From IMG/VR virus record IMGVR_UViG_3300031555_001437: a stretch of 64,000 nt of DNA. One strand, written 5' to 3'. Each line of letters begins with the position of its first letter. Within the stretch, counting starts at the first letter, position 1. Source of the stretch: a virus (taxonomy: Duplodnaviria > Caudoviricetes). A model generated the notes under the pieces. It was not told where the DNA came from. It was given only the letters and a program-made list of their open reading frames with translations, and made no database searches. This document shows positions 1 to 64,000 of the stretch, piece after piece. The position numbers were made by a program, and so were the translations under genes.

Positions 1-204
1 TTTTCCATCTTATCACCTCTCCCCCCCTATAATATCACAAATATATTTTGACTGCAAATTTTGACTAAATAACTTCACGTTTTGAATAATATTATGCAGG
101 GTGGGCAACAATACAAATAACACAATTTAATCTCCAAGTACTTATTGGTTTTGTGATCTTTTTTTGAAGTGGAGTCGCTTATTGCGGCTCTTATTTTTTA
201 CGCG

Positions 205-228
205 AAAAAAAGAGCGGTAGCCCCGCTC
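205..228 (-). terminator. Intrinsic terminator downstream of the integrase
   Basis: Minus strand GAGCGG-GGCTA-CCGCTC followed by a T7 run. Confidence 0.7.
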
Positions 229-341
229 CGCTTATATGCTCGTAACAAGTATTTTATTGTGGTGAAAGTTTCTAACATGACACCAATGACAGGTTTAAAA
301 CTAGCTCCACTTAAAACACAGAATCTTCGGCTGTTACGAGC

Positions 342-1889
342 CTATAGAAAATTTACTTTAATATCAATGTCGTCTCCCTTTCTTGTCCAAGTTATATATT
401 CAATGATAGTCTTATATAGTTCATTGAGTTCTGGATCTGTCAATTCTTTGTTCTTTTTCTTTTCTCTATACTCTTGGATATAATGTAGCTTTTCATGGTT
501 GGAAACAGATGATGCCTTCTTGAGTTTTAGATTTTCAATGTTAAGTTGATTCTCTAAATCATCCATCTCTTTTAATATTCTATCTTTTGCTGTTCTATAC
601 TCATCAAGTGTATCAACGCCTTCGTCGTAGGCAATACGTGCTCTTTTTAGTGCGGCATCTTTTTTATTTATTTTATCCATAATGTTTTTAATTTGGAATT
701 GGATAAGGTCTGTAGATTGGTCTTCGCATTTGTCTATCTCTGCTCTAATTTGTGCCTCGTATTCATTTAACTGTTCTTCAATTGCATCTAAAATGTATTG
801 TCCTCCACCTGCTGAGTTGCCACATTTATTTCCTAAATGATCTTGATGCCAGCAAGTTTTCACCATCAGTCTTTTGCCTCTTTTATACTCTAACGTCATG
901 CCGTACCCACATAGTCCACATCTAACTAGGTTTTTTAATGGATTTGCTTCTTTGGCTCTTCTGTTTGGACATATATTATTTTTTTGAACTTGAATTAAAA
1001 TCCTTTCGTGTTCGTCTTGCGTCTTAACTGCTTCATGCCTATTCTCAACAACAGTCCATTGGTCTTTAGGAATACGCTCCCATTTAGGCTTGTTGGGTCT
1101 GTTCTTGTGGCCATCACCTTTTGTTTTGTTGTAAATAATTTTGCCCAAATGAGTCTCGTCAACTAACATTCTTTTTATTGTAACATTGCACCATCTTGCT
1201 CCCTTTGGTGACAAAATCCCCATACCATTTAATGTCCATGCAATTTCGTTTGTACTCTTCTTTTCATTGAGGAAAGAATCAACCATAAATCTATAAATTT
1301 TTAATTTTTGTAAATTTACAACTAGTCCTTTTTCATTGTAATATCTTTTCCCTGTTTCTGGGTCAAACCATTCTTGATACTCATAAGGGAATGGAGGCGT
1401 GCCATTTGTCCATGCACCTAATTTAGCTCCAACCTTTTTACCCATAGATAGCCTTTGTGTAATTTTTTTATATTCTCTTCTTGCGAATACTGTTTGAAGG
1501 TCTACGGCAAATTCATCGTTATCATCAGATAAATTGTATAGTGAACTTGGAGTTACTATGTAAGTATGCGTTTTCTGAAACACTCTTTTAATTTCATCCC
1601 ACTCGCCAAGAGTGCCTCTTCCCAATCTATCTAAATCTACACAAACAACTGCGTCATACATATTATCAGATATGTCTTTTAATAACTGCTGCATTACTGG
1701 TCTTGCATATAAAGACTCTCCAGTTTCTATTTCTTCATACGCTACATAGACCCACCCTCTGCGATTACACAGCTCTTCCAACACGGTTTTGTGCTTGATA
1801 AGATCTTCTGTAGACTCTCCTCTAGATTTTCTTAGGTATTCTGCTACGTATTTAATAATAACCTCGTTGTATCCAACTCTCATTTCCAA
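342..1889 (-). CDS. Large serine recombinase (phage integrase)
   Basis: N-terminal resolvase motifs YLRKS and DLDRLGRG, recombinase domain, CGLCG...C zinc ribbon, C-terminal coiled coil. Confidence 0.93.
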   Translation of the reverse strand: MEMRVGYNEVIIKYVAEYLRKSRGESTEDLIKHKTVLEELCNRRGWVYVAYEEIETGESLYARPVMQQLLKDISDNMYDAVVCVDLDRLGRGTLGEWDEIKRVFQKTHTYIVTPSSLYNLSDDNDEFAVDLQTVFARREYKKITQRLSMGKKVGAKLGAWTNGTPPFPYEYQEWFDPETGKRYYNEKGLVVNLQKLKIYRFMVDSFLNEKKSTNEIAWTLNGMGILSPKGARWCNVTIKRMLVDETHLGKIIYNKTKGDGHKNRPNKPKWERIPKDQWTVVENRHEAVKTQDEHERILIQVQKNNICPNRRAKEANPLKNLVRCGLCGYGMTLEYKRGKRLMVKTCWHQDHLGNKCGNSAGGGQYILDAIEEQLNEYEAQIRAEIDKCEDQSTDLIQFQIKNIMDKINKKDAALKRARIAYDEGVDTLDEYRTAKDRILKEMDDLENQLNIENLKLKKASSVSNHEKLHYIQEYREKKKNKELTDPELNELYKTIIEYITWTRKGDDIDIKVNFL

Positions 1890-1925
1890 GCGGCAACACT
1901 CCTTCTAATAGTCTATACTTATATC

Positions 1926-2066
1926 TTAACCTGACGTCACTTTACTGTCAATTATATTCTTGAGTTTTTTGGCATAAGTTTTAATGCCGTCTTGTGATGG
2001 TTCGTTGTTATAAGTGATTGTTACTGTAATATTTTTTGGGTAATGTTTAACAATAGTTTTACTCAT
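1926..2066 (-). CDS. Small 46-aa protein upstream of the integrase (MSKTIVKHYPKNITVTITYNEPSQDG...)
   Basis: Read manually; GGAGGT RBS upstream; too short for the ORF track. Confidence 0.55.
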   Translation of the reverse strand: MSKTIVKHYPKNITVTITYNNEPSQDGIKTYAKKLKNIIDSKVTSG

Positions 2067-2100
2067 AGTTCTTACCTCCATTCATTTTGTCGTGTATAGA

Positions 2101-2127
2101 AAAAGTGGCGATATTTCTACCGCCACC
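2101..2127 (-). terminator. Intrinsic terminator after dUTPase
   Basis: GTGGCG-loop-CGCCAC followed by TTTT on the minus strand. Confidence 0.65.
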
Positions 2128-2132
2128 AATAT

Positions 2133-2636
2133 TTAGTTTGTGCTACCTAGCTGGCCAGTGCCGCGCTCAGTTTGTCTGTTTTGAATTTCGCTATAATCGA
2201 CGATGTTAATGTCAACCTTTGGGACCTGAACAAGCAGAGCCTGTGCGATTGCTTTATTGTACGGATATAGAATTGCGTCTGGATGCTCTGCAAGAGGAGA
2301 CTGTTCGCCAGTTTCTCCAATCTTAGAGATGAACAGAGGCACATCGTTGCCGTTATAGATGCATACGAACCACTCTCCGTTGAAGCCTTGATCTATCACT
2401 CCTGCTGACACCTTTATATTCTTTGATCCAGTACTTCCACGCTCACGCAGTATAAACGCCCAGCCATCTTCCAACGCCGATGCAATACCAGTAGGAATGA
2501 GTTTGTTAGCATGCGCTGGAATTTCAATGAAATCATCATCAAAGCAAGAGTAGATATCGAAACCAGCATCCTCGTCTCTCTTGTTAGGAATCACCGCACC
2601 TGGTCTTACTTTTGCAAATTTTACACTTGTTGTCAT
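2133..2636 (-). CDS. dut: Trimeric dUTPase
   Basis: AGFDIY, RGSTG, GVIDQGFNGE and C-terminal RGTGQLGST motifs; start placed at MTTSVK. Confidence 0.92.
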   Translation of the reverse strand: MTTSVKFAKVRPGAVIPNKRDEDAGFDIYSCFDDDFIEIPAHANKLIPTGIASALEDGWAFILRERGSTGSKNIKVSAGVIDQGFNGEWFVCIYNGNDVPLFISKIGETGEQSPLAEHPDAILYPYNKAIAQALLVQVPKVDINIVDYSEIQNRQTERGTGQLGSTN

Positions 2637-2647
2637 ACTATCACCTC

Positions 2648-2962
2648 TTATAGAAACATGCGCCAAGGCTTGCTACCGAACATAAACGGGAAAATATCCG
2701 CATCGTCGCCGTCAAAACATCTTGTAACATCGTAGCTACCATAGTCATGGATGTACGCTGTCAGCAGCTGTCTGTAGTGCTCCTCAGCTGCCTTAACTTC
2801 TTGCTTTCTTATCTCCTTGATCTCTGCAAGCTCCTTTTCGCGAGCCTTCTCCTCTTCAATCTTTTTCTTGTCCTCGCAAGCAAGGATGCAATGAGCTAGG
2901 TCTGCAGGAGTCGCATGCTTCTTCTTGCAATAAGGGCACGCATAAGTATTGTTGTTGTTCAT
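2648..2962 (-). CDS. Hypothetical protein with N-terminal zinc finger and coiled coil
   Basis: CPYC...H..C followed by an E/K-rich helix. Confidence 0.6.
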   Translation of the reverse strand: MNNNNTYACPYCKKKHATPADLAHCILACEDKKKIEEEKAREKELAEIKEIRKQEVKAAEEHYRQLLTAYIHDYGSYDVTRCFDGDDADIFPFMFGSKPWRMFL

Positions 2963-2965
2963 AAG

Positions 2966-3184
2966 TTAATCCTCCTCTGTAATTGTTGCAATGTAACGAC
3001 CACAAGTGCATTCATGGACACCTGGAGTGTTACTGCTTATAATCTCTCGAAATGCCTCGCACATGCACTTGTCCAGACTTGGGTCTTTACGAATACTGCA
3101 CGGACACATGTAATTGTTAGCTTCGAGTTGTTTTAAAATTTCATTGAGTAATTCTTTGTCTTCTGTTTGTTTGATCCGAACCAT
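2966..3184 (-). CDS. Ferredoxin:thioredoxin reductase catalytic-chain-like Fe-S protein
   Basis: CPC, CMC and CTC motifs with FTR-beta-like spacing; adjacent to nrdG. Confidence 0.75.
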   Translation of the reverse strand: MVRIKQTEDKELLNEILKQLEANNYMCPCSIRKDPSLDKCMCEAFREIISSNTPGVHECTCGRYIATITEED

Positions 3185-3645
3185 TAATAATCTACACCTT
3201 TCTTGTAAATACGCTGATTAGAAGTAGCAAGTTTAATACCGTGTTGAATATTTCCATTGGTACTTAGACTTTCTTCGTATCTGCCGCATTTTAGATAATC
3301 ACAATGTTCTTTAATAATTTGCGGAACATTTTCAAAGTCGTATCTAGTAAAAATCCAAACCTTTTTACCGAATTGCTTGAGCCATTTCAAAAAGTTAGAC
3401 ATTTCAGTAATATCCTGGTCTAATGGTTCTCCGCCAAAAATCATTATGTTCTCAATAAGTTCATCAAATGATTTTATTTTAGTTTGCATGGACGCAACAT
3501 ACATTTCGTCCATTTTATCTCCGCGATTAAAATCCCAAGATTCTGGATTGTGACATCCTTTGCAGTGTGGCGAGCCATTACAACCCGCCACGTATATCTC
3601 AAACGCTTTATGCTTTAGTGTATATTGCGTTCCTATTATGTTCAC
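3184..3645 (-). CDS. nrdG: Anaerobic ribonucleotide reductase activase (radical SAM)
   Basis: GC...CKGCHNPESW and GGEPLDQ motifs. Confidence 0.92.
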   Translation of the reverse strand: MNIIGTQYTLKHKAFEIYVAGCNGSPHCKGCHNPESWDFNRGDKMDEMYVASMQTKIKSFDELIENIMIFGGEPLDQDITEMSNFLKWLKQFGKKVWIFTRYDFENVPQIIKEHCDYLKCGRYEESLSTNGNIQHGIKLATSNQRIYKKGVDY

Positions 3646-5555
3646 ACCTTTAACTCCTCTGCGTTATAAAACTTTCTGTTCGGATAATCAACTTCTCTTC
3701 TGGTTTTGTTCCAGTGCTTTACATTTGTAAGGAAGCCAACCACTCTGGTATATTCCTCAACAATGGGCTTTCCGCATGTCGCACAAACTCCGCTCTTTCC
3801 AACAGACATATGTCCATCTTCACATAGCTGTAAGACATAGTTGATTGCATGATAGATAACGCCCTTCTTGGCAGTGACACGAATCAAATCCATAATATCT
3901 TCATAGTTTTCGATGCGTGTATCGCAATTCAAGTGCAGAATACTACCGCCAGAAAAATGCTTATCAAGTGCGCCCTGAATGTCAATTCTATCAAGCAAAT
4001 CTGCGCTTGCAATTAGCGGAACAAACTGGTTGGAATAAAGGTCATACTGGTTCTGGTATCTCATCACCTTGTCCTTCTGCGCAAATTTAACGCTTAGGGA
4101 CTCGCCAGGAATTTGCTCACAGTTGTGCGGAGCTCCATACTGCTTTTCATATCTTGCATTTTCGGCATTGATTGTATTAATGATTCGAAGAGCGAAATCT
4201 CTGCCCTCATTCGTCGTTATATCGTACCCCATTTGCTCAAGGCTCTCATACATTGCGTTGACTCCACAAGTAGAGTACTGCTTCGACAAATCCATAAACT
4301 CATGTGTATAAAGAGGTTCATTGCCGTTTCGAATTCTCTTATCCACAATCTTTCTCTTTGCATTGTTCACTCTAGCACAGACACCAACAAGATACTTCAA
4401 CTCTTCGAAATATCCATCAATGTCGTCCTTATGCTTAAACGCAAGCCGTGCAAAGTTAATAGAACATACGCCAAGACTACCAATCTTGCTGGAGCCAGAA
4501 CCAAATGAGTTAAAGTACTCAGACTTTTGCTCTGATCTTAGGCGGCAGCAGCTGGACAAGGTCGAACTGTCTCCGCAGTAAATATTGATGAAACCAAACT
4601 CAAGATTTTTCTTAGCAATCATTTCGAGGAATTCTTCGTCCTTGATATTCTTATTTTCATCGATACTAAAGCATGCTGTAGTAACTGGGAATGTCAACGG
4701 CACTCCACGTCTAAGCTCTGAGTTCATAACATCAAGATAAATGTCCTGGAGTCTCTGAATAATCTCCTTATTAGGAGAGGAGCCATCTGGAAAAATGTAA
4801 TCATCGCAAAGTTTGTCAAGGAAGTAGTTGTCGTACACAGATACGTTCGTAAATGGGCTTTGGTTTGCTCGAAGGTCGAAGTTTACGCTGTAAATAAAGC
4901 TGTCTAGCATCTCTTTTACATACGTCCAACAATCTTCCTCTGATGCAAACTTAAAGTGTGCGTCAGACTTACTATCTAAAATATTTGCTACATAGTATGA
5001 CATTGTAACAAGCAAGTCTGCTAGACCAGTAGCGCCAAGCGTAGAGTTGGATGCAATGATAACAAACTGCTCTAGCTGAGACTTAAAAGCATGCAAGTAC
5101 TTAGGAGGCTTGCTCTTTACTTTACTCGCCATACACAAACCCTTCATCAAAATGTCATATGTTGAAAAGTTAAAACAGTAGGGTTTACCAGCAGCAATAC
5201 CGTGCATGTCATGGATATAAATATCTCCGCAAAGATTTGCCTCGATCACCATGTTTGCTGTCTCAAGACCATAAAGTCTTTTCATCTCTTTCCACAGAAC
5301 ATAATAACTATTCAGTCTCTGGAATGGCTTCGGTAGCTCTACATCATAAGCAACAACGCTATTGCTTGATACATTCGCATTGGCATCAACGCTAGCATCT
5401 GCTGTTACGTTTGATGCAAAGAAGTTGCGGCTAAACTCGGACATATCCATCTGCTTACCAATGCCGTCTAGATCGAATAAAGTGTCTGGATACTTTGCCT
5501 TTAGGTGCATATAAAGGTCATCAAATTCTTGGTCATAAGTTGTCTTAAAGTACAT
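3642..5555 (-). CDS. nrdD: Class III anaerobic ribonucleoside-triphosphate reductase
   Basis: IYIHD, QSPFTN, SSCCRL finger loop, CEDGH...CATCG zinc site, glycyl-radical loop TRVVGFL. Confidence 0.95.
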   Translation of the reverse strand: MYFKTTYDQEFDDLYMHLKAKYPDTLFDLDGIGKQMDMSEFSRNFFASNVTADASVDANANVSSNSVVAYDVELPKPFQRLNSYYVLWKEMKRLYGLETANMVIEANLCGDIYIHDMHGIAAGKPYCFNFSTYDILMKGLCMASKVKSKPPKYLHAFKSQLEQFVIIASNSTLGATGLADLLVTMSYYVANILDSKSDAHFKFASEEDCWTYVKEMLDSFIYSVNFDLRANQSPFTNVSVYDNYFLDKLCDDYIFPDGSSPNKEIIQRLQDIYLDVMNSELRRGVPLTFPVTTACFSIDENKNIKDEEFLEMIAKKNLEFGFINIYCGDSSTLSSCCRLRSEQKSEYFNSFGSGSSKIGSLGVCSINFARLAFKHKDDIDGYFEELKYLVGVCARVNNAKRKIVDKRIRNGNEPLYTHEFMDLSKQYSTCGVNAMYESLEQMGYDITTNEGRDFALRIINTINAENARYEKQYGAPHNCEQIPGESLSVKFAQKDKVMRYQNQYDLYSNQFVPLIASADLLDRIDIQGALDKHFSGGSILHLNCDTRIENYEDIMDLIRVTAKKGVIYHAINYVLQLCEDGHMSVGKSGVCATCGKPIVEEYTRVVGFLTNVKHWNKTRREVDYPNRKFYNAEELKV

Positions 5556-5556
5556 A

Positions 5557-5778
5557 TTAGTGCTGCTCCTTAATCCATTCTTGAAGTTTTTTTACATCAT
5601 AATATACACCGTCAATAAGAGCAAACGGCGCAGATTTAATATTGTTTTCATCTGCCACGGACATTACTGTGTCTTTATCGTCAATAACGTCAAACTCAAT
5701 ATTCTTTTTCTTCATTATCATTTGAAGCGCATTACACTTCGGACAATGAATTGTATAAAACTTTACTCTTTCTCCCAT
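5557..5778 (-). CDS. Glutaredoxin/NrdH-like redoxin
   Basis: CPKC active site, SAP cis-Pro motif, 73 aa, directly upstream of nrdD. Confidence 0.8.
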   Translation of the reverse strand: MGERVKFYTIHCPKCNALQMIMKKKNIEFDVIDDKDTVMSVADENNIKSAPFALIDGVYYDVKKLQEWIKEQH

Positions 5779-6332
5779 AGTTGATTCTTCCTTTCAATTT
5801 CTTTGATTTTATTTACAATATCTTTCCAGTTGTATGCTCTGTAGATATCATAAACTTTGTCAATGCGCTCATTGTGGTTCCACGCATAATCCAACACGAC
5901 TCTGTCACAAATAATCTTTGTCAATTGATCCAAACAGTCGTCAACAAGCACGTCTGTTGTCAATAGACTCTTATCCATAATGCGGATAATATTATTCGCG
6001 TCAAAAAACGGATAATATTTAGCAATCCAGTCAACCTTCCACGCAAAATTCATTGGAGATGTTGCTGTCGCAAGATAGACTTCGTGCCCGCTATTAACGA
6101 GTGTCTGTAGCCCCCACTGCGAGTCGGGAATTGGCTCAAGCATATCCCACAACTCTTTTTTTGAGAAAAGACTGACCATATAATCGGCATCATCTTTTGA
6201 CATGCAACCGTAGTAATCATACGTTGTTAGGTCTTCCATTTGAACGCTCTTGCCAGTATGCGCGTTGAACATCTTAAGGACACACTCTGATAGATTATTC
6301 AATACACTATCTATGTCCACGCAAATTCTCAT
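5763..6332 (-). CDS. 5'(3')-deoxyribonucleotidase (HAD, NT5C family)
   Basis: DIDSVL motif I, LATA, LVDD motif; start placed at MRICVD. Confidence 0.85.
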   Translation of the reverse strand: MRICVDIDSVLNNLSECVLKMFNAHTGKSVQMEDLTTYDYYGCMSKDDADYMVSLFSKKELWDMLEPIPDSQWGLQTLVNSGHEVYLATATSPMNFAWKVDWIAKYYPFFDANNIIRIMDKSLLTTDVLVDDCLDQLTKIICDRVVLDYAWNHNERIDKVYDIYRAYNWKDIVNKIKEIERKNQLWEKE

Positions 6333-6916
6333 GTCTCGTCCTCCTCGTGGTTCTTCCACACTCCCTCTACGTTTGCAATCCATTTAAGTACAGAATATGA
6401 TTTTGCAAAGTCGATGTTTGGAATTGCATAATCAAAATCAAGACTTCTAGCCATATCGCGGAATTGCTCACGTTCGTCGATGGAACGCTGTTTGAATTTC
6501 ATTCTGTCGTCTTTGCGTTTGTTGATAGCTCTGTGCTCCCGAACTGAATCTGGAACATTAACAAAAACCGTTACTAAACGCAGGTTAGGCAAATTCAGTT
6601 CTCTCAGATGTTTTACGCCGATCGGATCAATTACATAAATGTCATTTTCGTATAACTGATTAACTGTACAGCAGTACTTATAATTGCCAATCTTAGTGAA
6701 CGCTGCGATGCTACCAGAGTTCTCAAGTTCTTGATATTCTTCATCGGAAATAAATACATGAGTATCTCCCTCACCGACTCTTCGCTCGCGCGTAGTATAA
6801 CTGATTATTTGACGAAGACCTGCGCGTTCACACAATTTATTCGCGAGAGAGTCCTTCCCGCTGGCGCTTTTGCCAATCAAACAAAGAAGCACATGTTCTT
6901 TATTCTTCATCGCCAC
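6329..6916 (-). CDS. Guanylate kinase-like protein
   Basis: GKSASGKD P-loop, SYTTRERRVGE, YVIDPIG. Confidence 0.85.
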   Translation of the reverse strand: MAMKNKEHVLLCLIGKSASGKDSLANKLCERAGLRQIISYTTRERRVGEGDTHVFISDEEYQELENSGSIAAFTKIGNYKYCCTVNQLYENDIYVIDPIGVKHLRELNLPNLRLVTVFVNVPDSVREHRAINKRKDDRMKFKQRSIDEREQFRDMARSLDFDYAIPNIDFAKSYSVLKWIANVEGVWKNHEEDET

Positions 6917-7634
6917 AAATCAACTCCTTTGCATAAGGTAGTGTTTCAATCCAATCACACACGACGTGCCATTCAGTCAACTTGTGATGTTTTCTGGCAT
7001 GATAGATATTAAGCAGATTTTCATAGCTCATAGTCACAGTACGCATTTGGTTATAAGAAGAGGGAAGAATTTCAATCATTTGCCGCCAGTACTTCTTATC
7101 TTTAGTTTGGTTGTACTTATTGCGTAAGCCATTTAGTACGGCAATAGTAAGATTAGCAATCCCTCTTGTGCTCAAAGGATAGCATCCATACACAATTGGC
7201 GTCTGTTCGTTTGTCTCATCGGTAAGATTATCATAACTAAAGTCTTCCAACGCAAACTCTTTGCTGTGGATCTTGTGCATAGTGGAGCAGGAGTTTGCCA
7301 CCGTTCCTACCTTATAGGTATCCATTTCTTTCCACCAATACAGAGGCGCAGTGATATCCACGCTGACAAAAATCTGACGCAAAAACTTTCTGTGATCTGA
7401 CCCAGCTCTAACAAGTCTTTTGGCAAGGTCCAAATCATTTTCTCCAAGAGTCATCCAGTCTGTTGTTATGCCGTCATAAGAATCTAACTGCTTATATGTC
7501 ATTCCGCTTGCATCTGTATAGTTAGCAAAATAACTATCGCTCTTATCCCAGCTATTCATTGGATTTCTTGCTCCACGAATAGCGTTTTCAAAATTCATTA
7601 CGCTCGTTCTTTCAAGTTTAATCATCTTAGTCAC
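6900..7634 (-). CDS. Divergent flavin-dependent thymidylate synthase (ThyX-like)
   Basis: H.KFLRQI...I.APLYWWKE.DTY...SCSTMH, LP.SY.Q.RT and RKHHKL.EW segments typical of phage ThyX-like proteins. Confidence 0.65.
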   Translation of the reverse strand: MTKMIKLERTSVMNFENAIRGARNPMNSWDKSDSYFANYTDASGMTYKQLDSYDGITTDWMTLGENDLDLAKRLVRAGSDHRKFLRQIFVSVDITAPLYWWKEMDTYKVGTVANSCSTMHKIHSKEFALEDFSYDNLTDETNEQTPIVYGCYPLSTRGIANLTIAVLNGLRNKYNQTKDKKYWRQMIEILPSSYNQMRTVTMSYENLLNIYHARKHHKLTEWHVVCDWIETLPYAKELICGDEE

Positions 7635-7893
7635 CCACTAAACAATCTTCTGCGCGGCGAATACCATGGAAAATCATTGCGCACTCACATCCACAGAAAT
7701 AATTTTGCTCGTCGTCTAAGTAAATTTCATCTGAGTCATCATAGATAAGCTCACCGCACTCGGCACATCTACCTATCGGCTGCTGCTCATCTTCATAATC
7801 AATTTTTTCATCATACATGGTCTTCACCATCCTTTGGCGCGAATTTTTGCTTTTCATATAAAACACCGTTAATTGGCTGAGCCATAATCGCAT
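7627..7893 (-). CDS. Hypothetical zinc-binding protein
   Basis: CAECG...FCGCEC; true start probably MYDEK. Confidence 0.55.
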   Translation of the reverse strand: MRLWLSQLTVFYMKSKNSRQRMVKTMYDEKIDYEDEQQPIGRCAECGELIYDDSDEIYLDDEQNYFCGCECAMIFHGIRRAEDCLVGD

Positions 7894-8155
7894 CCCGCGG
7901 CATCAATCTTTGCCCTCTCTGCAAGTCTCTGTACGCCTCATTCATAACATCATCCAATTGCGCTTTTGTTAGAACACAAAATCTTTCATCGTCATAAAAA
8001 GGCGCTCCATAAGGCATAAGTTCGTGGTCGAAATGTGTAAAATTATATCCGCGCTTTCGAATGCGTTCAACCAAAGCTTTCTTTCTGTCATTATTAAATG
8101 GAGCAATGCGATACGAGCGGTTATAAGAATCGACCCATCCGATTACTGTATTCAT
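7811..8155 (-). CDS. Hypothetical protein
   Basis: ORF in a tightly packed minus-strand operon. Confidence 0.55.
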   Translation of the reverse strand: MNTVIGWVDSYNRSYRIAPFNNDRKKALVERIRKRGYNFTHFDHELMPYGAPFYDDERFCVLTKAQLDDVMNEAYRDLQRGQRLMPRDAIMAQPINGVLYEKQKFAPKDGEDHV

Positions 8156-8460
8156 GCCTGCTCCTCCTGCTGCGCTGCGGCAACCTCTGCTTCATTTTGT
8201 TGTGTTTTGATCTGCTTTTCAACAATACCTGTAATCTCTGCGATGCAGCGGCGATAATCTCTCAGCGTTGCTTTACTTGCCTTCATGGTAATATGCTTCC
8301 GAATTGCGGCATATACTGCTGCGCTAATAAAACTTGCGCCAATCTTTAATCCCTGTGTTCTCGTTTTATCAAACCACTCCTCAATGACTTTCTGCAACGA
8401 CTCCTCGTCCGCCGCCTTGATTTCAGAAATTACTTCTGACATGTTGTTCTTCTTTTCCAT
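8152..8460 (-). CDS. Hypothetical protein
   Basis: RBS present; overlapping stop/start with its neighbour. Confidence 0.55.
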   Translation of the reverse strand: MEKKNNMSEVISEIKAADEESLQKVIEEWFDKTRTQGLKIGASFISAAVYAAIRKHITMKASKATLRDYRRCIAEITGIVEKQIKTQQNEAEVAAAQQEEQA

Positions 8461-8482
8461 GTGTTAATATCCTTTCTTATTT

Positions 8483-8755
8483 TTAATATACAATTACTGG
8501 TCTGCCGTCACTAGAAATATATGGCAAAGTCCTAATTGTATTATATTCAATCCACTCAATTGCATCAGTTATAGCATCATCAGAATCTGTATATTCTGCA
8601 GCCAAACTCTCAATCATTTTGTCGTAGCCATATACGAGAACTGGCAATCCATGTTCGTTGAACGTATACCCTATAATTGCTGATAAAAAGTCTGGGCCTC
8701 TAAACATCTGCGCGTCTGGATTTTCAGAACTCACGTAGTCAATGACGTCTTTCAC
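8483..8755 (-). CDS. Hypothetical phage protein
   Basis: AIIG...VY.YDKMI...AIEWIEYNT pattern seen in conserved small phage proteins. Confidence 0.55.
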   Translation of the reverse strand: MKDVIDYVSSENPDAQMFRGPDFLSAIIGYTFNEHGLPVLVYGYDKMIESLAAEYTDSDDAITDAIEWIEYNTIRTLPYISSDGRPVIVY

Positions 8756-8916
8756 GCACTCGCCATTACCTTTCTCAGTTCGTCAAGCATGTTCTCATAA
8801 TTGCCTCGCGAAACGACCCATTGCTTATCTACATACAAGTCGTAAACACCATCGCCTCTAAGTTTAATCGTAAAATTGTGTACAGTTGAGTTGTTCATAG
8901 TTTCCTCCGTTTTTCA

Positions 8917-9783
8917 TTACATGGCATGTCCGTCTTTAATTTCCCAATAAAAATCTCCGAACGCAATACGCTTGCCGTTGGCTCTTATAATACCATTGAC
9001 AACCGCATCGATATCTCCTTGTTTCTTTGGACTTCTGTTCTTTATCAAATACTTAATAGCCCACAACGCTGCAGTGTCGATAGTGTCGAAATATTTTCTG
9101 TCACCGCTTTTGTTGTAGCATTTTACTTGATAATTTGATTCATCAGCAAGAGTATCTGCGTCAAATTTCTTATGCGGCCACTGAATGAAGATTTCTGGAG
9201 CATGTTTACTGTTTCCGCTCGGTGTCAACTTTGGCTGTCTCGACGGCAGCTTGGTTGCATCTTCGGCTGTGCATTTTATAAACATATTCTCAGCAACCTC
9301 TCGTAACATCTTAGCATCTTCAAGAGCGTCGTGATGTTGTACTGTTTCCTCTCCGTGAACTAACGCGAAAATTCTTTGCAATGAAATTTGACCAGCATTA
9401 AAATAGTCCCTTACAGTCGTAGAATAGTCAGTCAGCATACCTTTGATTGATGATACAAATATCATTGCTTTGGTATCTTTCATATGACTGATTGTCCTGT
9501 CTAAGAATGTTTTATCGGAGTCGCCATAACAGAAGTACTCTGGGGCATTGTCGTCGTTGATGTTTAACACCCAATCATAAAACTTGCCAAAAGCCTCGTC
9601 GGCACCTGGGGCGTTTGCTATCATCTCGTTTGTGATGCCAGTAAGAGTTGTAATAAAATTACTGACTTTATCCTTGTACGGCTTTACTAGTGTGGCAAAA
9701 GTATCGCCGTTTTCTGCAACACACCCAATGGAAATAATCCTTTGAGAAAACTGCGTTGCTTCAAAATCTAAATAAAACTTCAT
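8917..9783 (-). CDS. DEDDh 3'-5' exonuclease domain protein
   Basis: LDFEAT, IISIGCV, TLTGIT and HDALEDA motifs. Confidence 0.85.
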   Translation of the reverse strand: MKFYLDFEATQFSQRIISIGCVAENGDTFATLVKPYKDKVSNFITTLTGITNEMIANAPGADEAFGKFYDWVLNINDDNAPEYFCYGDSDKTFLDRTISHMKDTKAMIFVSSIKGMLTDYSTTVRDYFNAGQISLQRIFALVHGEETVQHHDALEDAKMLREVAENMFIKCTAEDATKLPSRQPKLTPSGNSKHAPEIFIQWPHKKFDADTLADESNYQVKCYNKSGDRKYFDTIDTAALWAIKYLIKNRSPKKQGDIDAVVNGIIRANGKRIAFGDFYWEIKDGHAM

Positions 9784-9789
9784 CTTTTG

Positions 9790-10119
9790 TTATCCTTCTT
9801 CTCCAAGTTCCATGTGTTGCCAACAGCTTTCGCAATACCTATTACCATCTGTCGTTTTGATATAATCCCCTAAAATCCATTCATCGCACGAGTCGCACAC
9901 AAAAGCATCTGCATATGCTCCACCACAATGTGGGCAGCCATATCGTTGTTCATATGGCGGAGTATCCAGTCCATGTGTCTCGACGTATATCTTTGGTTCT
10001 CGGAACCTACTTAAGCAATCTAAGCATACATACATTTTGTCACTCCTTGTTTCATTTTGTTGTGTACATATTATATCATACATTGTTAAATTTGTCAATA
10101 TATGTATGTTATTATTCAC
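9790..10119 (-). CDS. Zinc-ribbon protein
   Basis: CLDC, CPHCGG, CDSC, CESC; true start likely MYVCLDC, downstream of the promoter at 10070-10098. Confidence 0.6.
   Translation of the reverse strand: MNNNIHILTNLTMYDIICTQQNETRSDKMYVCLDCLSRFREPKIYVETHGLDTPPYEQRYGCPHCGGAYADAFVCDSCDEWILGDYIKTTDGNRYCESCWQHMELGEEG
10070..10098 (-). promoter_or_regulatory. Sigma-A promoter
   Basis: TTGACA-17bp-TATAAT, followed by the ACACAACAAAATGA repeat. Confidence 0.8.
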
Positions 10120-10160
10120 AATTTGTTTACAAAAAGGACGATGTTACTCGTCCTGTGTTG

Positions 10161-10907
10161 TTAGCTTATATGGAGAAGTTTACTCCACGTAGCAAAGCCG
10201 ATTGCTCCATCTATCGTTAAGCCATGTGTCTTTTGAAACTTTCTTATTGCAGCATCGGTATTTTTGCCGCATAGACCGTCTTGCTCTACGCCCAATAATC
10301 TTTGCGCAAGCTTTGTAGCGTTCTTATATTTATAGAAAAGTCTCCTTTTAATTACGCATTGTTGCATAATTTTTTTGGTCTCATCGCCGAATTTGCCGTC
10401 ACATCCGAATTTAGGAAACTTAAATCCATCAGCCGTTGCAGCTCTTTGGAATGATAATATTGGGTTTTCTTTGCCATCTTTAACGATAGACTCAAACGGA
10501 AATAACTTGCCTGGGCAATCTGTCTGCATGAGATCTCTGTGCCCAACAACTTGGTATATGTTGTATTTCTTTTTTAGATATGACACTAACCATCTGCCCG
10601 CCTCTATTTGCGCTTGTGGCATTATCTCTTTGTTATATCTTCCCTCAAAACATATACCAAGACTTGTTGAGTTATATCCTTTTGCGTGAGACCCTATTGC
10701 GTCATCTGGTCTACCTTTGAATATCTTACCTTGTTTGTTTACGAAATAGTGGTAACCAATTCCACTCCAGCCATTTTGGATATGCCACCAGTTGATGTCT
10801 TTTGCGGAGCAAGTAGATGCATCGGCATGATGTAAAACTATCATATTAATAGTATTCCTCTTTGCTAAAGCTCCAGCCCAATCATATTTTACTTCTTGAA
10901 TTTCCAT
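10161..10907 (-). CDS. N-acetylmuramoyl-L-alanine amidase (Amidase_2) with C-terminal peptidoglycan-binding domain
   Basis: IVLHHA, GWSGIGYHY, GSHAKGYN, GHRD..TDCPG; C-terminal DG..G..T..AI.KFQK..GL..DG. Confidence 0.92.
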   Translation of the reverse strand: MEIQEVKYDWAGALAKRNTINMIVLHHADASTCSAKDINWWHIQNGWSGIGYHYFVNKQGKIFKGRPDDAIGSHAKGYNSTSLGICFEGRYNKEIMPQAQIEAGRWLVSYLKKKYNIYQVVGHRDLMQTDCPGKLFPFESIVKDGKENPILSFQRAATADGFKFPKFGCDGKFGDETKKIMQQCVIKRRLFYKYKNATKLAQRLLGVEQDGLCGKNTDAAIRKFQKTHGLTIDGAIGFATWSKLLHIS

Positions 10908-10951
10908 GTAAAATCACGCTCCCAGTATAATTCATTTTGTTGTGTAAAATT

Positions 10952-10980
10952 ATTATACCAGGAGCGAATTAAATCGTCAA
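10952..10980 (-). promoter_or_regulatory. Sigma-A promoter of the amidase, flanked by two repeat copies
   Basis: TTGACG-17bp-TATAAT; repeat copies at about 10932 and 10982. Confidence 0.7.
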
Positions 10981-11098
10981 TTCATTTTGTTGTGTGCTCT
11001 AATTTTGCGCAGTTCTCTTTCAAGCTTTGCCACGATGTTACCGTTATCTGCCTTTCTTGACTGCAGTAGTGCGATACGATTGATAATCATCTGTTCTC

Positions 11099-11800
11099 TC
11101 ATGCCTTATTCTCCTTTGACATTGCCATTGCGCGAGCCATAATCTCAGCCTGCGTCTTAATGTACTCTTCTCTCTTTTGAGCCTTACGCTCTGCTCTCTT
11201 CTTTGCTGCCTTTGCAGCGTTCTCTTTTGCTACAGCCTCGTCTGCAATCTTCTGCTGCAGTGCTTTATCTTTCTTGTCTACAATATCAAGCGCATATTCA
11301 ATCACCTTGTTGTAGATTGAACTGCTACCCATCAGCTTCTTCGCAAGACAAATAGAGATGCCCTGTTCAATAGTAAACTTATCGTCGGGGTACAGGACTG
11401 CTTTCTCCTGCGTGCCATCTACGAACTTCACAATAACAACTCTATCGTTGTATGTGATAATATCTTTGATATCAGGCAGAAGATTCTTGGTTGCTTTTTT
11501 GAAACCATTGTCGTAAGTTGTGATTGAAATGTTGCGGCCATCGTGATGCATTGTAGACTTTACCTCGGGCGAGACGTCTGGCTGCTTAGGCGTTGTTGCA
11601 TCTTGAACGGCTTTCTTTAACTGGTCTTGGGTGACATAATTATCCCCTATGCTAATCGTCTCAGAAATGTACGAAGAGCATGAAGTCAAGCCGTCGCAAA
11701 CGTTGTATCCTGTGACTTTAGTAGCGGTTGCTGATACGGCTGAATCCCATGTAGTCTTATTACTCATATTTTTGTTCTCCTTTTTATTTTTTATCTGCAA
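11099..11800 (-). CDS. Hypothetical phage protein
   Basis: VIVKFVDG..KAV...DDKF..EQGISICLAKK conserved phage segment and coiled-coil tail. Confidence 0.6.
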   Translation of the reverse strand: MQIKNKKENKNMSNKTTWDSAVSATATKVTGYNVCDGLTSCSSYISETISIGDNYVTQDQLKKAVQDATTPKQPDVSPEVKSTMHHDGRNISITTYDNGFKKATKNLLPDIKDIITYNDRVVIVKFVDGTQEKAVLYPDDKFTIEQGISICLAKKLMGSSSIYNKVIEYALDIVDKKDKALQQKIADEAVAKENAAKAAKKRAERKAQKREEYIKTQAEIMARAMAMSKENKA

Positions 11801-12401
11801 ATAACCATTTATAACAGTCTGCCTTTGTCAGCCACGACACACCAAAGAAAAATAGCGCGATAGTTTCCATTAACCAGACTTGAATATCAAACGCGGGAAG
11901 TAGCAACAATCCAAACGATAGCACCATACCAATTCCGCAAATTCGATAAATGATATTTCTAATCTTCTTGTTTCTCGTCATATTTCCAGAGCTTTTTGTA
12001 AATTGGAAGAATGAATTATATGCCAAAATGCCAAAGAACAGAACAGCGCAGATGTAGTGTAATGTGTCGCTGATATGCATGGGAATTAAGAATGTGCCAA
12101 CCAGATCGTTTGCACTATATCCTGGCACCCAGCACGGGAATAGACAAATGCCAAGTCCACAGATTCCAGCACAGGTGTTTAAAATGTCATCCACGATGTC
12201 ATAGCCTTTGTAGCACATCAGCAAAATGCCAGCGGCGCCTAAAATAATCATAAACGGAGTACATGCATTTGTATACCATGTCGCAGAGATAGATGTAGGC
12301 CACATAAATACGGCGTTACATAGTTGCAGGAGTACGACAATCCATGGCAGCGCCCATCCAAGCCATCCGATTGCGCATCTTAATCTTGTTGTGTTAATCA
12401 T
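11784..12401 (-). CDS. Multi-pass membrane protein (DUF998-like)
   Basis: About 6 hydrophobic helices; SISA..Y, LHY..A..FF and E..AL..FG.SWL.K. Confidence 0.65.
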   Translation of the reverse strand: MINTTRLRCAIGWLGWALPWIVVLLQLCNAVFMWPTSISATWYTNACTPFMIILGAAGILLMCYKGYDIVDDILNTCAGICGLGICLFPCWVPGYSANDLVGTFLIPMHISDTLHYICAVLFFGILAYNSFFQFTKSSGNMTRNKKIRNIIYRICGIGMVLSFGLLLLPAFDIQVWLMETIALFFFGVSWLTKADCYKWLFADKK

Positions 12402-12432
12402 AAAACTGTCTCCTTATATTGTTCAATAAGTA

Positions 12433-12507
12433 TGGTCGAGATGACAGGAATCGAACCTGCTTGATCTAGTTCCCAAAACTAGCGCGTAGCCAATACGCTA
12501 CATCTCG
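12433..12507 (-). tRNA. tRNA-Pro(TGG)
   Basis: Cloverleaf CGAGATG...CATCTCG-ACCA; anticodon arm CTAGT-TTTGGGA-ACTAG. Confidence 0.93.
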
Positions 12508-12510
12508 ATA

Positions 12511-12586
12511 TGGCTGGGAGTACTGGATTTGAACCAGTGTAATGCGGCAGTCAAAGTGCCGTGCCTTGCCTCTTGGCGAACTCCCA
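12511..12586 (-). tRNA. tRNA-Gln(TTG)
   Basis: Anticodon arm CGGCA-CTTTGAC-TGCCG; T loop TTCAAAT; CCA end. Confidence 0.93.
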
Positions 12587-12589
12587 ATG

Positions 12590-13270
12590 TTGAATGGTGA
12601 TTTTTAACTATTTCTAGAGGTCAACCACCTTAACCTTGTTGTCTGCGCCAACAGACAACGAAAGGACTTTATATGACGAACATTGACGCGCCCAACAACC
12701 GCTAATGATAAGTAGCGATACGGTATTTTTAGATGCTCCGCAGCCTCAAATAATGTGAACCCGACCTTTTATGTGTCGTATATCGGGTAACGACTATCCC
12801 TGTTGTTGGCTTTTGCCCTTGTCGGGCTAACTTGTAGTTCAATATGGTTCACCGCTCCATATCAGTTCTCTTATGAACTTCTCAATCTGCGACTTTCATC
12901 TCATATTTATTACCCGCATTCGATGTTGTCTGTTCTTATGAATGATTGAGTTCTGCACTTTCAACCGCCAGTCGTTTGCGGTTTACGCTACTTTTAAAGC
13001 CGTGCGATTGCAACATACTTGTCTAACGTTGGGCCGTTCATCTCACTCCGTTACCACAGCTCTTATCACCTATCCGTTTATCAGCTTACGTATTTTTTAA
13101 TTATTAACCACTTCTCACAAAACGGCGTCGGCTTCGTGGCACCCAACTCTTGATTAGGCGCAAGAGAACGCCACTTTGGATGGGTTTTAGGTCTCCAGCC
13201 CGACTTTGAACTTTCTTGTTCTGGCAACCCAAGAGAAGGCTACGGGGAACATCCCCGTTCGACGCCAGGA
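12590..13270 (-). ncRNA. Large (~680 nt) structured ncRNA, GOLLD/ROOL-like candidate
   Basis: ORF-free stretch inside the tRNA cluster with many helices (GGCGTCG/CGACGCC, ACGGGGA/TCCCCGT, GTTGTCTG/CAGACAAC, GGTGGTT/AATCACC) and a pseudoknot. Confidence 0.7.
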
Positions 13271-13273
13271 GCT

Positions 13274-13388
13274 AGTCACTTTTAGATTGGATTCGAACCA
13301 ATGTCTCCAGTTTATCCGACTGGTGTTCTACCTCTAAACTACATCTCTAATTATTTGCAGAGACAACATGATATTGCTGTAAGTGACT
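13274..13388 (-). ncRNA. Circularly permuted tRNA-like RNA closed by an ACAGCAA stem (Y-RNA-like)
   Basis: AGTCACTT-ACAGCAA...TGTCTCT/AGAGATG hairpin, D arm, CCAGT-CGGATAA-ACTGG, ATTGG-TTCGAAT-CCAAT, then AAGTGACT. Confidence 0.75.
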
Positions 13389-13392
13389 ATTA

Positions 13393-13466
13393 TGGCAGGG
13401 GAGGAGAGGATTGAACTCCCAGTCGCGGTTTTGGAGACCGCTGGTTTACCATTAACCGACTCCCCT
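13393..13466 (-). tRNA. tRNA-Trp(CCA)
   Basis: Anticodon arm GCGGT-CTCCAAA-ACCGC; CCA end. Confidence 0.93.
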
Positions 13467-13472
13467 GTGTGA

Positions 13473-13548
13473 TGGTGTGCCCTGGGAGATTTGAACTCCC
13501 GACACCATGATTAAAAGTCATGTGATCTACCATCTGATCTAAGGGCAC
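13473..13548 (-). tRNA. tRNA-Lys(TTT)
   Basis: Anticodon arm CATGA-CTTTTAA-TCATG; CCA end. Confidence 0.93.
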
Positions 13549-13553
13549 ATATT

Positions 13554-13654
13554 TGGAGCGGAGTGACAATTTCAGTCATATTCGTACTTCTTAAGTTTCA
13601 AAAGAGTAACTATCCAGTCTACTTTCATAAGAAGCCAACTTATTAAGTTTCCGC
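13554..13654 (-). ncRNA. Degenerate tRNA-like RNA with extended central arm
   Basis: GCGGA...TCCGC-TCCA ends; hairpins AACTT/AAGTT, CTTCTTA/TAAGAAG and TGAC-7nt-GTCA; lacks canonical D and T loop residues. Confidence 0.5.
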
Positions 13655-13730
13655 TGGTACCACTTGAGAGACTCGAACTCCCGACACAAGGATTAGAAAT
13701 CCTTTGCTCTTCCGTCTGAGCTAAAGAGGC
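13655..13730 (-). tRNA. tRNA-Arg(TCT)
   Basis: Anticodon arm AAGGA-TTTCTAA-TCCTT; CCA end. Confidence 0.92.
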
Positions 13731-13733
13731 GTA

Positions 13734-13811
13734 TGGTCCTCGTGGGTGGGTTCGAACCACCGACCCTGCGCTTATAAGGCACAAGCTCTAACCAACTGAG
13801 CCTACACGAGG
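13734..13811 (-). tRNA. tRNA-Ile(TAT)
   Basis: Anticodon arm TGTGC-CTTATAA-GCGCA; acceptor CCTCGTG/CACGAGG-ACCA. Confidence 0.88.
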
Positions 13812-13814
13812 ATG

Positions 13815-13890
13815 TGGAGCAGCAGACGGGGCACGATCCCGCAACAATCAGTTTGGAAAACTGAGACTCTACCAATTGAGCTACTGCTGC
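13815..13890 (-). tRNA. tRNA-Gly(TCC) with atypical T loop
   Basis: Anticodon arm TCAGT-TTTCCAA-ACTGA; GCAGCAG/CTGCTGC-TCCA; T loop ATCGTGC. Confidence 0.88.
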
Positions 13891-13999
13891 ATAAACTTGG
13901 TGCTGGAAAGGCTGGCTAGTTCTTATGGTGCCCTGCAATTTAATACACTAACTGGGGATTATGTGTAACCTTTTTTACTTGCTTAAAACCAACATTATA

Positions 14000-14818
14000 T
14001 CAATCTTCAATTACTAATACATTTACCTTTTTGCTATACGCAGTACATGCGTCAATCGCAATAACACGTTCATCAACAAACGGCTCGAAAGATTTACTCC
14101 AATCTGCATGGGTCGGCTTCGGAAACTCTTTATACATTAGTTTCAAGTGCGACCAACCCCACGAACAGTGCCAGTGTCCACACACGATTTGCTTTGACGG
14201 CTCATACACATCGTACCGCCATGCAAGTTCCATGCCGTTAAACCATCTTGCGGTATTCCACTCAGACGCGTGAACTTCTCTCCAATTCGGATTATACTGA
14301 TACGTTCTGCCTTTACGATAGTGCGCTGGCATGTCTGTATTTGTCTCACAAGGAATGCTGCCATGGACAAACACATAATGCTCAGTCTCGTAATAATCAA
14401 TACTTGCAGGAATGAGAGTTTTGCAGAAATCAGAGTTTAAAACCTTAGAGACGAACTTATTTCGATTTCTCAGAGCCTCGGTCTCTGTCATGCCGCTAAG
14501 TTGCAGCGCACTGCTCCAAGTGCCGTTGCTGACATGATGAGAATAACCCCAGGCAATAGCATCTGCGTACTTGTCGAAACCATTAAGCATATCAAGCAAC
14601 AAATCTTCGTGATTGCCACGTATGAAAATTAGCTCGTCGCGGTTATACAAGTCCATCATGAAGTCTTGCATCTCCACAGACTCTAGACCCCTGTCAAGAG
14701 CATCGCCACAAATGATTAACTTCTTGGGGTCAGAGTCCGTGAAAAAGCCTTTATCGTCAAGAGCTTGTTTGAACTCACTGTAAAAGGAATGTACGTCTGA
14801 CGTTACATAATATTTCAT
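14000..14818 (-). CDS. Calcineurin-like metallophosphoesterase
   Basis: SDVH, GDALDRG, RGNHED, FVHG and GHWH motifs. Confidence 0.9.
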   Translation of the reverse strand: MKYYVTSDVHSFYSEFKQALDDKGFFTDSDPKKLIICGDALDRGLESVEMQDFMMDLYNRDELIFIRGNHEDLLLDMLNGFDKYADAIAWGYSHHVSNGTWSSALQLSGMTETEALRNRNKFVSKVLNSDFCKTLIPASIDYYETEHYVFVHGSIPCETNTDMPAHYRKGRTYQYNPNWREVHASEWNTARWFNGMELAWRYDVYEPSKQIVCGHWHCSWGWSHLKLMYKEFPKPTHADWSKSFEPFVDERVIAIDACTAYSKKVNVLVIED

Positions 14819-16350
14819 CTAATTGCCTCTTCTACTGCTCTATATCTTTCCGAATTCAGTTGCTCGAGCAAACACTCATACGGGTCAAGTTTACCCGACA
14901 TAACCATCTTCGCAACGTTTACAGAGAAACCACTGACAAGGGCTACTCCCAAATCATTCTGCTTAACAGGAATTGCGCCAGTTCTAGAATTAACATTCCA
15001 GAACACGAGCCTTGGGAGTTGATATCCATGTGCTGCGTATTTTTGAGCGATAGCGTCAAAGAGAGTGGCGGTCGGGCGAGAGCCTCTGCTGGAGTACCAA
15101 CTGGAAGACGTAGCTGGACCCATCGTTGCACATGAATCGAACTCCATGTCCGAAATGACCAGCACATTCGCAGGCATATCCCTCTGAGACATGTTGTTGT
15201 TAATAGCAGTCTGCAAAATCAAATCGAACGTTGCTTCGATATTAGTGTTTGCAACCTCGTTATGTCTACGTGCGATGGCAATCTTCTCTCTCAGAGTAGA
15301 AGCGCCGCTAAAATCAACCAGCTGAGGTCTGCTGCTAAAAGTAATGTACTTATCCTTGAACTCGCCAGAAGATCTCTCTGCGAAGTAAATTGCAAGTGCG
15401 TTAGCAACCTCAAGAGCAGTTACACCAGTGTTGCCGCCAACAGTACACTGCATACTACCTGAACCATCTGCAACTACGATTGTATTACCGCAACCCTGTA
15501 CAGTGTCTGGAAGAGCCTTCCACATAGCCTCGATACCTTTGTCTACACTGCGGCTATAAGCGTAAGAATGAACTAAGTCATGAGGAAACAGAACACTTGC
15601 ATTGATCTTTGCCTCGCCCTTTTCAAGCGCACCAAGATATGCTCTGCGTCTATCCTCGTCGTTGCGTAAGAACGCACCGTTGTAAATCAAGTTTGCACGG
15701 CTAGGAACGGCCTCATAGTCAATATCTCCCCACTGCTTTGCAGACATCTTTCGCTCTACAACATCAATGTAGTTGCGCATCTTAGACAGCATCTTACGAT
15801 ACTCCTTAGAAGACATACCAAGACCGTTGCGAATAATTTTTGCAAGACGCTTGGTTTCTGCGGAAGACGCGTTTTCGGACGGAGCCCATTTGCTACAGAG
15901 GGAAATTGACTCCTTGTTCTTCATCGCTTGCTTGTCTGCTGCAAGCTGTTCACGAATATGGACAATAATATCATCTTTAAGGCTAGTATCAAGCAGACAC
16001 CACAGGTCATCGTATCTGCCATACTCACTTACAAGTCTAATAACTGCCTTGATAATCTCTGGCTTCTCAGTAGCCAGATGCTTCATAACAATTCTGAACA
16101 GGCGTCTCTCGCCAATTCCCTGTCTTGCATCGCGGCAATAGAACAGCCACTTGATTGCGGTTACCTTGTCCTCATAATAAGCATCCATAAACTTGTTGAT
16201 GATTTGCTGCTCAGAAGCGCCTCTTAGAGAGGCCACAGCGAAATTCAAATCGAGCAACTTCTTACCAGTAGTTCGCCACGCTACCGCGCCGTTCTCTGTC
16301 AAAACCTTTTCATTGTTAAGTTCGTTTTTGATTGCGTTCATGAAACTCAT
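14815..16350 (-). CDS. DUF2828-family Ro60/TROVE-like helical protein with C-terminal vWA domain
   Basis: TENGA, RDAR.G.GERR.FR, EYGRYDDL, KWAPS, VPS.A, DGSGSM MIDAS motif, TFS, SDMEFD, FWNV, LVSGFS; RBS before MSFMNA. Confidence 0.85.
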   Translation of the reverse strand: MSFMNAIKNELNNEKVLTENGAVAWRTTGKKLLDLNFAVASLRGASEQQIINKFMDAYYEDKVTAIKWLFYCRDARQGIGERRLFRIVMKHLATEKPEIIKAVIRLVSEYGRYDDLWCLLDTSLKDDIIVHIREQLAADKQAMKNKESISLCSKWAPSENASSAETKRLAKIIRNGLGMSSKEYRKMLSKMRNYIDVVERKMSAKQWGDIDYEAVPSRANLIYNGAFLRNDEDRRRAYLGALEKGEAKINASVLFPHDLVHSYAYSRSVDKGIEAMWKALPDTVQGCGNTIVVADGSGSMQCTVGGNTGVTALEVANALAIYFAERSSGEFKDKYITFSSRPQLVDFSGASTLREKIAIARRHNEVANTNIEATFDLILQTAINNNMSQRDMPANVLVISDMEFDSCATMGPATSSSWYSSRGSRPTATLFDAIAQKYAAHGYQLPRLVFWNVNSRTGAIPVKQNDLGVALVSGFSVNVAKMVMSGKLDPYECLLEQLNSERYRAVEEAIR

Positions 16351-16388
16351 TTTGTTTTCCTCCAAAATTTCATTTATAATAACAATCC

Positions 16389-16744
16389 AAGACACATTAG
16401 GTTATATAGATTAAAAGTCTATTCCATTAAGATTGCTGTATGTGTCTTAAGATATAGTTGACATGCGAGACACCATAATGATATGCATACACGACATTTA
16501 CTGTCATGCAATTTTAAGCATGCCATTCGTCTTCAATATAGAGTGAACGGCAAGTTCCATTTACTATTATTTTCATCATTAAAATTGCTGTCGGTGTCTC
16601 TTTATCGAGATGCTATTAAACTATAAAATCATCATTCTTTAATTTCTTAGTAAATAACATTGCTGTTAGCATCTCTTTTTTAAACAAGGCACAATATAAT
16701 TTCATTCCCAGCAGAAATATGTATTAAGTTGCTGTGTGTGCCTT
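16389..16744 (-). repeat. Array of four stem-ACAGCAA-variable loop-stem small RNA units
   Basis: Units 16389-16448, 16467-16600, 16607-16675 and 16686-16744; each has an 8-9 bp covarying closing stem with ACAGCAA just 3' of the 5' strand. Confidence 0.8.
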
Positions 16745-16749
16745 TAAAG

Positions 16750-16876
16750 TGGTACGCGGACGATGAATCGAACATCGAACATTTAGTCCCCATCTTTCTG
16801 TGAAAATTGCGGTTAAGGTTTATGTCTAAACCCATTCACAATACTACTAACGCTCTACCAGTTGAGCTATCCGCGC
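16750..16876 (-). ncRNA. tRNA-like RNA with a ~58-nt module replacing the anticodon loop
   Basis: GCGCGGA/TCCGCGT-ACCA acceptor, canonical D and T arms, TTAGT/ACTAA stem enclosing GGTTTA-GACA-TAAACC-TTAACCGCAA. Confidence 0.78.
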
Positions 16877-16884
16877 ATATTAAG

Positions 16885-17002
16885 TGGGGGCTGCAAGACT
16901 CGAACTTGCGACCTCGGAGTTACCAGCTCAAATGTAAAATTGCAGTTTAAGATTTTGTCAAACCTCAATTATACGCGCTCTATCCAACTGAGCTAAGCCC
17001 CC
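16885..17002 (-). ncRNA. tRNA-like RNA (GGT anticodon) with a 44-nt insertion in the anticodon stem
   Basis: GGGGGCT/AGCCCCC acceptor; CG[insert]GAG-CTGGTAA-CTCCG; insert GAGGTTT-GACA-AAATCTT-AAACTGCAA; no encoded CCA. Confidence 0.78.
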
Positions 17003-17044
17003 ATATTCACGGCAGAACATTCATTCTGTCGTGTTTGCTTGTAT

Positions 17045-17073
17045 ATTATAACATAATTTACTTAATTTGTCAA
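17045..17073 (-). promoter_or_regulatory. Sigma-A promoter driving the small-RNA / DUF2828 / tRNA island
   Basis: TTGACA-17bp-TATAAT with extended -10 TG; repeat variant ACACGACAGAATGA just downstream. Confidence 0.82.
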
Positions 17074-17106
17074 GTGCTTTTGTAATCGTTTACAATTTAT
17101 TTACAA

Positions 17107-17511
17107 TTACCATTTCTCTTGAGCAAACCCATTTTCGATACTGTAATATATTTTTTTAATTTTGCACTCTTTGATTAACTGCTCACATCCACAACATGGC
17201 TTTGCCATTGCAAGTCGTCCGTCTTTATGCTGACGATAAACATAAATAGATGCTTTGCTTAAATCTACACCGCGTCGAATCAACGGAATAAGAGCGTCAA
17301 CCTCTGCGTGTTTGTACCCTGGACATGTGCAGCCAAATCGCCTTGTATCAATCTGAGCTTGAATACTATGCGTTCTACTATGGCTGTTCCGTCCAGATGA
17401 AATAATTTTGTGCCTATCTACAACAACACACCCAAGTTTATATTGCTTATGATCGCTCAATTCCGACATAGCCTTGGCAGCGTTAAAATACGAGATTTCA
17501 GTACGCGTCAT
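17107..17511 (-). CDS. Zinc-dependent cytidine/deoxycytidylate deaminase-family protein
   Basis: LGCVVV...SGRN, HAE and KPCCGC motifs. Confidence 0.85.
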   Translation of the reverse strand: MTRTEISYFNAAKAMSELSDHKQYKLGCVVVDRHKIISSGRNSHSRTHSIQAQIDTRRFGCTCPGYKHAEVDALIPLIRRGVDLSKASIYVYRQHKDGRLAMAKPCCGCEQLIKECKIKKIYYSIENGFAQEKW

Positions 17512-17723
17512 ACCACGAAATCTGCAATGTGCGAATAAATATCATGTTCACACTCTACATATACTTCAGACCAGTCCATGGTCGCCACAGCGCCAATTAG
17601 TGACTTTGCGCTCACACGATAACTGTCACCGTCAATCAAGTCGATCTTGTGTGTAAACTGAGAGCAAATACTTACAAATCTATTAATATCACTTAGAGTG
17701 TCCAATCTAATCTTATGTTTCAT
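17508..17723 (-). CDS. HPr-like protein
   Basis: FV..CS.F...IDL...YRVSAKSLIG (Ser46 motif); lacks the His15 motif. Confidence 0.75.
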   Translation of the reverse strand: MKHKIRLDTLSDINRFVSICSQFTHKIDLIDGDSYRVSAKSLIGAVATMDWSEVYVECEHDIYSHIADFVV

Positions 17724-17781
17724 CTTTTATCCTTTCTGTGGTGGTTGCGGAGCCCGAAGGCCCCACAACCTATATGCTTAA

Positions 17782-18750
17782 TTACTTAGACAGAATGTCG
17801 GTAGGAATAACCACGCTGCCATCGCCAGAGACCATAGGCAGATCACCGCTCCACTGCTCAATGAGAAGCTTATTGATAAGCTCATCAGTAAGAGACTCTG
17901 CAATCTTCTGGTTTGCCTCCGCCTCAGCCTCAGCTGCAATACGAACCTTCTCTGCGTCTGCCTCTGCTGCAATCAGCACCTTCTCTGCCTCAATTGCTGC
18001 AACTTCCTTGTCTCTGTTCGCGTTGGTAAGAGCGACTTCCTTATCCTTCTCTGCATTCATGAGTGCTACATTCTTGTCCTTCTCCGCCTGGATCAGTGCA
18101 GTCTTAGCCTCAATCTCAGCCAGCTCCAGCTCCTGCTGAGCTGTTACCTTCTTCTGAATTGCCTCTGCAGTTTCATCATCAACGGAGATGTTAGTAAAGT
18201 TAACGGTGTCGATGATAATGCCGTAAGGCTCGAACTTCTCTCTCAAATAAACATCAAGCTCTGCGTTGATCTGCGTTCTCTTGTCACCAAAGATATCAGT
18301 TACAGGATAGTTTGCTGAAATCTCCTGTGTCCAAGCAATAATCTTAGGCTTGATGAACGTATCCTTAATCTCCTCACCAGAACGACCCTTGAATGCTACG
18401 AAGGTATCAGTTACTCTGGCTGCATCAAACTTGTAAGAAAACTCAAGGTCAACACGGACAGTCTTACCATCTGCGGTAGGAATGTTAAAGCTTTCGTCCT
18501 TCTTAGAGTCGCCCTTACTTGCTTCAGTTAGATACGACTGCTCGATACCGATAGAATATGCCGTAACCTTCTTAGTAGGAGCAACGAAGTGCCAGCCCTG
18601 CGTAAGAACCTCACCATCAACGCCACCACTCATGTTGTAAACAACACCGACATAACCAGCGTCAACCTTTGTCAAGCACGAAAGGCAGACAATCAGACCG
18701 ATAAAAATGATTGCGCCAAGAATAATTGCACCAATATAACCCTTTTTCAT
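17782..18750 (-). CDS. SPFH/Band-7 (prohibitin) family membrane protein
   Basis: N-terminal TM helix, VDAGYVGVV, GWHFV.P, and an AE-rich coiled coil. Confidence 0.9.
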   Translation of the reverse strand: MKKGYIGAIILGAIIFIGLIVCLSCLTKVDAGYVGVVYNMSGGVDGEVLTQGWHFVAPTKKVTAYSIGIEQSYLTEASKGDSKKDESFNIPTADGKTVRVDLEFSYKFDAARVTDTFVAFKGRSGEEIKDTFIKPKIIAWTQEISANYPVTDIFGDKRTQINAELDVYLREKFEPYGIIIDTVNFTNISVDDETAEAIQKKVTAQQELELAEIEAKTALIQAEKDKNVALMNAEKDKEVALTNANRDKEVAAIEAEKVLIAAEADAEKVRIAAEAEAEANQKIAESLTDELINKLLIEQWSGDLPMVSGDGSVVIPTDILSK

Positions 18751-18752
18751 TA

Positions 18753-18917
18753 TTAATTCTCCTTATCTTCTTCTTTTGTTTTTTCTCCGAACATTGCTTC
18801 TTTTGCATCGTCAACCAATCTAGAACCGAGCTTTCCTAGCGGTCTATATAAGAACGAACACAGCAGCCACAGCAATGCTCCTGCTGCAAATGCACCTAAA
18901 ATCAATACTGGATTCAT
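18753..18917 (-). CDS. Small membrane protein (54 aa) upstream of SPFH
   Basis: MNPVLILGAFAAGALLWLLCSFLYRP...; read manually. Confidence 0.55.
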   Translation of the reverse strand: MNPVLILGAFAAGALLWLLCSFLYRPLGKLGSRLVDDAKEAMFGEKTKEEDKEN

Positions 18918-18927
18918 GATGCACCTC

Positions 18928-19239
18928 TTACTTCTCGTTGATGAGAATCGTGTTGAATGAACTTGCTAGATAAACAGTGCCATCATCTGCGATGATTTGA
19001 AGTTGCTCTCCGTCGTAGTCTCGCCACTGCTTGATGTTGACGTCAAACGTCTGACCGTCGCCGTAAGTGATGATTGCTCGCGTGTACGTTTTGTTGGTAT
19101 CAAACAGGTCTTGGTTGCCACAAGATACCAGCATTGTTGATAACGCAATCACTGCAATGATAAACGCAATAATTCTTTTCATGTGTTCTCCTTTCATTTT
19201 GTCGCGTTTTGTGAACATATTATAACATAGTTTCCACAA
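18928..19239 (-). CDS. Putative lipoprotein
   Basis: MKRIIAFII...LVSC lipobox; likely start at MKRII. Confidence 0.7.
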   Translation of the reverse strand: MWKLCYNMFTKRDKMKGEHMKRIIAFIIAVIALSTMLVSCGNQDLFDTNKTYTRAIITYGDGQTFDVNIKQWRDYDGEQLQIIADDGTVYLASSFNTILINEK

Positions 19240-19253
19240 TTTGTCAAGTACTT

Positions 19254-19487
19254 TTAGAAACCGTTTACAAATTGTTTACATTCTTCATATGTGCCGAACA
19301 GATACGACTCTGGCCACAGACCAGTATCCTGTAGAAGCTCGTAAAATATCTTTACGTCGTCTTCTATTTTGATTACTATTCTGCAAACAGTATACGGCAT
19401 TGTGCTTATGAATGTCTCTCCGTCATAACAATATGATTTGTATACGGAGTCTTCTACATTGAATTTTGTGTTAACGTTAATGTTCAT
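19254..19487 (-). CDS. Hypothetical protein
   Basis: RBS and its own TTGACA-17bp-TATAAT promoter at 19517-19545. Confidence 0.55.
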   Translation of the reverse strand: MNINVNTKFNVEDSVYKSYCYDGETFISTMPYTVCRIVIKIEDDVKIFYELLQDTGLWPESYLFGTYEECKQFVNGF

Positions 19488-19604
19488 AATCGCTCCTCGT
19501 GTTCTGAAGTGCCTATATTATAACATATTTGTCGAAATTTGTCAAGCGCCTTGTTGATTTATTTACAATTCGTTAACAATTAGCCGCCTTGCGGCGGCCG
19601 CATG

Positions 19605-22600
19605 TTAAACGACAGTGTAGCTGGAGAGCCAAAGGTCTTCCTTACTGTAGTCTTGAGACCAAGTACCGTCCTCAAGTCTTTTCCAGCCAGGTTTTTTATC
19701 AATAAAATACTTGATTACTTGTCCTACGGCAATAGGCATTTGCTCGTAAGATTTTTTCTTGAGTTTGACAACTGTTGTTTGACCGTTGCTAAGGCAATAA
19801 AGTTGTGCTCTGAATGTACTATAACGAGTGTCAATATCCATGATTACCGCCGTGTTCTGCGCAGATGGGTCTACATATGATATATAACCACACATTTCCT
19901 GCTGCGTTTGCAGTTTTGTCTGCAATGGGATATCTGTATCTGGGATACAAGAGCACAAATAAGTAAGCATAGTGTTCATGTTTTCATCATCAAACTTATA
20001 CATTTTTGCAGTTTCAGACACGCAATACTTACCTAAAATTTCAATTGGAATTGCCGTATTGTCTTTTTTTATTTGTTTTTTGCCACGAAGTGCGTTATAT
20101 AGATCAATAATCTTTAAGAGCTTCTGCGCCTTTCCGAACTCAGAGAAGAAATCGAGCTTTACGAGTAAGTCGAGCTGTCTTGAATCAAGCGGAGAGATAT
20201 CCAGAAAATCTATGAAACTATTAAACTTCATATCTTTCATTTCGTACAACTTATCGGATGCACTAGAATTCATGTATTTGATTGACTCTAGCCCTTTATA
20301 GATAGAATTCGTTTCCTTGCTCATATGATAACCGCTGCGTGAATAGCGGAATTTTGGAGGAGAAATCTTAATACCAACTTTATTTGCATATTTTGTGATA
20401 GCTACAATCTTGTCTTCCTTGCCAGTAAACGTATTAAAGGCTGCGGTTAGAAACTCAAGAGGATAATAGTGGCGCAAAAATCCACACACATAACCAATAC
20501 AACTATATGCATCGGAATGATTCCAGCTAAACCCGTATGAAGATGCATCGAGAATAATCTGCAAGAACGGCTTAATAACTTCTTGGCATCTTTCTTTGGT
20601 TATATCGTAGTGCGTTGACGAATACTCAATAAATCTACGTTCGATTTCAGGAAGAAGCTGTTCTGTGCCTTTTTTCTTCGCAATACCACGACGAACATTA
20701 TCGGACTCCGCACTAGAATATCCACAAAACTTAACAAGAAACTGCATAATGGTTTCCTGCATACATACTCGCCCAGCCTCTGGAGCAAGAAACTCATTTA
20801 ATTCCTTGAAGCCATTATCGTAGAATACTCCATCTGCTACCTCATCACGATAACTTGCGCAAGCTGGTCTCAACAATCCATTACCAAACGAGAACCACTT
20901 AATATAAGAAAAATTCTTGCTTTGCTCTTTCGCTTTAGCAACTACAGCGTCTGACATAAATCTCTTAAGATAAGCTGCTGCACTATCAGACTCCCACTGG
21001 AATATCATCGTGGTGTCATCCCTAATACTACGCCAAACGGCCTCGTCCTCAAGATCTACGTTATCTGGGGTTAATCTATCAATGCCAACAAGTTTACAAC
21101 ATTCATTGATTACGCCAATATTATCCAGACCAAGGATGTCTAACTTGACATACATCTGGTCATCTAACCCATGCATATCCAACATTGATACAGGATAGTC
21201 AGATGTAGAAAGGCTACACAATCCAACATCGGCCTCGATCTCCCTGTCGCTTACAAGAACGCCGCTTGGGTGTGAGCCAATAGAAACAATTGTCCCAGAA
21301 ACAATGTTAACATATTTGAAAACTTCTGGATACTTTTCCTTCCACTTGTCATCAATAGTTCCATCAATATTTACGGCATCGCTAATCTGTTGTGCTTCAT
21401 CAAGAGAAATACTTAGCGCTCTGCACACATCCTTAATTGCTCCCTTTGTGGCAATAGTGTTAAACGTAATAATCTCGCTTGTCTTGATATGCGGTAAGTT
21501 CATTCTGTCGTGTAGTAGGAAGTATTTAATTTTTTCTCTATCTTTTGAACAGTAGTCTGTATCAATATCTGCATTGGTGACACGCCCAGGATTCATAAAG
21601 CGAAAATAGTTAAGATTAAACTTTAAACTATCCATCTGGGTGATACCTAGCACATAAGCAATCAAACTGCCCGATACAGAACCACGCCCATATCCACACT
21701 GGATGTCATTTTCGTGCTCCCACTCTCTCAAATACGTCTCAAGAAGCATAAAGTCAATTGCCCCGACCTTCTTGTAAACATCATATTCTTCTCTGATTTG
21801 TTTCATAACTTGCGAGCTTGGATAGCGAGTCTTCAAGAACGGATGCTTATTGTAAGCATTATTTATTTTTGTTTTAAATGTTTTATCTGGATCATCATAA
21901 ATATGAGGATATTTTGTACGCCTATCTACCTCAAACGTTTCAACCATGTCCGCTATCTTATTTGTGTTCTCAATTGCTCTAAGATAGACATCTCTTGGCA
22001 ACGACCCCTGCTCTTCGTAAGCAGAGCATAACTCTTCATAAGACTTGAAAGTTAAATCCCATCCGTCTTCATCGTCAAACCTAATACTTTTGCTTAATTG
22101 TAGGATTTTTCTCCCTTCTGCGTGCTCACTATTAAGAGAGTGCGTATCTGTACCAGCTACGAGTTGTAAATCATACATCGTGCTAAGTTCATAAAGTTTC
22201 TTGTTATAGACTTTTTGATCATCGACGTCGTGGTGCTGCACTTCCAAGAAACACCTCTCTTTATTTCGAATGATGAAATCAAGAAATTGTCTTTGAATTG
22301 CTTCCGATGCTCGATTCAAAATGCCACCAAGACACGCAGTGGATACAATAATATTGTCAGACGTTCCAAGCAAATCACCCAATTCAATTCTTGGAGCATA
22401 GTAATAATGACCATCTTTGCGGTTAAACGACTTACTTGCTAGCCTGTTAATTTCTTTTACGCCATCAAAATTACGAGCAATAAGTAAGCAGTGCCAATTG
22501 TCACGAATTTTAATCGGATTACCCTTTTCGTCTATAGATATCTTTTCTGTTACATAAAACTCTGCGGCGTGAATATACTTCATCCCAGCCTTTTCAATTG

Positions 22601-22775
22601 CCTCTTTCTTGCCATGCCAGTCAAAAACCGAGCCATGCTCAGAAAATGCAAGAGCGGTCATATTGAGTTCTTTGGCTCTATTAACGTAATCTTGGTATTT
22701 TGTGATACTGTCGATGTTTGTCACGCAGTTTGACATATCTGAATGCAAATGCAGTACCGTATAGTTATTGCTCAC
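19605..22775 (-). CDS. dnaE: DNA polymerase III alpha subunit (family C)
   Basis: PHP domain LHLHS...SEHG, GRGSVSGSL, DIDTD, HPSG, KLDILGL, YGFSWNHS.AYS. Confidence 0.95.
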   Translation of the reverse strand: MSNNYTVLHLHSDMSNCVTNIDSITKYQDYVNRAKELNMTALAFSEHGSVFDWHGKKEAIEKAGMKYIHAAEFYVTEKISIDEKGNPIKIRDNWHCLLIARNFDGVKEINRLASKSFNRKDGHYYYAPRIELGDLLGTSDNIIVSTACLGGILNRASEAIQRQFLDFIIRNKERCFLEVQHHDVDDQKVYNKKLYELSTMYDLQLVAGTDTHSLNSEHAEGRKILQLSKSIRFDDEDGWDLTFKSYEELCSAYEEQGSLPRDVYLRAIENTNKIADMVETFEVDRRTKYPHIYDDPDKTFKTKINNAYNKHPFLKTRYPSSQVMKQIREEYDVYKKVGAIDFMLLETYLREWEHENDIQCGYGRGSVSGSLIAYVLGITQMDSLKFNLNYFRFMNPGRVTNADIDTDYCSKDREKIKYFLLHDRMNLPHIKTSEIITFNTIATKGAIKDVCRALSISLDEAQQISDAVNIDGTIDDKWKEKYPEVFKYVNIVSGTIVSIGSHPSGVLVSDREIEADVGLCSLSTSDYPVSMLDMHGLDDQMYVKLDILGLDNIGVINECCKLVGIDRLTPDNVDLEDEAVWRSIRDDTTMIFQWESDSAAAYLKRFMSDAVVAKAKEQSKNFSYIKWFSFGNGLLRPACASYRDEVADGVFYDNGFKELNEFLAPEAGRVCMQETIMQFLVKFCGYSSAESDNVRRGIAKKKGTEQLLPEIERRFIEYSSTHYDITKERCQEVIKPFLQIILDASSYGFSWNHSDAYSCIGYVCGFLRHYYPLEFLTAAFNTFTGKEDKIVAITKYANKVGIKISPPKFRYSRSGYHMSKETNSIYKGLESIKYMNSSASDKLYEMKDMKFNSFIDFLDISPLDSRQLDLLVKLDFFSEFGKAQKLLKIIDLYNALRGKKQIKKDNTAIPIEILGKYCVSETAKMYKFDDENMNTMLTYLCSCIPDTDIPLQTKLQTQQEMCGYISYVDPSAQNTAVIMDIDTRYSTFRAQLYCLSNGQTTVVKLKKKSYEQMPIAVGQVIKYFIDKKPGWKRLEDGTWSQDYSKEDLWLSSYTVV

Positions 22776-22808
22776 ATTATCACCCCAAATTCATTTTGTT
22801 GCGTCGAT

Positions 22809-22837
22809 ATTATAACATATAATATTCATTTTGTCAA
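22809..22837 (-). promoter_or_regulatory. Sigma-A promoter of dnaE
   Basis: TTGACA-17bp-TATAAT with a repeat copy at about 22791. Confidence 0.78.
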
Positions 22838-22865
22838 GTACACCATTGCATTGTTTACAATTTAT

Positions 22866-23861
22866 TCATTTTGTCGTGTTGTTCTTTTCCTTGCAAAACT
22901 CTCTGTATTTTCTTGTATACTCATAAGCGCCACCAAAAATATTATTAACTGCAACAGACAGGCGCGGTTCGTGTTTATTGATGACCTCTAACTCGTTTTC
23001 AAAATCCCTACCATAAGGACAACCGCAGCAACCAGTTCTCTTTAATCTGTATTTAGAATAACATTCGCTATGAACTACTCCAAAATGTTTCTCATATTCG
23101 CACTTATCGTTATCGGAATACCAAAACAGCGGTCTATAATTATCTGTCCCATTGTCATTGTTATCAAAACAGTTTTTATATACAGTTTGTCTAAATCCAC
23201 CCTCGGCCCTTCTTACACCAACAATGTTTAGATCATAGTTATTGTTTTTGATTAATTGTATTGCAACTTTCTTCTTTGCGTAATTACAGCATTTATTAGA
23301 AATATAAAAATCGGGAGGATTTGCGATAATAAACTCCTTGAGCCATTTGTTGTATTTGATGTTAAAAGCAACACATGGTCTTTTGTTGCACCACCACTCC
23401 AACGCAGATTTACATTTTGGATATCGTGCATATAAAACATCAAAGTCTTCATCTTCCCATTTAAATCCGTGACGCTGTAGTCTCTCCATATATTCACTTA
23501 CTCTTTTGCTCATAAATGGTTGTCCAAATTGTCTGCACGATGTTGGAATAGACACAATTGGCTTGCACGCTGTAATTTTTATGTCATACCTTTTCTCCAA
23601 AAACTTTAAGTGTTCTTTTGTTGCGTTATACTCTAATCCAGTATCAAACCAAACATATTCTACCTTATTGCTTTTGTCACATCTCCAACAAATATCAAGC
23701 ATCACATCACTATCAGACCCACCCGACACAGAGCATATAATCTTTTTATATTTATCATCATTAATATATGTCCAAGCCTTAATCATATTATCAATAATAA
23801 CATCGTTCTTTGGACATTGCTTAATTGCGTCTTCTACGCCTTCAAATTTCTTTACTTCCAT
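22866..23861 (-). CDS. PAPS reductase-family (PP-loop) Fe-S protein, copy 1
   Basis: SVSGGSDS, DTGLE, CCNYAKK, GVRRAE and RTGCCGCPY. Confidence 0.88.
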   Translation of the reverse strand: MEVKKFEGVEDAIKQCPKNDVIIDNMIKAWTYINDDKYKKIICSVSGGSDSDVMLDICWRCDKSNKVEYVWFDTGLEYNATKEHLKFLEKRYDIKITACKPIVSIPTSCRQFGQPFMSKRVSEYMERLQRHGFKWEDEDFDVLYARYPKCKSALEWWCNKRPCVAFNIKYNKWLKEFIIANPPDFYISNKCCNYAKKKVAIQLIKNNNYDLNIVGVRRAEGGFRQTVYKNCFDNNDNGTDNYRPLFWYSDNDKCEYEKHFGVVHSECYSKYRLKRTGCCGCPYGRDFENELEVINKHEPRLSVAVNNIFGGAYEYTRKYREFCKEKNNTTK

Positions 23862-23870
23862 ATTTATACC

Positions 23871-24947
23871 TCATCTTAACAAAGATATTGTTTGTACTAA
23901 TGCGTCAACAACGAAATCAACTTCCTCTTTCGTGTTATTGTCAAACGTAAATCTGATCACATTGTTTTCCTTGATCCCAATCGCTCTAAGAACATGAGAC
24001 CCGCTTGCATTGTTGCTATTACACGCAGAGCCAGACGACACACATATGCCTCGTTGCGCCAACATCAATACAAGCGTTTCTCCGTTGATACCATCAAAAT
24101 AAATTGACGCATTATTTTTCAATCTATTATCATCGCAGGCACACCCAACCAACGAACAACCACTAATTGATGATAAAACTTTATTCACAAAACAATCTCT
24201 GCATTCTGCTGTTGGGTATTCGATGGTTGCAATGGCTGCACTGAGACCAGCAATATATGGAACGTTTTCTGTTCCACCTCTACGCGCATTCTCTTGCGAC
24301 CCATAAATCAGAGGAGGCAGCTTTATCCCACGCTTTACATACAGCACACCAATGCCCTTTGGAGCTCCAAACTTTTGCCCACTGAAAGACATCATATCGA
24401 CGCCTTTTACATTAATTTTTCTATCTGGAATAATCTGTGTTGCGTCAGTATGCAAAATGCATTTGTACGAATGCACTAATCTGCTGATCTCAGCGATGTT
24501 TTGGATTGTTCCAATTTCATTATTCGCATATTGAATGCTTACTAAAGACGGTTGACTTTCTAATGCCCAACTCAATTCTTGCATGTTAACAAACCCATTA
24601 CTGTCTACGCCGATGATGGTTGTTCTGTCGCTATATGCCTCTGCAATGTTCATGATCGACTTGTGCTCAATTGATGTGGTAACAAGACGATGATCACTTT
24701 CTTTTAAATAACCACAGATTGCATGGCTATTTGCTTCACACGCTCCAGATGTAAAAATAATTTCAGACGGATGAGCCCCAATAAACTTCGCCACAGTTTT
24801 TCTGCCGAAATCAAGGATGTTTTTTGCATTACGGCCTAAAGGATGCAGAGAAGACGGATTTCCCCAGTGCTCTGTTAGGCACTTGGTTATTTCCTCTACG
24901 ACTTCTTTCTTGGGCTTGGTCGTAGCCGCATTGTCCATGTATATCAT
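23871..24947 (-). CDS. iscS: Cysteine desulfurase (IscS/NifS family)
   Basis: YMDNAATT, GNPSS, FTSGACEAN, NNEIG, SGQKFGAPKG and SSGSACNS. Confidence 0.93.
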   Translation of the reverse strand: MIYMDNAATTKPKKEVVEEITKCLTEHWGNPSSLHPLGRNAKNILDFGRKTVAKFIGAHPSEIIFTSGACEANSHAICGYLKESDHRLVTTSIEHKSIMNIAEAYSDRTTIIGVDSNGFVNMQELSWALESQPSLVSIQYANNEIGTIQNIAEISRLVHSYKCILHTDATQIIPDRKINVKGVDMMSFSGQKFGAPKGIGVLYVKRGIKLPPLIYGSQENARRGGTENVPYIAGLSAAIATIEYPTAECRDCFVNKVLSSISGCSLVGCACDDNRLKNNASIYFDGINGETLVLMLAQRGICVSSGSACNSNNASGSHVLRAIGIKENNVIRFTFDNNTKEEVDFVVDALVQTISLLR

Positions 24948-25984
24948 CCCTTGGTCTCCTTTTTCTGTTTCTTCTTTTCGTCGCGAAAAGCCCTATATCT
25001 TCTTGTGTAATCGTATGCGTCCTTAAAAATATTGCTAATAGCCTTATAAAGCTTAGGTTCATATTTTTCAATCGCTAGCAGATCTATTTCGAACCGAGCA
25101 TTAAAGGGGCAGCCAGCACATCCAGTTCTCAAAAAACCATAATCTGTATAACATCTACTATGCTCTACTTTATAAAACTCTTCATATTCCAATCTGTCTT
25201 GATTGGTGAACCAATATATCGGATAAAAATCATCATATGCCTTTGATTTGTCAGAGCTATCTGATGTATTGTCCGAAAAACAAGACTTAATAGCTGTTGC
25301 TCTGACTCCACCCTCGGCTTTTCTCAATCCTAAGCACTTTAAATCTATGTGAGACTCTTTTTCATATAATTTACTGGGGTTCTTTTTCGCTCCTTCGCAG
25401 CATCTTGGAGAAACCAAAAAGGTGGGAGGGTTTGCGATCATAAATTCTTTCAAAAACGCCATGTGGTTAATGTTGTAGTCTGGCTTAGTATTACACCACC
25501 ATTTTAAAGCGCTTTTACAATGCGGATACTTGGCAACCAACTCTTCATAACTCTTTGGACCATCGTTTGCAAAATCAAAATTATTGTTTTGTAACGTTCG
25601 TATTTTACCAGACGCATCTTTACTTAAAAACGGAATGCCATACTGTCTACATCCAAGAGGGACAGGCACCGACGATCTCAATCTTTTAATTGATATATGG
25701 TATTTCTCTTCAAGATACGTAAGATGGTCTTTGGTTGCTTGGTACTCGATTCCAGTGTCAAAAAACACATACTCAATTTTATTGTCCTTATCCACTCTCC
25801 ATAACACATCCAGCATCACGTCACTATCGGCTCCACCAGAGACAGAGCAGAAAACTTTCTTATATTTATCGTCATTAATTACGCTGTATGCTTTTATCAA
25901 ACTTTCTTTTATTGTTTTATTTTGAGGGCAATTCTCAAGCAAATCCGTCAGATCTGACACCCTCTTTATTTCTTGCGCGCTCAT
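24944..25984 (-). CDS. PAPS reductase-family (PP-loop) Fe-S protein, copy 2
   Basis: SVSGGADS, DTGIE, CCEGAKK, GLRKAE and RTGCAGCPF; paralog of 22866-23861. Confidence 0.88.
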   Translation of the reverse strand: MSAQEIKRVSDLTDLLENCPQNKTIKESLIKAYSVINDDKYKKVFCSVSGGADSDVMLDVLWRVDKDNKIEYVFFDTGIEYQATKDHLTYLEEKYHISIKRLRSSVPVPLGCRQYGIPFLSKDASGKIRTLQNNNFDFANDGPKSYEELVAKYPHCKSALKWWCNTKPDYNINHMAFLKEFMIANPPTFLVSPRCCEGAKKNPSKLYEKESHIDLKCLGLRKAEGGVRATAIKSCFSDNTSDSSDKSKAYDDFYPIYWFTNQDRLEYEEFYKVEHSRCYTDYGFLRTGCAGCPFNARFEIDLLAIEKYEPKLYKAISNIFKDAYDYTRRYRAFRDEKKKQKKETKG

Positions 25985-25999
25985 AACATTGCCTCCGAT

Positions 26000-27649
26000 T
26001 CATTTTGTCGTGTAAAAATCATAGTCGCTCATAGTTAGCTGCAGATAATTGTTTCTGCCATATCTTACTTTGCTCAGAGTTCCAACTCCAACGATCTCTC
26101 CATTTTGCGGAGCACTCTCCCAAGTTCTATCATTCCAAGATACAAGCAATAGCCCGCTGTCATTATCTATGAACTTGCTGTGCTTTCCACCGCTCATGAA
26201 CGCAGACTGATAATCATCACTTCTGATTAACACCGTTACGGGTTCAAAATCTGCTCCAGAGATACGATTGATTGCAGATAGCTGACGAATTAAATATTCG
26301 TTAACTTGGTTTGCATAAATCTCAATGTCGGCTTCAACTTTGACCGAGAACTCGACATCAGTAAGAACATCCTCGATTGCAATCTTAAAATCTTCAAATT
26401 TATCTACGTCAATAAATGCTCCGCTTGCAAGAGGATGCCCTTGACATACACATAACCCAGTTTGATTAGCAATGTCAAGCATATCCTCTACCCCTATTGC
26501 ACGCATACTGCCACTATATTCATGTTTAATAATTTCGCCAGTTTCATCATCTAGTTCAATTTTTTCGCGCAAAACAAACAGCGGTCGCTGATATTGGCTG
26601 AGGAGCTTATTCGCAACTAATCCAGAAACCGATGCGTCCACATCGTTTGGCAACATGAAAAACATACACTTTCTGTCAAGTTGATCTTCTGCCTGTTGAA
26701 CGACGTTGTCCATCAACTCCGCAACAATATTGTTCTGCAACTCTCTACATCCTCTCAAATCTGAAATCAGCGCATCCATCTCATCCTCGTCATCTGTGAG
26801 AAAAAGTTCCATGGCTTTTGTGTTTTGACCAATTCTCATAGCCGCATTAACAAGAGGCGCCACGCTAAAACTGATTGCTGTACTGTCGAACGCATAGCTG
26901 CCCACCACCTTTTTAATCAGCTGATGGTCGTAATATTTTAATCCTCGATATACGATATACCGATTTTCTGGCGAGTTCATCGACGTCATATCCGCCACCA
27001 GGCCAAACGCACCATACAACCATAGGTTAAGTTCATTTGCATAGTCTTCAAGATTCATGTGGTCTGCATATAACACATACTTCAACGCCACACCAGCTCC
27101 CGAAAGCTCTTTATTTGGATAATAGTTAGCCGAACTTACCAACACAAACGGCAAATCTGACTCCAATAATCTTCTCTCTGGAATGTGATGGTCAAACACA
27201 CAGAGTCTCACGCCAGTAGAAAGTATTTTCTCATATACCGCAGGATCATTATTTATAGAATCGACAATTATCATCACATCAACATCTTTGAGTAACTCCA
27301 AGTCAAAATTCTCTGCTCCGTGCTCCTTGCCTTGATTGATTACGCACTGTACGTCTGCTCCACGTGCTCTCAGATATCTAACCATGATTGCGTTAGCACT
27401 ACATCCGTCGACGTCAACGTCAGCCAGCACCAAGAATTTCTCTCCCATAGTAATTGCGTCTTCTATGGTAACATACGCTTCGTGTAGACCAATAAGTTCG
27501 TCAAAGTCAACCATATCGTCTTCTGTAGGAGCCAAAAACGCGCTCAAATCATCAATACCGCGACTTTGAAGTATTGCCTCGATAATTTCTTCATCGTCCA
27601 TACTCGTTCCGTCAATACGAGCAGTTAATTGTTTAATCATATTCACCAC
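26000..27649 (-). CDS. recJ: RecJ-like single-stranded DNA exonuclease (DHH family)
   Basis: DVDVDG, DHH, LSGAGV, PLVNAAMR, GSMR and GH..ASG. Confidence 0.88.
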   Translation of the reverse strand: MVNMIKQLTARIDGTSMDDEEIIEAILQSRGIDDLSAFLAPTEDDMVDFDELIGLHEAYVTIEDAITMGEKFLVLADVDVDGCSANAIMVRYLRARGADVQCVINQGKEHGAENFDLELLKDVDVMIIVDSINNDPAVYEKILSTGVRLCVFDHHIPERRLLESDLPFVLVSSANYYPNKELSGAGVALKYVLYADHMNLEDYANELNLWLYGAFGLVADMTSMNSPENRYIVYRGLKYYDHQLIKKVVGSYAFDSTAISFSVAPLVNAAMRIGQNTKAMELFLTDDEDEMDALISDLRGCRELQNNIVAELMDNVVQQAEDQLDRKCMFFMLPNDVDASVSGLVANKLLSQYQRPLFVLREKIELDDETGEIIKHEYSGSMRAIGVEDMLDIANQTGLCVCQGHPLASGAFIDVDKFEDFKIAIEDVLTDVEFSVKVEADIEIYANQVNEYLIRQLSAINRISGADFEPVTVLIRSDDYQSAFMSGGKHSKFIDNDSGLLLVSWNDRTWESAPQNGEIVGVGTLSKVRYGRNNYLQLTMSDYDFYTTK

Positions 27650-27902
27650 GCTCCAACTCTTTAATTCTTCTATCTAAAGCGTCTCTTTGCTTCTTCAATA
27701 GCTGTACATCAATTGGTTTAAACATACCCCAATCGCCGTGCGCACCACACCACCAATGGTCTTCACAACCTTCGGAAGAGATTGATCCTGAGCCAAACCA
27801 ATAAAAATCTTCAACCATCTCAATACAGTCTGTCTCTCTTGGACTTCCAACGTGATTGGCGCACAAGTGTCTTCTTTGACATTGACTGCTACAACAAACC
27901 AT
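27633..27902 (-). CDS. Hypothetical Cys-rich protein
   Basis: ORF in the packed operon. Confidence 0.5.
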   Translation of the reverse strand: MVCCSSQCQRRHLCANHVGSPRETDCIEMVEDFYWFGSGSISSEGCEDHWWCGAHGDWGMFKPIDVQLLKKQRDALDRRIKELERGEYD

Positions 27903-28234
27903 TATTTGCCCTCCGTATATGTTCCATATTTATTCCATTCTGAATTAATATCAGTTGCCGTAGACTGTGACCCGCCATTACTATTTAACGACGTTACAGT
28001 TCCATATGTAATCTCCCAATTACCCTGGCATGGGCATACATCTACGTGAGGAGCTACCCCTCGTCCACACACAGGACAAATCCACCCTTTCTGTTGCCAA
28101 AAACCATCTGGTAAAGGTAGGTCGCAATTTGAAGGTCTATATACTAAATCATTAACCGCGAAATTACACTTTGGACAATGTTCATTGCCGCCAGTAGTGC
28201 TTACCATCTCTTTCCCACATCTAATACACTGCAT
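27902..28234 (-). CDS. Zinc-ribbon hypothetical protein
   Basis: CIRCG, CPKC and GWICPVCG...CPC. Confidence 0.6.
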   Translation of the reverse strand: MQCIRCGKEMVSTTGGNEHCPKCNFAVNDLVYRPSNCDLPLPDGFWQQKGWICPVCGRGVAPHVDVCPCQGNWEITYGTVTSLNSNGGSQSTATDINSEWNKYGTYTEGK

Positions 28235-28246
28235 AATTAATCCTCC

Positions 28247-28447
28247 TTAATCAACCAAATCATATATGCCTAACTTGTTTTTTAAATTATACACCTCATC
28301 ACGATAATCACCAGAGTGGAAGAGCCGTCTTTGTTCATCTATTGCAATGTCCAACATTCTAAATGCCATTATTAAAAGAACCAACTCATCTTCTGTGAAA
28401 TCTTCTTTAGTGAACTCCCTCATCTTCATCCTCCACGTAATCATCAA
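28247..28447 (-). CDS. Hypothetical protein
   Basis: ORF in the packed operon. Confidence 0.45.
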   Translation of the reverse strand: MMITWRMKMREFTKEDFTEDELVLLIMAFRMLDIAIDEQRRLFHSGDYRDEVYNLKNKLGIYDLVD

Positions 28448-28607
28448 TAATCACACAACCGTCCATCTCGTTGACCCCTCTTGCAACATGCTCTGCCGCA
28501 ACATAGAAAAATGCGTTTCGATCCTTATATAAATTTTCGTTTGGAACTAACACCACGCAGTTATCTGGAAACTGCTCTAACTTTTCTTTGAGTTCTTTGA
28601 CCGTCAT
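28407..28607 (-). CDS. Hypothetical phage protein
   Basis: MTVKELKEKLEQFPD N-terminus common in small phage proteins. Confidence 0.55.
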   Translation of the reverse strand: MTVKELKEKLEQFPDNCVVLVPNENLYKDRNAFFYVAAEHVARGVNEMDGCVIIDDYVEDEDEGVH

Positions 28608-29644
28608 ATCTCATACTCACCTTCTGTTAAATTTTCTATCGGTTCAATTTCGTTCTTCAATATATATTCAAATTCCGCCTTTGTATCGTCGCAAGGTGCC
28701 GACTTGTTCGCAAGCGAAATATTGTTCTCCCAATTCCAGTATTTGATACATATTTGTCGCATTGTGCAAAATGTTTTCAGTAGGTCTGCATTTCGCTTTG
28801 TGTTCTCAATCGGTAGGCCCTTGTCTAAAAGAAAAGTGACACTCTTAGGGTTTAGAGATAATAGCAGCTTGACTTGAGTAGAACTTAATGAGTTGCTCCC
28901 CAAAGCGACAACATTGTTGTAACCCCATGAGTCTAGTTTAAGTACTGACTTCTCGCTTTCTACAACAAAAACGTCGCTCTCGTATAATGAACTGTAGTTT
29001 TCAGAGTACCCAAAAAGAGTCTGAGACATTGGACACGATGGAGTCAAATACAAATACTTTGCTTCATACTCATCTGGCTCGTAGTTGCATCGACCCTTTA
29101 TGCCAAGGAGCTCAGCTGTGCTTGTCCTAATTGGTAGCGTTATGCGTTGCGACTCCACACAGTATCCGACGCCCCACTTACGCTGCGTTGCGAGGCTTAT
29201 TCCATCTCGTAACCATAGTAGACAAGGCGTGTTGCCATATTGCTTCAAGGTCGTTTCTGGATATGTTGTCACCTCAATTTCACTATTTGAACGCGATATC
29301 TTATCATACAGACCACCAAACAATCCAGACCTACGCTTATAGCTATATAGCGAATCAAGATGCAACTCCTGCTTTACGGCATTCATTACATCTCTAAACG
29401 GAATATTCTTGCTTTTCACAAGATAGTTGAATAGATCACAAGACAAATTACGCTCGTAGTCTTTGACAAATAAACTGTCGTTGTCTTGTAACCTAACAAC
29501 AACTGCGGTGGGGTTCATGCCTTGTTCAAAAGCGCAGCGCAGTTCCTTGTGATTCCTGCGTATGCTATCAAAACCAAAGGCTTCAAGGATATGCTCTATG
29601 GACTCTGGTTGTTCTAACAGTTTTTCTTTGATATCTTCAAACAT
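28604..29644 (-). CDS. DNA primase (Toprim domain)
   Basis: RIT.PIR...G.KGR, KY, VVESEKSV and VALG; start placed at MFEDIK. Confidence 0.82.
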   Translation of the reverse strand: MFEDIKEKLLEQPESIEHILEAFGFDSIRRNHKELRCAFEQGMNPTAVVVRLQDNDSLFVKDYERNLSCDLFNYLVKSKNIPFRDVMNAVKQELHLDSLYSYKRRSGLFGGLYDKISRSNSEIEVTTYPETTLKQYGNTPCLLWLRDGISLATQRKWGVGYCVESQRITLPIRTSTAELLGIKGRCNYEPDEYEAKYLYLTPSCPMSQTLFGYSENYSSLYESDVFVVESEKSVLKLDSWGYNNVVALGSNSLSSTQVKLLLSLNPKSVTFLLDKGLPIENTKRNADLLKTFCTMRQICIKYWNWENNISLANKSAPCDDTKAEFEYILKNEIEPIENLTEGEYEI

Positions 29645-29663
29645 ATCCTTTTGCCTCCTATCT

Positions 29664-31004
29664 TTATCCCATTTTTGCTGCCGCTTGTAATAAAACATTG
29701 TGTTCATTTTGGATTTCTCCATCAATTACCATCTGCAATAACGTGCTCAATGTATGCCCTAATTTTTTCCCAGTTTCATATCCGATACTAATTAAATCAT
29801 TACCGTTAATCGCTAAATCTTTAGCGGAAAAACACTCGCCCTCTTGAAGCACATCTTCAAGTAGTTGCTCAATCACATCTACTTTTTCAATTCTTTCTGC
29901 ACCGTATTCTTTCTTTTGCCCTTTGATATCTGCTCTACGTACATTCAAAAGTCTTCTAAATTGTTCTTCTCCAATTTTATTGAGCCATCTTTTAATGTAC
30001 TTACGTCCGACTTCAAATGTGGCATCGTGATAATGAACCAATCCTGCTACGTCGTGTCGAGTTTTATTATCAAATCTCAGGCCTAGCATGATAGCGTCGG
30101 CTATCTCAGCACTTACTCTACCATGTCCTTTAAAATGCCTTGTCCCATCCTCGTCGTCTTGGTAACAATGCGGCTTTCCAAAGTCATGGAACAAAATAGC
30201 AAGTCGAGTTGTTAAGTCGCAAGACTCGTCATAACTTAATGCTTTTGCAGTATGGGTGAACACATCATAATCATGATACGGGTTGTTCTGCTGAAAATCT
30301 ACGATGTCACACATTTCGGGTATAATTTGGCAAAACACTCCGACATATAAACGTAGAACAAACGGGAATCTGTTGCATATTACCATTTTACACAACTCAC
30401 TATTGACGCGCTCTTTCGAAATATTCTTTAATAACTGTGCGTTTGAAATAATTGCGTACTTCGTGTGTTCCTCTATTTCAAAGTCCATCTGACAAGAAAA
30501 TCTCAGCGCCCGCAATACTCTCAATGCGTCTTCTTGAAATCTATCATTTGCATTTCCAACGCATCGAATTTTCATATCTTTGATATCATCTAAGCCACCA
30601 AACGGGTCTATTAATCCCTCTTCATCATTGTAGGCAATAGCGTTAATAGTGAAGTCTCGTCTACTTAAGTCTTCTTCCAGGTTTGAAGTAAACGTTACTG
30701 TATCTGGTCGACGATTGTCAGAATAATCTCCGTCAATTCGAAATGTGGTTACTTCGTAAGACTCATCACCAACAACTACAGTTAGAGTGCCGTGCTGCAA
30801 TCCAGTTTCAATTATTCTTTTATCATTAAAAATATTCAGCATCTCGCTCGGAGTGGCGGACGTGCAAATATCCCAGTCATTAGGAGTTCGACCAAGAATA
30901 CTATCTCTTACACATCCTCCAACTATATATGCAGCGTGTCCATGGCTTTGTAACATATGAATTAAATCATTTGCATGGTTTGGAATGTTAATATTAAATT
31001 TCAC
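29664..31004 (-). CDS. cca: CCA-adding enzyme / tRNA nucleotidyltransferase with HD domain
   Basis: VGGCVRD, DWDICT, RRDFTINA, EDALRVLRA, HT...LFHDFGK. Confidence 0.93.
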   Translation of the reverse strand: MKFNINIPNHANDLIHMLQSHGHAAYIVGGCVRDSILGRTPNDWDICTSATPSEMLNIFNDKRIIETGLQHGTLTVVVGDESYEVTTFRIDGDYSDNRRPDTVTFTSNLEEDLSRRDFTINAIAYNDEEGLIDPFGGLDDIKDMKIRCVGNANDRFQEDALRVLRALRFSCQMDFEIEEHTKYAIISNAQLLKNISKERVNSELCKMVICNRFPFVLRLYVGVFCQIIPEMCDIVDFQQNNPYHDYDVFTHTAKALSYDESCDLTTRLAILFHDFGKPHCYQDDEDGTRHFKGHGRVSAEIADAIMLGLRFDNKTRHDVAGLVHYHDATFEVGRKYIKRWLNKIGEEQFRRLLNVRRADIKGQKKEYGAERIEKVDVIEQLLEDVLQEGECFSAKDLAINGNDLISIGYETGKKLGHTLSTLLQMVIDGEIQNEHNVLLQAAAKMG

Positions 31005-32022
31005 CCTTTACCACCCTTTCATTTACGCTTGCAACAAACTCATTGATTGCTTTATAATTAGGCCCATCTGGAAGATTTGTATTTTTCTTTGCGTATTCAA
31101 GTCGCTTTTCACATTCATCAACCATTTCATAAAACTCTGCAATTGGCTGCCTATTATCGTCAAGATATTTACCGTTACGAATATCCATCAATAAGTCATG
31201 ATCTGCATCTCGATATGTAATAATTTGCTCTTTTTCAAGGATATCAAAACACATCATGTAAAGACGTATGAGGTGCATCATGTGCTTACCCAATTTATCA
31301 TGACTGATTGCTTTTTCGTTTCTGCTACCAATTTTGCCATACGACTTGACTATTTGCTGCATTTCAGCCCACATACCAGCATAATCCCTCAAAGGATAAT
31401 GGTTCAAATGCGCGTCCATAAAGATCTCGGTATCATATCCGTCTTGCACCGCCTTATCAATATATAATTTGATAGCATCATCTGGCATAGTTAAGTATCT
31501 GTCTTTGAACACATACTGGGCGTTTTCAATTGTTTTATAAATATGCTCTTCGTTTTGTGCTTGACCAACGAGTCGATTTGATTTGTTTTCAAGCCTTCTA
31601 AGCTGCTGATTAGCATATCCGCCAAAAGAATGAACTGCTCTCTTAGAAAGGAACAGATGTGCGTTGTCAAGAAGTTCGCGCCCAACAGGAGATATATAAA
31701 GATAGTGCTCTGGTTTATTGCCGAGCATCTCAATTGTGTTTGGATTGACATTGCTCAGCAGAGAGACCAACTTGTTAAAAGCATAAATAGTGGTGTCTGT
31801 TTCTTCGTTGACAAACTGCTCAAAATTCTCGTTAGTCAAAATCTGCATCTTACTATTCAGAGCACACCCACGAATATCCAAGTCACTATTCTCGTTGTTT
31901 GTTCCATAAGCGTGACTACCGCCAAGAGTTAAAAGAATGATATTCCGTCCAAGATTTGCATCAGTTTTTAAAAACCCATATTCATCCGAATTTACTTTCT
32001 GTCTAATCTGCTCAATGTTCAT
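30994..32022 (-). CDS. RlaP-like Pol-beta superfamily nucleotidyltransferase
   Basis: GGSHAYGT...SDLDIRG, NPN.IE.L, F.GYA..QL, K..MHL.RL and IRNG. Confidence 0.82.
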   Translation of the reverse strand: MNIEQIRQKVNSDEYGFLKTDANLGRNIILLTLGGSHAYGTNNENSDLDIRGCALNSKMQILTNENFEQFVNEETDTTIYAFNKLVSLLSNVNPNTIEMLGNKPEHYLYISPVGRELLDNAHLFLSKRAVHSFGGYANQQLRRLENKSNRLVGQAQNEEHIYKTIENAQYVFKDRYLTMPDDAIKLYIDKAVQDGYDTEIFMDAHLNHYPLRDYAGMWAEMQQIVKSYGKIGSRNEKAISHDKLGKHMMHLIRLYMMCFDILEKEQIITYRDADHDLLMDIRNGKYLDDNRQPIAEFYEMVDECEKRLEYAKKNTNLPDGPNYKAINEFVASVNERVVKGEI

Positions 32023-32039
32023 TTACTATACCTCTTTGT

Positions 32040-32317
32040 TCAATCGTCCATGTGCGACATTGCGTCGTCATATCCTTCCCAATTATCAACGCCCCAAGCT
32101 TCAAGAGCACACAACTTACTGTGGCTCTCACACAGTTCGTCGTACTCCTCTTTGGTGATTACATGATCACTTCCTTGCACTCTGACACCACGACCGCCAA
32201 CAACATCAAGTACCTTTTCAATCTGCTTAGATACATGTTCTTAAATACTTTGTCTGTTACAAGCGTCCACTCGCCATTGCGGCGCACCTCACACGCCATA
32301 TGAATATCTGTTCCCAT
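32040..32317 (-). pseudogene. Out-of-frame fusion of two phage gene fragments
   Basis: MGTDIHMACE... N-terminus followed, in another frame with no RBS-supported start, by ...LEAWGVDNWEGYDDAM. Confidence 0.45.
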
Positions 32318-32415
32318 GCGTCGTTTCTCCTTTTCATTTTGTCGCGTTATTATTATAGTCTCGCTTTGCAGTTTTGTCAAGATACCTTGGAATTTATTTA
32401 CAATTTGTTTACAAT

Positions 32416-33375
32416 TTAATCATTTTGTTGTGTGGCGAGTTGTGCGAGGGCTTGTTTTTCGGTGATCAGGCCGAGTGTGATAGCTCCAGGGATGATGGTG
32501 CCATCCTTGAGGGTTTGATTGTAAAGATAATGCCAAATGAAGCCGCCAGCCGTTTTGTGTTTCCCTTGACAGCATCTAATTATTCCTGATTTTAAAATAT
32601 CAAGTGCATCCGATGCTCCTTGTATCCAACTCCAAACCTTAATTAATTCATCGTTACCAGTGCATTGCACAATAGGCTTAGATAGTTTTAATCGATTATT
32701 TTCTTTCCATTCTGGCGTAGCGTTTCTGGCTGCAATTGCCTCTCTTTGCTTTTGCTTCGCCTCCTCTGTGTGCCGATGGTTGTGAAATCCTGCAGTTTCT
32801 TTTTGATTGGCAAGGCTCATATTCTTTCTGTGTTCATCTGTAAAAACCATTCCAACGTGAGACCTAGACATTTTTTCTTTAGTTTCTTCGCTATGATGTT
32901 TACCTTTCATAGTGCCAGGTTTACCAATTAAACTATTGCTGATTTTCTCCTTGTGCTCAACAGATAATACCTTCCCTCTATGTGCGTTGCCAATCTTATC
33001 TCTAGTTTCTTGCTTGACTTCTCTACCAGCAGACCCGTCTCCGCCGTCAGTTTCATTATACCCATATGCTGGTTTTTTGTATCTTCTGCAATTTGTTTTA
33101 AATAAGGCAATTAACATTTTTTCCATATGTTTTGCTTCGTCGTGGTCTAAATTAACAGCCCAAATAATATGCTCAAAACCATCCCATCCGTATTTTTGAA
33201 TAGCATTATAAAAAACTGGTTGAGAATTCTCTTGATATTTTTTACCATTTGCGCCCCATCGATTGAACGGATTACCCTTAGCAATTCCTATATATGCCTT
33301 ATTATTCGTAATACATTTGTGTATATAGATACTCCACTTGTTTTTGTTAAAAACTATATTTTCAATTGCATTCAT
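32416..33375 (-). CDS. GIY-YIG homing endonuclease with NUMOD3 repeats
   Basis: SIY...YIG, GYN.T.GGDG, repeated H.EE.K.K.S, C-terminal helix-turn-helix-like I..CC.GK.KTAGGF.W. Confidence 0.88.
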   Translation of the reverse strand: MNAIENIVFNKNKWSIYIHKCITNNKAYIGIAKGNPFNRWGANGKKYQENSQPVFYNAIQKYGWDGFEHIIWAVNLDHDEAKHMEKMLIALFKTNCRRYKKPAYGYNETDGGDGSAGREVKQETRDKIGNAHRGKVLSVEHKEKISNSLIGKPGTMKGKHHSEETKEKMSRSHVGMVFTDEHRKNMSLANQKETAGFHNHRHTEEAKQKQREAIAARNATPEWKENNRLKLSKPIVQCTGNDELIKVWSWIQGASDALDILKSGIIRCCQGKHKTAGGFIWHYLYNQTLKDGTIIPGAITLGLITEKQALAQLATQQND

Positions 33376-33387
33376 ACCTTTATTATT

Positions 33388-34971
33388 TTATCTTCCCTCT
33401 AATATATGTCCATGCTTTGGGCGACACCAACACGGTTCAGACCAAACTGCCATTGCGCCGAAAAACTTTAACATAATAGCGCATCCACTAGAGTCAGAGT
33501 TTTCAGAATTTCTTGACTTACCAAGAAAACACATTTTCCAAGAATATTTTGGATCACACTCATATGGGCGCTCCTCATATTCTCCAGTTGTTTCGTTTAA
33601 TACTTTTTGAAAAGGAGCGCAATAAAATCTGGTATTCGTCGGGTCCAACTCTTCTTTATATACATCTCTGAGGCAGAGCAGCGTATCCAACTGCTCAACA
33701 ATACCTTTAGCGCCACTAAGCATTTGAGAACCCAAGAACAAATTTCCTTTTTGATTTTGCGCCAACTGTACAGAACAACACATACAAATGTTCAACTTTT
33801 TTGCAAGAATATCTAAATCTCTACTATACTGAACCAGCTCTTCCCATCCTGCAAGACTATCATTTCTTCTGTTTGAGTCTGCAATCTTAAGGGTATCAAA
33901 GATAACCACTCCATAACCCAATTGTAAAGCATAGTATCTTACTTTGGATTTTACAATGTCGAAATTATTTTCTGCGAGCTGAATAAAATGAATCCTTCCA
34001 TTGTAATGCGCATTAAAATAATCCTTAGCCTTATTTACCATTTCAACTTGTTTTGCATCTCTTTTAAAGGAGCCAGACATTAACTTGTTTTTGGTTACAT
34101 CCGTATAATGAAAATGCTTGTACAAAATAAAGAGCAGCATATTCATCTTCCACACTTTTGACGACTGTTCGTTGCAAATTATCAAAATCTTTTCCGACAA
34201 AGCCATCGACATGGCCACTGAACTCCAAAAGCTTGTCTTTCCACTTGACGAAAATCCAGCAACATAATGACTAGCCTTCTTAGTGAAACCGAGAGTTAAT
34301 GACGATAAATACGGAAATACATTCATATCCTTCCCGTCACAATCCTTTCCAGCCTTTGCATATGGAACGCCGTATTCTTTTTCGTCTGCTAAGTCTTGAA
34401 TAAAATCATCCGTAATAACGACATCTTCATCTTCGAGAAGATTTACATCATATCCGCCATCATATACTTTGCACAATTGCGCTTCGTACCAATCTACAAT
34501 TTGATTTGCCTTCAAAGATTTAAAATACTCCAACGGAGTGATTTTTCTATCTCCAATAACCATTTCTTTTTCAAGGTTAAAACCTCTGTTATAGAGACGC
34601 AAAATTATGTTGCATTTAGACAGAGAATCCAAAATGCTATCCTTATTTCGCTCAGAAACTATGCTCGCGATGTTGTTAATTTCTTTCCAACCACCTCTGT
34701 TCTGAAACTGGTCTAGAATGTCTCGTTCAAGGTTACTAACAACAGCGACTTCATTAAACTCGACAATACCTTTCGACCTAAGCTGCTTTGCTACTTCGAA
34801 ATAAAACTTTCCATCAGACGATAAAAAATCTTTAGACGATAGTTTAGTTTCATCAAGAATTAATGGATCTTTCCAAATTAAACCTATTGCAGAAGCTTCG
34901 GCGTTTAATCGACCGTCTAATAATTTTTCATTGTACTTTGTTTCTACACCGCTAACCCATACATTTTTCAT
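33388..34971 (-). CDS. Replicative DnaB-like helicase
   Basis: GFSSSGKT Walker A, NEQ, FDTLK Walker B, VQL and KSRN. Confidence 0.85.
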   Translation of the reverse strand: MKNVWVSGVETKYNEKLLDGRLNAEASAIGLIWKDPLILDETKLSSKDFLSSDGKFYFEVAKQLRSKGIVEFNEVAVVSNLERDILDQFQNRGGWKEINNIASIVSERNKDSILDSLSKCNIILRLYNRGFNLEKEMVIGDRKITPLEYFKSLKANQIVDWYEAQLCKVYDGGYDVNLLEDEDVVITDDFIQDLADEKEYGVPYAKAGKDCDGKDMNVFPYLSSLTLGFTKKASHYVAGFSSSGKTSFWSSVAMSMALSEKILIICNEQSSKVWKMNMLLFILYKHFHYTDVTKNKLMSGSFKRDAKQVEMVNKAKDYFNAHYNGRIHFIQLAENNFDIVKSKVRYYALQLGYGVVIFDTLKIADSNRRNDSLAGWEELVQYSRDLDILAKKLNICMCCSVQLAQNQKGNLFLGSQMLSGAKGIVEQLDTLLCLRDVYKEELDPTNTRFYCAPFQKVLNETTGEYEERPYECDPKYSWKMCFLGKSRNSENSDSSGCAIMLKFFGAMAVWSEPCWCRPKHGHILEGR

Positions 34972-35483
34972 ATTAAATCATCCTCTACATCATACAATAT
35001 TTGTTCTTCTACTTTTGGTTTATGTTCTAGTGTTGGCTCAAAAAGTTCGAACGAATTTTCCTTAGAGATATTCGGGCTACATATAGTTACGCTCTTCGGT
35101 CTAAACCCCTTGATTTTATCTCTAATAATCGTACTTATATAACGAATTTTTGCGTATTCAGACGAACTCAACCTTGCAATCGCAGAGGTTAAATACGACT
35201 CGTTTTCCTCCAAGTACTTAGCGATTTTTGCGTTGTCAGCTACCTTTAACCACACCTGCCACTCTTTGTAAAGAGCAGTCGAAATAATTTCCTGCTCGCC
35301 CATAATTCCGCAAATCAGTCTGTACACTCTTTCTTTATCTGCAGCTTCGCGCTGTTTCTTTTGCTCGTTCTCGTTGTATTCATTAAGCGAGCAGTAATAC
35401 TTATTGCCGTTTTTCGCCGCAATTTTATATGCTGTATCTCTGTCAATCTTTTCCCCACAAATCTGACACTTAACAAGCATCAT
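34968..35483 (-). CDS. Hypothetical zinc-binding protein adjacent to the helicase
   Basis: CQICG...YYCS; overlaps the helicase start. Confidence 0.6.
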   Translation of the reverse strand: MMLVKCQICGEKIDRDTAYKIAAKNGNKYYCSLNEYNENEQKKQREAADKERVYRLICGIMGEQEIISTALYKEWQVWLKVADNAKIAKYLEENESYLTSAIARLSSSEYAKIRYISTIIRDKIKGFRPKSVTICSPNISKENSFELFEPTLEHKPKVEEQILYDVEDDLI

Positions 35484-35634
35484 TATCCCTCCTCATGAAA
35501 TCTTCCACACAACCAGGTCACAATAGGTATAAGCACCCACACCCAATACTGCCACGACAAAATACTGATGTCGTTAAGCGCAAGCATAGCTCCATTTAAA
35601 CCAGCACATAGCCAAAAAATAATCAATGCAATAT

Positions 35635-36006
35635 TCATTTCGTCGTGTTCTCCTTATCATAATAATTTCCTACGACTTCTCTGTCACACCAATCAAAATC
35701 ACCAAGACTAATTCCGCTCGAACCAACCATGTACATCCCGTGGTTCTTGCTCCAAATCACTCTGCCAGTCAAGCTGCCAAGATTGTCCCGCACTTTTACA
35801 ATATCATTCTCCCAAATCTTCTTGTGATTTACATCATACAGACCGGTAAACTCTGAGAGCGTCTCTGACACAATCGGATATGTAGTATATGCATAAAAAT
35901 CCCCGCAGTCTTCCTTAACTCTGATTCTGTCTTCATCATACGGCAAACCAATTACCCAGTTGTCGCTTGCCTGGCAAATTCCTTTAAAAAGTATGTCTCG
36001 GCACAT
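35635..36006 (-). CDS. YopX-family protein
   Basis: ILFKG...WV.G, EFTGL.D...KKIWENDIV, EVVGN.YD. Confidence 0.8.
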   Translation of the reverse strand: MCRDILFKGICQASDNWVIGLPYDEDRIRVKEDCGDFYAYTTYPIVSETLSEFTGLYDVNHKKIWENDIVKVRDNLGSLTGRVIWSKNHGMYMVGSSGISLGDFDWCDREVVGNYYDKENTTK

Positions 36007-36670
36007 TGATACATCCCCCTCCAGAATTCGTTGTGGTGGTAACAGAAGCGTAAAGACGTGACAAGTCTTCAATGGTATGTGACGTTGCGCTCGTACACCA
36101 TCTTAAATCAATGGTTTGACTCTCTGGTAAATACGGCTTCAACAATTCTGGGTTTGAAAACGCATTTCCGACAACCTCTAGTTCTGTGTTATCATCAAAC
36201 GGATGTTGCAACACTTGATATACAAAATCGCGCCAACTCATTTCCGCCGAACCACAGCTATAACGACCCTCAACTCCGCCATGTAATCTAGTTCCTGGTC
36301 GTGTTAACTGAATCGTAGAAAACATCTGTTCCTCTACGAACCACTGAACCAAAAATCTCTCAGTGCCATAACGATTTTTCGCCTGTAAGATATCCATGTG
36401 TCCGATGCGATGTCCTTTGTCGTCTGAATATGACAACACGGGGCAAATAGTTTCTGACATAATCGGAACCGCCTTGCCGTCAATAGTGCCAATGTCCCCG
36501 TCCAAATACGGGTAATCATATCTATGTTCTGGCTCTTCCTGCTCTAAAATGCAGCAAAAATTCTCAGCCTGAATTAGATTTCCCTCAATCCATCGGCCGT
36601 TCAACCAGACGCCGCTGTAATAAATTCTATCGTTGCTGTTTTGATCTTCGTGCCAACCTCTGAATATCAT
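35984..36670 (-). CDS. YopX-family protein
   Basis: IFRG...WIEGNL, D..G..I...DIL, LEVVGN.F.NPELL. Confidence 0.75.
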   Translation of the reverse strand: MIFRGWHEDQNSNDRIYYSGVWLNGRWIEGNLIQAENFCCILEQEEPEHRYDYPYLDGDIGTIDGKAVPIMSETICPVLSYSDDKGHRIGHMDILQAKNRYGTERFLVQWFVEEQMFSTIQLTRPGTRLHGGVEGRYSCGSAEMSWRDFVYQVLQHPFDDNTELEVVGNAFSNPELLKPYLPESQTIDLRWCTSATSHTIEDLSRLYASVTTTTNSGGGCINVPRHTF

Positions 36671-36790
36671 TATGTAACCCCCTTCATTTTGTCGCGTTCG
36701 TATTATACCATAACTTTTATGTTTTGTCAATACTGTTCATAAATTATTTACAAAAAGGCGGAAGAGTTGCCTCCCCCGCCATAAATCATA

Positions 36791-37954
36791 TTAGTTTAGA
36801 ATTGCCTTGATTTCCTTTAGAACATCAATGCCAAGTGAAGCATCGAGCTTAGTTGCTCCGTTAGAGGATAGAACTGCCTTTACAGACGCCTTGGTGTCTG
36901 CGTTTGCAGTCTTAAATGCTGCACGGATATCTGCCATAAGCTCGTCGACGCTAGGCTCGTCGTCAATATCGAAAGGAGCATTGTCTACGTCCTCGGTTAC
37001 CTCGTCGTAGAGCTGATCTTCAACCTCGTCTTCGTCAGCTGCAACAGTTACGGGTTCGGGCTTCGTAGACTTCTTGGTTACTGTTGTTGCAGGAGCGACA
37101 TCGCTACCTTCAGCTTTAATAGCATCTGTAATAGCTGCAATAAACTCGTCAACATCGAGATTGATTTCGTCTACTATCGTAGAAAATCTACTCTTTGCAT
37201 CTGCAATCATTGCAGAGTCTCTAAATTTAAGACGACGGCTCTCGTCGAGTACGGCGTCTCTTGTTTTCTTCTTCTTTGTAACAACATTTGCTTCTCCAAC
37301 TTCTTGTCTCTCAATTACTCTGTTGAAATATCCAAAGCTTACAATATGGCTAATATTTTTAATGCTGTTAAAGTACTTCATAGACATGTTTGCGGTTAGC
37401 GTTGTGTATGTGTTACCAGAGAACAAGTCCGTCTGATCTTTCTCTTTAACGTGAGCAGTCCACCACACTCTAACTCCAACGTTATCCAGTCTATTGATTT
37501 CTCTCTTAACTACATCAATGACTCTATCGAGACCCTTACCAAAACCGCCTTCGACTGAATTAATTGACGAAGCAGCCTTAAATCCCTGTTGCCCCATGTT
37601 TTCTGCATTCCATGCTTTTACAGTATATTCCTCTGCAATTTCGAATGCAGCGTCAAGAGTGTCCATAACGATAACCTTGAGGTCTGGATAATCAGAATCT
37701 TTATTTTTAACAATATCGTCTACAATTTCTTTAAATCTCTTCCATGTAGGAACTCTCTCTGCCACAACGCCATCAAGGGCTGAAATACCATTTTCGCTAC
37801 CCATATCGCACACGATGTAACCAGTGTCTCCAAACAACTTGTCGCACGTCTTATACATCAACGTGGTCTTTCCAAATCCACTCGGGGCCATGACTCCGAT
37901 CATGAAGTCGTTCATATTTTTTGATACAATATTTTTCTTTCCAAACTTACCCAT
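36791..37954 (-). CDS. AAA-family (Sak4/AAA_24-like) ATPase, recombination protein
   Basis: APSGFGKTT, E.G..AL, IVMDTLD and AH..EK; acidic linker. Confidence 0.78.
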   Translation of the reverse strand: MGKFGKKNIVSKNMNDFMIGVMAPSGFGKTTLMYKTCDKLFGDTGYIVCDMGSENGISALDGVVAERVPTWKRFKEIVDDIVKNKDSDYPDLKVIVMDTLDAAFEIAEEYTVKAWNAENMGQQGFKAASSINSVEGGFGKGLDRVIDVVKREINRLDNVGVRVWWTAHVKEKDQTDLFSGNTYTTLTANMSMKYFNSIKNISHIVSFGYFNRVIERQEVGEANVVTKKKKTRDAVLDESRRLKFRDSAMIADAKSRFSTIVDEINLDVDEFIAAITDAIKAEGSDVAPATTVTKKSTKPEPVTVAADEDEVEDQLYDEVTEDVDNAPFDIDDEPSVDELMADIRAAFKTANADTKASVKAVLSSNGATKLDASLGIDVLKEIKAILN

Positions 37955-37990
37955 ACTTTATTCTCCTTTATTCATTTTGTTGTGTTAAGA

Positions 37991-38260
37991 TTACGCCTCA
38001 ACGTCTTCCTCTCTCATAACCATCCAGTTGCCTGTCGTGGTCCAACCGCCGCCATCTTTCGCATTTGCTTCGCAGCACAAGAACACTGCCTCGTTGGTCA
38101 TCTTCTGCCACACCGCAAGGAACGCCTCGTTTACAGGCGTGTCCTCAACTCCAGGATACGTACCAATCAACGTCGCGGCCAGCTCCTGCATTGCATCAAC
38201 CATATCATTGTGAATATCAATTGCCTCGTAAATTCTCTCCATGCTCATTCCCTCCATCAA
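37991..38260 (-). CDS. Hypothetical protein
   Basis: Overlapping start/stop with the SSB-like gene. Confidence 0.5.
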   Translation of the reverse strand: MMEGMSMERIYEAIDIHNDMVDAMQELAATLIGTYPGVEDTPVNEAFLAVWQKMTNEAVFLCCEANAKDGGGWTTTGNWMVMREEDVEA

Positions 38261-39408
38261 ATATCGTCATCTGCGAAAAGATCAATCTCATCATCATCAC
38301 CGTCTGCTACTGTTGCAGGAGTCACTTCAATAACGGGAAGCTTGCGAAGGTCATCCACACTATAGACCGTCGGCTCACTACCCTTGATGCTGTTCTTCGC
38401 GATAGACTGCACTCTAGTCTCAGTAATTCTGTCGCCATACATCGAACCACCAAGACTCTCAATAACATCCTCAAGACGTACCAATCCGTACTCGATGTCT
38501 TCTCTGGTTGCCTCGTCCAAATCGTCAATTGTAATCTGCTTGGTCTCTGCTCCATCAATCATCTGGCAGTTAAGCGAGATTTTTCTTACAACTGCATCAT
38601 CATCAAACGTAGTGAACTTCTTCTTGAAGCCCTCTGCTCTCTTTGCTGCTGCCTCATCGCCATCACCGTTAATTACCAGAGTCATAGGAACAAATCTCGT
38701 TGCCTTGATGTTGCGGAAATAATAGTCGGTATAACAGTTGAACAGATACTTCTTGGTCTCATCATAGCTCTCAGCGTCCAGAGAGTCTGCGGTGTAATAC
38801 GCATCAAGGAGCAATTCTGCCTTGGGAGTTGCATCATCATCCGCCTTGTAAATCTTATTTACAGTCAGAGTGCGGTAATACTGCTGCTTTTCTGCGGAGT
38901 ACTGGAAGTCAACATCACCAAGAATTCTGAACATGCAGTCATCGTACTTGCCACTCGTCAAAACCTTCTGCATCAGCTGAGCCATGTCGGTCTTCTCGAT
39001 GAACTGATACTTCTTCTTTGCTGCAGCCAGCTTCTCCTCATACGTTCCCTCTTCCTCAATCTTCTTGCGCTCTGCATAGGACAGTAGGTCAACGGTATAA
39101 ATCTTCCATCCTGCTACCTTTGCAATCTCTGAAGGATCTCTGCGCTTATCCCACGCAATCTCGATGAGCTCAGACTTCTTGCCCTCTGCTGCTCTGGAGC
39201 GAGTTAGGATTTTGTTCTTGGAGTCGTCCTTCCACTTCCCACCCTCGATTGCGGTAACAAATCTATTCCCACCGCTAATTACATTAAACTTCAGACTGGT
39301 ATTCTGCCAGCCAGACTTCTCAAAATCCTTTACATCAAAAGCACGGAACTTCTCCGTATCTTTCATTGACTTAATCTTACCAATGATCTCGAATTTCATA
39401 ATTCTCAA
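38257..39408 (-). CDS. Putative phage single-stranded DNA-binding protein
   Basis: Beta-rich body with acidic C-terminal tail DGDDDEIDLFADDDI; located in the replication block. Confidence 0.6.
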   Translation of the reverse strand: MRIMKFEIIGKIKSMKDTEKFRAFDVKDFEKSGWQNTSLKFNVISGGNRFVTAIEGGKWKDDSKNKILTRSRAAEGKKSELIEIAWDKRRDPSEIAKVAGWKIYTVDLLSYAERKKIEEEGTYEEKLAAAKKKYQFIEKTDMAQLMQKVLTSGKYDDCMFRILGDVDFQYSAEKQQYYRTLTVNKIYKADDDATPKAELLLDAYYTADSLDAESYDETKKYLFNCYTDYYFRNIKATRFVPMTLVINGDGDEAAAKRAEGFKKKFTTFDDDAVVRKISLNCQMIDGAETKQITIDDLDEATREDIEYGLVRLEDVIESLGGSMYGDRITETRVQSIAKNSIKGSEPTVYSVDDLRKLPVIEVTPATVADGDDDEIDLFADDDI

Positions 39409-39430
39409 ATCTCCTTTTCATTTTGTTGTG

Positions 39431-39694
39431 TTAAAAATATCTTGGGTCTGCGTTCAAATTATATGTAAGGTAAATATCTATATCTTCCGTACCACACAAT
39501 AAGTGTGACGTATTTCTTTTGCACTTTTTGCACTTCATCGTTACGTACATTTCATCGAGGATTGTATGACCCCTTATGTCTTCTTTATGCAAATCGCCGC
39601 AGCACTGACATTGCAATATCTCCTTTCGTCCGACATCCATACCACCACTCCTTTCATTCATTTTGTCTTCTGAACTACAGATATTATAGCACAA
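39431..39694 (-). CDS. Hypothetical zinc-binding protein
   Basis: CQCCG...CKKC; promoter at 39683-39711 implies a start further downstream. Confidence 0.5.
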   Translation of the reverse strand: MCYNICSSEDKMNERSGGMDVGRKEILQCQCCGDLHKEDIRGHTILDEMYVTMKCKKCKRNTSHLLCGTEDIDIYLTYNLNADPRYF

Positions 39695-39728
39695 ATGTCG
39701 GAAAAAGTCAATACCTATTTACCATTAT

Positions 39729-39989
39729 TTACAATTTATTTACAATTACTGTAATTTGCACCGTTTTGTCTGCGATGACAAGCATGTTTTTGTGTGCTTT
39801 GTAGAGTAGTAGATCATCTACGTTTACATATACATCATGACCATTGATAATAGCACCGAGTCTTTTGCCATCGTTAATAATTTCAATCTTATCACATCTA
39901 AACACCTGGGTTCCCCATAGTTGATGTTCGACCATTACCTTGCCTTTTTTACTGTTAAAATATTCTGTTTGTCCAAAAATTTCTGTCAT
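39729..39989 (-). CDS. Hypothetical protein, probably SOS-regulated
   Basis: RBS; upstream -10 TATAAT next to a LexA box. Confidence 0.55.
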   Translation of the reverse strand: MTEIFGQTEYFNSKKGKVMVEHQLWGTQVFRCDKIEIINDGKRLGAIINGHDVYVNVDDLLLYKAHKNMLVIADKTVQITVIVNKL

Positions 39990-40032
39990 TTTAATACCCC
40001 TTTGTCCCAGTTATTGTTTTAATTATAGCATG

Positions 40033-40046
40033 AGAACGTATGTTCA
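40033..40046. promoter_or_regulatory. Gram-positive LexA (Cheo) box
   Basis: AGAACGTATGTTCA matches GAAC-N4-GTTC and lies just upstream of the -10 at 40022-40027. Confidence 0.65.
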
Positions 40047-40300
40047 ACAACGCTTAAATATTGGTTAATTTGCCCATATATGTCACATATTCATTTTGTC
40101 GTGTACTCGACTGGTAAAAGCCTGCGATCATTCGCAGGCCTCTATATCTTTTTGCATTTGCGCTAAGCATTCATCACATACTTTAAACGATATGATATCA
40201 TCATCATATTTTGGTCTAACAATTTGAAACTTAACTGTTGATGGTTTATTGCAACAAATCAAGCAAGTACAGTCATTATCCTCTGTGAGTTTTATTATTT

Positions 40301-41251
40301 TCATAAATACCTCCTAAATTTGTCAAGAACAGTTGATGCTGAATGTTCTCCCATAAATCCAAACCTATAACAAACTCTTCTACCGCTGTCTGTGTTTAGA
40401 TACTCGCGCAAGTCATCTATTCCCTTCTCTTGCATCTTTTTGTGCAATTCGTGCCACAGACCACTTGCGTTGATGCTCTTTGGCGTCATTTTAATGCCGA
40501 GATATTCGCTTATAATTGTAACTCTTCTGTGGAGCCATCTCATGCGGCGTCGGCGATCGTCTGCGTTATTGATATTGTCGTTTTCATTGATAGTATTGCC
40601 GCGAATTTTATAAATGCCGCCAGTAGAAACCACGATGACTGTGCTCTCATCATTATAAGATATCAGAGCATCCTCTTCAAATGCCTTCCTCACTATCTCG
40701 TAATCCCTATCAGACAACACGATCATCTTGCCAGTCCTGAAATATATCTTATTTTCCTTTGTGCTTAATTGGTCTGAGGTTAAAAATGTAATTTCTTTGA
40801 GGTTTTCGCCTCCCACTCCCATAAACAACAAACTCAATATTGCTTTATCTGTGTAGTTCAATAAATCATCCTGCATAGTTTGCAGCTGCTCTTTGGTTAT
40901 CAACATTTGCTTTACAGCATCTGCGTCCACGCATCGATTGAGGTCATCTCTTGTAACAGCTTCATATGCGTTATCCAGAGATTTGCCTTGCGTATGCAAA
41001 AACCAGCGTGATGCGTGCTTTAATGTTAAGTTCCAATTTTGCAGTGTGCGGTTTGATTTTACTTTTGCGTCAGTGTACATTTGTAATATCTCTTCTTTTG
41101 TGAACTCATAGAACACTTTCCCAAATCTTTTCTCGTTACCAAGTGCTCTATTGAGAACTGCGTTTACCATAGTTGTCGAAACCACTCTACTTCTAAAATA
41201 CTCTTTTAAAAACTCCTCTTTTTGAGATTCCAATGTATACACATAACTCAC
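40301..41251 (-). CDS. MrpR/YopR-like lysogeny repressor (degenerate tyrosine-recombinase fold)
   Basis: E.RFGK...EFT.EEI, LLN.TDKAIL.LLF.G..G..L.EI..L and T.KSI..SG; recombinase catalytic residues not evident. Confidence 0.7.
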   Translation of the reverse strand: MSYVYTLESQKEEFLKEYFRSRVVSTTMVNAVLNRALGNEKRFGKVFYEFTKEEILQMYTDAKVKSNRTLQNWNLTLKHASRWFLHTQGKSLDNAYEAVTRDDLNRCVDADAVKQMLITKEQLQTMQDDLLNYTDKAILSLLFMGVGGENLKEITFLTSDQLSTKENKIYFRTGKMIVLSDRDYEIVRKAFEEDALISYNDESTVIVVSTGGIYKIRGNTINENDNINNADDRRRRMRWLHRRVTIISEYLGIKMTPKSINASGLWHELHKKMQEKGIDDLREYLNTDSGRRVCYRFGFMGEHSASTVLDKFRRYL

Positions 41252-41314
41252 TCCTTCGGGTTATTATTGTAACACGACAAAACACTTTATGCAAGCATTT
41301 TGTCGCGTATACCT

Positions 41315-42304
41315 TTAAACTAAACCATCAAGTACGTTCAAGACTTTCTCTTCGTCTTCTTTGAATACGTCAATATATCTCATTGTGATAGAAATGTTTG
41401 AATGCCCCAACTGCTTTGCGATTGCCTTAACTGGGAGCCCCGCCTTTGCCAATTGGCATGCTGCGCTTGATCTTAGCTTGTGGAAAGTGATGTGCTTTCC
41501 GAGGCCAATTTCATCACAGTACTTTGCGAGCATTTCATTAAGAGCATCTGGAGAAATTCGGTTCTTCTGTCTTGATAAGAATAATGCGTTTGACGCAACG
41601 TTACCATATTCCTTGTTTCTAACCTGTATCCAATATTGCAGCATTTTCTTAACGTTGGCCCCGATTGCAATACTACGAACCTTTTGACGTTTCTCAATAA
41701 CATTGATTATGCCGTTGTCAAAGTCAATGTCCTGAATGTTTAGATTAATCATGGCAGAAATTCTAAGTCCAGTTGCAAGAGCGAGACTGATGATTGTCTT
41801 GTCTCTTAATCCCATAACTTTATTTGGGTTATTGTCTGTCGCTTTCAGTAATTTATTGATTTCTACCTTTGTCAAAAACGTTACTTGATGTTCTGTGTTG
41901 TTCTTTGGTCTGCTTACTCCAGCAATAGGATTTTCATCTATATATTTTCTAGTTAACAAGAAATTGAAGAAATGATTGAGTGAACTCCATCTTTGCTGTA
42001 AAACATCGTCGCCCATTCTTTTAGTTCCAGATGATGTCTTTTTGGTTTCAAGTGAGATAAAATATCTTTCAATGTCAGTAACTGCAATTGCTTTATAGAA
42101 ATCATTCTTCATATTGTCGCCACATGCAAAATTTACAAAGTGCAAAAGATTGTTAATATACACGTTGATGCTTGTATACGCCTTTCTGTTTGCTCTTAAC
42201 GAAATATAATATTCGTTGATTACTGGAGGCAAATTCTTTAGCTTTGCATCCATCTTTTCATAGAATTGTGTTTCTTTTTCCAAACGACCAGTTAAAGTAC
42301 TCAT
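41315..42304 (-). CDS. Tyrosine recombinase (XerC/D-like)
   Basis: RD...LALATGLRISA, HKLRSS and LGHSNISITMRY: catalytic R-H-R-H-Y intact. Confidence 0.92.
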   Translation of the reverse strand: MSTLTGRLEKETQFYEKMDAKLKNLPPVINEYYISLRANRKAYTSINVYINNLLHFVNFACGDNMKNDFYKAIAVTDIERYFISLETKKTSSGTKRMGDDVLQQRWSSLNHFFNFLLTRKYIDENPIAGVSRPKNNTEHQVTFLTKVEINKLLKATDNNPNKVMGLRDKTIISLALATGLRISAMINLNIQDIDFDNGIINVIEKRQKVRSIAIGANVKKMLQYWIQVRNKEYGNVASNALFLSRQKNRISPDALNEMLAKYCDEIGLGKHITFHKLRSSAACQLAKAGLPVKAIAKQLGHSNISITMRYIDVFKEDEEKVLNVLDGLV

Positions 42305-42456
42305 TGATTTACCTCCTTAATTTTCACAAATATAATTAAACCACATTAAAGTTGCAAAGATCCACACCATCCAGCCATCTTTGAATATCGAAGTGACCGC
42401 CAAAACCACAAGCCACAATACTGTTGCTTCAAACTTTGAATAACCAAAACCTCTCA

Positions 42457-42714
42457 TTATTTACCTCCTTTGTCATGTCTGTGGATATATCTAAACCAAA
42501 TGATTGTAAAAACAATCCACAATACAAAGTTTCCTCTGAATATTGTAGCCACGCACATGCCAACTACATACAACACGGTTGCTTCATCGTTCTCCAGTGC
42601 ATACATTGAGTCAAACTGTGGTTCTTGCTTTACGATTGGTCTTGCGGGTGATTGCTCCGCAACTTTCTTGCGCCTCTCCAAAACTCTTTGTCTATGTGCT
42701 TCATACTTATCCAC
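42457..42714 (-). CDS. Small membrane protein
   Basis: Two C-terminal hydrophobic segments. Confidence 0.5.
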   Translation of the reverse strand: MDKYEAHRQRVLERRKKVAEQSPARPIVKQEPQFDSMYALENDEATVLYVVGMCVATIFRGNFVLWIVFTIIWFRYIHRHDKGGK

Positions 42715-42717
42715 TAA

Positions 42718-42945
42718 TTAGACCTCCCTTAATTTTTTACGAGACTTCATTACCTCTCTTTCTGTCCAATATGAATGTTCATCGTACTTCTTAAGAGCAT
42801 TGCATTGCTTCTTGAGGCATTCGTGGCACTTGAGCGTTTTGACCGTTAATGCTGCGTGATGATATCTGCAGTACCCAATCGCCTTAGATCGACTGACCTG
42901 ACTCCCGTACAGACCGTGGAGCATTTGCGTTCCGTTGATGTCCAT
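42718..42945 (-). CDS. Hypothetical Cys/His protein
   Basis: GYC..H...LT...K.HECL.KQC. Confidence 0.55.
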   Translation of the reverse strand: MDINGTQMLHGLYGSQVSRSKAIGYCRYHHAALTVKTLKCHECLKKQCNALKKYDEHSYWTEREVMKSRKKLREV

Positions 42946-42955
42946 GTCAGCCTCC

Positions 42956-43258
42956 TCAAATGATAGCGTTCAGCTCGTCAACCGCATACTCTGCAGCCTC
43001 GAGCCAATCCTGTTGGTCGTCGCTATCATATGCGTCATTGAGTTCATCAAGTACATCATCAAGCGTACCAAGCGCCTCTTCTGAGTCATATGCTCTCTGG
43101 CTGTTTTGCAAATTCTCTGGAATGTTCTCAAAGTATTCCGACTCATCGTCTCTTACGTTTTCCAGATCGTTGATGCAATCTCCCAAGTCTTCCTTGCTGC
43201 CCACATTCTGAAGTTTCATGATGATTTCATAGATTTCTTTTCTGCGCTGCTTGTTCAT
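42956..43258 (-). CDS. Hypothetical acidic helical phage protein
   Basis: MNKQRRK...E.E.F.NIPENLQ.S pattern; own promoter at about 43286-43314. Confidence 0.6.
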   Translation of the reverse strand: MNKQRRKEIYEIIMKLQNVGSKEDLGDCINDLENVRDDESEYFENIPENLQNSQRAYDSEEALGTLDDVLDELNDAYDSDDQQDWLEAAEYAVDELNAII

Positions 43259-43315
43259 AATTCATGTCTCCTTTGATTTGACTTTATTATAACATCATTT
43301 TGAAGTCTTGTCTAG

Positions 43316-43921
43316 TCATTTTGTCGTGTTTTTTCTAGATTGTACTGGAGTAGTTAATGCTTTATCTATTGACCATCCAGATTTCTTAATTCTAGCCCAT
43401 ACCGTCCAATAAGGAATATCTTTGATTTTAGCCCACTCTTTTAAACTGTGTACCTCTCCATCAAATTCATAATCAATTTTCTCGCATTTTGCAACTGGTG
43501 TTTCGAAAATTCTACTTACATCCCAACCCCAACGCAATCTATCTTTAATTATTTCTCTTTTAATATTAAAAAACTCAGCCCATTCGTTGATAGTTTTTGC
43601 TTCGCCGTTATATATTAAAATATGGTTGGTTGTTTTATTGTTTGCTTGTTCTTTCAAATTTGCCCACCGACAATTAGATGGCTCATAATTTCCATTTGTG
43701 TCTATTCTGTCTATAGACAGACCAACTTGATATCCATTGGCGAGCGCCCAGTCTCGAAAACAGGCAAAACTTTCATCCCATTCTTTACAAACGCAAATTC
43801 CTCTTCCACCATAGTCTTTATAATGGTTATGCGATGGATGAGAGCACCTATCTCTCATACCTCTCCAACTATTATATAATTGCGTTAACTTCCCTCTCTT
43901 CGCTTCTCCGTGCTTCTCCAT
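43316..43921 (-). CDS. HNH-type homing endonuclease
   Basis: W.GM.DRC, YGGRGI.VC.EW, SIDRID.NGNYEPSNCRWA and repeated C-terminal DNA-binding units. Confidence 0.85.
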   Translation of the reverse strand: MEKHGEAKRGKLTQLYNSWRGMRDRCSHPSHNHYKDYGGRGICVCKEWDESFACFRDWALANGYQVGLSIDRIDTNGNYEPSNCRWANLKEQANNKTTNHILIYNGEAKTINEWAEFFNIKREIIKDRLRWGWDVSRIFETPVAKCEKIDYEFDGEVHSLKEWAKIKDIPYWTVWARIKKSGWSIDKALTTPVQSRKNTTK

Positions 43922-44038
43922 AATATCGTATCCTTTTTACTTTTTCATTTTGTCGTGTTTTTTGTATTATTATACATATATTTTCAAACATGTCAATATA
44001 TTTCTGCAATCGTTTACAATTTATTTACAATACGACAA

Positions 44039-44749
44039 TCAATGAGAATAAACGGCAGTTATCGACCCACAATTTTTTGAATAACATCTCCTACATCTGT
44101 CGCATGTCACGCCAGTTTTCTGCCCATTCTTATTAACAGCTGGGCAATGAACAACGGAATTTAACGATGCATCTGTTCCGTCATCATATATAAATTTATT
44201 TAATCCAGCAAAATCATACCCTTTTGTATTTCCGTTCCATTCTGAGATATTACATATTAAATTATCTGGAAATCTCTCATATTCATTTAAATATCTTTCA
44301 ATAAACGCAAATCTTTTTGTATAAAAATAGAACATGATTGACGGCAGTTCAACAGCTAATCTCACCATATGCAGCAAATAATCATAGCTGAATATTTCCC
44401 CACTTGAGTGCCAGCGCAATACCTGAACTTTCTTGCTAATAAGCTCGTCCTTAATTTGTGAAAATCCATCATCCAAACTGTGTCTCATGATCACAGTATT
44501 CTTACCCAAACTCGGAATGCACGTATTATGATATCTTCTCGCGTCATTGACCGCATAACACGCCTTTTCACATCCGTCGCAGCATCCACCGCAAGTGCCG
44601 CGAACATTTGTTAATTGTCCTTTGTCCTTTGTAGAAAGCGGCTCATCTCCAGGCAACAGATTAAAAGCATAAACTCCTTTCCCGAGCTTACTATTTCCCT
44701 TTACCAGAGAGATTTTCATCGTAGAATCGTAGTTAATTTCGTACAACAT
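44039..44749 (-). CDS. Gp88-like Cys-rich phage protein
   Basis: GNSKLG, TC...C..C...CYA, RWHSSGE, YTK, CP...C..CR.C. Confidence 0.7.
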   Translation of the reverse strand: MLYEINYDSTMKISLVKGNSKLGKGVYAFNLLPGDEPLSTKDKGQLTNVRGTCGGCCDGCEKACYAVNDARRYHNTCIPSLGKNTVIMRHSLDDGFSQIKDELISKKVQVLRWHSSGEIFSYDYLLHMVRLAVELPSIMFYFYTKRFAFIERYLNEYERFPDNLICNISEWNGNTKGYDFAGLNKFIYDDGTDASLNSVVHCPAVNKNGQKTGVTCDRCRRCYSKNCGSITAVYSH

Positions 44750-44938
44750 CTTTTGTTCTCCTTTTCATTTTGTTGTGTAATGCTCATCCACATACTCGAG
44801 CATTTCTTGTTCAGTGTCAAATCTCGCTATCCAATCAACGTCGCATATACAGTGTCGTCCTTGCACATCGACAAAATAAGTAATGTCATGATTATAACAC
44901 CATGTGGCGAATAAATTCTTTTGCTGCGCGGTCATTGC

Positions 44939-45208
44939 TCACTCTCCGACAACTATAAACAGAAATTTCTTGCCCCACTTGAGATTGATACAGTCAAAAC
45001 CATCCAAAGAAACACACAATTCTGGCTTGTTTCTTCTCACTTCGCTGATAGACTGCACAACCCCAGCTTCTTTCATAACCGCAGGCAGAAATCTTGTTTC
45101 CGTAAACAGCGTATTCTGCTTTTCATTTTCTTCCCAGTCTCTTTCGTTGAGAGCAATAAGAGTGCTTGCATCAACAAGCGGTCTACCAATTACAACATTT
45201 TGAATCAT
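44939..45208 (-). CDS. Hypothetical protein
   Basis: GV..S.SEVRRNKP.L...KWGKK. Confidence 0.55.
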   Translation of the reverse strand: MIQNVVIGRPLVDASTLIALNERDWEENEKQNTLFTETRFLPAVMKEAGVVQSISEVRRNKPELCVSLDGFDCINLKWGKKFLFIVVGE

Positions 45209-45210
45209 AA

Positions 45211-45399
45211 TTACCTCCTAAATAAATCGGGTTGATATTCCATATAATCTTCTGTCAAATCACATTGAAAACCTGCCGCAACTACAGTAAAACCTCGTCT
45301 ATTAAGCTCTGCGCACACTTCGTCTGCAAGCTCATAACCGTTACACTCGGAGCCAACAACAATGTCAAGACTAATTTGAATTACTCTCTTATTTTCCAT
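45211..45399 (-). CDS. Hypothetical protein
   Basis: GGAGG RBS. Confidence 0.5.
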   Translation of the reverse strand: MENKRVIQISLDIVVGSECNGYELADEVCAELNRRGFTVVAAGFQCDLTEDYMEYQPDLFRR

Positions 45400-45423
45400 A
45401 ATTACCTCCTTAAAATCACTCTT

Positions 45424-45609
45424 TTATGCGGTCATATGTGCTTCTTGCATTTCTTCCCAAGTAGGCATATGCTCTAAATCATCATAGCTAAAAGCAAGGA
45501 TTGCCCTTGACAACCTACACATAATCTCCACATCATCCATTGCTTTTGCACCCACATATGCCGTTTCAAGATAGTCAAGAATAATCTTTTTCTGTTCTTC
45601 TGTGTTCAT
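45424..45609 (-). CDS. Hypothetical protein
   Basis: RBS; flanked by junction motifs. Confidence 0.5.
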   Translation of the reverse strand: MNTEEQKKIILDYLETAYVGAKAMDDVEIMCRLSRAILAFSYDDLEHMPTWEEMQEAHMTA

Positions 45610-45636
45610 ATATATTTACCTCTTAAAATCGTCATT

Positions 45637-45846
45637 TTATTCAATACAAAATATCTTCCAGTTAGTTATGTTATCATCGTCCATACACCAAGCATCATCG
45701 TCATTCAATTCGCCTATACAATCATTTGACAAGATTTCGTACTGCCTTTTCATTACTTTGTGTGCTTCGTCATAGGTATCAAAAAATTCTGGCTCTTCAA
45801 TATCGTATTTATTGGCATGAATCAGAATATATCGTTTATCTTCCAT
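45637..45846 (-). CDS. Hypothetical protein
   Basis: RBS; flanked by junction motifs. Confidence 0.55.
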   Translation of the reverse strand: MEDKRYILIHANKYDIEEPEFFDTYDEAHKVMKRQYEILSNDCIGELNDDDAWCMDDDNITNWKIFCIE

Positions 45847-45871
45847 ATCTGCACCTCATAAAACTATCTTT

Positions 45872-46048
45872 TTAATTTACTTCCCAACAATCATCTATAA
45901 ACACGTCTGCAAGATTGGCAATTAACTCACCATCCGAAATATCGTCAAACATTTGTTCTGCTTTTTTCTTTGCTTCCTCCTTATTCTTTGCTTCAATTTC
46001 AAACAACCAACCACCCTCGTAGTGGACATTAACATTAAATTTCTTCAT
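45872..46048 (-). CDS. Small acidic protein (58 aa, MKKFNVNVHYEGG...EIEAKNKEEA)
   Basis: Read manually; E.EA...EEA pattern common in small phage proteins. Confidence 0.5.
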   Translation of the reverse strand: MKKFNVNVHYEGGWLFEIEAKNKEEAKKKAEQMFDDISDGELIANLADVFIDDCWEVN

Positions 46049-46228
46049 AATAACCCCCTTATTTTATTGCAGACTTAATAAATTCGAACAAGGAAATTGG
46101 CGTAACGTATGAGTTTTCTTTGTCTTCAATACCATCAAACAGACCAATCAAACCTGCATATCCGTTTTTGCTTACTACAACAAATGACTTTCCATTAGAT
46201 AGTGTAATTTTGAAAAACTTATTCATAT

Positions 46229-46540
46229 TCAAAACACCTCTTTCCAACCATTGCGTCGAATAATGCGCCGCATGTTCTCTACACCAACAGGGTTCTGCGA
46301 GTGGATGCGAATAGGGTAGTTGCGTCCAGTTGCTTCGAGCCAATCGAGGAGGCGAATGTAGTCACCACCATCGTGATAAAAGTCACCAGCGTCATGGTCA
46401 GTAGAAATCACCTCAAGTTGCTCTCCATAGGGGATAACATGGTTCTCCCACCACTCGATATGATGTTTAGCATCATTTACGCTTCGAGCCCAAAACCATC
46501 CCTCAGGTGCGGGTCTTACATCATCCACCCATAACTTCAT
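46229..46540 (-). CDS. Cyclic-phosphate-processing receiver-domain (cREC) protein
   Basis: LWVDDVRPAP, IS.DHD.G, DY..LL.WLE and IHS.NPVG..NM. Confidence 0.8.
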   Translation of the reverse strand: MKLWVDDVRPAPEGWFWARSVNDAKHHIEWWENHVIPYGEQLEVISTDHDAGDFYHDGGDYIRLLDWLEATGRNYPIRIHSQNPVGVENMRRIIRRNGWKEVF

Positions 46541-46556
46541 ATTTCCTCCTTATACA

Positions 46557-46868
46557 TCACCAAATAACGGCTACACAATTCATGTTCATTCTTCTTTTAC
46601 AATCATCAATGTTGTTAAAATAGTAATTTGCTTCAAAGTACGGCATATATCTTTTCTCGCCATCTATTTCTACACAATAAATTGGTTTGCCATTATAAAC
46701 TTCTACGACAAAGTTTGCTTTATACTTGTTGTAACATTCTTCTGTGCAAAAATATTTGGTTCTAAATGTATTTAAGTTTTTATTGAGATATCTTCCTCTA
46801 AAGTTTCCGATAAACCAATCATTTAATTTATCTTGACTATAAGGACAAGTGTGTATATAGTTTCTCAT
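46557..46868 (-). CDS. Hypothetical protein
   Basis: AT-rich ORF in the early-gene block. Confidence 0.5.
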   Translation of the reverse strand: MRNYIHTCPYSQDKLNDWFIGNFRGRYLNKNLNTFRTKYFCTEECYNKYKANFVVEVYNGKPIYCVEIDGEKRYMPYFEANYYFNNIDDCKRRMNMNCVAVIW

Positions 46869-46870
46869 TT

Positions 46871-47425
46871 TTAAATCTCCACTACATTGCTCAATCTATC
46901 AATTTGAGCCTGCGCTCTTTTGTGCTGAGCCTCAATTTTTGAACGAATCTGCCGCAGTGCATCATTCTCCAACGCCTCATACACTTTCCACTCATCCCAG
47001 TTTCCAATGATGTTGTGTCCACCGCTCGTAAACGCATATCTTGTATTCTGGAAGCGATCTCTAGTAAACAAAAAATCTCCCCACATAATTCTATATCCGA
47101 TACCTAGGAGATATTCAACTTTAAAATACAGACCACCAGTACAATGATTTCCGCGCATACTAGCGCTAATATAGGCATGTACAGCGCCACCAACATCTGG
47201 GCTAAATGCGCTCAATTGCTTTACATATCCCTTGATTGTCTCAAGCTGCTCCATGATTGCATCAAACTTTGCCTCTTCTGCTGCGTCCGCAAGAGGCTTA
47301 TAGTATGCCACAGTTTCATCTGCCACTTTCTTTGCTGCAGCGTACTCTGCCATCAATGCGTCAAACTTGGTAGTCGTAGGCTGTTCGTAGGTTACGGTTA
47401 CTTTAATATTAGTCATGTTAATCAT
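46871..47425 (-). CDS. Hypothetical protein
   Basis: RBS, 184 aa. Confidence 0.55.
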   Translation of the reverse strand: MINMTNIKVTVTYEQPTTTKFDALMAEYAAAKKVADETVAYYKPLADAAEEAKFDAIMEQLETIKGYVKQLSAFSPDVGGAVHAYISASMRGNHCTGGLYFKVEYLLGIGYRIMWGDFLFTRDRFQNTRYAFTSGGHNIIGNWDEWKVYEALENDALRQIRSKIEAQHKRAQAQIDRLSNVVEI

Positions 47426-47696
47426 CCTCCTCCTTATTGTTTAGTTTCTCAAGAATCTTATCGGCAATTTTATTAAGGTGTTCCATTCTCTGCTCATCAC
47501 TCTCAAAACACCCAGTGTAGTCACCACCAATCTCTGCTCCATAAATAACTTCGCCAAGACATTCAGGATAGTCACACCTCAAATAACCAAAACGCAAACG
47601 AACATACCCAACCTGGAGCCCATCTGCATCATACACATCATATTGTTCTGGACACATTCCGCCAGTACAGTCAAACTCAAGTCCTTTGATTATCAT
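47418..47696 (-). CDS. Hypothetical phage protein
   Basis: CPEQYDV...VGY.RLR.G conserved small phage pattern. Confidence 0.6.
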   Translation of the reverse strand: MIIKGLEFDCTGGMCPEQYDVYDADGLQVGYVRLRFGYLRCDYPECLGEVIYGAEIGGDYTGCFESDEQRMEHLNKIADKILEKLNNKEEDD

Positions 47697-47929
47697 ATTG
47701 TACCTCTTTGTTAATCATCTAAAACGCGAAAACAATCTGCGCTCACAACATCCTCATATCCAAAGTCCTTGAATACTTCAAATGCCATCAGGCGATTTAC
47801 CGCGCATACAATCTCTTCTCCTTCATATCCATCGCTGCATTTATATACGATCTTGTATAGATTCATTGCCACAAATCCTTTCTTGTGTTAATGATTTCGT
47901 CTATTGCATCGCTTTCACTGCCACCACGC

Positions 47930-48148
47930 TCAGCCATGAGTAGTCTCACCTGATACCCAAGTTGCAACGCTGCATCGATCGTCTTCAATGAAACAACTTG
48001 CGTCAGTGTCTACTGTAATGTCAAAAGTTGTACCACCATTAGCAACACAGTCGTCAATCATCAGGCTCAGTTCTCTAAGAAAATCTTCCTTAGTGGTGAA
48101 TTTCTGACCAGATCCACTGGTAAAAGTATCAGCAATATAAAATTTCAT
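47930..48148 (-). CDS. Hypothetical protein
   Basis: RBS. Confidence 0.45.
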   Translation of the reverse strand: MKFYIADTFTSGSGQKFTTKEDFLRELSLMIDDCVANGGTTFDITVDTDASCFIEDDRCSVATWVSGETTHG

Positions 48149-48200
48149 GATTTATTTCTCCTTTCAGCTCGTATGCGTCCGCAATCGCCCAGACGTTTTG

Positions 48201-48626
48201 TTATACTCTTAGATTTTCCTCATTGCGCATTACTGCATCAATCAAGAAGTTCGTCTTCTGCTCAACGTCCATCCGTGCCCAACAATAATTCAGAATACTC
48301 TCAAACAGCTCAATACCAGAAAGCCGTCCGAAGTTTCTAATTCTGGAGAAATCTCCACCGTCAGAAAAACGAATTACGTCTCCGATGTTGCGCATCTTTG
48401 CTCTCATGAGCGCATTGTACGTTCTTCCCGTCATGCGAAGGTTTTCAATCGGGTCATCCATGATGTCTTCCATAAACGGTAAAACGACGCATCTCTTCTC
48501 GTATACGTCTCCGAGTGCCTGAGAAATCTTCTTGCCGCTTACAACGAGGTCTACGATAGTGTTCATAGTTTCAATGTGTTCTTGCTTCATGATAAAATGT
48601 CTCCTTTTAATTCTCTTTTGATACAT
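48201..48626 (-). CDS. RNA polymerase alpha-CTD-like domain protein
   Basis: PIENL.MT.RTYNAL.RA....IGD.....F.RIRNFGR.S..E matches the alpha-CTD HhH pattern. Confidence 0.75.
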   Translation of the reverse strand: MYQKRIKRRHFIMKQEHIETMNTIVDLVVSGKKISQALGDVYEKRCVVLPFMEDIMDDPIENLRMTGRTYNALMRAKMRNIGDVIRFSDGGDFSRIRNFGRLSGIELFESILNYCWARMDVEQKTNFLIDAVMRNEENLRV

Positions 48627-48778
48627 AAATCAATGACTTTTTCGTAAAGCGAATTTTTCTTTTTGAGTGCGTGCTGGTCTTGTACGAGCGCTGAGTAAGA
48701 AATTTTGTGCAGTTCCTCCTTTGTTTTTGCTTTTTGGATTTGCGCTTTGAAGTCTTGAAGTGTTGCCATATTACCTCC

Positions 48779-49330
48779 TTATCTATATTTCCAGTCTCGG
48801 ATTGCGTATTTAATGCGTCCTACAATGCGGTTTCTCCAGATAAATCCTGGCGTACGATACGCATTTACGACACGCCACTTAAGCCACCAGCCAACGTCCA
48901 CCCCGTATCCGAAATAAACCTTGTACTTGTCGCCTTTATAGTGCCATTTACACACCAGATAACCATTTCGTTTTGTTACTTTTACCTCTGAAAACTTACC
49001 GTCAAAATGACCAACGTAATATTTCCACTTAGACCAAGTATAGTGTGTTGATTTCAACCACTCGCAGTTTCGGTCAAAAGTGCCATCGTCATTTCTTCTA
49101 ACAATCATTATCGATGTTTTGTAGAACGCAAGTGTACAGTCTTTATCTCCAACATAGGAAAAATAGTTGTTTTTTAGATTAATCGGTTTATCTTTGTTTT
49201 CATGATAGTCATGATAGACGTCGTTAATCGTGTCTTCCCAACCAACCATCTCTTTCATGTCTCCGAACATTTCTTTTGAGAGCAACTTCCCGTTCTTAAA
49301 CGCAATTGCTCCGTAATCCATCATAGCCAT
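48779..49330 (-). CDS. Hypothetical protein
   Basis: 183-aa ORF following rtcB. Confidence 0.55.
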   Translation of the reverse strand: MAMMDYGAIAFKNGKLLSKEMFGDMKEMVGWEDTINDVYHDYHENKDKPINLKNNYFSYVGDKDCTLAFYKTSIMIVRRNDDGTFDRNCEWLKSTHYTWSKWKYYVGHFDGKFSEVKVTKRNGYLVCKWHYKGDKYKVYFGYGVDVGWWLKWRVVNAYRTPGFIWRNRIVGRIKYAIRDWKYR

Positions 49331-49344
49331 ACGCCATCACTCCT

Positions 49345-50508
49345 TTACGCGTTTGCTTTGAAGTTAAAAATTGGAATAAGTCTATCAAGTATATCCACCG
49401 TGGGCTCTATGCATTCCATGATTTCAAGATAATCCTTGTATACAAACGGAGCCTCGTCAAGAGTGCTTGCGTTGATACAAGAGCTGAAAATTCCTTCCAT
49501 CTGTTTTGCGTATTCGTCTACGGTGAACAACTCTTTTGCCTCAGAACGAGAGTATAATCTTCCTGCTCCATGAGGTGCGGAATAATTCCAGTCTGGATTC
49601 CCTTTGCCGCGACATAAAAGAAGCCCGTCACGCATATTGAGTGGAATGACGAGCAACTGGTCTTTCTGAGCAGAAATTGCACCTTTTCTCAGGTACATAT
49701 TCTCAGTGTCTATATAGTTGTGAATTGAGTTGATATGTTCAAGCACACGACCTCCCATGTGCTTCGTGATTGCTTTGAGCATTGCCATGCGATTGTCGTT
49801 TGCAAAACGCTGCATAACTGCAACATCATGCAAATAGTCAGCCATGTCAGCGCCAGTCAAATAGCACAAATCTTTTTGGATGTGGAATTTGTGTTCCTTG
49901 AGCCACTGCTCTCGTTGAGTTGGCTCAATAGTCTTGATTTGCTCCATAAGAAAAATATGATTGTGCTCTTTTACTCTTTGCTCCGCGAGTTGCTGATAGT
50001 ATGCGGCGACTTTAAATCCGATGTTGCGGCTTCCGCTATGAACAGACAGCCACCCATCTTCGTACGCCTCGATGAAGTGATTACCGCCTCCAAGAGTTCC
50101 TAACGCAGTCATTGCTCGCGTCTTCGAATCCTTGTCGAGATATCCCCAGCAACGAAGCTCCTCAAAATTCCACGGTTGAAATTCTGAGTGCGTGTCCATT
50201 CCAAACGGAATATACTTTCTGATAACTGCATCCAATTTATCAAGGCGGTTCTTGAAATCAATATCGGTCTTGACAAGGTCAACGCCACATCCAATATCTA
50301 CGCCTACCAAGTTCGGGCATACCTTATCGGTGATTTTCATCGTCGTGCCAATTACACAACCTGCACCAGCGTGGCAGTCTGGCATGATACGAATATGTGC
50401 ATTTTCACCAAGGACAGAATTTGCCATCTCGATGATTTGCGCGATTGCTTCTTGCTCAACGGTTTTTGCATACACATATATGTCGCCGTATTTAGTGTTA
50501 TAAACCAT
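49345..50508 (-). CDS. rtcB: RtcB RNA 3'-phosphate/5'-OH ligase
   Basis: MPDCHAG, VGVDIGCG, LGTLGGGNHFIE, HSGSR, HNY, RKGA, SAPHGAGR and DEAP..YK. Confidence 0.95.
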   Translation of the reverse strand: MVYNTKYGDIYVYAKTVEQEAIAQIIEMANSVLGENAHIRIMPDCHAGAGCVIGTTMKITDKVCPNLVGVDIGCGVDLVKTDIDFKNRLDKLDAVIRKYIPFGMDTHSEFQPWNFEELRCWGYLDKDSKTRAMTALGTLGGGNHFIEAYEDGWLSVHSGSRNIGFKVAAYYQQLAEQRVKEHNHIFLMEQIKTIEPTQREQWLKEHKFHIQKDLCYLTGADMADYLHDVAVMQRFANDNRMAMLKAITKHMGGRVLEHINSIHNYIDTENMYLRKGAISAQKDQLLVIPLNMRDGLLLCRGKGNPDWNYSAPHGAGRLYSRSEAKELFTVDEYAKQMEGIFSSCINASTLDEAPFVYKDYLEIMECIEPTVDILDRLIPIFNFKANA

Positions 50509-50509
50509 T

Positions 50510-50785
50510 TTAAACCACCTTTCTTGCGTTACAATGATAATCAATTTCTTGCAATTTAAGTTGTATCTTTTCGATAATTGGCATTGCCTCTTTGGGGATT
50601 TTGTGATTTTTGTTATAATAAACAATTTCGTCTGCCATAATATCAAAAACATTGTCACCAAAATCACCCTTTGTCCAGATATAAACCGAGTACGACTTGA
50701 TTTTATCAATGTCATAATACGGATCTATCTCATGTGCAACTGCAACAAGTTCATCGTACAATTTCAAATATTTATCTTTATCCAT
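50510..50785 (-). CDS. Hypothetical protein
   Basis: ORF in the packed operon. Confidence 0.5.
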   Translation of the reverse strand: MDKDKYLKLYDELVAVAHEIDPYYDIDKIKSYSVYIWTKGDFGDNVFDIMADEIVYYNKNHKIPKEAMPIIEKIQLKLQEIDYHCNARKVV

Positions 50786-51380
50786 CTTCTACCTCCATTA
50801 TTGAACCGCAAAAAGGACACGTAACTCCCCATATCTCTGTGCCATCAAACGTATATGTTGCATCATGACCACAATTTGAACAGGAGTGCGTTCCGTCTGC
50901 TTCTTCAATCCACGTACCTCGACGCAAATCCTCGTTCGGAGGGCACTCAAGAAGACACGCCAAAGCAAGTCCAGCATTTTTCTCTTTGAGTTCTGCGATA
51001 TGGCGCTCCAACTCTTCAAGTTTGTCTGCTGCTTGCGTCATGGTTAGAGCGTACGTTTGATTAAACAACATACTCGCTTCAACTCTGAGCGAATTTACAA
51101 TATCAGTCGTATTCATCGTTTCACCCCAAGTATTTCTTTTTGAGCGCATCAAACCTCTCGTACACTTCAAGTTCATCAATAAGTCCCTTTGAGAACGCGT
51201 CCATAATGCCGTCAAAGCCGTCAAAAATCTCACGAATAACCTTGTCTTGCTTTCGATCATCTTCGCCGTATAACCAACTGGAGCTTGAAGATGAACCCCA
51301 CTTGGCCCATTTCGTACTATACTTGGGTTGCTCATGATGAACCACATATTCATCCATAAGCCTTTTAATAGCGTCGTCAT
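50778..51380 (-). CDS. Hypothetical protein with C-terminal zinc ribbon (true start likely MNTTDIV)
   Basis: G.W...CSNCG...CPFCG..M. Confidence 0.5.
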   Translation of the reverse strand: MTTLLKGLWMNMWFIMSNPSIVRNGPSGVHLQAPVGYTAKMIESKTRLFVRFLTALTALWTRSQRDLLMNLKCTRGLMRSKRNTWGETMNTTDIVNSLRVEASMLFNQTYALTMTQAADKLEELERHIAELKEKNAGLALACLLECPPNEDLRRGTWIEEADGTHSCSNCGHDATYTFDGTEIWGVTCPFCGSIMEVEDG

Positions 51381-51390
51381 TAAAATTCAT
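51121..51390 (-). CDS. Hypothetical protein
   Basis: ORF in the packed operon. Confidence 0.45.
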   Translation of the reverse strand: MNFNDDAIKRLMDEYVVHHEQPKYSTKWAKWGSSSSSSWLYGEDDRKQDKVIREIFDGFDGIMDAFSKGLIDELEVYERFDALKKKYLG

Positions 51391-51805
51391 AATTGCCCTC
51401 CATGAATTTCTGTTTGAATTTCAAAATATCCGCCCAAATGTTACGAACCTGTGTAACCCAACAGTTGTTTTTGGAGACCAGAGCATCAAACTCATATGCT
51501 CTGAGAATATTTAAAATACCCGCAAAAACTTCCTGCGTGATCTCAGCTTTTGCATTTTCATCAGCAGCGGCAAACTCTGTCTCTAATCCCTCATTGAGTT
51601 GTCTATATAAAGTAGAGATTTTCTTAGCCTCCTCCGCCTCTGCTCTCGGAACAACATCAGCGTGCGGTAACCCAGCAATTAAGCAGAGGAAATGTCGGTG
51701 TTCGTGATTGTGAAGTTGTCTGTGAATACTATCTTGATGCGGATTATGCTTATAGCTCTTCATAACCGCTGCCTCAAGAATGTTTGTGTCAATATAAGCC
51801 ATCAT
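51380..51805 (-). CDS. Hypothetical protein
   Basis: YID...P.ADVVP pattern. Confidence 0.5.
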   Translation of the reverse strand: MMAYIDTNILEAAVMKSYKHNPHQDSIHRQLHNHEHRHFLCLIAGLPHADVVPRAEAEEAKKISTLYRQLNEGLETEFAAADENAKAEITQEVFAGILNILRAYEFDALVSKNNCWVTQVRNIWADILKFKQKFMEGNYEF

Positions 51806-52155
51806 TATTCTCCTTTCATGTACGCTCCACAGTTGGGACAGAATTTAGTCATATCTGCTTCGGCATCGCAAAGACTACATTTACCAACATAATGCCCCAT
51901 ACTATATTCTTGATATATCCATTTTCCAACGATTTGCTTGCGGTATCCTAATCTGTAGACCTCTTCTGCAAGCCAACGATAATCAACAACGCTTCTTTTA
52001 TTATTTGCTTTATATAACGCAGTTGTGAGCTCACTTATTTCTTCAAGTATTTGCGCTTCGTTTTGTTCAGGCATATCATTCTCCTTTCGGCGGTTCGGGT
52101 AGCGGCATCCAATGGGTGACGGTAAACCCTGCACACGCAGACCACCTTGCCCCAT
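51805..52155 (-). CDS. Hypothetical zinc-ribbon protein
   Basis: GYRK..GKW...CSLC...FCPNCGA.M. Confidence 0.55.
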   Translation of the reverse strand: MGQGGLRVQGLPSPIGCRYPNRRKENDMPEQNEAQILEEISELTTALYKANNKRSVVDYRWLAEEVYRLGYRKQIVGKWIYQEYSMGHYVGKCSLCDAEADMTKFCPNCGAYMKGE

Positions 52156-52447
52156 TTTCTTCTAACATTTCTGATACCACCATAATAGGATTTTTAAAGT
52201 AGCCTTTTATACATACAAGAACTGTTTTCATCCGTTCGGGCAACCTCTCGTCAACGCTGATCCACTCGGTCTGCTTGCGGTAGCCTTTTTCTATCAGATT
52301 TTGTGCCGTCGTATAAAGATCAACGGATGTTTCGCCGTATTCCCTTGCCGACCACTCGTCATAAGAAATACATTCGCGCAAATCATTCCACATAATTGCT
52401 TCTTGCTTTTCGCGTTCAGTGTGCTTGTTCATCGTACTTCGCCTCAC
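52076..52447 (-). CDS. DUF551-like protein
   Basis: WISVDERLPE...VTHWMPLPEPP. Confidence 0.8.
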   Translation of the reverse strand: MRRSTMNKHTEREKQEAIMWNDLRECISYDEWSAREYGETSVDLYTTAQNLIEKGYRKQTEWISVDERLPERMKTVLVCIKGYFKNPIMVVSEMLEENGARWSACAGFTVTHWMPLPEPPKGE

Positions 52448-52637
52448 TTTCTGATTGAATTAACATCATTTGAGCGACTGCTTTTTCATCAAGCCTCAAA
52501 TCTTTACACAATTCAAAAACAGCGTCAGCAATTTTGAAAGCGTTAGCAACCTCAGCGTTGTCAAACTCAACAAACAGTCTCATCTGCGCCCTCCGTCCTT
52601 GCAACCTTTTCGTTGATTCTTGCTGCACACGCGTCAC
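52416..52637 (-). CDS. Hypothetical protein
   Basis: Packed operon; likely start MRLFV. Confidence 0.4.
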   Translation of the reverse strand: MTRVQQESTKRLQGRRAQMRLFVEFDNAEVANAFKIADAVFELCKDLRLDEKAVAQMMLIQSESEAKYDEQAH

Positions 52638-53064
52638 ACTCTTCTTTTGTCAAGAACACTTTCTTTCCGAAGTCATCAAACTTGAAAAACATCTTGAAAT
52701 CAGGGTGTCTGTCGGTTCCATCGTTGCGAACAATGACGCACTCCCCAGTACCACGCATATCAATACATGCAGCAATACCGTCAATTGATCTGTAGAACTT
52801 ATCCTCTGGTTTCTTTGCAACAAACCATACAACCTGACCCACTGCACACGGCAGCAACGTCATCCTCGGCAATACATCATTGAGCGCGTTGGCTACGATT
52901 CCGTTCTCTGTTTGATTTCCGTCAACATAATAACGGTTTCTAAACAAATTAAGAATCTCTTCGGACGTTAAATCTGACAACAGATACATTCTTGTAAGTT
53001 CGTTCATAATTCGAAATCCTCCTCGTCGAGAAATCTGTACATCCAGTAAATGAACGCCAACCAA
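52567..53064 (-). CDS. Hypothetical phage protein
   Basis: LPC.VG..VW...FGK.VFLT.EE pattern. Confidence 0.6.
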   Translation of the reverse strand: MVGVHLLDVQISRRGGFRIMNELTRMYLLSDLTSEEILNLFRNRYYVDGNQTENGIVANALNDVLPRMTLLPCAVGQVVWFVAKKPEDKFYRSIDGIAACIDMRGTGECVIVRNDGTDRHPDFKMFFKFDDFGKKVFLTKEECDACAARINEKVARTEGADETVC

Positions 53065-53264
53065 ATGAATACGACGTTGTAGATTGCTGCAGTTACAATG
53101 CTGGAGTTCATAGGAAAGCCCATCTTCTTTTGGATTGCTCTTGGGTCGAACATGACATCGCAGTCATCCAACCAGTGAGAGGTTCCGTTGTCGTACGACT
53201 TCGTAATCAGTGCCATCATACAACTAAGTACTACGGACATTACTATAAAAAACAGAATTACCAT
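53004..53264 (-). CDS. Small membrane protein
   Basis: Two hydrophobic helices. Confidence 0.5.
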   Translation of the reverse strand: MVILFFIVMSVVLSCMMALITKSYDNGTSHWLDDCDVMFDPRAIQKKMGFPMNSSIVTAAIYNVVFIWLAFIYWMYRFLDEEDFEL

Positions 53265-53273
53265 GACTCCTCC

Positions 53274-53864
53274 TTATCTTTTCCTTGTACCTATAAGTCT
53301 TGGCGGCTCCACAAAATCCCAGTCGATTTCACCCTTTTCGTACTCGACCATATGCTTGTAGTAATAGCCGTTGTGCGGGCTGGTCGAACGCTCGTAGTGA
53401 ATTCCAGCGATACGATTAAACTGTCTCGTCTCGATAAATCTGTGAATATCCCCGATGTACTTTTCCAAGAATATCATTACTGCTCCGATATCCGTGATGT
53501 GCGTTTTATCCAAGAATTCTCCGTACGTCATATCAAGACTGTCTATTCTTTCGCTGAGATCTGCGGGGTAATCTTTTTCGATATAGATAAAATAAAGGTT
53601 CGACAACCAACTACGAAAATCATGTACCCAAAAACAATCGTCCTTGGTAATAATCGCGTCATCAGTGCACTGATACGCAAATCCACACAGAACTTCGGTG
53701 GTCTTATAAATCAAATTCCGATATTCTTTGAACATTGACCGCCAAGCACCAAGGTGAACCGTGTCTGTAAATTGCTTTCTGAAAGTATGTGACTTGAGTT
53801 GATCATGCAGTTCGATGAGTTGGTCCATCCATTCTTGCGTGCTTCTTTTTGTAAAGTCCATCAT
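53274..53864 (-). CDS. Hypothetical protein
   Basis: RBS, 196 aa. Confidence 0.55.
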   Translation of the reverse strand: MMDFTKRSTQEWMDQLIELHDQLKSHTFRKQFTDTVHLGAWRSMFKEYRNLIYKTTEVLCGFAYQCTDDAIITKDDCFWVHDFRSWLSNLYFIYIEKDYPADLSERIDSLDMTYGEFLDKTHITDIGAVMIFLEKYIGDIHRFIETRQFNRIAGIHYERSTSPHNGYYYKHMVEYEKGEIDWDFVEPPRLIGTRKR

Positions 53865-53893
53865 ATACCTCCTAAAATCACTCTTCTATGTGG

Positions 53894-54139
53894 TTAATCT
53901 TCCATTTTCAACTCGCCCTTTTCAATTAAAACTCGTTCAATACCTTTGGCGTGTAGGTTGGTTTCGATTAATTTCAAAGTAGTTCTGTTGTGTTCTACGA
54001 AATAATTTCTCCATTTCAGTATAAGTTCTGCCTTATCATCTTCTGCAATGGTGTTTATTTCTTCTTTAAACTGCTCCCAGAACACAACAAAATCATCACA
54101 CAAGTCCATAATCTCTTGTTTGATATTTATATCGTTCAT
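53894..54139 (-). CDS. Hypothetical protein
   Basis: RBS. Confidence 0.5.
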   Translation of the reverse strand: MNDINIKQEIMDLCDDFVVFWEQFKEEINTIAEDDKAELILKWRNYFVEHNRTTLKLIETNLHAKGIERVLIEKGELKMED

Positions 54140-54155
54140 ACTTAATTTCCTCCTA

Positions 54156-54758
54156 TCAAAACCACGGATGTTCTCTGAGAAGTCGTTTGTACTCCTCTAA
54201 ATTTGCTGCTGTGTCAATCTTGTGTTCATTCGGATGATCAACATCATAGCCGTCCTCAATAAGCATCTGCTTACACTCATTTAGTCCGTCCAACCAGTCA
54301 GACTTGATATCATCTGGGTAGTTGAAAATATCTGCAAACCGCGTGCAGTATCCACTGAGCCAAAAAGACCAGCGTTTATCTCGCGGCAACTTGTGATATA
54401 CATCATCAGGCAATCTTGCAATAATCCTCTGACGCACAGCCTTCATTTCTTCGATATTGTCTTCGGGATATCGACCTTTCCAGTCTTCATACCAACCATC
54501 CGCAATACGCTCATCCTCATAATATTGAGATTCAGCTCTTAAAGAAAGCTTGTTATGCTGAAATGCCTTTCCATCAACAAGATGTAATCTAAGTGTTTCA
54601 ATGTGCTCGTCTGATGCATCGCAACTAACCAATTCACCGTTTTTCCAATGATATCCGTTACCGATACAACAGAATAAGTGGTTAAGACAGTCGCTTCTTT
54701 CTTTGAAAAGAGTTGGATAGCGGTCAAACATATCCTGAATAGTTAATTCAAGTTGCAT
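54156..54758 (-). CDS. Hypothetical protein
   Basis: RBS; YP.LF..R.D.L.HLFC..GNGY.W. Confidence 0.55.
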   Translation of the reverse strand: MQLELTIQDMFDRYPTLFKERSDCLNHLFCCIGNGYHWKNGELVSCDASDEHIETLRLHLVDGKAFQHNKLSLRAESQYYEDERIADGWYEDWKGRYPEDNIEEMKAVRQRIIARLPDDVYHKLPRDKRWSFWLSGYCTRFADIFNYPDDIKSDWLDGLNECKQMLIEDGYDVDHPNEHKIDTAANLEEYKRLLREHPWF

Positions 54759-54773
54759 AATTATTTCCTCCTA

Positions 54774-55049
54774 TTAAATAGTTATCTCATTGCGCAAACT
54801 ATCATGAGCATGAAATACAAGCGTCTTGCCGCGAATCTTTTGGCAGTAGTCTATTGCCGCTTCGTCTAACGTGTCGCCAAACCCAGCCGCCGAGATAAGC
54901 AACCCATCAGACTTAATATCTCCATGACTACCACACCAGATAAAATTAACAGAATAGCGCATTTTATTAGTAATGCCGCTAATACTTCCACCAACGCTGA
55001 CAGTACACATCTTGCTGTCTGCAATTGACAACAAATCGTTAAACGTCAT
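54774..55049 (-). CDS. Hypothetical protein
   Basis: RBS. Confidence 0.5.
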   Translation of the reverse strand: MTFNDLLSIADSKMCTVSVGGSISGITNKMRYSVNFIWCGSHGDIKSDGLLISAAGFGDTLDEAAIDYCQKIRGKTLVFHAHDSLRNEITI

Positions 55050-55060
55050 AAGTTCCTCCT

Positions 55061-55435
55061 TTATGTAAAAATCAAGAATGTAACAACAATCTGCAGGATA
55101 TGAATGGTTTGGTCTTGTACCAAGTTGATTTTCATTTTGTTCGCTTTTAAGTCATCAACAACACAATGCACAATCATATTGATAACCAACGCAACTATCA
55201 TTGTAGATGTTACACAAAACCTATTCATAAACATGATTGGCAGCATGATCATAAATGCCCAACTGAATGAGTGCGTGAGCAAAGCCGCAATATAGTCACG
55301 CTTGTACATCGGCTTATACTGCGGCTGCTCTTTCCACCAAGACTTTTGTTTCATGCTTGCCAAAATTCCTTGCAGACGATAATCATCGATGATGTGCATA
55401 AAAATCATCCACAAAAGAATAAATGACTTGTTCAT
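55061..55435 (-). CDS. DUF3307-like membrane protein
   Basis: HIIDDY.LQG, H...W, H..VDD.K and DQ.IH..Q. Confidence 0.75.
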   Translation of the reverse strand: MNKSFILLWMIFMHIIDDYRLQGILASMKQKSWWKEQPQYKPMYKRDYIAALLTHSFSWAFMIMLPIMFMNRFCVTSTMIVALVINMIVHCVVDDLKANKMKINLVQDQTIHILQIVVTFLIFT

Positions 55436-55449
55436 GATTCCCTCCTTGA

Positions 55450-56361
55450 TTACGAGAAATTATAGTCAATTACGTTATCAAAGCACACGGACGTATAACT
55501 GGAGAATATGTCAAGCCAACATTCAGCCTTAGTAGTCCCAGTCCCGTAAAGAACCTCCTCGTCCCCATACGCCGTGATGATAACAACCTCGAGTTCGAGG
55601 AGAAGGTCGTTTTTTGCTCTGCGGTTAATCTTATTACTGTCGTTGCTCGGCGGCAAACTCGGAGTGTTGTAGTTGTAACTGTACGTTCTCGCCTTGTACT
55701 TAAACGGTTCAGGGCACTCGGTTGCAATCAAGAACTTCGCGGTATCCATAGTGCTCATCATCTCGTTGTACATGACGTACTCGTCTTTGGTGTGCTCCCA
55801 GTAGTAACCACTCGAAAGATTTACGCCGCACAACTTGCTTGCAGGCATCAAGACCGCAATGTCAGAAAACGTTCCAAGAGCCTCCTTGAAACCAGTATTC
55901 TCGATAACAAACTCGGTGAAATCTTGGTTGTCGCAGGAATAAAACACGGCGTCATCGCTGCCATGGCGGTCAAACTCAATCATGTAATTCACGCCAAGGT
56001 CTTTGATGTACTCACTCTCTGCAAACTTCTTTGCGCCGAGACAACCGACTTCTTCATCTTCGCACAAAAGAACCGAGCACTTAAGATCTTTGAGGATATT
56101 GGCGATAATGAAGATGCCACATCTATCGTCGCCGCCAATGCCTTGAGGAGATGTAATTCTGTTGCCAACCTTGGTAAACTCAACACACGGAACCTCATGA
56201 ACAGTATCCATATGAGCAACGAGCAGCACAGGGACCTCGCCCTTTGCATACAAGAAGCCATCCTCGCTGATTACATTGTATTGTTTTGCGGCCAAATACT
56301 TCTTCATGTAGTCTTTGACTTCGCGTTGTTTCATCATGCAAATCTCTTGAAAAGTTTTCAT
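55450..56361 (-). CDS. M28/M20-like zinc peptidase, copy A
   Basis: LVAHMDTVH, GGDDRCG, EEVG..GA, EFDR.G, SDI and NLS.GYY.EHT..E. Confidence 0.82.
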   Translation of the reverse strand: MKTFQEICMMKQREVKDYMKKYLAAKQYNVISEDGFLYAKGEVPVLLVAHMDTVHEVPCVEFTKVGNRITSPQGIGGDDRCGIFIIANILKDLKCSVLLCEDEEVGCLGAKKFAESEYIKDLGVNYMIEFDRHGSDDAVFYSCDNQDFTEFVIENTGFKEALGTFSDIAVLMPASKLCGVNLSSGYYWEHTKDEYVMYNEMMSTMDTAKFLIATECPEPFKYKARTYSYNYNTPSLPPSNDSNKINRRAKNDLLLELEVVIITAYGDEEVLYGTGTTKAECWLDIFSSYTSVCFDNVIDYNFS

Positions 56362-56373
56362 TATAATTCCTCC

Positions 56374-57675
56374 TTAACAGCAGCAGCACAGAAAAGCTTC
56401 TCTGTGGTGTGTATCGCCACACAACGGGCAAATTCCTCTATGACCAATACTGACAACGCCAGCCTGGCCGCTTCTCTCAGACGGGAAAGAAACGTTACAA
56501 TCAAGGAAATTCGTGTAGTCTTTGTAGTGAGCGCCTTCAGATGTAGTGTAAGTACGGCATTCACCCGAACCCTTCTTGACTTTCCACATGTTGCTTTCAA
56601 GTCCGATCAACGTCGCGAGTTCATCCTGCACAAATCCTCTGAACTTCTTGTAGAGGTCAGTTGCGCCGTCGTTACCCTGCGGATATACTCTGCCCTGAAT
56701 GAGAGTGCTGTTGGAAGTCGAGAAGTGGAACATGTTGCGGTAAATCTTACCTGCAGTCTGTACGTCTGCGCCTCTATCAACCACATAGGTGATAATAGAA
56801 GTTCCATCGAGCATATAACTCAACGTGCCGCCGCAGTACATTCCAGAGTACGAATTAGGCATGTTGCGCTGGTTCGTCTTGTCGATAGTATGACAGCTTG
56901 CCCAACTCTTACCGAAACTCATTGTCAGGTAGTCATAAGGATTAACGCTGATTACAAAGTCAAGATTACGAACCAGACCAGATACCATATCCGAGTACTC
57001 AGCGAACAGCTTGTTGTACTTCGGCAACTGTGCAACCTTGTAATAGTCGCACACTCTGTTAAATGCTCGGCTTGTCTTCATACCTTTGGCGAGTTTGAGC
57101 TCCTCGTTAATTCTTCTGAAGTTCGTAACGTTGTCATCGCTGATAGACGTTGCGGTAATGCGCTTGAATTTGTTCATATACTCTCCGAAACTACGATACT
57201 GCTTAGAGGATTCCTCGGTAAATCCGTCGTCTCTGAACTTCGAAATGTTTGTAGTAAAGGCTGACAGACTCTGAACAAGCGCCTCATCTTTCATTCTACT
57301 AACGTCAAAAGATCGTACGCCAGTGCTCATGTAGTCAGTCATCGTCTTACCGTCAGCGTCGACTGTCTTCATAATTGCGTCCTTCGCTCCAACATTGGCG
57401 GCGAAATATTCACAAAATCTGAAAACTTCATTCGAATCAGTATCACGCTCAAATTCTTTCGTCATGACAACTCGCATATTGCCGACGTAATTAGGAGACT
57501 TAGCGAGCAACTCAATGAGCGGCTTTTTGTTGCGGAAATACTCATCAAGCATGACACACACGCCACGCTCAGAATTGCGGTGTCTGTATGTGGTCAGCAG
57601 GTTCATGATGTCATCAACCATCTTGTCGGTGTCTGCGTATTTGCCCCAGTTAGTTTTCAAAGTACTCTTATTCAT
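56374..57675 (-). CDS. Conserved phage protein (SW.SCH family), copy A
   Basis: S.NP.DYLTMS.G.SW.SCH, Y.G.Y..G.LSY.LD, GRVYP; paralog of 60276-62228. Confidence 0.7.
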   Translation of the reverse strand: MNKSTLKTNWGKYADTDKMVDDIMNLLTTYRHRNSERGVCVMLDEYFRNKKPLIELLAKSPNYVGNMRVVMTKEFERDTDSNEVFRFCEYFAANVGAKDAIMKTVDADGKTMTDYMSTGVRSFDVSRMKDEALVQSLSAFTTNISKFRDDGFTEESSKQYRSFGEYMNKFKRITATSISDDNVTNFRRINEELKLAKGMKTSRAFNRVCDYYKVAQLPKYNKLFAEYSDMVSGLVRNLDFVISVNPYDYLTMSFGKSWASCHTIDKTNQRNMPNSYSGMYCGGTLSYMLDGTSIITYVVDRGADVQTAGKIYRNMFHFSTSNSTLIQGRVYPQGNDGATDLYKKFRGFVQDELATLIGLESNMWKVKKGSGECRTYTTSEGAHYKDYTNFLDCNVSFPSERSGQAGVVSIGHRGICPLCGDTHHREAFLCCCC

Positions 57676-58963
57676 GATCTTTCTCCTTATAAATTTCAGA
57701 AATGGTCTTAAGCAGTTCATTCTTTCTCACGTCTCCAATCCAATCAGGGAGTTCATCGTATCCGTTTCCTGTCATGCGGAACAACTTACCGTACTTGTCA
57801 CTGTAAACCAGAGTGGCTTCATCAGTTCTGGTTCGATACATAAAGGAATCAATGATGCCAAGCTTGTTGATTTTTGCACGAAGCGAAAATCTCTTTTTAG
57901 CTTTGAGATATACAGAGTTGCCATTCTTCTCGTAGAACTCCCACGTCTGCGGGTCGAGCGCATCAACTGTAACAATCTTATTGAATGCTTCGGGATATCT
58001 GACGAAAAATCCGCCCAGGTTGTCAAATTCACCCGTGGCACAAGCAGCAAATCTACACTGACTGAATGCGCCCTCTGCACTAATCTGACAGTTGTCGCCG
58101 TAATGACACCACAGCTCAGCAACAGAAGTTCTGACAACATCATATTTTCCGTCTTCGCGCTTAGCGAATTGCTTTGCTTCACTGCTCTCGTTTTTCGTCT
58201 TGAGGTAGCGGCACTTCAAGCACTTCGCTTCTCCAACGGCGTTACGAATATGCTCTGCGATGGTCGCTTCGTCATTGCGGATAATTTCTTTGCAGCACTT
58301 ACATCTCACATAGTCCTTTCTGCAATCGTTTTCAATTGCGACGATGTTCTGCTCGGTTACAGTTCCAATACCAGTGACTCGCAATGTACCGTCCTTGGTA
58401 TCAAACCTTGCTTTGCGCCATACATAATCCGAACGAAGAAGAACATCGATGTTATACTGTGCGCTGAGTTGTGCAGAGATGTCCATGTCACAAAAATCAA
58501 TTACCGTGTCGCCGCGATCTCTGTAACTCGTTGCGCGACCATAACTGCCCTTGTTTGAATAGGCTGTATTATCACCGTATTCATAATTAAGTCTATCAAG
58601 AGAATACGAGTCAGAAGTTCTCCACGTTTTCCCCAACTCAATGAAGTTAGAGAACAGGATTACCGCTTCGTCGATCGTTGCGCATCGGATAGCAAGTTCT
58701 TTTTCGCTGGCGAAGAACTCTTCAAGAGTCATGCGGTGTGCAGGTGTTTCATCAGCAAGGCCAGCGATACAGGCCTCGCTCCAACACCAACCACCAATGT
58801 AGCCTTCTTCTTTATCCTCTTCCATTCTATAGTCGTAGGGCCTCACCTCTCTGATTGTCATGATCTGACCAAGCCACTGGTCCATGTAACCCTGGTCATT
58901 TTGATAACAACCATCAACCCACTGGTCAACAATTCGAACTCTATCTCCAACTTTATACTTCAT
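57668..58963 (-). CDS. Multidomain hypothetical protein (KOW/SH3-like N-terminus, Cys clusters)
   Basis: KYKVGDRVRI...M....G...TI...W.WS; CKCC, CLKC. Confidence 0.6.
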   Translation of the reverse strand: MKYKVGDRVRIVDQWVDGCYQNDQGYMDQWLGQIMTIREVRPYDYRMEEDKEEGYIGGWCWSEACIAGLADETPAHRMTLEEFFASEKELAIRCATIDEAVILFSNFIELGKTWRTSDSYSLDRLNYEYGDNTAYSNKGSYGRATSYRDRGDTVIDFCDMDISAQLSAQYNIDVLLRSDYVWRKARFDTKDGTLRVTGIGTVTEQNIVAIENDCRKDYVRCKCCKEIIRNDEATIAEHIRNAVGEAKCLKCRYLKTKNESSEAKQFAKREDGKYDVVRTSVAELWCHYGDNCQISAEGAFSQCRFAACATGEFDNLGGFFVRYPEAFNKIVTVDALDPQTWEFYEKNGNSVYLKAKKRFSLRAKINKLGIIDSFMYRTRTDEATLVYSDKYGKLFRMTGNGYDELPDWIGDVRKNELLKTISEIYKEKDHE

Positions 58964-58974
58964 ATCTTACCTCC

Positions 58975-59322
58975 TTACTGACCAATCTTGGCCGCAATTT
59001 CGTTGTACTCTGCCTGAGCTGCTTCGTATTCTGCGTTAGCTGCATCACGCTTTGCTCTTGCCTTGTCCATATCTCTCTGCGCTCTCTGCAACTGCTTATG
59101 CAGCATTGCGTCGTGATTTACCTTAACACCACGGATAATTGCCTCCATCTTGTAGGGCGCATCCTCCATGTAGCAGAAAGCCAAGCCTTTATGCATGTTC
59201 TGTCTGCCGTCGCAGAGTGCGTTCATAGTTGCGTACTTGATGCCGTGAGCGTCTGCCGCCTGCTTTGCGGAAGTGTAGACAGTGCCAGTGGTGATGCAAA
59301 GTGTAGTTTTACCTTTTCTCAT
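58975..59322 (-). CDS. NUMOD1/HTH-like small protein with coiled coil
   Basis: C.TTG.VY.S...AA...GI......C.G. Confidence 0.55.
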   Translation of the reverse strand: MRKGKTTLCITTGTVYTSAKQAADAHGIKYATMNALCDGRQNMHKGLAFCYMEDAPYKMEAIIRGVKVNHDAMLHKQLQRAQRDMDKARAKRDAANAEYEAAQAEYNEIAAKIGQ

Positions 59323-59341
59323 GATGTTTTTCTCCTTTTTA

Positions 59342-60286
59342 TCAATACCCGAGTACGGGCAGAATTTCAGAATTTGCTGCGTCAAAGTAGATGTGTGCGT
59401 CTTTCAGCTCTCTCGCTGAAAGGAAGACCAGATCTTTGTAGGTTCTGTTATAGCGGTACAAATTGCCGTAACGGTCAACCGCAATCTCATGCTCAATGTT
59501 CCACACTTTACCATAAGAATAGACCGTGTTGGCAGGCAGGAACGTAACGGTTTCGTTTCTGGAATAATTGTAGCTGGGCTTTTTTGCGGCGTACTTCTTC
59601 GGTACATACTTAAACTCGCCGCACTCACTCGTCAGCATGTTATAGGACATCTCAATGATTTTCTTGACGTCCCTGAGAGATACATACTCATGGGTGAGAT
59701 GCGGATTATAGTAACCGCAGGACAGATTGACTGCCGCGACTCCAAGCTTGGGAGCGATAAGACTGATATCTGTGAACGTTCCCCATGCGGTCTTAAAGCC
59801 GAACTGCTCAACGAACGCCGTGAACTCAGCGTTGTCGCAGTTGTAGAACACGCAGTCGTTCTTGCCTTTGCGGTCGAATTCAACGATGTACTTGAGACTG
59901 GGCGGGTTGCCGTGGATATAACTGTTGAAAGAACTTGCGCCCCATCCTCCAATTTCTTCTTCCATGGTGAACAGAACGTAAGGCTTGAACGGCAATTTCT
60001 GCAGCAGAGACAGAATGATATATACACCACAGCGGTCATCTCCTCCGATACCCTGGGGCGACATCATATGTCCGCTCTTAGAGTAGCAGATGATAGACGG
60101 AACACTCTTGTGAACGGTGTCGAGATGCGCAACCAACATATAGGGAGTGTCGCCCTCGGCATACAAGAACTTTGCTCGAGAGTGAATACTTTCGGTGTTA
60201 TAACCGATTTCAACCAGTTCGCTGCACAGCGCATCTTTAAGACCCTCTGCTGTGTGCTGAAAAATTTGTTCAATATTAAGACTCAT
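59342..60286 (-). CDS. M28/M20-like zinc peptidase, copy B
   Basis: LVAHLDTVH, GGDDRCG, EEIG..GA, EFDRKG and NLSCGYY..H...E. Confidence 0.82.
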   Translation of the reverse strand: MSLNIEQIFQHTAEGLKDALCSELVEIGYNTESIHSRAKFLYAEGDTPYMLVAHLDTVHKSVPSIICYSKSGHMMSPQGIGGDDRCGVYIILSLLQKLPFKPYVLFTMEEEIGGWGASSFNSYIHGNPPSLKYIVEFDRKGKNDCVFYNCDNAEFTAFVEQFGFKTAWGTFTDISLIAPKLGVAAVNLSCGYYNPHLTHEYVSLRDVKKIIEMSYNMLTSECGEFKYVPKKYAAKKPSYNYSRNETVTFLPANTVYSYGKVWNIEHEIAVDRYGNLYRYNRTYKDLVFLSARELKDAHIYFDAANSEILPVLGY

Positions 60287-62228
60287 GTGCTGTTTCCTCC
60301 TTTACTTTACAACCAAGTTTTTTAAGCGTTTTGCCGATATGTGCATCAGTTACGCCGTGTAGCACTCCGACGAATACATTGTCAGACCACGACCAGTTAT
60401 GGCCATCTAGACTAGAGATGACAACATCATTACGCGATTTGTCTCTGATTTTTACAATCCTATCTGGATAATATCTTTTCATACTGGAGTTTGCGCTATA
60501 TTCACAACATGAAACATCATGCTTCATTAGTACGTAATCTCCGACATGATATGGACCACCTCTAATCAAGGTGACACCAACCTCTTTGAGCCGTTTGCAT
60601 ATCTCACATTCTTGGCGCTTCTTGTGATAAGTGCCGCACGACTTACACTTGACATAATTCTTGATGCAGCTCTCACACACATATCCGTCACCTACTATGT
60701 TTGTTTCTCTCGTCCACTTGCCGCACTCTGCACATTTATGAATCTGAGACATTCCGTCTTTGCACACGCGCTCAGTTCCGTGACACGTCTCGATCTCGAC
60801 AGTGCTGTCAGTCATGGGCTCGTACTGCGAGTGTGCATAACAGAAGAATACATGCTCTCTACAGTAACATTCTTCTCCGATATATACTCTGTCGGCCTCA
60901 TTCTCAATGAAATTGCCGCACTTCGAACATATCATCGACTTACGATGGTCACTGCACTGCAAATATCTTGAGTCTCCAGCTGCGAGAGCACGGCCGCAAT
61001 GTAAGCAATAAGATTCATGACCGACTGTCATTTGCCCGTCGATGTCAATCTCAAATCCCTTGCAGAGCGAGATTGTTGGCTTTTGCTTTTCCATTTCATA
61101 ATCTCTGTAATGAGATGCTTTCTCGTCTGTGTTAACGAACGTCGTGATCTTTTTGATGGACTTACTGAACGTCCACAGATTAGATACGTTCTCACACTGT
61201 GAGATTACATGCTGCATGATTTGGCGGTATCTTGTGATAATGCTGGACTCGTTATTGGGATAACACTTACCAGTTACGAGGACGCCGTTTTCATACTGGC
61301 AGCACATACGCATCAACTTTGCCTGGTCATAGAAGTCGTTTCCTGCGTAGGTTGACGGCAGAGTGTAGAGGATGAATGACGGTGCATCGAGAGCGTAAGA
61401 CACACATCCCTGCTTATAACATCCACTGTACGAACTCGAACCGCCTTCGTGGAATATGTCATGACTGTTGATGTAGTGGCAACTCGACCAACTGTTCCCG
61501 TTGCTCATCAACATGAAGTCATTGAAGTGCAGAGATGCAAGAGTGATGCGCTCGATTGTCAGTTCACTCAAGGTGTCGCTGAATTTGGCGTAATATTTAT
61601 CGAAATCAGGGAGCTTTGTGGCATCGTGGGTTGTGTCTCCTTGTTTCGGATAAGATACGAAGCACTGTCTTGCGAGTCTTGTAATCTTTGCTCCGACTTT
61701 AAGGATGTTGTTTACATGCTTAGGAATTTCAGCGTGTTCTCTTGCTGCTCTTTCTTTAAAATATCTGATAAACTGCTCGTCAACAGTTGCGATTTGGTTG
61801 TCAAAGTGTCTGAAATAGTCAAGTGTAAAATAGAGAATAGCAGACACATGGTCAGTTCGTACAGACGATAATCCGCTTTTCTCTGTGCAGTAACTAAGAA
61901 GGTCGACAAAACGATATGCTGCAGTGCCATAGTCGATTGCTCGGTGCTCGTCCTGCAAGAACACGATTGCTTTGTTCTGCTCATTCCAGTAAGGATGCTT
62001 GCGGAACAATTCCATCTGTCGCTGCTTGTTACGATACCACGTCTCAACGTTCTTACGAATTCCTGCCGTGGTAAATGAACCATCGATGCGGAACTTGATG
62101 AACGTTTGTTTTGCAAGTTCTGTGTAATAGTCGATTTGGGCGTCATCGGTTGGATACTGTGCCAACCACGCCGCATTTTCTGCGCTAATTGCTCTGCGCA
62201 GGTCTATTGCTTGGGTTATGGTTTCCAT
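60276..62228 (-). CDS. Conserved phage protein (SW.SCH family) with multiple zinc ribbons, copy B
   Basis: DFMLMSNG.SWSSCH, YSGCY..G..SY.LD, GKCYP, many CxxC pairs. Confidence 0.7.
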   Translation of the reverse strand: METITQAIDLRRAISAENAAWLAQYPTDDAQIDYYTELAKQTFIKFRIDGSFTTAGIRKNVETWYRNKQRQMELFRKHPYWNEQNKAIVFLQDEHRAIDYGTAAYRFVDLLSYCTEKSGLSSVRTDHVSAILYFTLDYFRHFDNQIATVDEQFIRYFKERAAREHAEIPKHVNNILKVGAKITRLARQCFVSYPKQGDTTHDATKLPDFDKYYAKFSDTLSELTIERITLASLHFNDFMLMSNGNSWSSCHYINSHDIFHEGGSSSYSGCYKQGCVSYALDAPSFILYTLPSTYAGNDFYDQAKLMRMCCQYENGVLVTGKCYPNNESSIITRYRQIMQHVISQCENVSNLWTFSKSIKKITTFVNTDEKASHYRDYEMEKQKPTISLCKGFEIDIDGQMTVGHESYCLHCGRALAAGDSRYLQCSDHRKSMICSKCGNFIENEADRVYIGEECYCREHVFFCYAHSQYEPMTDSTVEIETCHGTERVCKDGMSQIHKCAECGKWTRETNIVGDGYVCESCIKNYVKCKSCGTYHKKRQECEICKRLKEVGVTLIRGGPYHVGDYVLMKHDVSCCEYSANSSMKRYYPDRIVKIRDKSRNDVVISSLDGHNWSWSDNVFVGVLHGVTDAHIGKTLKKLGCKVKEETAHES

Positions 62229-62255
62229 ATTAACCTCCTTATTTTCTTGAATTAT

Positions 62256-62279
62256 AAAAGGCGACCGAAATGGCCGCCT
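62256..62279 (-). terminator. Intrinsic terminator-like hairpin
   Basis: AGGCGGCC-ATTTC-GGTCGCCT followed by TTT. Confidence 0.5.
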
Positions 62280-62317
62280 AACTGCTGTCGTTGTAGTTCA
62301 TGATAATTGACCTCCTT

Positions 62318-63967
62318 TTAGTCAATGACTGGTAGTGCTACACAATCGCTGATACGGCTGTAGCCTGTTGCTTTGCAAGTCAGAATGTGCTTGTCACACT
62401 TGATGTCATTTGCACGCAGCCAGCGCATAACTGTCGGGATGGCTTCAGGGTTATTGCCGAGCCACTTATTGCAGTATCCGTGAATTTGCACAATGCTTCT
62501 ATCATTGTTCATCTGAATTGCATAGAAAGGAGTTTCAGAGTCTGATTTCTTACGCAAGAAGAAAAGATTTGTCTCTCCTGTTGCGTGTCTTGTGGTATAG
62601 CTTCCGATGCAGATGCGCTGCAACTGACCTTCCATGAGAATTTCTGCAGAAGACTTGGGCAAACGGATGACATAGTCACCGTCCTCGAACTCAAGTTCCT
62701 TACGCTTTTCGTCGAGTTTGGCGCGTTTCTTATCTTCCGCTGCGAGACGCTCTGCATCTCTCAAGGAACGGAGGCGCGCTTCTTCTCTTTGTTGTTCTCT
62801 GTAGAGTTCGTCAACTGCGTCATGACATCTTGTAATGTCAGAATAAGCATCAAAATACCAGTTGATTTCTGGTCTGTTGTCTGGGATAAGTCTCTGATAA
62901 CTCGCCAGAGTATCATCGACTACCTGATAAACAGTGGGGTGTCTTTCATTGAGGCGAACGAGGTTCTTGAAAAATCTCTGGGTATCAAGACCAGGGATTG
63001 AGAATTTAAGTCCTTTGAGTGTGTAACAGTTTGCACAAATTACACAAAATGCATCAAAGTGCTTCTTGAATGTTGCGATATCGATAGGACTGAGGTCATC
63101 GCCGAACACTTTGCGCATGAGTCGCAGAGGATCATCAAAACTGTTATGACAATAACGAGTGCCATGTTTTGCTTCGTAAGCAACAAGAATGTCGAGCTGC
63201 GGTTTGGTCAGTCCGACTTTGCGGAGAAAATTAGTGGCTTTGTGGTTGTAGTAACCGCCAAAACGATCCTCGAGATCTTTAAACGGAGTTCCGAGGGTTG
63301 TTTTCATTCGAACACCAAGTTTTGCTGCCTGTTCGAACTCTGGGAAACGTAAAGCGAGTATCAGGTCTGATACCCACCTTCTGTCTTCGCTGCTTAGAGC
63401 TTCAAGTATATGTTTGACTCGATTGCTTTGAGCGCAAGCGTCTTCACTATTGAAGAGATTGCTGCCACTATACTTGGGGAACATAGACTCGCACCATGTA
63501 TCTCCAACCTTAACTGCAGTCTGAACCTTTTTACCTTCATCGAAGTAAATACGCTTACTCTCATTGCCATACCAGTCAATCAAACGTAAGCATGACCAAC
63601 TATCGTTTACCTTGCTGTAAACAACATAACTGCTTCGCTTAGACGTATCAAGCGGCGGCAGTTCAATAGCGGTCAGTTCCTCAACCAAAGCCTGCTTAGG
63701 AGATTGCTTGATGGTTTTTATACGGTGAGTAAGCCAATACTCAAGCGCGTAAAATCCTCGGACATCATTTTTATATCCGCCGATAGTTGTAAATGTTTCG
63801 CCTGTAAGTTTAACGACTTCATCGCGCCAATTGAGACACAGGTCGAGATTTCTGAGATGACGAAACGCATCTTTAGGACAGCTTGCATAATGATCTTTAT
63901 AGATTTGAGTTCTTCCAAGACCTTCACAGTTTGTATAGGAAAATACTTTATCTTTTCCGACAAACAT
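62318..63967 (-). CDS. PcfJ-like domain protein
   Basis: HD, I.LP.S..EI..EG.....CIGSY, FFLRK......PFY...M and QIHG..N. Confidence 0.8.
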   Translation of the reverse strand: MFVGKDKVFSYTNCEGLGRTQIYKDHYASCPKDAFRHLRNLDLCLNWRDEVVKLTGETFTTIGGYKNDVRGFYALEYWLTHRIKTIKQSPKQALVEELTAIELPPLDTSKRSSYVVYSKVNDSWSCLRLIDWYGNESKRIYFDEGKKVQTAVKVGDTWCESMFPKYSGSNLFNSEDACAQSNRVKHILEALSSEDRRWVSDLILALRFPEFEQAAKLGVRMKTTLGTPFKDLEDRFGGYYNHKATNFLRKVGLTKPQLDILVAYEAKHGTRYCHNSFDDPLRLMRKVFGDDLSPIDIATFKKHFDAFCVICANCYTLKGLKFSIPGLDTQRFFKNLVRLNERHPTVYQVVDDTLASYQRLIPDNRPEINWYFDAYSDITRCHDAVDELYREQQREEARLRSLRDAERLAAEDKKRAKLDEKRKELEFEDGDYVIRLPKSSAEILMEGQLQRICIGSYTTRHATGETNLFFLRKKSDSETPFYAIQMNNDRSIVQIHGYCNKWLGNNPEAIPTVMRWLRANDIKCDKHILTCKATGYSRISDCVALPVID

Positions 63968-64000
63968 TCTCTCTCCTGCATATTCCCACTGACGAGGTGT

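What the first reader, a model, noticed from the sequence alone, without database searches (positions are those of the whole stretch)
13274..13388. Circularly permuted tRNA mimic opened between the T arm and the acceptor stem
On the minus strand the order is: closing stem + ACAGCAA, acceptor 3'-like strand (TGTCTCT-GCAA), short loop, acceptor 5' strand (AGAGATG), D arm, anticodon arm (loop CGGATAA, with G at position 33), perfect T arm, closing stem. The acceptor helix is capped by a loop, so the RNA should not be aminoacylated as encoded. YrlA RNAs also cap the acceptor stem, but they place the protein-binding stem where the anticodon arm would be. Here the anticodon arm is kept, which is a different topology.
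Basis: partly seen in the sequence, partly recalled or inferred. Interest (0 to 1): 0.85.

Follow-up and report, generated by a model that had tools for sequence, protein, structure and literature searches.

The report
Permuted tRNA mimic, phage Y-like RNA
A 117-base RNA gene in a large gut phage folds like a tRNA whose acceptor end is looped shut and whose two ends form a separate stem with a conserved ACAGCAA tag. That stem-plus-tag marks hundreds of small RNAs encoded beside a Ro60-like protein gene in many phages, so this is most likely a new kind of Y RNA.

Summary
Window 13389-13273 (minus strand) has five helices: a 9-bp closing stem followed by ACAGCAA, a loop-capped 7-bp acceptor helix, and D, anticodon and T arms. 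Rfam's tRNA model matches only positions 7-64 (44.8 bits), and ARAGORN makes no call.

Nine homologues from different phage contigs keep all five helices. Compensatory changes occur in 15 of 29 pairs, including 5 of the 7 capped-acceptor pairs, and the 15:48 tertiary pair also covaries.

The closing stem plus ACAGCAA is a reusable "handle". In 84 related loci ACAGCAA occurs 603 times on the gene strand and 38 times on the other. With a 7-bp or longer stem the counts are 229 and 1. The handle RNAs cluster around a DUF2828/vWA gene whose predicted fold matches Ro60. The same handle lies beside this gene in cultured Bacillus, E. coli, Listeria, Enterococcus and Mycobacterium phages.

The best reading is a Y-RNA-like tRNA mimic that partners a phage Ro60-like protein, in a topology different from YrlA. 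In 6 of 9 homologues, though not in this window, the cap loop begins N-CCA. RNase P opening, as shown for M. smegmatis YrlA, is therefore plausible. Expression and binding are untested. First-stage notes of this scan had already flagged the array on this same window.

The parts
13381..13389 (-). closing stem, 5' strand (TAGTCACTT)
   Evidence: Nine perfect pairs with 13273-13281. Pairs 1, 4 and 8 covary among homologues.
13374..13380 (-). ACAGCAA tag directly after the closing-stem 5' strand (the 'handle' motif)
   Evidence: Found. In related loci it occurs 603 times on the gene strand and 38 times on the other. It is invariant in 8 of 9 E-type homologues; the ninth has GCAGCAA.
13366..13373 (-). 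A/U-rich linker 1
   Evidence: parse; length and sequence vary among homologues.
13359..13365 (-). acceptor 3'-like strand (TGTCTCT; tRNA positions 66-72)
   Evidence: Paired 7 of 7 with 13342-13348 in all 8 sequences parsed. Five positions show 3 pair types.
13349..13358 (-). cap loop GCAAATAATT closing the acceptor helix (the place of discriminator + CCA + spacer)
   Evidence: Homologues have GCCA or TCCA here in 6 of 9; the window has GCAA.
13342..13348 (-). acceptor 5' strand (AGAGATG; tRNA positions 1-7)
13325..13339 (-). D arm (stem GTTT/GAAC, loop AGAGGTA with GG)
   Evidence: RF00005 alignment. Stem pairs 2 and 3 covary. Position 15 covaries with position 48: G:C or A:U.
13307..13323 (-). 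anticodon-like arm (stem CCAGT/ACTGG, loop CGGATAA, G33)
   Evidence: All 5 stem pairs are kept and 4 of them vary. The loop is 6-8 nt in homologues.
13286..13302 (-). T arm (ATTGG / TTCGAAT / CCAAT)
13273..13281 (-). closing stem, 3' strand (AAGTGACTA), after linker 2 (CTAA, 13282-13285)
14815..16395 (-). Ro60-like gene (DUF2828 + DUF7788/vWA, 526 aa), proposed protein partner
   Evidence: Pfam and PHROG hits. MIDAS motif DGSGS. The AlphaFold model has pLDDT 65. The top 13 Foldseek PDB hits are all full-length Ro60/TROVE structures, E 6e-9 to 6e-5.
14000..14818 (-). metallophosphoesterase gene overlapping the end of the Ro60-like gene
   Evidence: Pfam Metallophos. Weak hits to the phosphatase domain of Pnkp and RNA-ligase families.
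16387..16744 (-). four tandem handle RNAs (16744-16686, 16675-16607, 16600-16467, 16450-16387) just upstream of the Ro60-like gene
   Evidence: Each has an 8-11 bp stem abutting ACAGCAA. Folds.
16753..17002 (-). two full tRNA-like genes with a 57-58 nt insert in the anticodon arm that carries AC(U/C)GCAA after a hairpin
   Evidence: RF00005 at 47.9 and 45.7 bits. Folds.
17045..17073 (-). consensus sigma-70-type promoter (12 of 12, with TG) ahead of the RNA array
   Evidence: No terminator-like site on this strand between it and the element.

Best explanation
The element is a Y-RNA-like non-coding RNA of a phage Ro60-type ribonucleoprotein. It has two modules.

The first is a 'handle': the 9-bp stem made by the two ends of the RNA, plus the single-stranded ACAGCAA that follows its 5' strand. 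I infer that the handle docks on the Ro60-like DUF2828/vWA protein encoded 1.4 kb upstream in the same operon, as the terminal stem and 5' motif of Y RNAs dock on Ro60.

The second module is the cargo, a complete L-shaped tRNA body: a 7-bp acceptor helix stacked on the T arm, a D arm with GG, and an anticodon-like arm. Its acceptor end is looped shut, and its backbone is opened between the T arm and the acceptor 3' strand, where the handle is attached.

I infer that the cargo presents a tRNA shape to tRNA-handling proteins. These could be RNase P, the phage's own CCA-adding enzyme, modification enzymes, or host tRNA-targeting defence nucleases. In this way the cargo would tether or gate the Ro60-like ring, as part of the phage's tRNA maintenance and anti-defence kit.

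Shown here: the structure, its covariation, the shared handle, the genomic linkage to the gene, and the Ro60-like fold prediction. Inferred: expression, processing, protein binding and biological role.
For: Structure. Five helices are kept in 9 homologues. On the model-fitted alignment 91.6% of cells pair, against 35-42% when partners are slid, and 16 pairs change on both sides against 3-7. An independent MAFFT + RNAalifold run gives the same helices, with 15 of 29 pairs compensatory. In the curated parse the capped acceptor is 7 of 7 paired in all 8 sequences parsed. The Levitt pair 15:48 switches between G:C and A:U.

Handle family. ACAGCAA occurs 603 times on the gene strand and 38 on the other in 84 loci. 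With a stem of 7 or more Watson-Crick pairs the counts are 229 and 1. Stem sequences differ between copies while pairing is kept.

Linkage to the gene. Loci were fetched through the protein. In the reverse direction, handle hits with a stem carry the gene in the same short locus in 11 of 36 cases, against 3 of 84 for hits without a stem. Four of 5 whole contigs with handle RNAs but no gene in the locus have the gene elsewhere. The same handle lies within about 1.8 kb of the gene in cultured Bacillus, E. coli, Listeria, Enterococcus and Mycobacterium phages.

Protein. The predicted fold matches Ro60 of Thermus phage phiLo, Deinococcus, Xenopus and human over its full length.

Other cargo. With the same handle, other cargoes are tRNA parts. 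Of 168 distinct RNAs, 58 hold a canonical anticodon stem-loop, against 4 expected in shuffled interiors, and 24 hold a T arm. Some have the YrlA arrangement. Rfam YrlA gives sub-threshold hits (45 bits) in the Enterococcus phage array.

Operon. A perfect promoter lies upstream, there is no terminator before the element, and the element starts 3 nt after tRNA-Trp.

Literature. Bacterial and phage Ro60 bind Y RNAs encoded next to the gene on the same strand (PMC4201824, PMC12135203). Bas63 gp130, the E. coli-phage orthologue, counters the Ppl defence system, and its authors guessed that Y RNAs hide among the adjacent tRNAs (10.1101/2024.10.10.617714).
Against: There are no expression or binding data for this RNA or for any handle RNA.

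The protein model is only moderate (pLDDT 65). There is no sequence-level hit to solved Ro60 structures.

ACAGCAA is not the known Ro60-binding motif (GGUCCGA or GNCGAAN0-1G).

Most loci were collected through the protein, which biases the linkage. The reverse test is small and its loci are unevenly cropped.

The E-type arrangement is rare. It was found in 9 contigs, all from the closer relatives of this phage, so it may be a lineage-specific variant without a role of its own.
Confidence: 0.6

Rival explanations
1. The element is a free-standing decoy or sponge for host tRNA-targeting defence enzymes, such as anticodon nucleases or acceptor-end toxins. The handle would serve only for stability or processing and would not bind the Ro60-like protein.
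For: Sister RNAs display isolated anticodon stem-loops of Lys-UUU, Pro-UGG, Ser-UGA and Asn-GUU. The phage carries a tRNA-repair kit: a CCA-adding enzyme, a RlaP nucleotidyltransferase and a phosphoesterase. Phage RNA-repair systems are known answers to anticodon nucleases (PMC7824862).
Against: The element's own anticodon loop is not canonical. It has G33, and the loop is 6-8 nt and variable among homologues, so it would be a poor anticodon-nuclease bait. The tight, strand-specific linkage to the Ro60-like gene across distant phages is unexplained without a protein partner. This reading does not exclude the main one.
Confidence: 0.15
2. The element is a permuted or split tRNA gene. RNase P and 3' trimming or CCA addition open the cap loop. 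The result is a two-piece tRNA, held together by the acceptor helix and the closing stem, that can be charged. Alternatively the pieces are ligated into a continuous tRNA.
For: A 7-bp acceptor on a T arm is the RNase P determinant. Six of 9 homologues encode N-CCA right after the acceptor 3' strand, followed by a U-rich spacer, like a tRNA-tRNA junction. The phage encodes a CCA-adding enzyme. M. smegmatis YrlA with a 7-bp acceptor is cut by RNase P and gains CCA in vivo (PMC4201824).
Against: Anticodon loops of 6, 7 and 8 nt with no conserved anticodon and mostly no U33 argue against decoding. The window copy has GCAA, not CCA. An extra helix leaving the body at position 65/66 would probably clash with EF-Tu or the ribosome (inference). 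No ligase or splicing endonuclease was found in the window. Opening by RNase P is also compatible with the main explanation.
Confidence: 0.07
3. The element is the 5' domain or processing scaffold of the roughly 670-nt ORF-free structured region that follows it. Alternatively it is a punctuation signal for cutting the polycistronic tRNA transcript.
For: The element ends 6-9 nt before a long structured non-coding stretch. Handle RNAs are packed 6-16 nt apart, like tRNAs in a cluster. Ornate large RNAs such as ROOL occur in the same kind of locus in a Listeria phage.
Against: The downstream region is not conserved next to the E-type homologues and has no Rfam match. Punctuation would not need a full tRNA body with covarying tertiary pairs or a conserved 7-nt tag.
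Confidence: 0.05
4. The element is a decayed tRNA pseudogene flanked by a chance inverted repeat.
For: tRNA finders fail on it, and it sits in a tRNA cluster.
Against: Nine homologues have compensatory changes in all helices, including the two non-tRNA ones. The tag is invariant.
Confidence: 0.02

Closest known systems
YrlA, the bacterial and mycobacteriophage Y RNA with a tRNA-like domain (Rfam RF02553; Chen et al. 2014, PMC4201824)
   Same: Both are encoded on the same strand within a few kb of a Ro60-type gene, often in several copies. Both have a terminal stem made by the 5' and 3' ends, with a short conserved purine-rich motif on its 5' side. Both have a tRNA-like T arm, a D arm and a loop-capped acceptor helix. 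A 7-bp acceptor can be opened by RNase P and given CCA, as in M. smegmatis YrlA.
   Different: In YrlA the terminal stem replaces the anticodon stem. Here the anticodon arm is kept and the stem is attached between the T arm and the acceptor 3' strand. The motif is ACAGCAA, not GNCGAAN0-1G. The Rfam model does not match. The protein partner is of the DUF2828 type, not a TROVE-annotated Ro60.
Deinococcus radiodurans Yrn1
   Same: It is a Y RNA with T- and D-like arms that keeps a possible anticodon arm with a 5-bp stem and a non-canonical 6-nt loop (PMC4201824).
   Different: [quoted passage not shown] The D arm is doubtful. The Ro-binding helix is of the metazoan type.
Thermus phage phiLo Ro60 with Yrl1/Yrl2 (PMC12135203; PDB 9KOP, 9L5Y)
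   Same: It is a phage-encoded Ro60 ring with phage-encoded Y-like RNAs placed next to the gene. It is the best structural match of the window's protein model.
   Different: The phiLo RNAs were picked by a CGAA motif in a bulge and are not described as tRNA mimics. Binding is shown there and untested here.
Circularly permuted tRNA genes (Cyanidioschyzon merolae and some archaea; recalled from memory, not checked here)
   Same: The acceptor 3' strand, with N-CCA in most homologues, lies upstream of the acceptor 5' strand and is joined to it by a short spacer.
   Different: Those genes yield functional tRNAs through a bulge-helix-bulge cut, ligation to a circle, and RNase P/Z processing. Here only 7 nt are permuted, there is no conserved anticodon, and no such splicing machinery is known in bacteria.
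Bas63 gp130 (bas63_0130), the Ro60-like anti-Ppl factor of a Felix O1-like coliphage (10.1101/2024.10.10.617714)
   Same: It belongs to the same DUF2828-type protein family, placed directly before a tRNA cluster. Handle RNAs with ACAGCAA are present there.
   Different: The authors only guessed that some 'tRNAs' are Y RNAs. They described no RNA, motif or structure. The Bas63 tRNA-like handle RNA has the T arm - capped acceptor - D arm order, not the E-type order.

Membership tests
tRNA (RF00005) | D, anticodon and T arms with the conserved tertiary nucleotides | tested here: met
   44.8 bits over model positions 7-64 (gathering score 29). U8, A14, GG in the D loop, T loop TTCGAAT, and 15:48 covariation.
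tRNA (RF00005) | Acceptor stem made by the 5' and 3' ends, with a free N73-CCA 3' end | tested here: not met
   The sequence after the T arm (CTAAAAG) cannot pair with positions 1-7. The complementary strand lies upstream and is joined by a loop. ARAGORN makes no call.
tRNA (RF00005) | 7-nt anticodon loop with U33 and a conserved anticodon | tested here: not met
   The window has CGGATAA with G33. Homologues have 6-, 7- and 8-nt loops of differing sequence.
YrlA (RF02553) | Encoded near a Ro60 orthologue on the same strand | tested here: met
   It lies 1.4 kb downstream of the Ro60-like gene on the same strand, with no terminator between.
YrlA (RF02553) | tRNA-like T arm, D arm and loop-capped acceptor | tested here: met
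YrlA (RF02553) | Terminal (Ro-binding) stem in the place of the anticodon stem | tested here: not met
   The anticodon arm is present. The terminal stem joins between the T arm and the acceptor 3' strand.
YrlA (RF02553) | GNCGAAN0-1G motif near the 5' end | tested here: not met
   The motif is ACAGCAA. The YrlA motif is taken from PMC4201824.
YrlA (RF02553) | Covariance-model score at or above 69 bits | tested here: not met
   No YrlA match on 13000-13480 at E up to 10.
Y RNA in the broad sense (Ro60-bound ncRNA) | Physical binding to the Ro60-type protein | not testable with these tools
   Only genomic linkage and the fold prediction are available.
Y RNA in the broad sense (Ro60-bound ncRNA) | Terminal stem of the 5' and 3' ends, plus a conserved motif and a variable inner module, in several copies next to the gene | tested here: met
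   Five copies in the window. 168 distinct copies in 84 loci.
Permuted tRNA gene | 3' part upstream of the 5' part, joined across the acceptor end | tested here: met
   The order is acceptor 3' strand, N-CCA-like cap, acceptor 5' strand.
Permuted tRNA gene | Processing through a circular or ligated intermediate into a decoding tRNA | not testable with these tools
   No RNA data. The variable loop argues against decoding.

The most novel reading that the evidence does not exclude
The handle RNAs are the missing RNA subunits of a widespread phage anti-defence particle built on a DUF2828-type Ro60 ring. This ring is the Bas63 gp130 family that counters Ppl. The E-type member would be opened by RNase P at its cap, so that the ring carries a nicked tRNA body with a free CCA end. 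That body could be charged, or it could serve as bait for acceptor-end or anticodon-targeting defence enzymes. Its sister RNAs would present bare anticodon stem-loops in the same way.
Probability: 0.2. Interest if true: 0.9.

Novelty: new variant of a known kind. Interest (0 to 1): 0.72.

Why it matters
Ro60 and Y RNAs are conserved from bacteria to humans, yet what the tRNA-like part of bacterial Y RNAs does is still open. This element shows that a full tRNA body can be attached to a protein-binding handle at a third position. The handle is also found in place of the anticodon loop and at the free ends of the RNA. This argues that the handle and the tRNA shape are separable modules.

The handle gives a simple sequence signature: a stem followed by ACAGCAA. 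With it, candidate RNA partners of a Ro60-like protein can be found in at least five cultured phages. The protein family itself is found in 706 cultured phage records, including Felix O1-like coliphages, Listeria P100, and Enterococcus, Bacillus and Mycobacterium phages.

One member of the protein family has been reported to counter a bacterial defence system. The RNAs therefore make that mechanism directly testable in E. coli K-12. The finding also means that some 'tRNA' or 'hypothetical protein' annotations in these phages are wrong.

Tried and rejected
No close DNA match exists among cultured phages. The only distant match is a 59-nt tRNA-core match to a huge uncultured phage. No whole genome is held for the window.

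Permissive Rfam searches over the element and the 740 nt downstream found no ribozyme, YrlA, ROOL, GOLLD or other family.

The single-sequence MFE fold does not give the cloverleaf and scores only z = -2.4. The comparative fold was needed.

A pattern scan for E-type copies found only the two already known in IMG/VR and one new copy in the metagenome collection.

The model-fitted alignment A4 mis-registers the two inner closing-stem pairs and shifts two acceptor rows. I re-parsed the helices by anchors.

The tRNA body has no clear parent among the window's seven tRNAs: at most 40 of its 64 positions are identical to any of them.

Pairing between linker 1 and linker 2 is not consistent across homologues (read).

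The downstream 670-nt region is not conserved in the fetched loci.

The Ro60-like protein has no sequence hit to solved structures and no NCBIfam hit.

No RNA ligase was found among the window ORFs scanned; ORFs beyond 42.3 kb were not scanned.

Full report
WHAT IS THERE. On the minus strand, window 13389-13273 reads in this order:
- a 9-nt strand, TAGTCACTT
- ACAGCAA
- an 8-nt A/U-rich linker
- TGTCTCT
- a 10-nt loop, GCAAATAATT
- AGAGATG
- TA
- a D arm
- an anticodon-like arm, with loop CGGATAA and G at position 33
- a 4-nt variable region
- a perfect T arm, with loop TTCGAAT
- CTAA
- AAGTGACTA, the exact complement of the first strand.

TGTCTCT pairs with AGAGATG: 7 pairs, two of them G-U. 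Rfam's tRNA model matches from the last acceptor base to the end of the T arm only (positions 7-64 of 71, 44.8 bits). ARAGORN calls seven ordinary tRNAs in the window but not this element. The element begins 3 nt after the CCA of tRNA-Trp and lies inside a minus-strand tRNA cluster. The closing stem is one pair longer at each end than the coordinates given.

IS IT REAL? I built a covariance model from the element and three relatives. It found nine full-length copies in all, scoring 98-133 bits, in different phage contigs: the window, L004, L005, L001, L087, L089, L090, L091 and L109.

On the model-fitted alignment, 91.6% of cells pair, against 35-42% when partners are slid by 1-3 columns. Sixteen pairs change on both sides, against 3-7 in the slid controls. 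That alignment is fitted to my structure, so I also ran plain MAFFT plus RNAalifold on the nine sequences. It predicted the same five helices, and 15 of 29 pairs have compensatory double changes.

An anchor-based parse shows the capped acceptor helix 7 of 7 paired in all eight sequences parsed. Examples of the paired strands are TGTCTCT/AGAGATG, TATTGGC/GCCAGTG, TGTCACA/TGTGATG, TGTAGCA/TGCTATG and TGAAGCA/TGCTTTG. Five of the seven positions have three pair types. The closing stem is paired at 8-9 of 9 positions and covaries at positions 1, 4 and 8. Tertiary features of a tRNA fold are kept: U8, GG in the D loop and the T loop.

THE HANDLE. ACAGCAA is not enriched in the window as a whole: 16 copies against 14 expected. 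However, five copies lie in non-coding DNA, and each directly follows an 8-11 bp strand whose complement lies 59-134 nt downstream. Four of these are in tandem at 16744-16387 and the fifth is this element. No copy inside a gene has more than 7 Watson-Crick pairs.

I fetched 83 related loci through the neighbouring protein. Together with the window region, ACAGCAA occurs 603 times on the gene strand and 38 times on the other. With a closing stem of at least 7 Watson-Crick pairs the counts are 229 and 1. There are 168 distinct RNAs. Their stems are 7-13 bp, and stem sequence varies while pairing is kept. The closing stem plus ACAGCAA is therefore a reusable module, which I call the handle.

CARGO OF THE FAMILY. 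Most handle RNAs are 56-67 nt. Of the 168, 58 hold a canonical anticodon stem-loop (5-bp stem, 7-nt loop Y-U-NNN-R-N), against about 4 in shuffled interiors. The commonest anticodons are UUU (16), UGG (9), UGA (9) and GUU (6). Twenty-four hold a T arm.

The cargo arrangements seen are:
- anticodon stem-loop only
- tRNA-like without an acceptor
- a whole tRNA-like body on a stalk (L001 6697-6830)
- the YrlA order, T arm - capped acceptor - D arm (L078 3975-4099, L048 2875-3020)
- the E-type described here.

In the window, two complete tRNA-like genes (17002-16885 and 16876-16753) carry AC(U/C)GCAA after a hairpin inside a 57-58 nt insert in the anticodon arm. The handle is thus attached to tRNA bodies at three or more different places. 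That fits a modular protein-binding tag better than a processing signal.

THE NEIGHBOURING PROTEIN. ORF 16395-14815 (526 aa) matches Pfam DUF2828 and DUF7788, and PHROG 850 'RNA-binding protein'. It has a DGSGS MIDAS motif. There is no sequence hit to solved structures. Its AlphaFold model has pLDDT 65. The top 13 Foldseek matches in the PDB are all full-length Ro60/TROVE structures, with E from 6e-9 to 6e-5: Thermus phage phiLo, Deinococcus Rsr, Xenopus and human. After these come plain vWA domains. The model is moderate, so I treat the Ro60 fold as likely rather than proven.

The next gene (14818-14000) is a metallophosphoesterase with weak likeness to the phosphatase domain of Pnkp-type RNA repair enzymes. 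A Band-7 gene lies at 18750-17782. The window also encodes a CCA-adding enzyme (31004-29664) and a RlaP-type nucleotidyltransferase (32022-30994). A 12-of-12 promoter at 17073-17045 precedes the RNA array, and no terminator-like site on that strand lies before the element. Co-transcription is inferred from this.

LINKAGE TESTED IN THE OTHER DIRECTION. I scanned viral contigs for a handle pattern, without reference to the protein. Of the 36 matches with a closing stem, 11 had the Ro60-like gene within the short locus returned. Of the 84 matches without a stem, 3 did. I then took five contigs with handle RNAs but no gene in the locus. Four have the gene elsewhere on the contig, and the fifth contig is about 80% complete.

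The protein family is present in 706 cultured phage records. I looked at six of them. Handle RNAs with 7-8 Watson-Crick-pair stems lie within about 1.8 kb of the gene in five:
- Bacillus phage Tsamsa
- E. coli phage adrianh (Felix O1-like)
- Listeria phage P100plus
- Enterococcus phage EfV12-phi1
- Mycobacterium phage Wilder.

The sixth, Vibrio phage nt-1, has only weaker candidates: a 41-nt one with a 6-bp stem at the gene start, and a 271-nt one with a 7-bp stem about 2.7 kb upstream. In Wilder, an annotated tRNA-Asn lies inside a handle RNA whose order is anticodon arm, T arm, capped acceptor, D arm. In the Enterococcus phage, Rfam's YrlA model gives sub-threshold matches in the array: 34 bits on one handle RNA and 45 bits next to another, against a gathering score of 69.

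COMPARISON WITH WHAT IS KNOWN. Chen et al. 2014 (PMC4201824) described YrlA RNAs next to Ro60 genes in 254 bacteria and 22 phages. These RNAs have:
- a 5'/3' stem
- a GNCGAAN0-1G motif near the 5' end, thought to contact Ro60
- a tRNA-like T arm, D arm and capped acceptor
- the stem placed where the anticodon stem would be.

M. smegmatis YrlA has a 7-bp acceptor, is cut by RNase P in vitro and in vivo, and gains CCA. Deinococcus Yrn1 keeps an anticodon-like arm with a 6-nt loop. A Thermus phage Ro60 binds two phage-encoded Y-like RNAs (PMC12135203).

The present element shares the logic of these RNAs but fails three YrlA membership tests: the place of the stem, the motif and the covariance-model score. 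I therefore do not file it as YrlA. I call it a Y-like RNA of a distinct class that goes with the DUF2828 branch of Ro60-like proteins.

A preprint on phage Bas63 reports that gp130 is Ro60-like by structure and lies directly before the tRNA stretch. It counters the Ppl defence system. The authors guess that some of the tRNA genes are Y RNAs (10.1101/2024.10.10.617714). bas63_0130 and the DNA after it are 96.5% identical to the adrianh gene and handle region. Bas63 has handle RNAs at L232 2221-2278 and 2763-2888. The second overlaps a 'hypothetical protein' annotated on the opposite strand. I found no paper in the searchable library that describes the ACAGCAA handle or these RNAs. That library is incomplete, so prior description cannot be excluded.

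THE CAP LOOP. In six of nine E-type homologues the acceptor 3' strand is followed by GCCA or TCCA and then a U-rich spacer of 3-5 nt. The window has GCAA, L004 has TTCA and L005 has GTCA. This is what the junction of two tandem copies of one tRNA would look like, and it suggests how the permutation arose (inference). Together with the 7-bp acceptor stacked on a T arm, it makes RNase P cleavage at 13349/13348 plausible, as in M. smegmatis YrlA. The product would be a nicked tRNA body held by the acceptor helix and the closing stem. This is untested. It does not make the RNA a decoder, because the anticodon loops are 6, 7 or 8 nt long, differ in sequence and mostly lack U33.

VERDICT. The most likely reading (about 0.6) is a Y-RNA-like tRNA mimic that docks through its handle on the phage Ro60-like protein and presents a tRNA shape. 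The rivals are a protein-independent decoy (0.15), a split chargeable tRNA (0.07), part of a larger RNA or a processing scaffold (0.05) and a pseudogene (0.02). Novelty: a new variant of a known kind. First-stage notes of this scan (e1-5747593, -594, -610, -598) had already pointed to the array, the two long tRNAs, the Lys mini-RNA and the downstream RNA on this same window. I reached the same picture from the tools before reading them.

Noticed in passing
window 12587-13272 (minus strand): A stretch of about 680 nt between the element and tRNA-Gln has no minus-strand ORF of 50 aa or more. By eye it has many hairpins; for example GGCGTCG at 13264 pairs with CGACGCC at about 13120. It has no Rfam match at E up to 10, and blastn finds no conservation in the fetched loci. 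In Listeria phage P100plus a ROOL RNA (86 bits, below the gathering score of 99) sits in the same kind of tRNA/Ro60-like locus (L229 2459-3010).
   Followed up: partly
window 16885-17002 and 16753-16876 (minus strand): Two full tRNA-like genes with intact acceptor, D and T arms have a 57-58 nt insert in the anticodon arm. The insert holds a hairpin followed by AC(U/C)GCAAUUUU, which is the handle in hairpin form. Relatives have the same arrangement (for example L001 4242-4371, 4384-4511 and 4523-4640).
   Followed up: partly
window 16387-16450 (minus strand) and related loci: The handle RNA just before the Ro60-like start codon displays a bare tRNA-Lys(UUU) anticodon stem-loop (ATAGA-CTTTTAA-TCTAT). 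Across 168 handle RNAs the displayed anticodons are mostly U34 or G34 types: UUU 16, UGG 9, UGA 9, GUU 6.
   Followed up: partly
window 29664-32022 (minus strand): The phage encodes a tRNA nucleotidyltransferase (CCA-adding enzyme) and an adjacent RlaP-type 'RNA repair' nucleotidyltransferase. A GIY-YIG/NUMOD3 homing endonuclease follows at 32416-33375.
   Followed up: no
window 22866-25984 (minus strand): Two PAPS-reductase-like genes flank a class-V aminotransferase (cysteine desulfurase-like) gene. This could be a thiolation system for tRNA or DNA.
   Followed up: no
L231 5527-5648 (Mycobacterium phage Wilder, KX580962): The annotated tRNA-Asn lies inside a handle RNA (stem TGGACTCC/GGAGTCCA plus ACAGCAA). 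Its order is anticodon arm, T arm, capped acceptor, D arm, so it is probably not an ordinary tRNA.
   Followed up: partly
L232 2763-2888 (Escherichia phage JohannRWettstein = Bas63, MZ501086): A 126-nt handle RNA with tRNA-like cargo overlaps CDS bas63_0137, which is annotated on the opposite strand as a hypothetical protein.
   Followed up: partly
L229 6842-8053 (Listeria phage P100plus); L231 2122-3081; window 17782-18750: The Ro60-like gene recurs with a Band-7/SPFH gene (window, Wilder and several metagenome loci) and, in P100plus, with an RtcB-type RNA ligase 1.3 kb downstream.
   Followed up: no
window 342-1889, 40301-41251, 41315-42304 (minus strand): A large serine recombinase and two tyrosine recombinase/integrase genes are present in a phage of otherwise lytic-looking gene content.
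   Followed up: no

What the first reader, a model, noticed from the sequence alone, without database searches (positions are those of the whole stretch)
16389..16448. Mini-RNA displaying an isolated tRNA-Lys(UUU) anticodon stem-loop just upstream of the DUF2828 start
The cargo of the last ACAGCAA unit contains ATAGA-CTTTTAA-TCTAT (16406-16422), a perfect 5-bp stem with the same 7-nt loop as the phage tRNA-Lys at 13473. tRNA-Lys(UUU) is the known target of the anticodon nuclease PrrC. Inference: this is an anticodon-nuclease decoy or sensor. Its position about 25 nt upstream of the RBS would also allow autoregulation or cleavage-coupled control of the DUF2828/phosphoesterase operon. The unit at 16686-16744 has a weaker anticodon-like loop (CTGGGAA).
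Basis: partly seen in the sequence, partly recalled or inferred. Interest (0 to 1): 0.75.

Follow-up and report, generated by a model that had tools for sequence, protein, structure and literature searches.

The report
Anticodon-arm mimic on Y-like RNA
A 60-base phage RNA just upstream of a Ro60-like protein gene displays a faithful copy of the tRNA-Lys anticodon arm on a conserved "handle". The same design, with many different anticodons, recurs in hundreds of related phages, so it is a real tRNA-mimicking module, possibly bait for host tRNA-cutting defences.

Summary
On the minus strand, 16389-16448 folds into a 9-bp closing stem, then ACAGCAA, then the hairpin AUAGA-CUUUUAA-UCUAU. That hairpin shares 11 bases with the phage's own tRNA-Lys anticodon arm.

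The unit is the last of six co-transcribed "handle" RNAs upstream of a DUF2828/DUF7788 protein. The predicted fold of that protein matches only Ro60/TROVE rings.

The hairpin is not chance:
- In homologous arrays, 5-bp/CUNNNAA hairpins occur in 16 of 81 independent cargos, against 0.14 expected.
- Both stems covary.
- C32, A37 and A38 are nearly fixed, while positions 34-36 vary freely. UUU (Lys) is the commonest anticodon.
- A covariance model built from such units finds 105 more next to distant DUF2828 genes, 102 of them on the gene strand.

Best reading: a Y-RNA-like RNA is held by the Ro60-like protein through its handle and presents an anticodon arm to anticodon-recognising proteins. Bait or decoy for host anticodon nucleases is the most likely use (about 0.35), but it is untested.

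The "weaker" loop of the 16686-16744 unit is not an anticodon arm. The phosphoesterase coupling is found only in this phage's nearest relatives. The position next to the ribosome-binding site is not specific to this class.

Earlier notes of this scan report the protein-plus-handle system in at least 82 other genomes.

The parts
17045..17073 (-). Consensus sigma-70-type promoter TTGACA-17-TATAAT with a TG extension. It is the only strong promoter upstream of the RNA array and the gene.
   Evidence: 12 of 12 hexamer matches. No terminator-like site lies between it and the DUF2828 start.
16885..17002 (-). E7: a tRNA-like gene with a 34-44 nt insert in the anticodon arm. The insert holds a loop-closed handle helix followed by ACUGCAA.
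   Evidence: Rfam tRNA 45.7 bits. Aragorn calls it only with the intron option. Sequence read.
16753..16876 (-). E6: a second tRNA-like gene with a 49-nt insert holding a loop-closed handle helix followed by ACCGCAA. CCA is encoded.
   Evidence: Rfam tRNA 47.9 bits; aragorn with the intron option.
16686..16744 (-). E5: a 59-nt handle RNA. Its cargo loop CUGCUGGGAAUG belongs to a different recurring cargo class and is not an anticodon arm.
   Evidence: Fold. Model R1 scores 38.2 bits, E 1.1e-6. Related cargos appear in L015, L019, L024 and L050.
16607..16675 (-). E4: a 69-nt handle RNA with an AU-rich cargo.
   Evidence: R1 scores 32.8 bits, E 1.9e-5.
16467..16600 (-). E3: a 134-nt handle RNA with a large structured cargo.
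   Evidence: minimum free energy -37.6 kcal/mol, z = -3.66. Closing stem GAGACACCG/UGGUGUCUC.
16389..16448 (-). E2, the finding: a 60-nt handle RNA, the last unit before the gene. With two flanking G.U pairs it spans 16387-16450.
   Evidence: R1 scores 76.5 bits, E 1.3e-15 (E2 is one of the 28 training rows). Positional orthologues exist in L012, L013, L202, L282, L283, L284, L002, L004 and others.
16440..16448 (-). 5' arm of the handle helix (AAGACACAU).
   Evidence: It pairs with 16389-16397. The seven core pairs covary in 28 units, six of them with compensatory changes, and the G-C pair at the third position is invariant. In L282 (protein 97% identical) the arm reads AAGACGCUU with matching changes in the 3' arm.
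16433..16439 (-). ACAGCAA, the invariant single-stranded motif directly 3' of the 5' arm.
   Evidence: Invariant in all 28 aligned units. Present in 94 of 105 independent model hits.
16406..16422 (-). Anticodon stem-loop mimic AUAGA-CUUUUAA-UCUAU (Lys, UUU). It sits on a short extension helix UGG/CC(U), with A on the 5' side and AUAA on the 3' side of the junction.
   Evidence: The stem is paired in 95.7% of cells and 4 of 5 pairs show compensatory changes. The 17-mer is identical in L012, L013, L202, L282 and L284, whose proteins are 71-97% identical.
16389..16397 (-). 3' arm of the handle helix (AUGUGUCUU), followed by the conserved G.
16359..16363 (-). GGAGG ribosome-binding site of the DUF2828 gene, 25 nt after the end of E2.
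   Evidence: Read.
14818..16350 (-). Ro60-like protein of 511 aa (DUF2828 + DUF7788/vWA) with an invariant DGSGSM (DxSxS) metal-site motif. It is the presumed protein partner of the handle RNAs.
   Evidence: Pfam DUF7788 3.1e-45 and DUF2828 1.1e-33. AlphaFold2 model pLDDT 69.6. The Foldseek hits through rank 13 are all Ro60/TROVE, E 2.9e-9 to 1e-4, full length. Invariant residues.
14003..14818 (-). Calcineurin-like metallophosphoesterase of 272 aa. Its start overlaps the DUF2828 stop (ATGA). Seen beside the gene only in the 97%-identical relative.
   Evidence: Pfam Metallophos 3.8e-14. Nearest solved structures are lambda phosphatase 1g5b (1.6e-5) and 4j6o. Present in L282 and absent from 171 other related loci.
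13473..13548 (-). Phage tRNA-Lys(UUU), whose anticodon arm (13506-13522) E2 imitates.
13273..13389 (-). E1: a seventh handle RNA in the downstream tRNA cluster. Its cargo holds D-, anticodon- and T-arm-like hairpins.
   Evidence: 9-bp closing stem; ACAGCAA at 13374-13380. Rfam partial tRNA hit at 13285-13342, 44.8 bits.

Best explanation
E2 is a small Y-RNA-like RNA.

Its handle is a covarying 7-9 bp helix formed by its two ends, plus the single-stranded ACAGCAA. The handle is the part shared by all units of the array. It is most likely the binding site for the Ro60-like DUF2828 ring protein encoded immediately downstream (inferred, about 0.75).

Its cargo is a faithful, selected copy of a tRNA anticodon arm, here Lys(UUU). 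The structure is shown by comparative evidence (about 0.9).

The particle therefore presents a free anticodon arm to proteins that read anticodon arms. I think the most likely use is as bait or decoy for host anticodon-directed nucleases that deplete tRNA during infection. The closing helix and the protein ring would keep a cut arm together and shield its ends (inferred, untested).

The anticodon triplet is the exchangeable specificity element. Related phages keep the frame C32-U33-NNN-A37-A38 and the stem, but swap the triplet.
For: **Anatomy**
- One strong promoter is followed by six units, then the gene, with no terminator between them.

**Protein**
- The Foldseek hits through rank 13 are all Ro60/TROVE, over the full length. 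They include a Thermus phage Ro60.

**Handle family**
- The array recurs upstream of DUF2828 genes at 56-97% identity.
- Model R1 finds 105 hits in 80 independent loci at 35-71% identity. Of these, 102 lie on the gene strand, 101 have 7 of 7 stem pairs, and 94 carry ACAGCAA.
- 13 of 14 phage records found by the DNA pattern alone encode the protein elsewhere on the contig.

**Anticodon-arm class**
- 16 of 81 cluster representatives carry it, against 0.14 expected; the maximum in 500 shuffles was 2.
- Stem covariation score is 0.579 against 0.203 in shuffles, with 0 of 500 shuffles reaching it.
- Loop entropy in bits at positions 32-38 is 0.17, 0.94, 1.28, 1.89, 1.57, 0.34 and 0.47. Between units with identical stems, 47 of 50 differences lie at positions 33-36.
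- In L282 (protein 97% identical) the handle carries compensatory changes while the 17-mer arm is unchanged.
- UUU accounts for 30% of the displayed anticodons, but for only 11 of the 400-odd tRNA genes called in the same loci.

**Context**
- This phage also encodes RtcB, an RlaP nucleotidyltransferase, a CCA-adding enzyme and an SPFH protein.

**Literature**
- PrrC reads cues in the anticodon stem-loop (PMC1484252).
- Isolated anticodon stem-loops are cleaved by an activated Cas13 (PMC13692257).
- Cleavage of tRNA is a recurrent anti-phage strategy, and phages answer it with their own tRNAs (PMC10264068, PMC11555353).
- Bacterial and phage Y RNAs mimic tRNA (PMC4201824).
Against: - No binding, cleavage or expression data exist.
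- At least 14 anticodons are displayed, so no single nuclease explains the class.
- Known anticodon nucleases also read base modifications. Whether a mini-arm acquires them is unknown.
- The RNA-repair context is not general. RtcB is absent from 10 of 10 other phage records that carry the protein and the handle. The phosphoesterase is absent from 171 related loci.
- The displayed anticodon does not track the tRNA genes held in the same locus: 6 matches against 7 expected.
- The Y-RNA precedent is tethering, not decoying.
- The rows of alignment A2 were picked by requiring both stems, and R1 was trained on CUNNNAA loops. The pairing and loop-frame figures therefore lean towards the model.
- Co-occurrence of handle and protein may partly reflect shared ancestry.
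- The structure model has only moderate confidence (pLDDT 69.6).
Confidence: 0.35

Rival explanations
1. Adaptor rather than decoy. As in the Ro60/Y-RNA particles, the variable module tethers the ring protein to another enzyme. Here the anticodon arm would recruit a tRNA-modifying, tRNA-repair or quality-control enzyme to the particle, or the particle to damaged tRNA. It would not soak up a nuclease.
For: [quoted passage not shown]
- Sister units carry T arms, D arms or whole permuted tRNA bodies, as YrlA does. The cargo repertoire is therefore 'tRNA parts' in general.
- Nearly all displayed loops have A37 after U36 or A36, which is the context of t6A and i6A modification. This is partly a consequence of the search pattern.
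- RtcB, RlaP and a CCA-adding enzyme are present in this phage.
Against: - The hypervariable triplet inside a fixed frame suggests anticodon-specific partners. That fits nucleases or synthetases better than general modification enzymes.
- Phage RtcB is absent from 10 of 10 other records.
- No partner enzyme is conserved next to the gene apart from an SPFH protein, seen in 46 of 171 loci.
Confidence: 0.25
2. Cis-acting leader. E2 acts mainly as part of the 5' untranslated region. The DUF2828 protein binds the handle in its own mRNA and represses translation, or cleavage of the arm changes mRNA stability. Either would couple expression to protein level or to tRNA damage.
For: - E2 ends 25 nt before the ribosome-binding site, and no promoter or terminator lies between them.
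- A unit ends within 90 nt of the start codon in 73 of 117 distinct loci.
- In several lineages the last unit carries an extra outer helix (L002, L037).
Against: - The position is not specific to the anticodon-arm class: 20 of 73 last units against 28 of 164 others.
- The same class occurs at the far end of arrays and downstream of the gene.
- Some genes have no upstream unit at all (L008, L050).
- This reading would explain the handle but not the conserved anticodon-loop frame.
Confidence: 0.1
3. Decaying tRNA remnant. The cargo is a leftover of the tRNA gene from which the unit arose, and only the handle is functional.
For: Units clearly derive from tRNA genes, and several hold larger tRNA fragments.
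Against: - The 17-mer is identical across phages whose proteins are 71-97% identical, while the spacers and even the handle change.
- 4 of 5 stem pairs show compensatory changes.
- C32, A37 and A38 are nearly invariant.
- Enrichment over shuffles is more than 100-fold.
Confidence: 0.04

Closest known systems
Ro60 (Rsr) with Y RNAs, especially bacterial and phage YrlA (Rfam RF02553; Chen et al. 2014, PMC4201824) and D. radiodurans Yrn1
   Same: - Small RNAs are encoded beside a ring-shaped TROVE + vWA protein.
- Their 5' and 3' ends form the helix thought to bind the protein.
- The variable part mimics tRNA.
- Yrn1 has even been modelled with a 5-bp 'anticodon arm'.
- Some sister units here have the YrlA layout of T arm, acceptor-like hairpin and D arm (L138, L116, L260).
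   Different: - The protein is DUF2828/DUF7788. It has no Pfam TROVE hit and no sequence match to any solved structure.
- The handle (helix + ACAGCAA) is unlike the bulged Y-RNA helix.
- Rfam YrlA does not detect any unit. Its only hits are 22-28 bit artefacts across tandem tRNAs.
- The units come in arrays of up to six or more.
- E2 shows only an isolated anticodon arm, with a canonical 7-nt loop. No described Y RNA does so.
Phage tRNAs and tRNA variants that evade tRNA-cleaving defences (PMC10264068, PMC11555353)
   Same: Both are phage-encoded RNA answers centred on the anticodon arm. Here the tRNA cluster lies in the same transcription unit, and tRNA-Lys(UUU) itself is encoded 2.9 kb downstream.
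   Different: Those are complete, chargeable tRNAs that replace the cut ones. E2 has no acceptor, D or T arm. It cannot be charged, and it carries a protein-binding handle.
Class I RNAs of dictyostelid amoebae (Rfam RF01414; PMC7919456)
   Same: The described architecture is the same: 42-65 nt, a short stem joining the 5' and 3' ends, a conserved motif directly after the 5' arm of the stem, and a variable remainder.
   Different: - RF01414 gives no hit on 16370-16760 even at E <= 10.
- I could not verify the sequence of their 11-nt motif, because the original paper is not held.
- Their known partner is an RRM protein.
- This link is a lead from earlier notes of the scan. It is not established here.
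RNA-based anti-defence decoys such as phage RNA anti-CRISPRs (solitary repeat mimics; from my own knowledge, not checked here)
   Same: Both are small phage RNAs that copy the element a host defence protein recognises.
   Different: No defence protein has been shown to bind E2. E2 is tied to a dedicated Ro60-like protein.

Membership tests
tRNA anticodon stem-loop (as a structural mimic) | 5-bp stem closing a 7-nt loop | tested here: met
   AUAGA-CUUUUAA-UCUAU in the minimum-energy fold. The stem is paired in 95.7% of cells and 4 of 5 pairs are compensatory across 28 units.
tRNA anticodon stem-loop (as a structural mimic) | Loop frame of pyrimidine 32, U33, purine 37 and A38, with a variable triplet at 34-36 | tested here: met
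   E2 has C32, U33, UUU, A37 and A38. In 40 independent hairpins the entropy is 0.17, 0.94, 0.34 and 0.47 bits at positions 32, 33, 37 and 38, against 1.28-1.89 bits at 34-36.
tRNA anticodon stem-loop (as a structural mimic) | tRNA-type base modifications (such as t6A37 or a modified U34) | not testable with these tools
   This needs RNA mass spectrometry or modification-sensitive sequencing.
tRNA gene | Acceptor, D and T arms (cloverleaf) | tested here: not met
   Neither aragorn nor Rfam tRNA calls anything at 16389-16448. The 60 nt hold only the handle, a short extension helix and the arm.
DUF2828-linked ACAGCAA handle RNAs (the family defined in this scan) | Covarying 7-9 bp helix formed by the two ends, followed directly by ACAGCAA | tested here: met
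   Model R1 scores E2 at 76.5 bits (E2 is one of its 28 training rows).
DUF2828-linked ACAGCAA handle RNAs (the family defined in this scan) | Encoded beside a DUF2828 gene and on the same strand | tested here: met
   E2 ends 38 nt before the start codon. In 80 independent loci, 102 of 105 model hits lie on the gene strand.
Y RNA (Rfam Y_RNA / YrlA) | Match to the family covariance model | tested here: not met
   There is no hit on E2. The only YrlA hit in the window is 22.2 bits (gathering score 69), across the E7/E6 junction. There is none on handle units in seven other loci.
Y RNA (Rfam Y_RNA / YrlA) | Terminal helix that is the Ro60 binding site; physical association with a Ro60 protein | not testable with these tools
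   A terminal helix is present and conserved. Binding needs immunoprecipitation or a gel-shift assay.
Ro60 / TROVE proteins (for the neighbouring gene) | HEAT-repeat ring followed by a vWA domain with a metal-site motif | tested here: met
   The Foldseek hits through rank 13 are all Ro60/TROVE, over 507-591 columns, with TM 0.41-0.52. DGSGSM is invariant in 14 homologues. The model confidence is only moderate.
Ro60 / TROVE proteins (for the neighbouring gene) | Sequence match to Pfam TROVE or to solved Ro60 structures | tested here: not met
   Pfam gives only DUF2828, DUF7788 and a weak VWA_2 hit. phmmer against PDB sequences finds nothing at E <= 1.
Dictyostelid Class I RNA (RF01414) | Match to the family covariance model | tested here: not met
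   No hit at E <= 10 on 16370-16760.
Anticodon-nuclease decoy | Copies the recognition element of the nuclease's substrate | tested here: met
   E2 shares 11 bases with the tRNA-Lys arm. PrrC's cues lie in the anticodon stem-loop (PMC1484252).
Anticodon-nuclease decoy | Is bound or cut by such a nuclease and protects the phage | not testable with these tools
   This needs cleavage and competition assays and phage genetics. The host and its defences are unknown.

The most novel reading that the evidence does not exclude
Phages carry a programmable ribonucleoprotein sponge. A Ro60-like ring holds small RNAs by a common handle, and each RNA displays one tRNA part. The anticodon-arm units are renewable baits whose triplet is retuned over short evolutionary distances (Lys, Ser, Asn, Ile, Gln, Gly and others). 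This would match whichever anticodon-specific nuclease the local hosts deploy. It would be a new class of RNA-based counter-defence, and the first assigned role for the DUF2828 family, which also occurs in archaeal viruses, giant viruses and eukaryotes.
Probability: 0.3. Interest if true: 0.85.

Novelty: new variant of a known kind. Interest (0 to 1): 0.7.

Why it matters
Cleavage of tRNA anticodon loops is one of the commonest ways bacteria abort phage infection. The known phage answers are repair enzymes and replacement tRNAs.

A dedicated particle that displays bare anticodon arms would be a third answer. It would make the question directly testable, because the RNA is 60 nt long, the protein is one gene, and the specificity element is three bases.

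Independently of the decoy idea, three results follow from this work:
- The DUF2828 family gains an RNA partner.
- The Ro60/Y-RNA principle extends to a second protein family with a different handle.
- tRNA mimicry by such RNAs turns out to be modular, with single arms as well as whole bodies.

No Rfam family detects these RNAs, so current annotation misses them.

Tried and rejected
- **blastn against INPHARED phages.** The locus gave no match.
- **phmmer of the protein against PDB sequences.** No match. Only the fold search was informative.
- **Literature on DUF2828.** Only incidental mentions.
- **Burroughs & Aravind 2016 paper on RNA repair.** My searches did not find it (two searches were malformed). 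What I say about it rests on memory and on PMC7824862.
- **Rfam.**
  - The YrlA hits are artefacts of tandem tRNAs.
  - Class I RNA RF01414 gives no hit.
  - The Class I motif sequence could not be verified.
- **RNAalifold on alignment A2.** It predicts only the handle helix, because the AU-rich arm is too weak energetically. The arm rests on pair counts.
- **Chance hairpin.** Rejected.
- **Obligatory link to RtcB-type repair.** Rejected. RtcB is absent from 10 of 10 other records.
- **Conserved DUF2828-phosphoesterase operon.** Rejected.
- **Displayed anticodon matches a tRNA gene in the same locus.** Not seen, 6 against 7 expected. Only 3-4 kb flanks were available.
- **Intended negative control for co-occurrence.** I used pattern matches without an exact closing GTGTCTT. 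It failed as a control: 4 of 5 such records also encode the protein, so they are probably real units with imperfect closure.
- **Strict minimum-stem finder.** It has a sizeable background, 113 hits on the opposite strand against 283 on the gene strand. Counts from it are diluted, not inflated.
Full report
**Observation**

All features lie on the minus strand. Positions 16448-16389 read:
- AAGACACAU (5' arm)
- ACAGCAA
- UCUUAAUGGA
- AUAGA-CUUUUAA-UCUAU (the hairpin)
- AUAACCUA
- AUGUGUCUU (3' arm)

RNAfold pairs the two ends (9 bp) and forms the 5-bp/7-nt hairpin in the minimum-energy structure. The phage tRNA-Lys(UUU) at 13473-13548 has CAUGA-CUUUUAA-UCAUG, so the two share GACUUUUAAUC. These are the only two perfect 5-bp + CTTTTAA hairpins on either strand of the window, against 0.12 expected in shuffles. 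The unit ends 25 nt before the GGAGG ribosome-binding site of the next gene.

**Setting**

A perfect TTGACA-17-TATAAT promoter (17073-17045) is the only strong promoter. No terminator-like site follows it before the gene. After the promoter come, in order:
1. Two tRNA-like genes whose anticodon arms carry inserts (E7, E6).
2. Four units closed by a terminal helix with ACAGCAA directly after the 5' arm (E5, E4, E3, E2).
3. A 511-aa DUF2828 + DUF7788 protein.
4. An overlapping metallophosphoesterase gene.
5. A tRNA cluster holding a seventh unit, E1.

E2 is thus the last member of a co-transcribed RNA array.

**The protein**

Sequence searches against solved structures find nothing. An AlphaFold2 model built on 14 homologues has pLDDT 69.6. 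In the Foldseek search, the hits through rank 13 are all Ro60/TROVE, over the full length. They include the TROVE domain 9kop, the Thermus phage phiLo Ro60, Deinococcus Rsr, and Xenopus and human Ro60, with E from 2.9e-9 to 1e-4. Lower hits match only the vWA half. The motif DGSGSM (DxSxS) is invariant. By fold, then, this is a Ro60-like ring. By sequence it is not a Pfam TROVE member.

**The RNA family**

The same arrays lie upstream of DUF2828 genes in 91 IMG/VR loci whose proteins are 56-74% identical. They also lie upstream in three closer relatives at 76-97% identity.

I aligned 28 units (A2):
- The seven core pairs of the handle helix are always paired.
- Six of the seven pairs show compensatory changes.
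- One G-C pair is invariant.
- ACAGCAA is invariant.

A covariance model built from these rows (R1) was run on 80 loci from bacterial and archaeal assemblies that played no part in building it. Their DUF2828 proteins are 35-71% identical to the window's. The results:
- 105 hits at E <= 0.01.
- 102 of them on the gene strand, mostly just before or just after the gene.
- 101 with 7 of 7 stem pairs.
- 94 with ACAGCAA.

In the window, R1 hits only E2, E5 and E4.

A scan of all viral contigs for AAGACACNNACAGCAA found units in phages chosen without reference to the protein. Of 14 such records searched whole, 13 encode a DUF2828 homologue at E <= 1e-116. No Rfam family detects the units. Earlier notes of this scan report the same protein-plus-handle pairing in at least 82 other genomes. 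My tests agree with them.

**The anticodon-arm class**

I chose units by their handle only and compared them with dinucleotide shuffles of each cargo.

| Set | Loop on a 5-bp stem | Observed | Expected |
|---|---|---|---|
| 145 distinct mini-units | CUNNNAA | 33 | 0.28 (maximum 4 in 500 shuffles) |
| 145 distinct mini-units | YUNNNRA | 37 | 1.9 |
| 81 cluster representatives | CUNNNAA | 16 | 0.14 |
| 81 cluster representatives | YUNNNRA | 18 | 0.96 |

The arm's stem is paired in 95.7% of cells, and 4 of 5 pairs have compensatory changes. The pair next to the loop is always A-U. For the CUUUUAA loop alone the stems include AUAGA, UUAGA, UAAGA, UUUGA, AUCAA, UUCAA, ACAAA and AUAAA.

In the independent set, 49 of 105 model hits have a hairpin at this site, 32 of them with CUNNNAA. 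Loop positions 32, 37 and 38 are nearly invariant (0.17, 0.34 and 0.47 bits). Positions 34-36 are the most variable (1.28-1.89 bits). Among units with identical stems, 47 of 50 differences lie at positions 33-36.

Orthologues of E2 itself show this pattern:
- WIN, L012, L013, L202, L282 and L284 keep the identical 17-mer, while the spacers and even the handle change. L282, whose protein is 97% identical, has three compensated pair changes in the handle.
- L283 has CAGUUAA on the same stem.
- L063 has CUGUUAA.
- The L004 group has CUUGUAA or CUAUUAA.

The displayed triplets among 53 distinct units are UUU 16, UGA 11, GUU 6, GCU 4, GAU 3, UCC 3 and eight others. By contrast, tRNA-Lys(UUU) accounts for only 11 of the 400-odd tRNA genes called in the same loci. 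A further class with UUUGGGU loops looks like Pro(UGG) arms.

Caveats:
- The A2 rows were selected by requiring both stems.
- R1 was trained on CUNNNAA loops.
- Related phages are not independent samples.
- The shuffle test and the independent loci are the least circular parts of the evidence.

- The loop CTGGGAA in the 16686-16744 unit needs a mismatch to form the proposed hairpin. It belongs to another recurring cargo motif.
- The phosphoesterase gene follows the DUF2828 gene in the 97%-identical relative but has no homologue in any of 171 other related loci. There is therefore no conserved 'DUF2828/phosphoesterase operon'.
- A unit commonly ends within 90 nt of the start codon (73 of 117 loci). 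That unit is of the anticodon-arm type in only 20 of the 73, against 28 of 164 elsewhere in the arrays. Arm-type units also lie first in arrays and downstream of the gene.

**How it most likely works**

Shown:
- E2 is a member of a large, structurally conserved RNA family that is tied in position and strand to a Ro60-like protein gene.
- Its cargo is a selected mimic of an anticodon arm with an exchangeable triplet.

Inferred:
- The protein binds the handle, as Ro60 binds the terminal helix of Y RNAs (PMC4201824).
- The arm is offered to a protein that reads anticodon arms.

I favour bait or decoy for host anticodon-directed nucleases (about 0.35), for these reasons:
- The fixed frame with a variable triplet points to anticodon-specific partners.
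- Lys(UUU) is over-represented. tRNA-Lys is the PrrC substrate (PMC1484252), and the PARIS effector AriB is another tRNA-cleaving defence (PMC13692257).
- Isolated anticodon stem-loops can be substrates of such enzymes (PMC1484252, PMC13692257).
- Phages are known to fight tRNA cleavage (PMC10264068, PMC11555353).
- This phage also carries RtcB, RlaP, a CCA-adding enzyme and an SPFH protein.

Against this reading:
- There is no direct test.
- Many anticodons are displayed.
- The modification state of the arm is unknown.
- RtcB is absent from 10 of 10 other records.

The main rival is the classical Y-RNA role as a tether to a tRNA enzyme (about 0.25). A cis-regulatory leader role (about 0.1) could coexist with either.

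**Comparison and novelty**

The nearest known system is Ro60 with Y RNAs, particularly the tRNA-like YrlA. Some sister units here even have the YrlA layout of T arm, acceptor-like hairpin and D arm. The differences are:
- the protein family
- the handle
- the array organisation
- the display of single tRNA arms

For E2 specifically, no described Y RNA displays a bare canonical anticodon arm as it does. I therefore class it as a new variant of a known kind.

The likeness to dictyostelid Class I RNAs (PMC7919456) is architectural only in my hands. RF01414 does not hit, and I could not check their motif.

Noticed in passing
window 49348-50715, 30997-32022, 29667-31004 (all minus strand): The phage encodes an RtcB RNA ligase (Pfam 4.5e-57), an RlaP 'RNA repair pathway' nucleotidyltransferase and a CCA-adding enzyme with an HD domain. 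Together they form an RNA-repair toolkit that lies away from the DUF2828 locus. RtcB is absent from 10 other phages that carry DUF2828 and the handle.
   Followed up: partly
window 17785-18750 (minus strand); L001-L091 and L202-L281: An SPFH/Band-7 gene lies just upstream of the array. Homologues sit within 3-4 kb on the same strand in 46 of 171 related loci (32 upstream, 14 downstream). It is the most recurrent protein neighbour of DUF2828.
   Followed up: partly
window 16686-16744; L015, L019, L024, L025, L050: E5 carries a loop motif, CUGCU(U)G(U)GGRAAUG, that recurs in handle units of other phages. It is a distinct cargo class of unknown meaning.
   Followed up: partly
L014, L017, L022, L074, L001 (units listed): Handle units with 5-bp stems and UUUGGGU/C loops look like tRNA-Pro(UGG) anticodon arms (U32, G37). 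My CUNNNAA pattern missed them, so the anticodon-arm class is larger than counted.
   Followed up: no
L138:5118-5235 (same unit in L098), L116:6795-6910, L173:5209-5323, L260:1953-2071: Some handle units enclose a circularly permuted tRNA body (T arm, acceptor-like hairpin, D arm). This is the YrlA layout, yet Rfam YrlA does not detect them.
   Followed up: partly
L123:4082-4706, L138:2771-3374, L098:1-552, L116:1447-1903, L123:3098-3399: Phages with the handle RNAs also carry ROOL RNAs (254-341 bits), a GOLLD-like RNA (103 bits, below the gathering score), a tmRNA and very large tRNA arrays.
   Followed up: no
L173:1222-1302: Sub-threshold match to the type-P1 twister ribozyme (41.6 bits against a gathering score of 67.2, E 8e-6) inside a phage tRNA array.
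   Followed up: no
G004, G006, G008, G011, G013 (DUF2828 matches): Several DUF2828 homologues are read through one in-frame TAA (and a TGA as well in G006). These may reflect gene-start overhang, recoding or an alternative genetic code in those phages.
   Followed up: no
L002:3885-3975, L037:2885-2975 (last unit before the gene): In several lineages the last unit has an extra 7-bp outer helix (for example AAAUCUC ... GAGAUUU), separated from the handle helix by a CA bulge. It may be a processing site or an extended protein-binding site.
   Followed up: no
L283:1400-1463: This E2 orthologue has the same stem as E2 but the loop CAGUUAA. The otherwise conserved U33 is replaced by A, and the triplet has switched from UUU to GUU.
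   Followed up: partly
window 345-1889, 40304-41251, 41318-42304 (minus strand): A large serine recombinase and two tyrosine recombinase/integrase genes suggest a temperate or plasmid-like lifestyle for this large phage.
   Followed up: no
L250-L252 (Methanobrevibacter assemblies), L277 (Pacearchaeota assembly): Handle units with ACAGCAA lie directly upstream of DUF2828 genes on contigs binned with archaea. The system is therefore not confined to phages of bacteria.
   Followed up: partly

What the first reader, a model, noticed from the sequence alone, without database searches (positions are those of the whole stretch)
16750..17002. Two tandem tRNA bodies with the same GACA-hairpin/ACnGCAA module grafted into the anticodon arm
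Both RNAs have canonical acceptor, D and T arms. RNA 1 (16750-16876) replaces the anticodon loop with TGTGAA..GGTTTA-GACA-TAAACC-TTAACCGCAA..TTCACA. RNA 2 (16885-17002) has a 44-nt insert (GAGGTTT-GACA-AAATCTT-AAACTGCAA) that splits the anticodon stem CG|GAG. Removing it restores CGGAG-CTGGTAA-CTCCG, an intact GGT anticodon arm. The module is the inside-out version of the ACAGCAA stems, with the tRNA body taking the place of the cargo. Inference: these are either protein-tethered tRNA mimics or tiny protein-dependent introns that the phage RtcB could ligate after cleavage. RNA 2 lacks an encoded CCA, and the phage carries a CCA-adding enzyme.
Basis: partly seen in the sequence, partly recalled or inferred. 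Interest (0 to 1): 0.85.

Follow-up and report, generated by a model that had tools for sequence, protein, structure and literature searches.

The report
tRNA-shaped partner RNAs of Ro60-like protein
Two phage genes look like complete tRNAs but carry, inside the anticodon arm, the short "handle" that accompanies a Ro60-like ring protein encoded just downstream, so they are most likely unspliced tRNA mimics that dock this protein rather than tRNAs with a new kind of intron.

Summary
On the minus strand, RNA2 (17002-16885) and RNA1 (16876-16750) have full acceptor, D and T arms. Each carries a 7-bp hairpin, 2 nt and AC(N)GCAA in the anticodon arm. It is the inside-out form of the "stem + ACAGCAA" units that fill the gap to a DUF2828 gene, whose model matches Ro60.

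A covariance model finds about 170 such RNAs in 80 related phage contigs, nearly all just upstream of that gene. It also finds them in cultured phages (Aeromonas Aeh1, KVP40-like vibriophages), where they are annotated as odd tRNAs. Helices and the tertiary 15:48 pair covary, so these are not decayed pseudo-tRNAs.

There are two classes:
- **Class S (RNA2):** the insert splits the anticodon stem after nt 28 or 29 and an intact anticodon loop remains, mostly Asn(GUU), then Lys and Thr.
- **Class L (RNA1):** the loop is replaced.

Splicing is disfavoured. No bulge-helix-bulge or closing helix is present, and linker lengths vary. Ser and Leu anticodons sit on short-arm bodies, and discriminators vary. 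Some loops have 8 nt, and canonical same-anticodon tRNAs often co-occur.

Best reading: Y-RNA-like tRNA mimics, possibly decoys for anticodon nucleases (inferred). This scan reached the same reading on other genomes. I found no paper describing these RNAs.

The parts
17045..17073 (-). Consensus sigma-70-type promoter (TTGACA, 17 nt, TATAAT, with TG before the -10). It lies about 43 nt upstream of RNA2 and reads into the whole RNA array and the Ro60-like gene.
   Evidence: 12 of 12 hexamer matches. No terminator-like site on the minus strand between it and the gene.
16885..17002 (-). RNA2, a class S tRNA-shaped RNA of 118 nt. It has a complete acceptor, D and T arm. The anticodon stem is split after nt 28 by the handle, and the anticodon loop CUGGUAA (GGU) is intact. 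The discriminator is A and no CCA is encoded.
   Evidence: RF00005, 45.7 bits; model R1, 109.9 bits; parsed as CG|GAG-CUGGUAA-CUCCG.
16930..16973 (-). The 44-nt insert of RNA2: 5' linker UAUAAUU, helix, AA, ACUGCAA, then 3' linker UUUUACAUUU.
   Evidence: Read. Homologous inserts.
16949..16966 (-). Handle helix of RNA2: GAGGUUU-GACA-AAAUCUU (7 bp, tetraloop).
   Evidence: The helix covaries across 110 distinct homologues, with 94% of cells paired and all 7 pairs showing changes on both sides.
16940..16946 (-). Handle motif ACUGCAA of RNA2.
   Evidence: Columns AC.GCAA are invariant in the seed alignment.
16915..16929 (-). Lower anticodon arm of RNA2: GAG-CUGGUAA-CUCCG. The last CG pairs with C27 G28 at 16974-16975.
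   Evidence: The split stem covaries in 48 distinct class S RNAs.
16750..16876 (-). RNA1, a class L tRNA-shaped RNA of 127 nt including an encoded ACCA. It has a complete acceptor, D and T arm and a 5-bp anticodon stem UUAGU/ACUAA. The 7-nt loop is replaced by 58 nt that hold the handle.
   Evidence: RF00005, 47.9 bits; R1, 113.2 bits. Its orthologues in the closest relatives are split-stem forms.
16816..16833 (-). Handle helix of RNA1: GGGUUUA-GACA-UAAACCU.
16807..16813 (-). Handle motif ACCGCAA of RNA1.
16396..16749 (-). Four units of the ordinary topology: closing-stem 5' arm, N, ACAGCAA, variable cargo, AAU, closing-stem 3' arm. ACAGCAA lies at 16729-16735, 16660-16666, 16585-16591 and 16433-16439.
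14815..16395 (-). Ro60-like protein gene (DUF2828 + DUF7788/vWA), the presumed binder of the handle.
   Evidence: Pfam; the top 13 PDB fold matches are all Ro60/TROVE proteins, E 6e-07 to 7e-04, aligned over the full length.
14000..14818 (-). Calcineurin-like metallophosphoesterase gene. Its start overlaps the stop of the Ro60-like gene.
13274..13388 (-). A seventh handle RNA in the downstream tRNA cluster. Its closing stem + ACAGCAA encloses a circularly permuted tRNA-like body (YrlA-like topology).
   Evidence: partial tRNA match 13285-13342; ACAGCAA at 13374-13380; fold.
29664..31004 (-). CCA-adding enzyme gene (context).
   Evidence: PolyA_pol head, 139 bits, plus tRNA_NucTran2_2 and HD.
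30994..32022 (-). RlaP, an RNA-repair-pathway nucleotidyltransferase gene (context).
   Evidence: PF10127, 60 bits.
49345..50715 (-). RtcB RNA ligase gene (context).
   Evidence: PF01139, 194.6 bits.

Best explanation
RNA1 and RNA2 are stable, unspliced, tRNA-shaped partner RNAs of the phage's Ro60-like (DUF2828/vWA) protein. They are functional analogues of Y RNAs.

- **Transcription and processing (inferred).** One strong promoter transcribes RNA2, RNA1, four ordinary handle RNAs and the protein gene. Because each has a real tRNA body, RNA2 and RNA1 are cut out by the tRNA-processing enzymes. RNA2 would receive its CCA from the phage's CCA-adding enzyme.
- **Protein binding (inferred from co-occurrence).** The handle is a 6-8 bp helix with G.G/C.C at its base, flanked 5' by AAU and 3' by (N)N-ACNGCAA. 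It docks the Ro60-like ring.
- **What is displayed (shown in sequence).** RNA1 (class L) displays a tRNA elbow and acceptor end. RNA2 (class S) displays a whole tRNA, including an intact anticodon stem-loop.
- **Likely purpose (inference).** The particle presents tRNA look-alikes to enzymes that act on tRNA. The most plausible targets are host anticodon-arm nucleases, with the RNA acting as decoy or trap. Alternatively it recruits the phage's RNA-repair enzymes such as RtcB. It does not decode on the ribosome.
For: 1. **Real and conserved.** Model R1 finds about 170 RNAs of 105-145 nt at 48-113 bits in 80 IMG/VR loci. Nearly all lie within 1.2 kb upstream of the DUF2828 gene on the same strand.
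2. **Selection for the tRNA fold and the handle.**
   - 97% of pair cells are paired, against 67% in shuffles, and every helix shows compensatory changes.
   - The tertiary 15:48 pair is G:C in 82, A:U in 25 and A:C in 3. U8, A14, GG in the D loop and a UUCRANY T loop occur in 110 of 110.
3. **The handle follows the protein.** Stem + ACAGCAA units flank DUF2828 genes in Listeria, Salmonella FelixO1, Bacillus, Mycobacterium, Staphylococcus and Campylobacter phages. The protein model matches only Ro60/TROVE structures at E<1e-3.
4. **Against decoding or splicing.**
   - No pairing between the linkers (mean duplex energy 0.33 against 0.42 kcal/mol for shuffles).
   - Linker lengths range from 4-14 nt and 7-13 nt.
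   - The split falls after nt 28 in 40 RNAs and after nt 29 in 8.
   - Class L has no anticodon loop.
   - GCU, UGA and GAG anticodons sit on bodies with 5-nt variable loops.
   - GUU-type RNAs have discriminator A7/G7/U4/C11 and mostly no CCA. Canonical phage tRNA-Asn mostly has G73 and an encoded CCA.
   - At least 6 RNAs have 8-nt loops.
   - Orthologous vibriophage RNAs carry the loops CUUCAAA, AUUCUAA, AUUCAUAA and AUAGGGA.
5. **Redundancy.**
   - Aeh1 has a separate tRNA-Asn(GUU) with G73.
   - In gut-phage loci with at least 12 canonical tRNAs, 7 of 8 GUU-type RNAs co-occur with a canonical tRNA-Asn.
   - L002 has canonical UGU and UGG tRNAs beside class S RNAs with the same anticodons.
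6. **Link to nucleases.**
   - Displayed anticodons are GUU 29, UUU 5, UGU 4, GCU 3 and singles, out of 48.
   - PARIS AriB cleaves tRNA-Lys(UUU), Thr(UGU) and Asn(GUU) at 40|41 in the anticodon stem (bioRxiv 10.1101/2025.02.04.636281). That site faces the insertion point.
   - The phage also carries RtcB, RlaP, a CCA-adding enzyme and a Band-7 gene.
Against: - There are no expression, size or binding data. Protein binding rests on co-occurrence only.
- Removing the insert of RNA2 restores a perfect arm, and the split stem covaries. A spliced tRNA would predict the same.
- The window holds no other tRNA-Thr, and the whole genome is not held.
- The Vibrio phage 1.081.O tRNA cluster has no other tRNA-Asn.
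- Only 19 of 63 class S RNAs have a same-anticodon canonical tRNA within +-10 kb.
- RNA2 folded alone prefers another hairpin by 13 kcal/mol (-40.7 against -27.6).
- The nuclease link rests on one E. coli system, and the hosts here are unknown. Close pairs show no excess of anticodon substitutions (6 against 4.7 expected).
Confidence: 0.66

Rival explanations
1. They are genuine tRNA genes with a new class of short intron. A phage or host endonuclease, perhaps guided by the Ro60-like protein bound to the handle, removes the insert. RtcB then joins the halves to give decoding tRNAs (RNA2 would become tRNA-Thr GGU).
For: - Removing the insert restores a 5-bp stem and a 7-nt loop with U33 and R37 in 48 of 110 distinct RNAs, against 0.5% of shuffles.
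- The lower stem covaries across the insert.
- The phage encodes RtcB and a CCA-adding enzyme.
- No other tRNA-Thr lies in the window.
- The Vibrio phage cluster has no other tRNA-Asn, and annotation pipelines call the RNA tRNA-Asn.
Against: - No bulge-helix-bulge and no helix at the junctions.
- Junction-to-handle distances vary.
- Inserts of 44-60 nt have no group I core, and no Rfam intron family matches.
- Class L, including RNA1, would not give a 7-nt loop.
- Class II anticodons sit on class I bodies, discriminators are inconsistent, some loops have 8 nt, and one loop reads a stop codon (UCA).
- The D480 orthologue of the vibriophage 'tRNA-Asn' has ACGUUG in place of AUGUUA.
- Canonical duplicates exist in Aeh1 and in 7 of 8 tRNA-rich gut-phage loci.
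- The same handle sits on cargo that is clearly not a tRNA.
Confidence: 0.14
2. The tRNA body is only a processing and stability scaffold, as in engineered tRNA scaffolds. The functional part is the handle with its protein, and the anticodon remnants are leftovers of the tRNA genes into which the handle was recombined.
For: - Almost the same insert sits in different bodies: window RNA2 and L001 3522-3640.
- Helix sequences are shuffled between units: the RNA1 helix recurs in L004_2 with RNA2-like flanks.
- Anticodon loops drift in the vibriophages.
- RNA1 has lost the loop that its orthologues keep.
Against: - The loop CUGUUAA is kept on at least 12 different acceptor stems and in Aeh1.
- The split stem is kept by compensatory changes.
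- The ordinary-topology units need no tRNA body yet exist beside these in the same operon.
- The elbow tertiary pair covaries. That fits a scaffold too, but it also fits recognition of the body.
Confidence: 0.13
3. They are decayed pseudo-tRNAs hit by a repeated intergenic element, with no function.
For: ARAGORN does not call them. Public records annotate some as pseudo or 'OTHER' tRNAs.
Against: - They are conserved in position and structure across proteins of 49-74% identity, and in Aeromonas and Vibrio T4-like phages.
- Covariation is strong in every helix and in the 15:48 pair.
- A consensus promoter lies directly upstream.
Confidence: 0.02

Closest known systems
YrlA-type bacterial and phage Y RNAs bound by Ro60/Rsr (Rfam RF02553; Chen et al. 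2014, PMC4201824; Thermus phage phiLo Ro60 with Yrl1/2, PMC12135203)
   Same: - A small RNA encoded on the same strand within a few kb of a Ro60-fold ring protein with a vWA domain.
- One module binds the protein and the other mimics tRNA, with D and T arms and an acceptor stem.
- Found beside RtcB-type repair genes.
- M. smegmatis YrlA is cut by RNase P and receives CCA.
   Different: - The protein is DUF2828, not a TROVE family member by sequence (no phmmer match to PDB).
- The motif is AC(N)GCAA next to a helix, not GNCGAAN0-1G / CGAA.
- RF02553 reaches only 22 bits against a cut-off of 69, and that match spans two RNAs.
- Here the tRNA is not permuted. The RNA ends lie at the acceptor stem, the handle is a capped hairpin inside the anticodon arm, and class S keeps a complete anticodon stem-loop.
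The ordinary 'closing stem + ACAGCAA + cargo' RNAs next to DUF2828 genes (this window 16396-16749 and 13274-13388; Listeria, FelixO1, Bacillus, Mycobacterium, Staphylococcus and Campylobacter phages)
   Same: Same helix base (G.G/C.C), same 1-2 nt spacer, same ACAGCAA followed by NUUU, same AAU on the other strand, and the same neighbouring gene.
   Different: The connectivity is permuted. The far end of the helix is closed by a loop, and the 'cargo' is a whole tRNA that holds the RNA termini.
Archaeal tRNA introns at non-canonical positions (bulge-helix-bulge, EndA, RtcB ligation); from general knowledge
   Same: A short insert inside the anticodon stem of a tRNA gene. RtcB is encoded in the same genome. 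Removing the insert restores the arm.
   Different: No bulge-helix-bulge can be drawn and there is no pairing at the junctions. No splicing endonuclease was identified. Class L leaves no proper loop.
Phage tRNAs that escape or neutralise anticodon-arm nucleases (T5 tRNA-Lys/Thr/Asn against PARIS AriB; PMC11464382, bioRxiv 10.1101/2025.02.04.636281)
   Same: Phage-encoded tRNA-shaped RNAs centred on the same anticodon set (Asn GUU, Lys UUU, Thr UGU), in phages that also carry RNA-repair genes.
   Different: The T5 tRNAs are ordinary decoding tRNAs with point changes in the anticodon stem. Here the arm carries a 40-60-nt protein handle, so decoding is unlikely.
   Same: A short covarying stem joins the 5' and 3' ends, with a conserved 11-nt unpaired motif right after the 5' arm and a variable remainder. 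The paper's invariant positions T3, C6, C9, A10 and A11 fit nnUAACAGCAA.
   Different: They are eukaryotic and have the ordinary topology only. The paper's text does not print the motif letters, so identity is not shown here. No Rfam Class I match appeared in the window.

Membership tests
tRNA (RF00005), as a decoding tRNA | Acceptor stem of 7 bp, D arm, and T arm with a UUCRANY loop | tested here: met
   In 110 of 110 homologues: U8, A14, GG and the T loop. Acceptor cells are 98.8% paired.
tRNA (RF00005), as a decoding tRNA | Contiguous 5-bp anticodon stem closing a 7-nt loop | tested here: not met
   In RNA2 the 5' strand is interrupted by 44 nt. In RNA1 the stem closes 58 nt. ARAGORN rejects both.
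tRNA (RF00005), as a decoding tRNA | Identity elements that agree with the anticodon (for example G73 for Asn, a long variable arm for Ser and Leu) | tested here: not met
   This was tested on the family, not on RNA2 itself. GUU forms have discriminator A7/G7/U4/C11. GCU, UGA and GAG forms have 5-nt variable loops.
YrlA / Y RNA (RF02553) | Score at or above the Rfam gathering cut-off | tested here: not met
   22.2 bits against 69, for a match that runs from inside RNA2 to inside RNA1.
YrlA / Y RNA (RF02553) | Ro60-binding motif GNCGAAN0-1G near the 5' end (PMC4201824) | tested here: not met
   The conserved motif here is AC(N)GCAA.
YrlA / Y RNA (RF02553) | Encoded within about 4 kb of a Ro60 orthologue on the same strand | tested here: met
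   The RNAs lie 355-607 nt upstream of a gene whose model matches Ro60 structures. The same arrangement holds in 80 loci.
YrlA / Y RNA (RF02553) | tRNA-like domain with the RNA termini in the protein-binding stem (permuted tRNA) | tested here: not met
   The termini are at the acceptor stem and the handle is an internal hairpin. The unit at 13274-13388 does have the YrlA topology.
YrlA / Y RNA (RF02553) | Physical binding to the ring protein | not testable with these tools
   This needs RIP, EMSA or a structure.
Bulge-helix-bulge tRNA intron | Two 3-nt bulges separated by a 4-bp helix formed across the exon-intron junctions | tested here: not met
   The 5' exon end GCGCG cannot pair with the insert's 3' end ACAUUU. 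There is no linker-to-linker pairing above shuffles in 47 class S RNAs.
Group I intron in a tRNA gene | Catalytic core of 200 nt or more, inserted in the anticodon loop | tested here: not met
   The inserts are 44-60 nt and mostly in the stem. No Rfam intron match even at E up to 10.

The most novel reading that the evidence does not exclude
Many phages load a Ro60-like ring with an exchangeable set of tRNA and anticodon-arm look-alikes. The class S RNAs are purpose-built baits for host anticodon-arm nucleases of the PARIS/PrrC/colicin type.

- The handle sits on the strand opposite the 40|41 cleavage site.
- The displayed loops (Asn, then Lys and Thr) mirror the nuclease's target set.
- The particle would sequester the nuclease, or hand cleaved RNA to RtcB.

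This would be a new RNA-based counter-defence principle. It would also give the long-sought function of bacterial-type Y RNAs with tRNA domains.
Probability: 0.28. Interest if true: 0.85.

Novelty: new variant of a known kind. Interest (0 to 1): 0.7.

Why it matters
Ro60 and its Y RNAs are conserved from bacteria to humans, yet nobody knows what the tRNA-like part of bacterial Y RNAs is for.

These RNAs show an extreme form of the same idea. They are complete tRNAs, some with a working-looking anticodon arm, fitted with a handle for a second and much more widespread family of Ro60-shaped proteins. At least 8000 relatives of that protein were found, in 706 cultured phage records.

The RNAs occur in phages that can be grown in the laboratory (Aeromonas Aeh1, KVP40-like vibriophages). 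Public records list them there as tRNA-Val, tRNA-Asn, tRNA-Phe or 'other'. Two things follow:
- The question can be tested directly.
- Published phage tRNA counts and codon-usage arguments include RNAs that probably do not decode.

If the decoy reading holds, it links Ro60-type particles to the current arms race over tRNA cleavage.

Tried and rejected
- **DNA similarity.** blastn of the region against 50,697 phage records found no match.
- **Own genome.** None is held, so the phage's full tRNA set could not be read.
- **YrlA membership.** Rejected on score and motif.
- **Closing helix or bulge-helix-bulge between the two linkers of the insert.** No signal over shuffles, apart from a conserved AUCA/UGAU in one subfamily.
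- **Faster change at the anticodon than elsewhere among near-identical RNAs.** Not supported: 6 substitutions against 4.7 expected in 40 pairs. The striking L054 against L046 case (UCU against GUU) is an anecdote.
- **Clustering bodies by overall similarity to count anticodon switches.** Single linkage chained everything together, so it was uninformative. Grouping by identical acceptor stems was used instead.
- **Sequence search of the protein against PDB.** Nothing. Only the fold comparison shows the Ro60 likeness, from a model of moderate confidence (pLDDT 69, 12-row alignment).
- **Thermodynamic folding of RNA2 alone.** It does not reproduce the comparative structure. The alternative hairpin is not conserved in homologues.
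- **The vibriophage 'tRNA-Asn' as an intron at the canonical 37/38 site.** Weakened by the D480 orthologue, which has C33 and G37.
- **Outer stem UGUGAA/UUCACA of RNA1.** Not conserved.
- **Literature searches.** Searches for DUF2828, for Ro-like/Y RNA/phage and for KVP40 tRNA found no paper describing these RNAs.
Full report
**1. What is there**

The finding lies on the minus strand.

- **RNA2 (17002-16885, 118 nt).** It reads GGGGGCU-UA-GCUC-AGUUGGAUA-GAGC-G-CG, then a 44-nt insert, then GAG-CUGGUAA-CUCCG-AGGUC-GCAAG-UUCGAGU-CUUGC-AGCCCCC-A.
- **RNA1 (16876-16750, 127 nt).** It reads GCGCGGA-UA-GCUC-AACUGGUA-GAGC-G-UUAGU, then 58 nt, then ACUAA-AUGUU-CGAUG-UUCGAUU-CAUCG-UCCGCGU-A-CCA.

Rfam's tRNA model matches both end to end (45.7 and 47.9 bits) and skips 57-58 nt in the anticodon arm. 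ARAGORN does not call them.

Both inserts hold a 7-bp hairpin with a GACA loop, two bases, and ACUGCAA or ACCGCAA.

**2. Setting**

A 12-of-12 sigma-70-type promoter (17073-17045) precedes RNA2. No minus-strand terminator follows before the next gene.

After RNA1 come four units built as closing-stem 5' arm, N, ACAGCAA, cargo, AAU, closing-stem 3' arm. Then comes a 526-aa DUF2828 + DUF7788/vWA gene, whose stop is overlapped by the start of a metallophosphoesterase gene. A tRNA cluster follows, and it holds a seventh unit.

The protein has no sequence match in PDB. Its AlphaFold model has a mean pLDDT of 69. The model's 13 best fold matches are all Ro60/TROVE proteins over their full length: Thermus phage phiLo, Xenopus, Deinococcus and human.

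The window also encodes RtcB, a CCA-adding enzyme, RlaP and a Band-7 protein.

**3. The module is the permuted form of the ordinary units**

- In the ordinary units the order is ...CAC(N)-N-ACAGCAA...cargo...AAU-(N)GUG....
- In the tRNA-shaped RNAs it is AAU-GYG...loop...CRC-(N)N-ACAGCAA-NUUU.

So the same helix and the same two flanking strands are present. The far end of the helix is capped by a loop, and the tRNA stands where the cargo was.

**4. Relatives**

The protein family is very large, with at least 8000 hits.

Eighty IMG/VR loci with proteins 49-74% identical were fetched. A covariance model was built from nine seed RNAs. It finds about 170 RNAs of 105-145 nt at 48-113 bits. Nearly all lie just upstream of the gene on its strand, usually two to five per phage.

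On the 110 distinct top sequences:
- 97% of pair cells are paired, against 67% in shuffles.
- All four helices, the handle helix included, show changes on both sides. This alignment was fitted to the model, which favours pairing. The slid-partner control gives 39-46%.
- The tertiary 15:48 pair is G:C in 82, A:U in 25 and A:C in 3.
- U8, A14, the D-loop GG and a UUCRANY T loop are universal.

These RNAs are therefore selected to fold as L-shaped tRNAs. They are not decaying pseudogenes.

**5. Two classes**

A simple parse separates them.

- **Class S (48 distinct; RNA2).**
  - The insert splits the 5' strand of the anticodon stem after nt 28 (40 RNAs) or nt 29 (8 RNAs), typically at CG|UA.
  - The lower stem and a 7-nt loop with U33 and R37 remain.
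  - Shuffled sequences pass this test in 0.5% of trials.
  - Base pairs 29:41 to 31:39 vary with compensation.
- **Class L (RNA1).**
  - The 5-bp stem is kept and the loop is replaced.
  - RNA1's subfamily keeps U-GGGG-(A) next to the 3' strand.
  - Its positional orthologues in the two closest relatives are split-stem forms. RNA1 therefore looks like a derived version.

In class S the displayed anticodons are GUU 29, UUU 5, UGU 4 and GCU 3. GGU (RNA2), UCU, GAG, UGG, UAU, UGA and GUC occur once each.

**6. Intron or permanent handle**

*Points against splicing:*
- The two linkers do not pair, so there is no bulge-helix-bulge and nothing structural marks the junctions.
- Linker lengths vary.
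- The inserts are far too small for group I introns, and no Rfam intron family matches.
- Class L would not yield a tRNA.
- Ser and Leu anticodons sit on bodies with 5-nt variable loops.
- GUU forms have every discriminator base and mostly no CCA. Canonical phage tRNA-Asn in the same loci mostly has G73 and CCA.
- At least six RNAs have 8-nt loops.
- Identical acceptor stems carry different anticodons in different phages.
- Vibriophage orthologues carry the loops CUUCAAA, AUUCUAA, AUUCAUAA and AUAGGGA.
- Where the tRNA set is rich, a canonical tRNA-Asn is also present:
  - 7 of 8 gut-phage loci with at least 12 tRNAs;
  - Aeh1;
  - L002, for UGU and UGG.

*Points for splicing:*
- The restored arm is perfect.
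- The split stem covaries.
- No tRNA-Thr lies elsewhere in this window.
- The Vibrio phage cluster has no other tRNA-Asn.

I put splicing at about 0.14.

**7. Function**

*Shown:*
- tRNA shape.
- Conserved handle.
- Linkage to a Ro60-fold gene.
- An operon with a strong promoter.

*Inferred:*
- The protein binds the handle.
- The tRNA-processing enzymes release the RNAs.
- The particle presents tRNA look-alikes.

*The nuclease link:*
- The displayed set (Asn, Lys, Thr) is the target set of PARIS AriB.
- AriB cuts at 40|41 in the anticodon stem. That site is opposite the insertion point.
- With RtcB and other repair genes present, this makes a decoy or repair-platform role the most plausible.
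- It remains an inference from one E. coli system.
- I found no excess of anticodon substitutions among close relatives.

**8. Known or new**

Y RNAs with tRNA-like domains next to Ro60 are known (PMC4201824). Phage genomics papers mention ROT/TROVE proteins with a tRNA-like partner (PMC7824862).

Four things differ here:
- the protein family;
- the motif (AC(N)GCAA, not GNCGAAN0-1G);
- the unpermuted full tRNA;
- the retained anticodon arm.

I found no paper describing these RNAs.

In cultured phages they are annotated as tRNAs:
- Aeh1: a 122-nt "tRNA-Val CAC".
- Vibrio phage 1.081.O: "tRNA-Asn" and "tRNA-OTHER".
- phi-pp2: OTHER, Phe and Asn, of 113-123 nt.
- About 50 KVP40-like records hold them.

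Earlier follow-ups in this scan reached the same reading on other genomes. This report adds:
- the class split;
- the anticodon census and its match to AriB's targets;
- the tertiary-pair covariation;
- the identity-element and redundancy tests;
- the cultured-phage examples.

**9. Limits**

- Many contigs come from one metagenome and are related.
- Canonical tRNA sets were read only within +-10 kb.
- The comparative structure of RNA2 is 13 kcal/mol above its computed minimum.
- Nothing here shows expression or binding.

Noticed in passing
window 13274-13388 (-): A handle RNA of the ordinary topology whose cargo is a circularly permuted tRNA-like body: acceptor stem capped by a loop, D arm, anticodon arm, T arm. 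This is the YrlA-like layout, but Rfam YrlA does not match it.
   Followed up: partly
L002:973-1115 and L093:7421-7539 (Aeromonas phage Aeh1): Long tRNA matches (143 and 119 nt) without ACAGCAA. The anticodon region holds an extra T-arm-like hairpin (GGAGUUCAAAUCUCC; GAACGGUUCGAUUCCGUUG). This looks like a different kind of nested tRNA-like insert.
   Followed up: no
L002:81-166 (same in L003): Sub-threshold match to the Rfam RAGATH-27 RNA (47 bits, cut-off 76), at the edge of the tRNA region of a related phage.
   Followed up: no
L084:3164-3330 (Listeria phage LMLPA3, P100-like): Three stem + ACAGCAA units lie between a promoter-like site and the DUF2828 gene. A transcriptome paper on the P100-like phage CKA15 reports three very highly transcribed non-coding regions within 2 kb upstream of its Rsr-like gene (PMC12282133). 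These may be the same RNAs.
   Followed up: partly
L199:10644-11099 (Vibrio phage 1.081.O): A gene annotated as 'RNA ligase/cyclic nucleotide phosphodiesterase' lies about 600 nt from the two tRNA-shaped handle RNAs. This is another link to RNA repair.
   Followed up: no
window RNA2 insert 16930-16973 compared with L001:3550-3593; window RNA1 helix compared with L004:2431-2550: Almost the same insert sits in unrelated tRNA bodies, and helix sequences are exchanged between units. This suggests recombination of handles among the paralogues of an array.
   Followed up: partly
literature, PMC7919456: Dictyostelid Class I RNAs (a stem joining the ends plus an 11-nt motif after the 5' arm) have invariant positions T3, C6, C9, A10 and A11. 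These fit nnUAACAGCAA. DUF2828 proteins also occur in eukaryotes. This is a possible eukaryotic counterpart of the handle RNAs.
   Followed up: partly
window 32416-33375 (-): A GIY-YIG + NUMOD3 homing-endonuclease-like gene lies between the RlaP/CCA-adding genes and a DnaB-like helicase gene.
   Followed up: no
window 12595-13267: A stretch of about 670 nt inside the tRNA operon has no ORF of note and no Rfam match at the gathering threshold.
   Followed up: no
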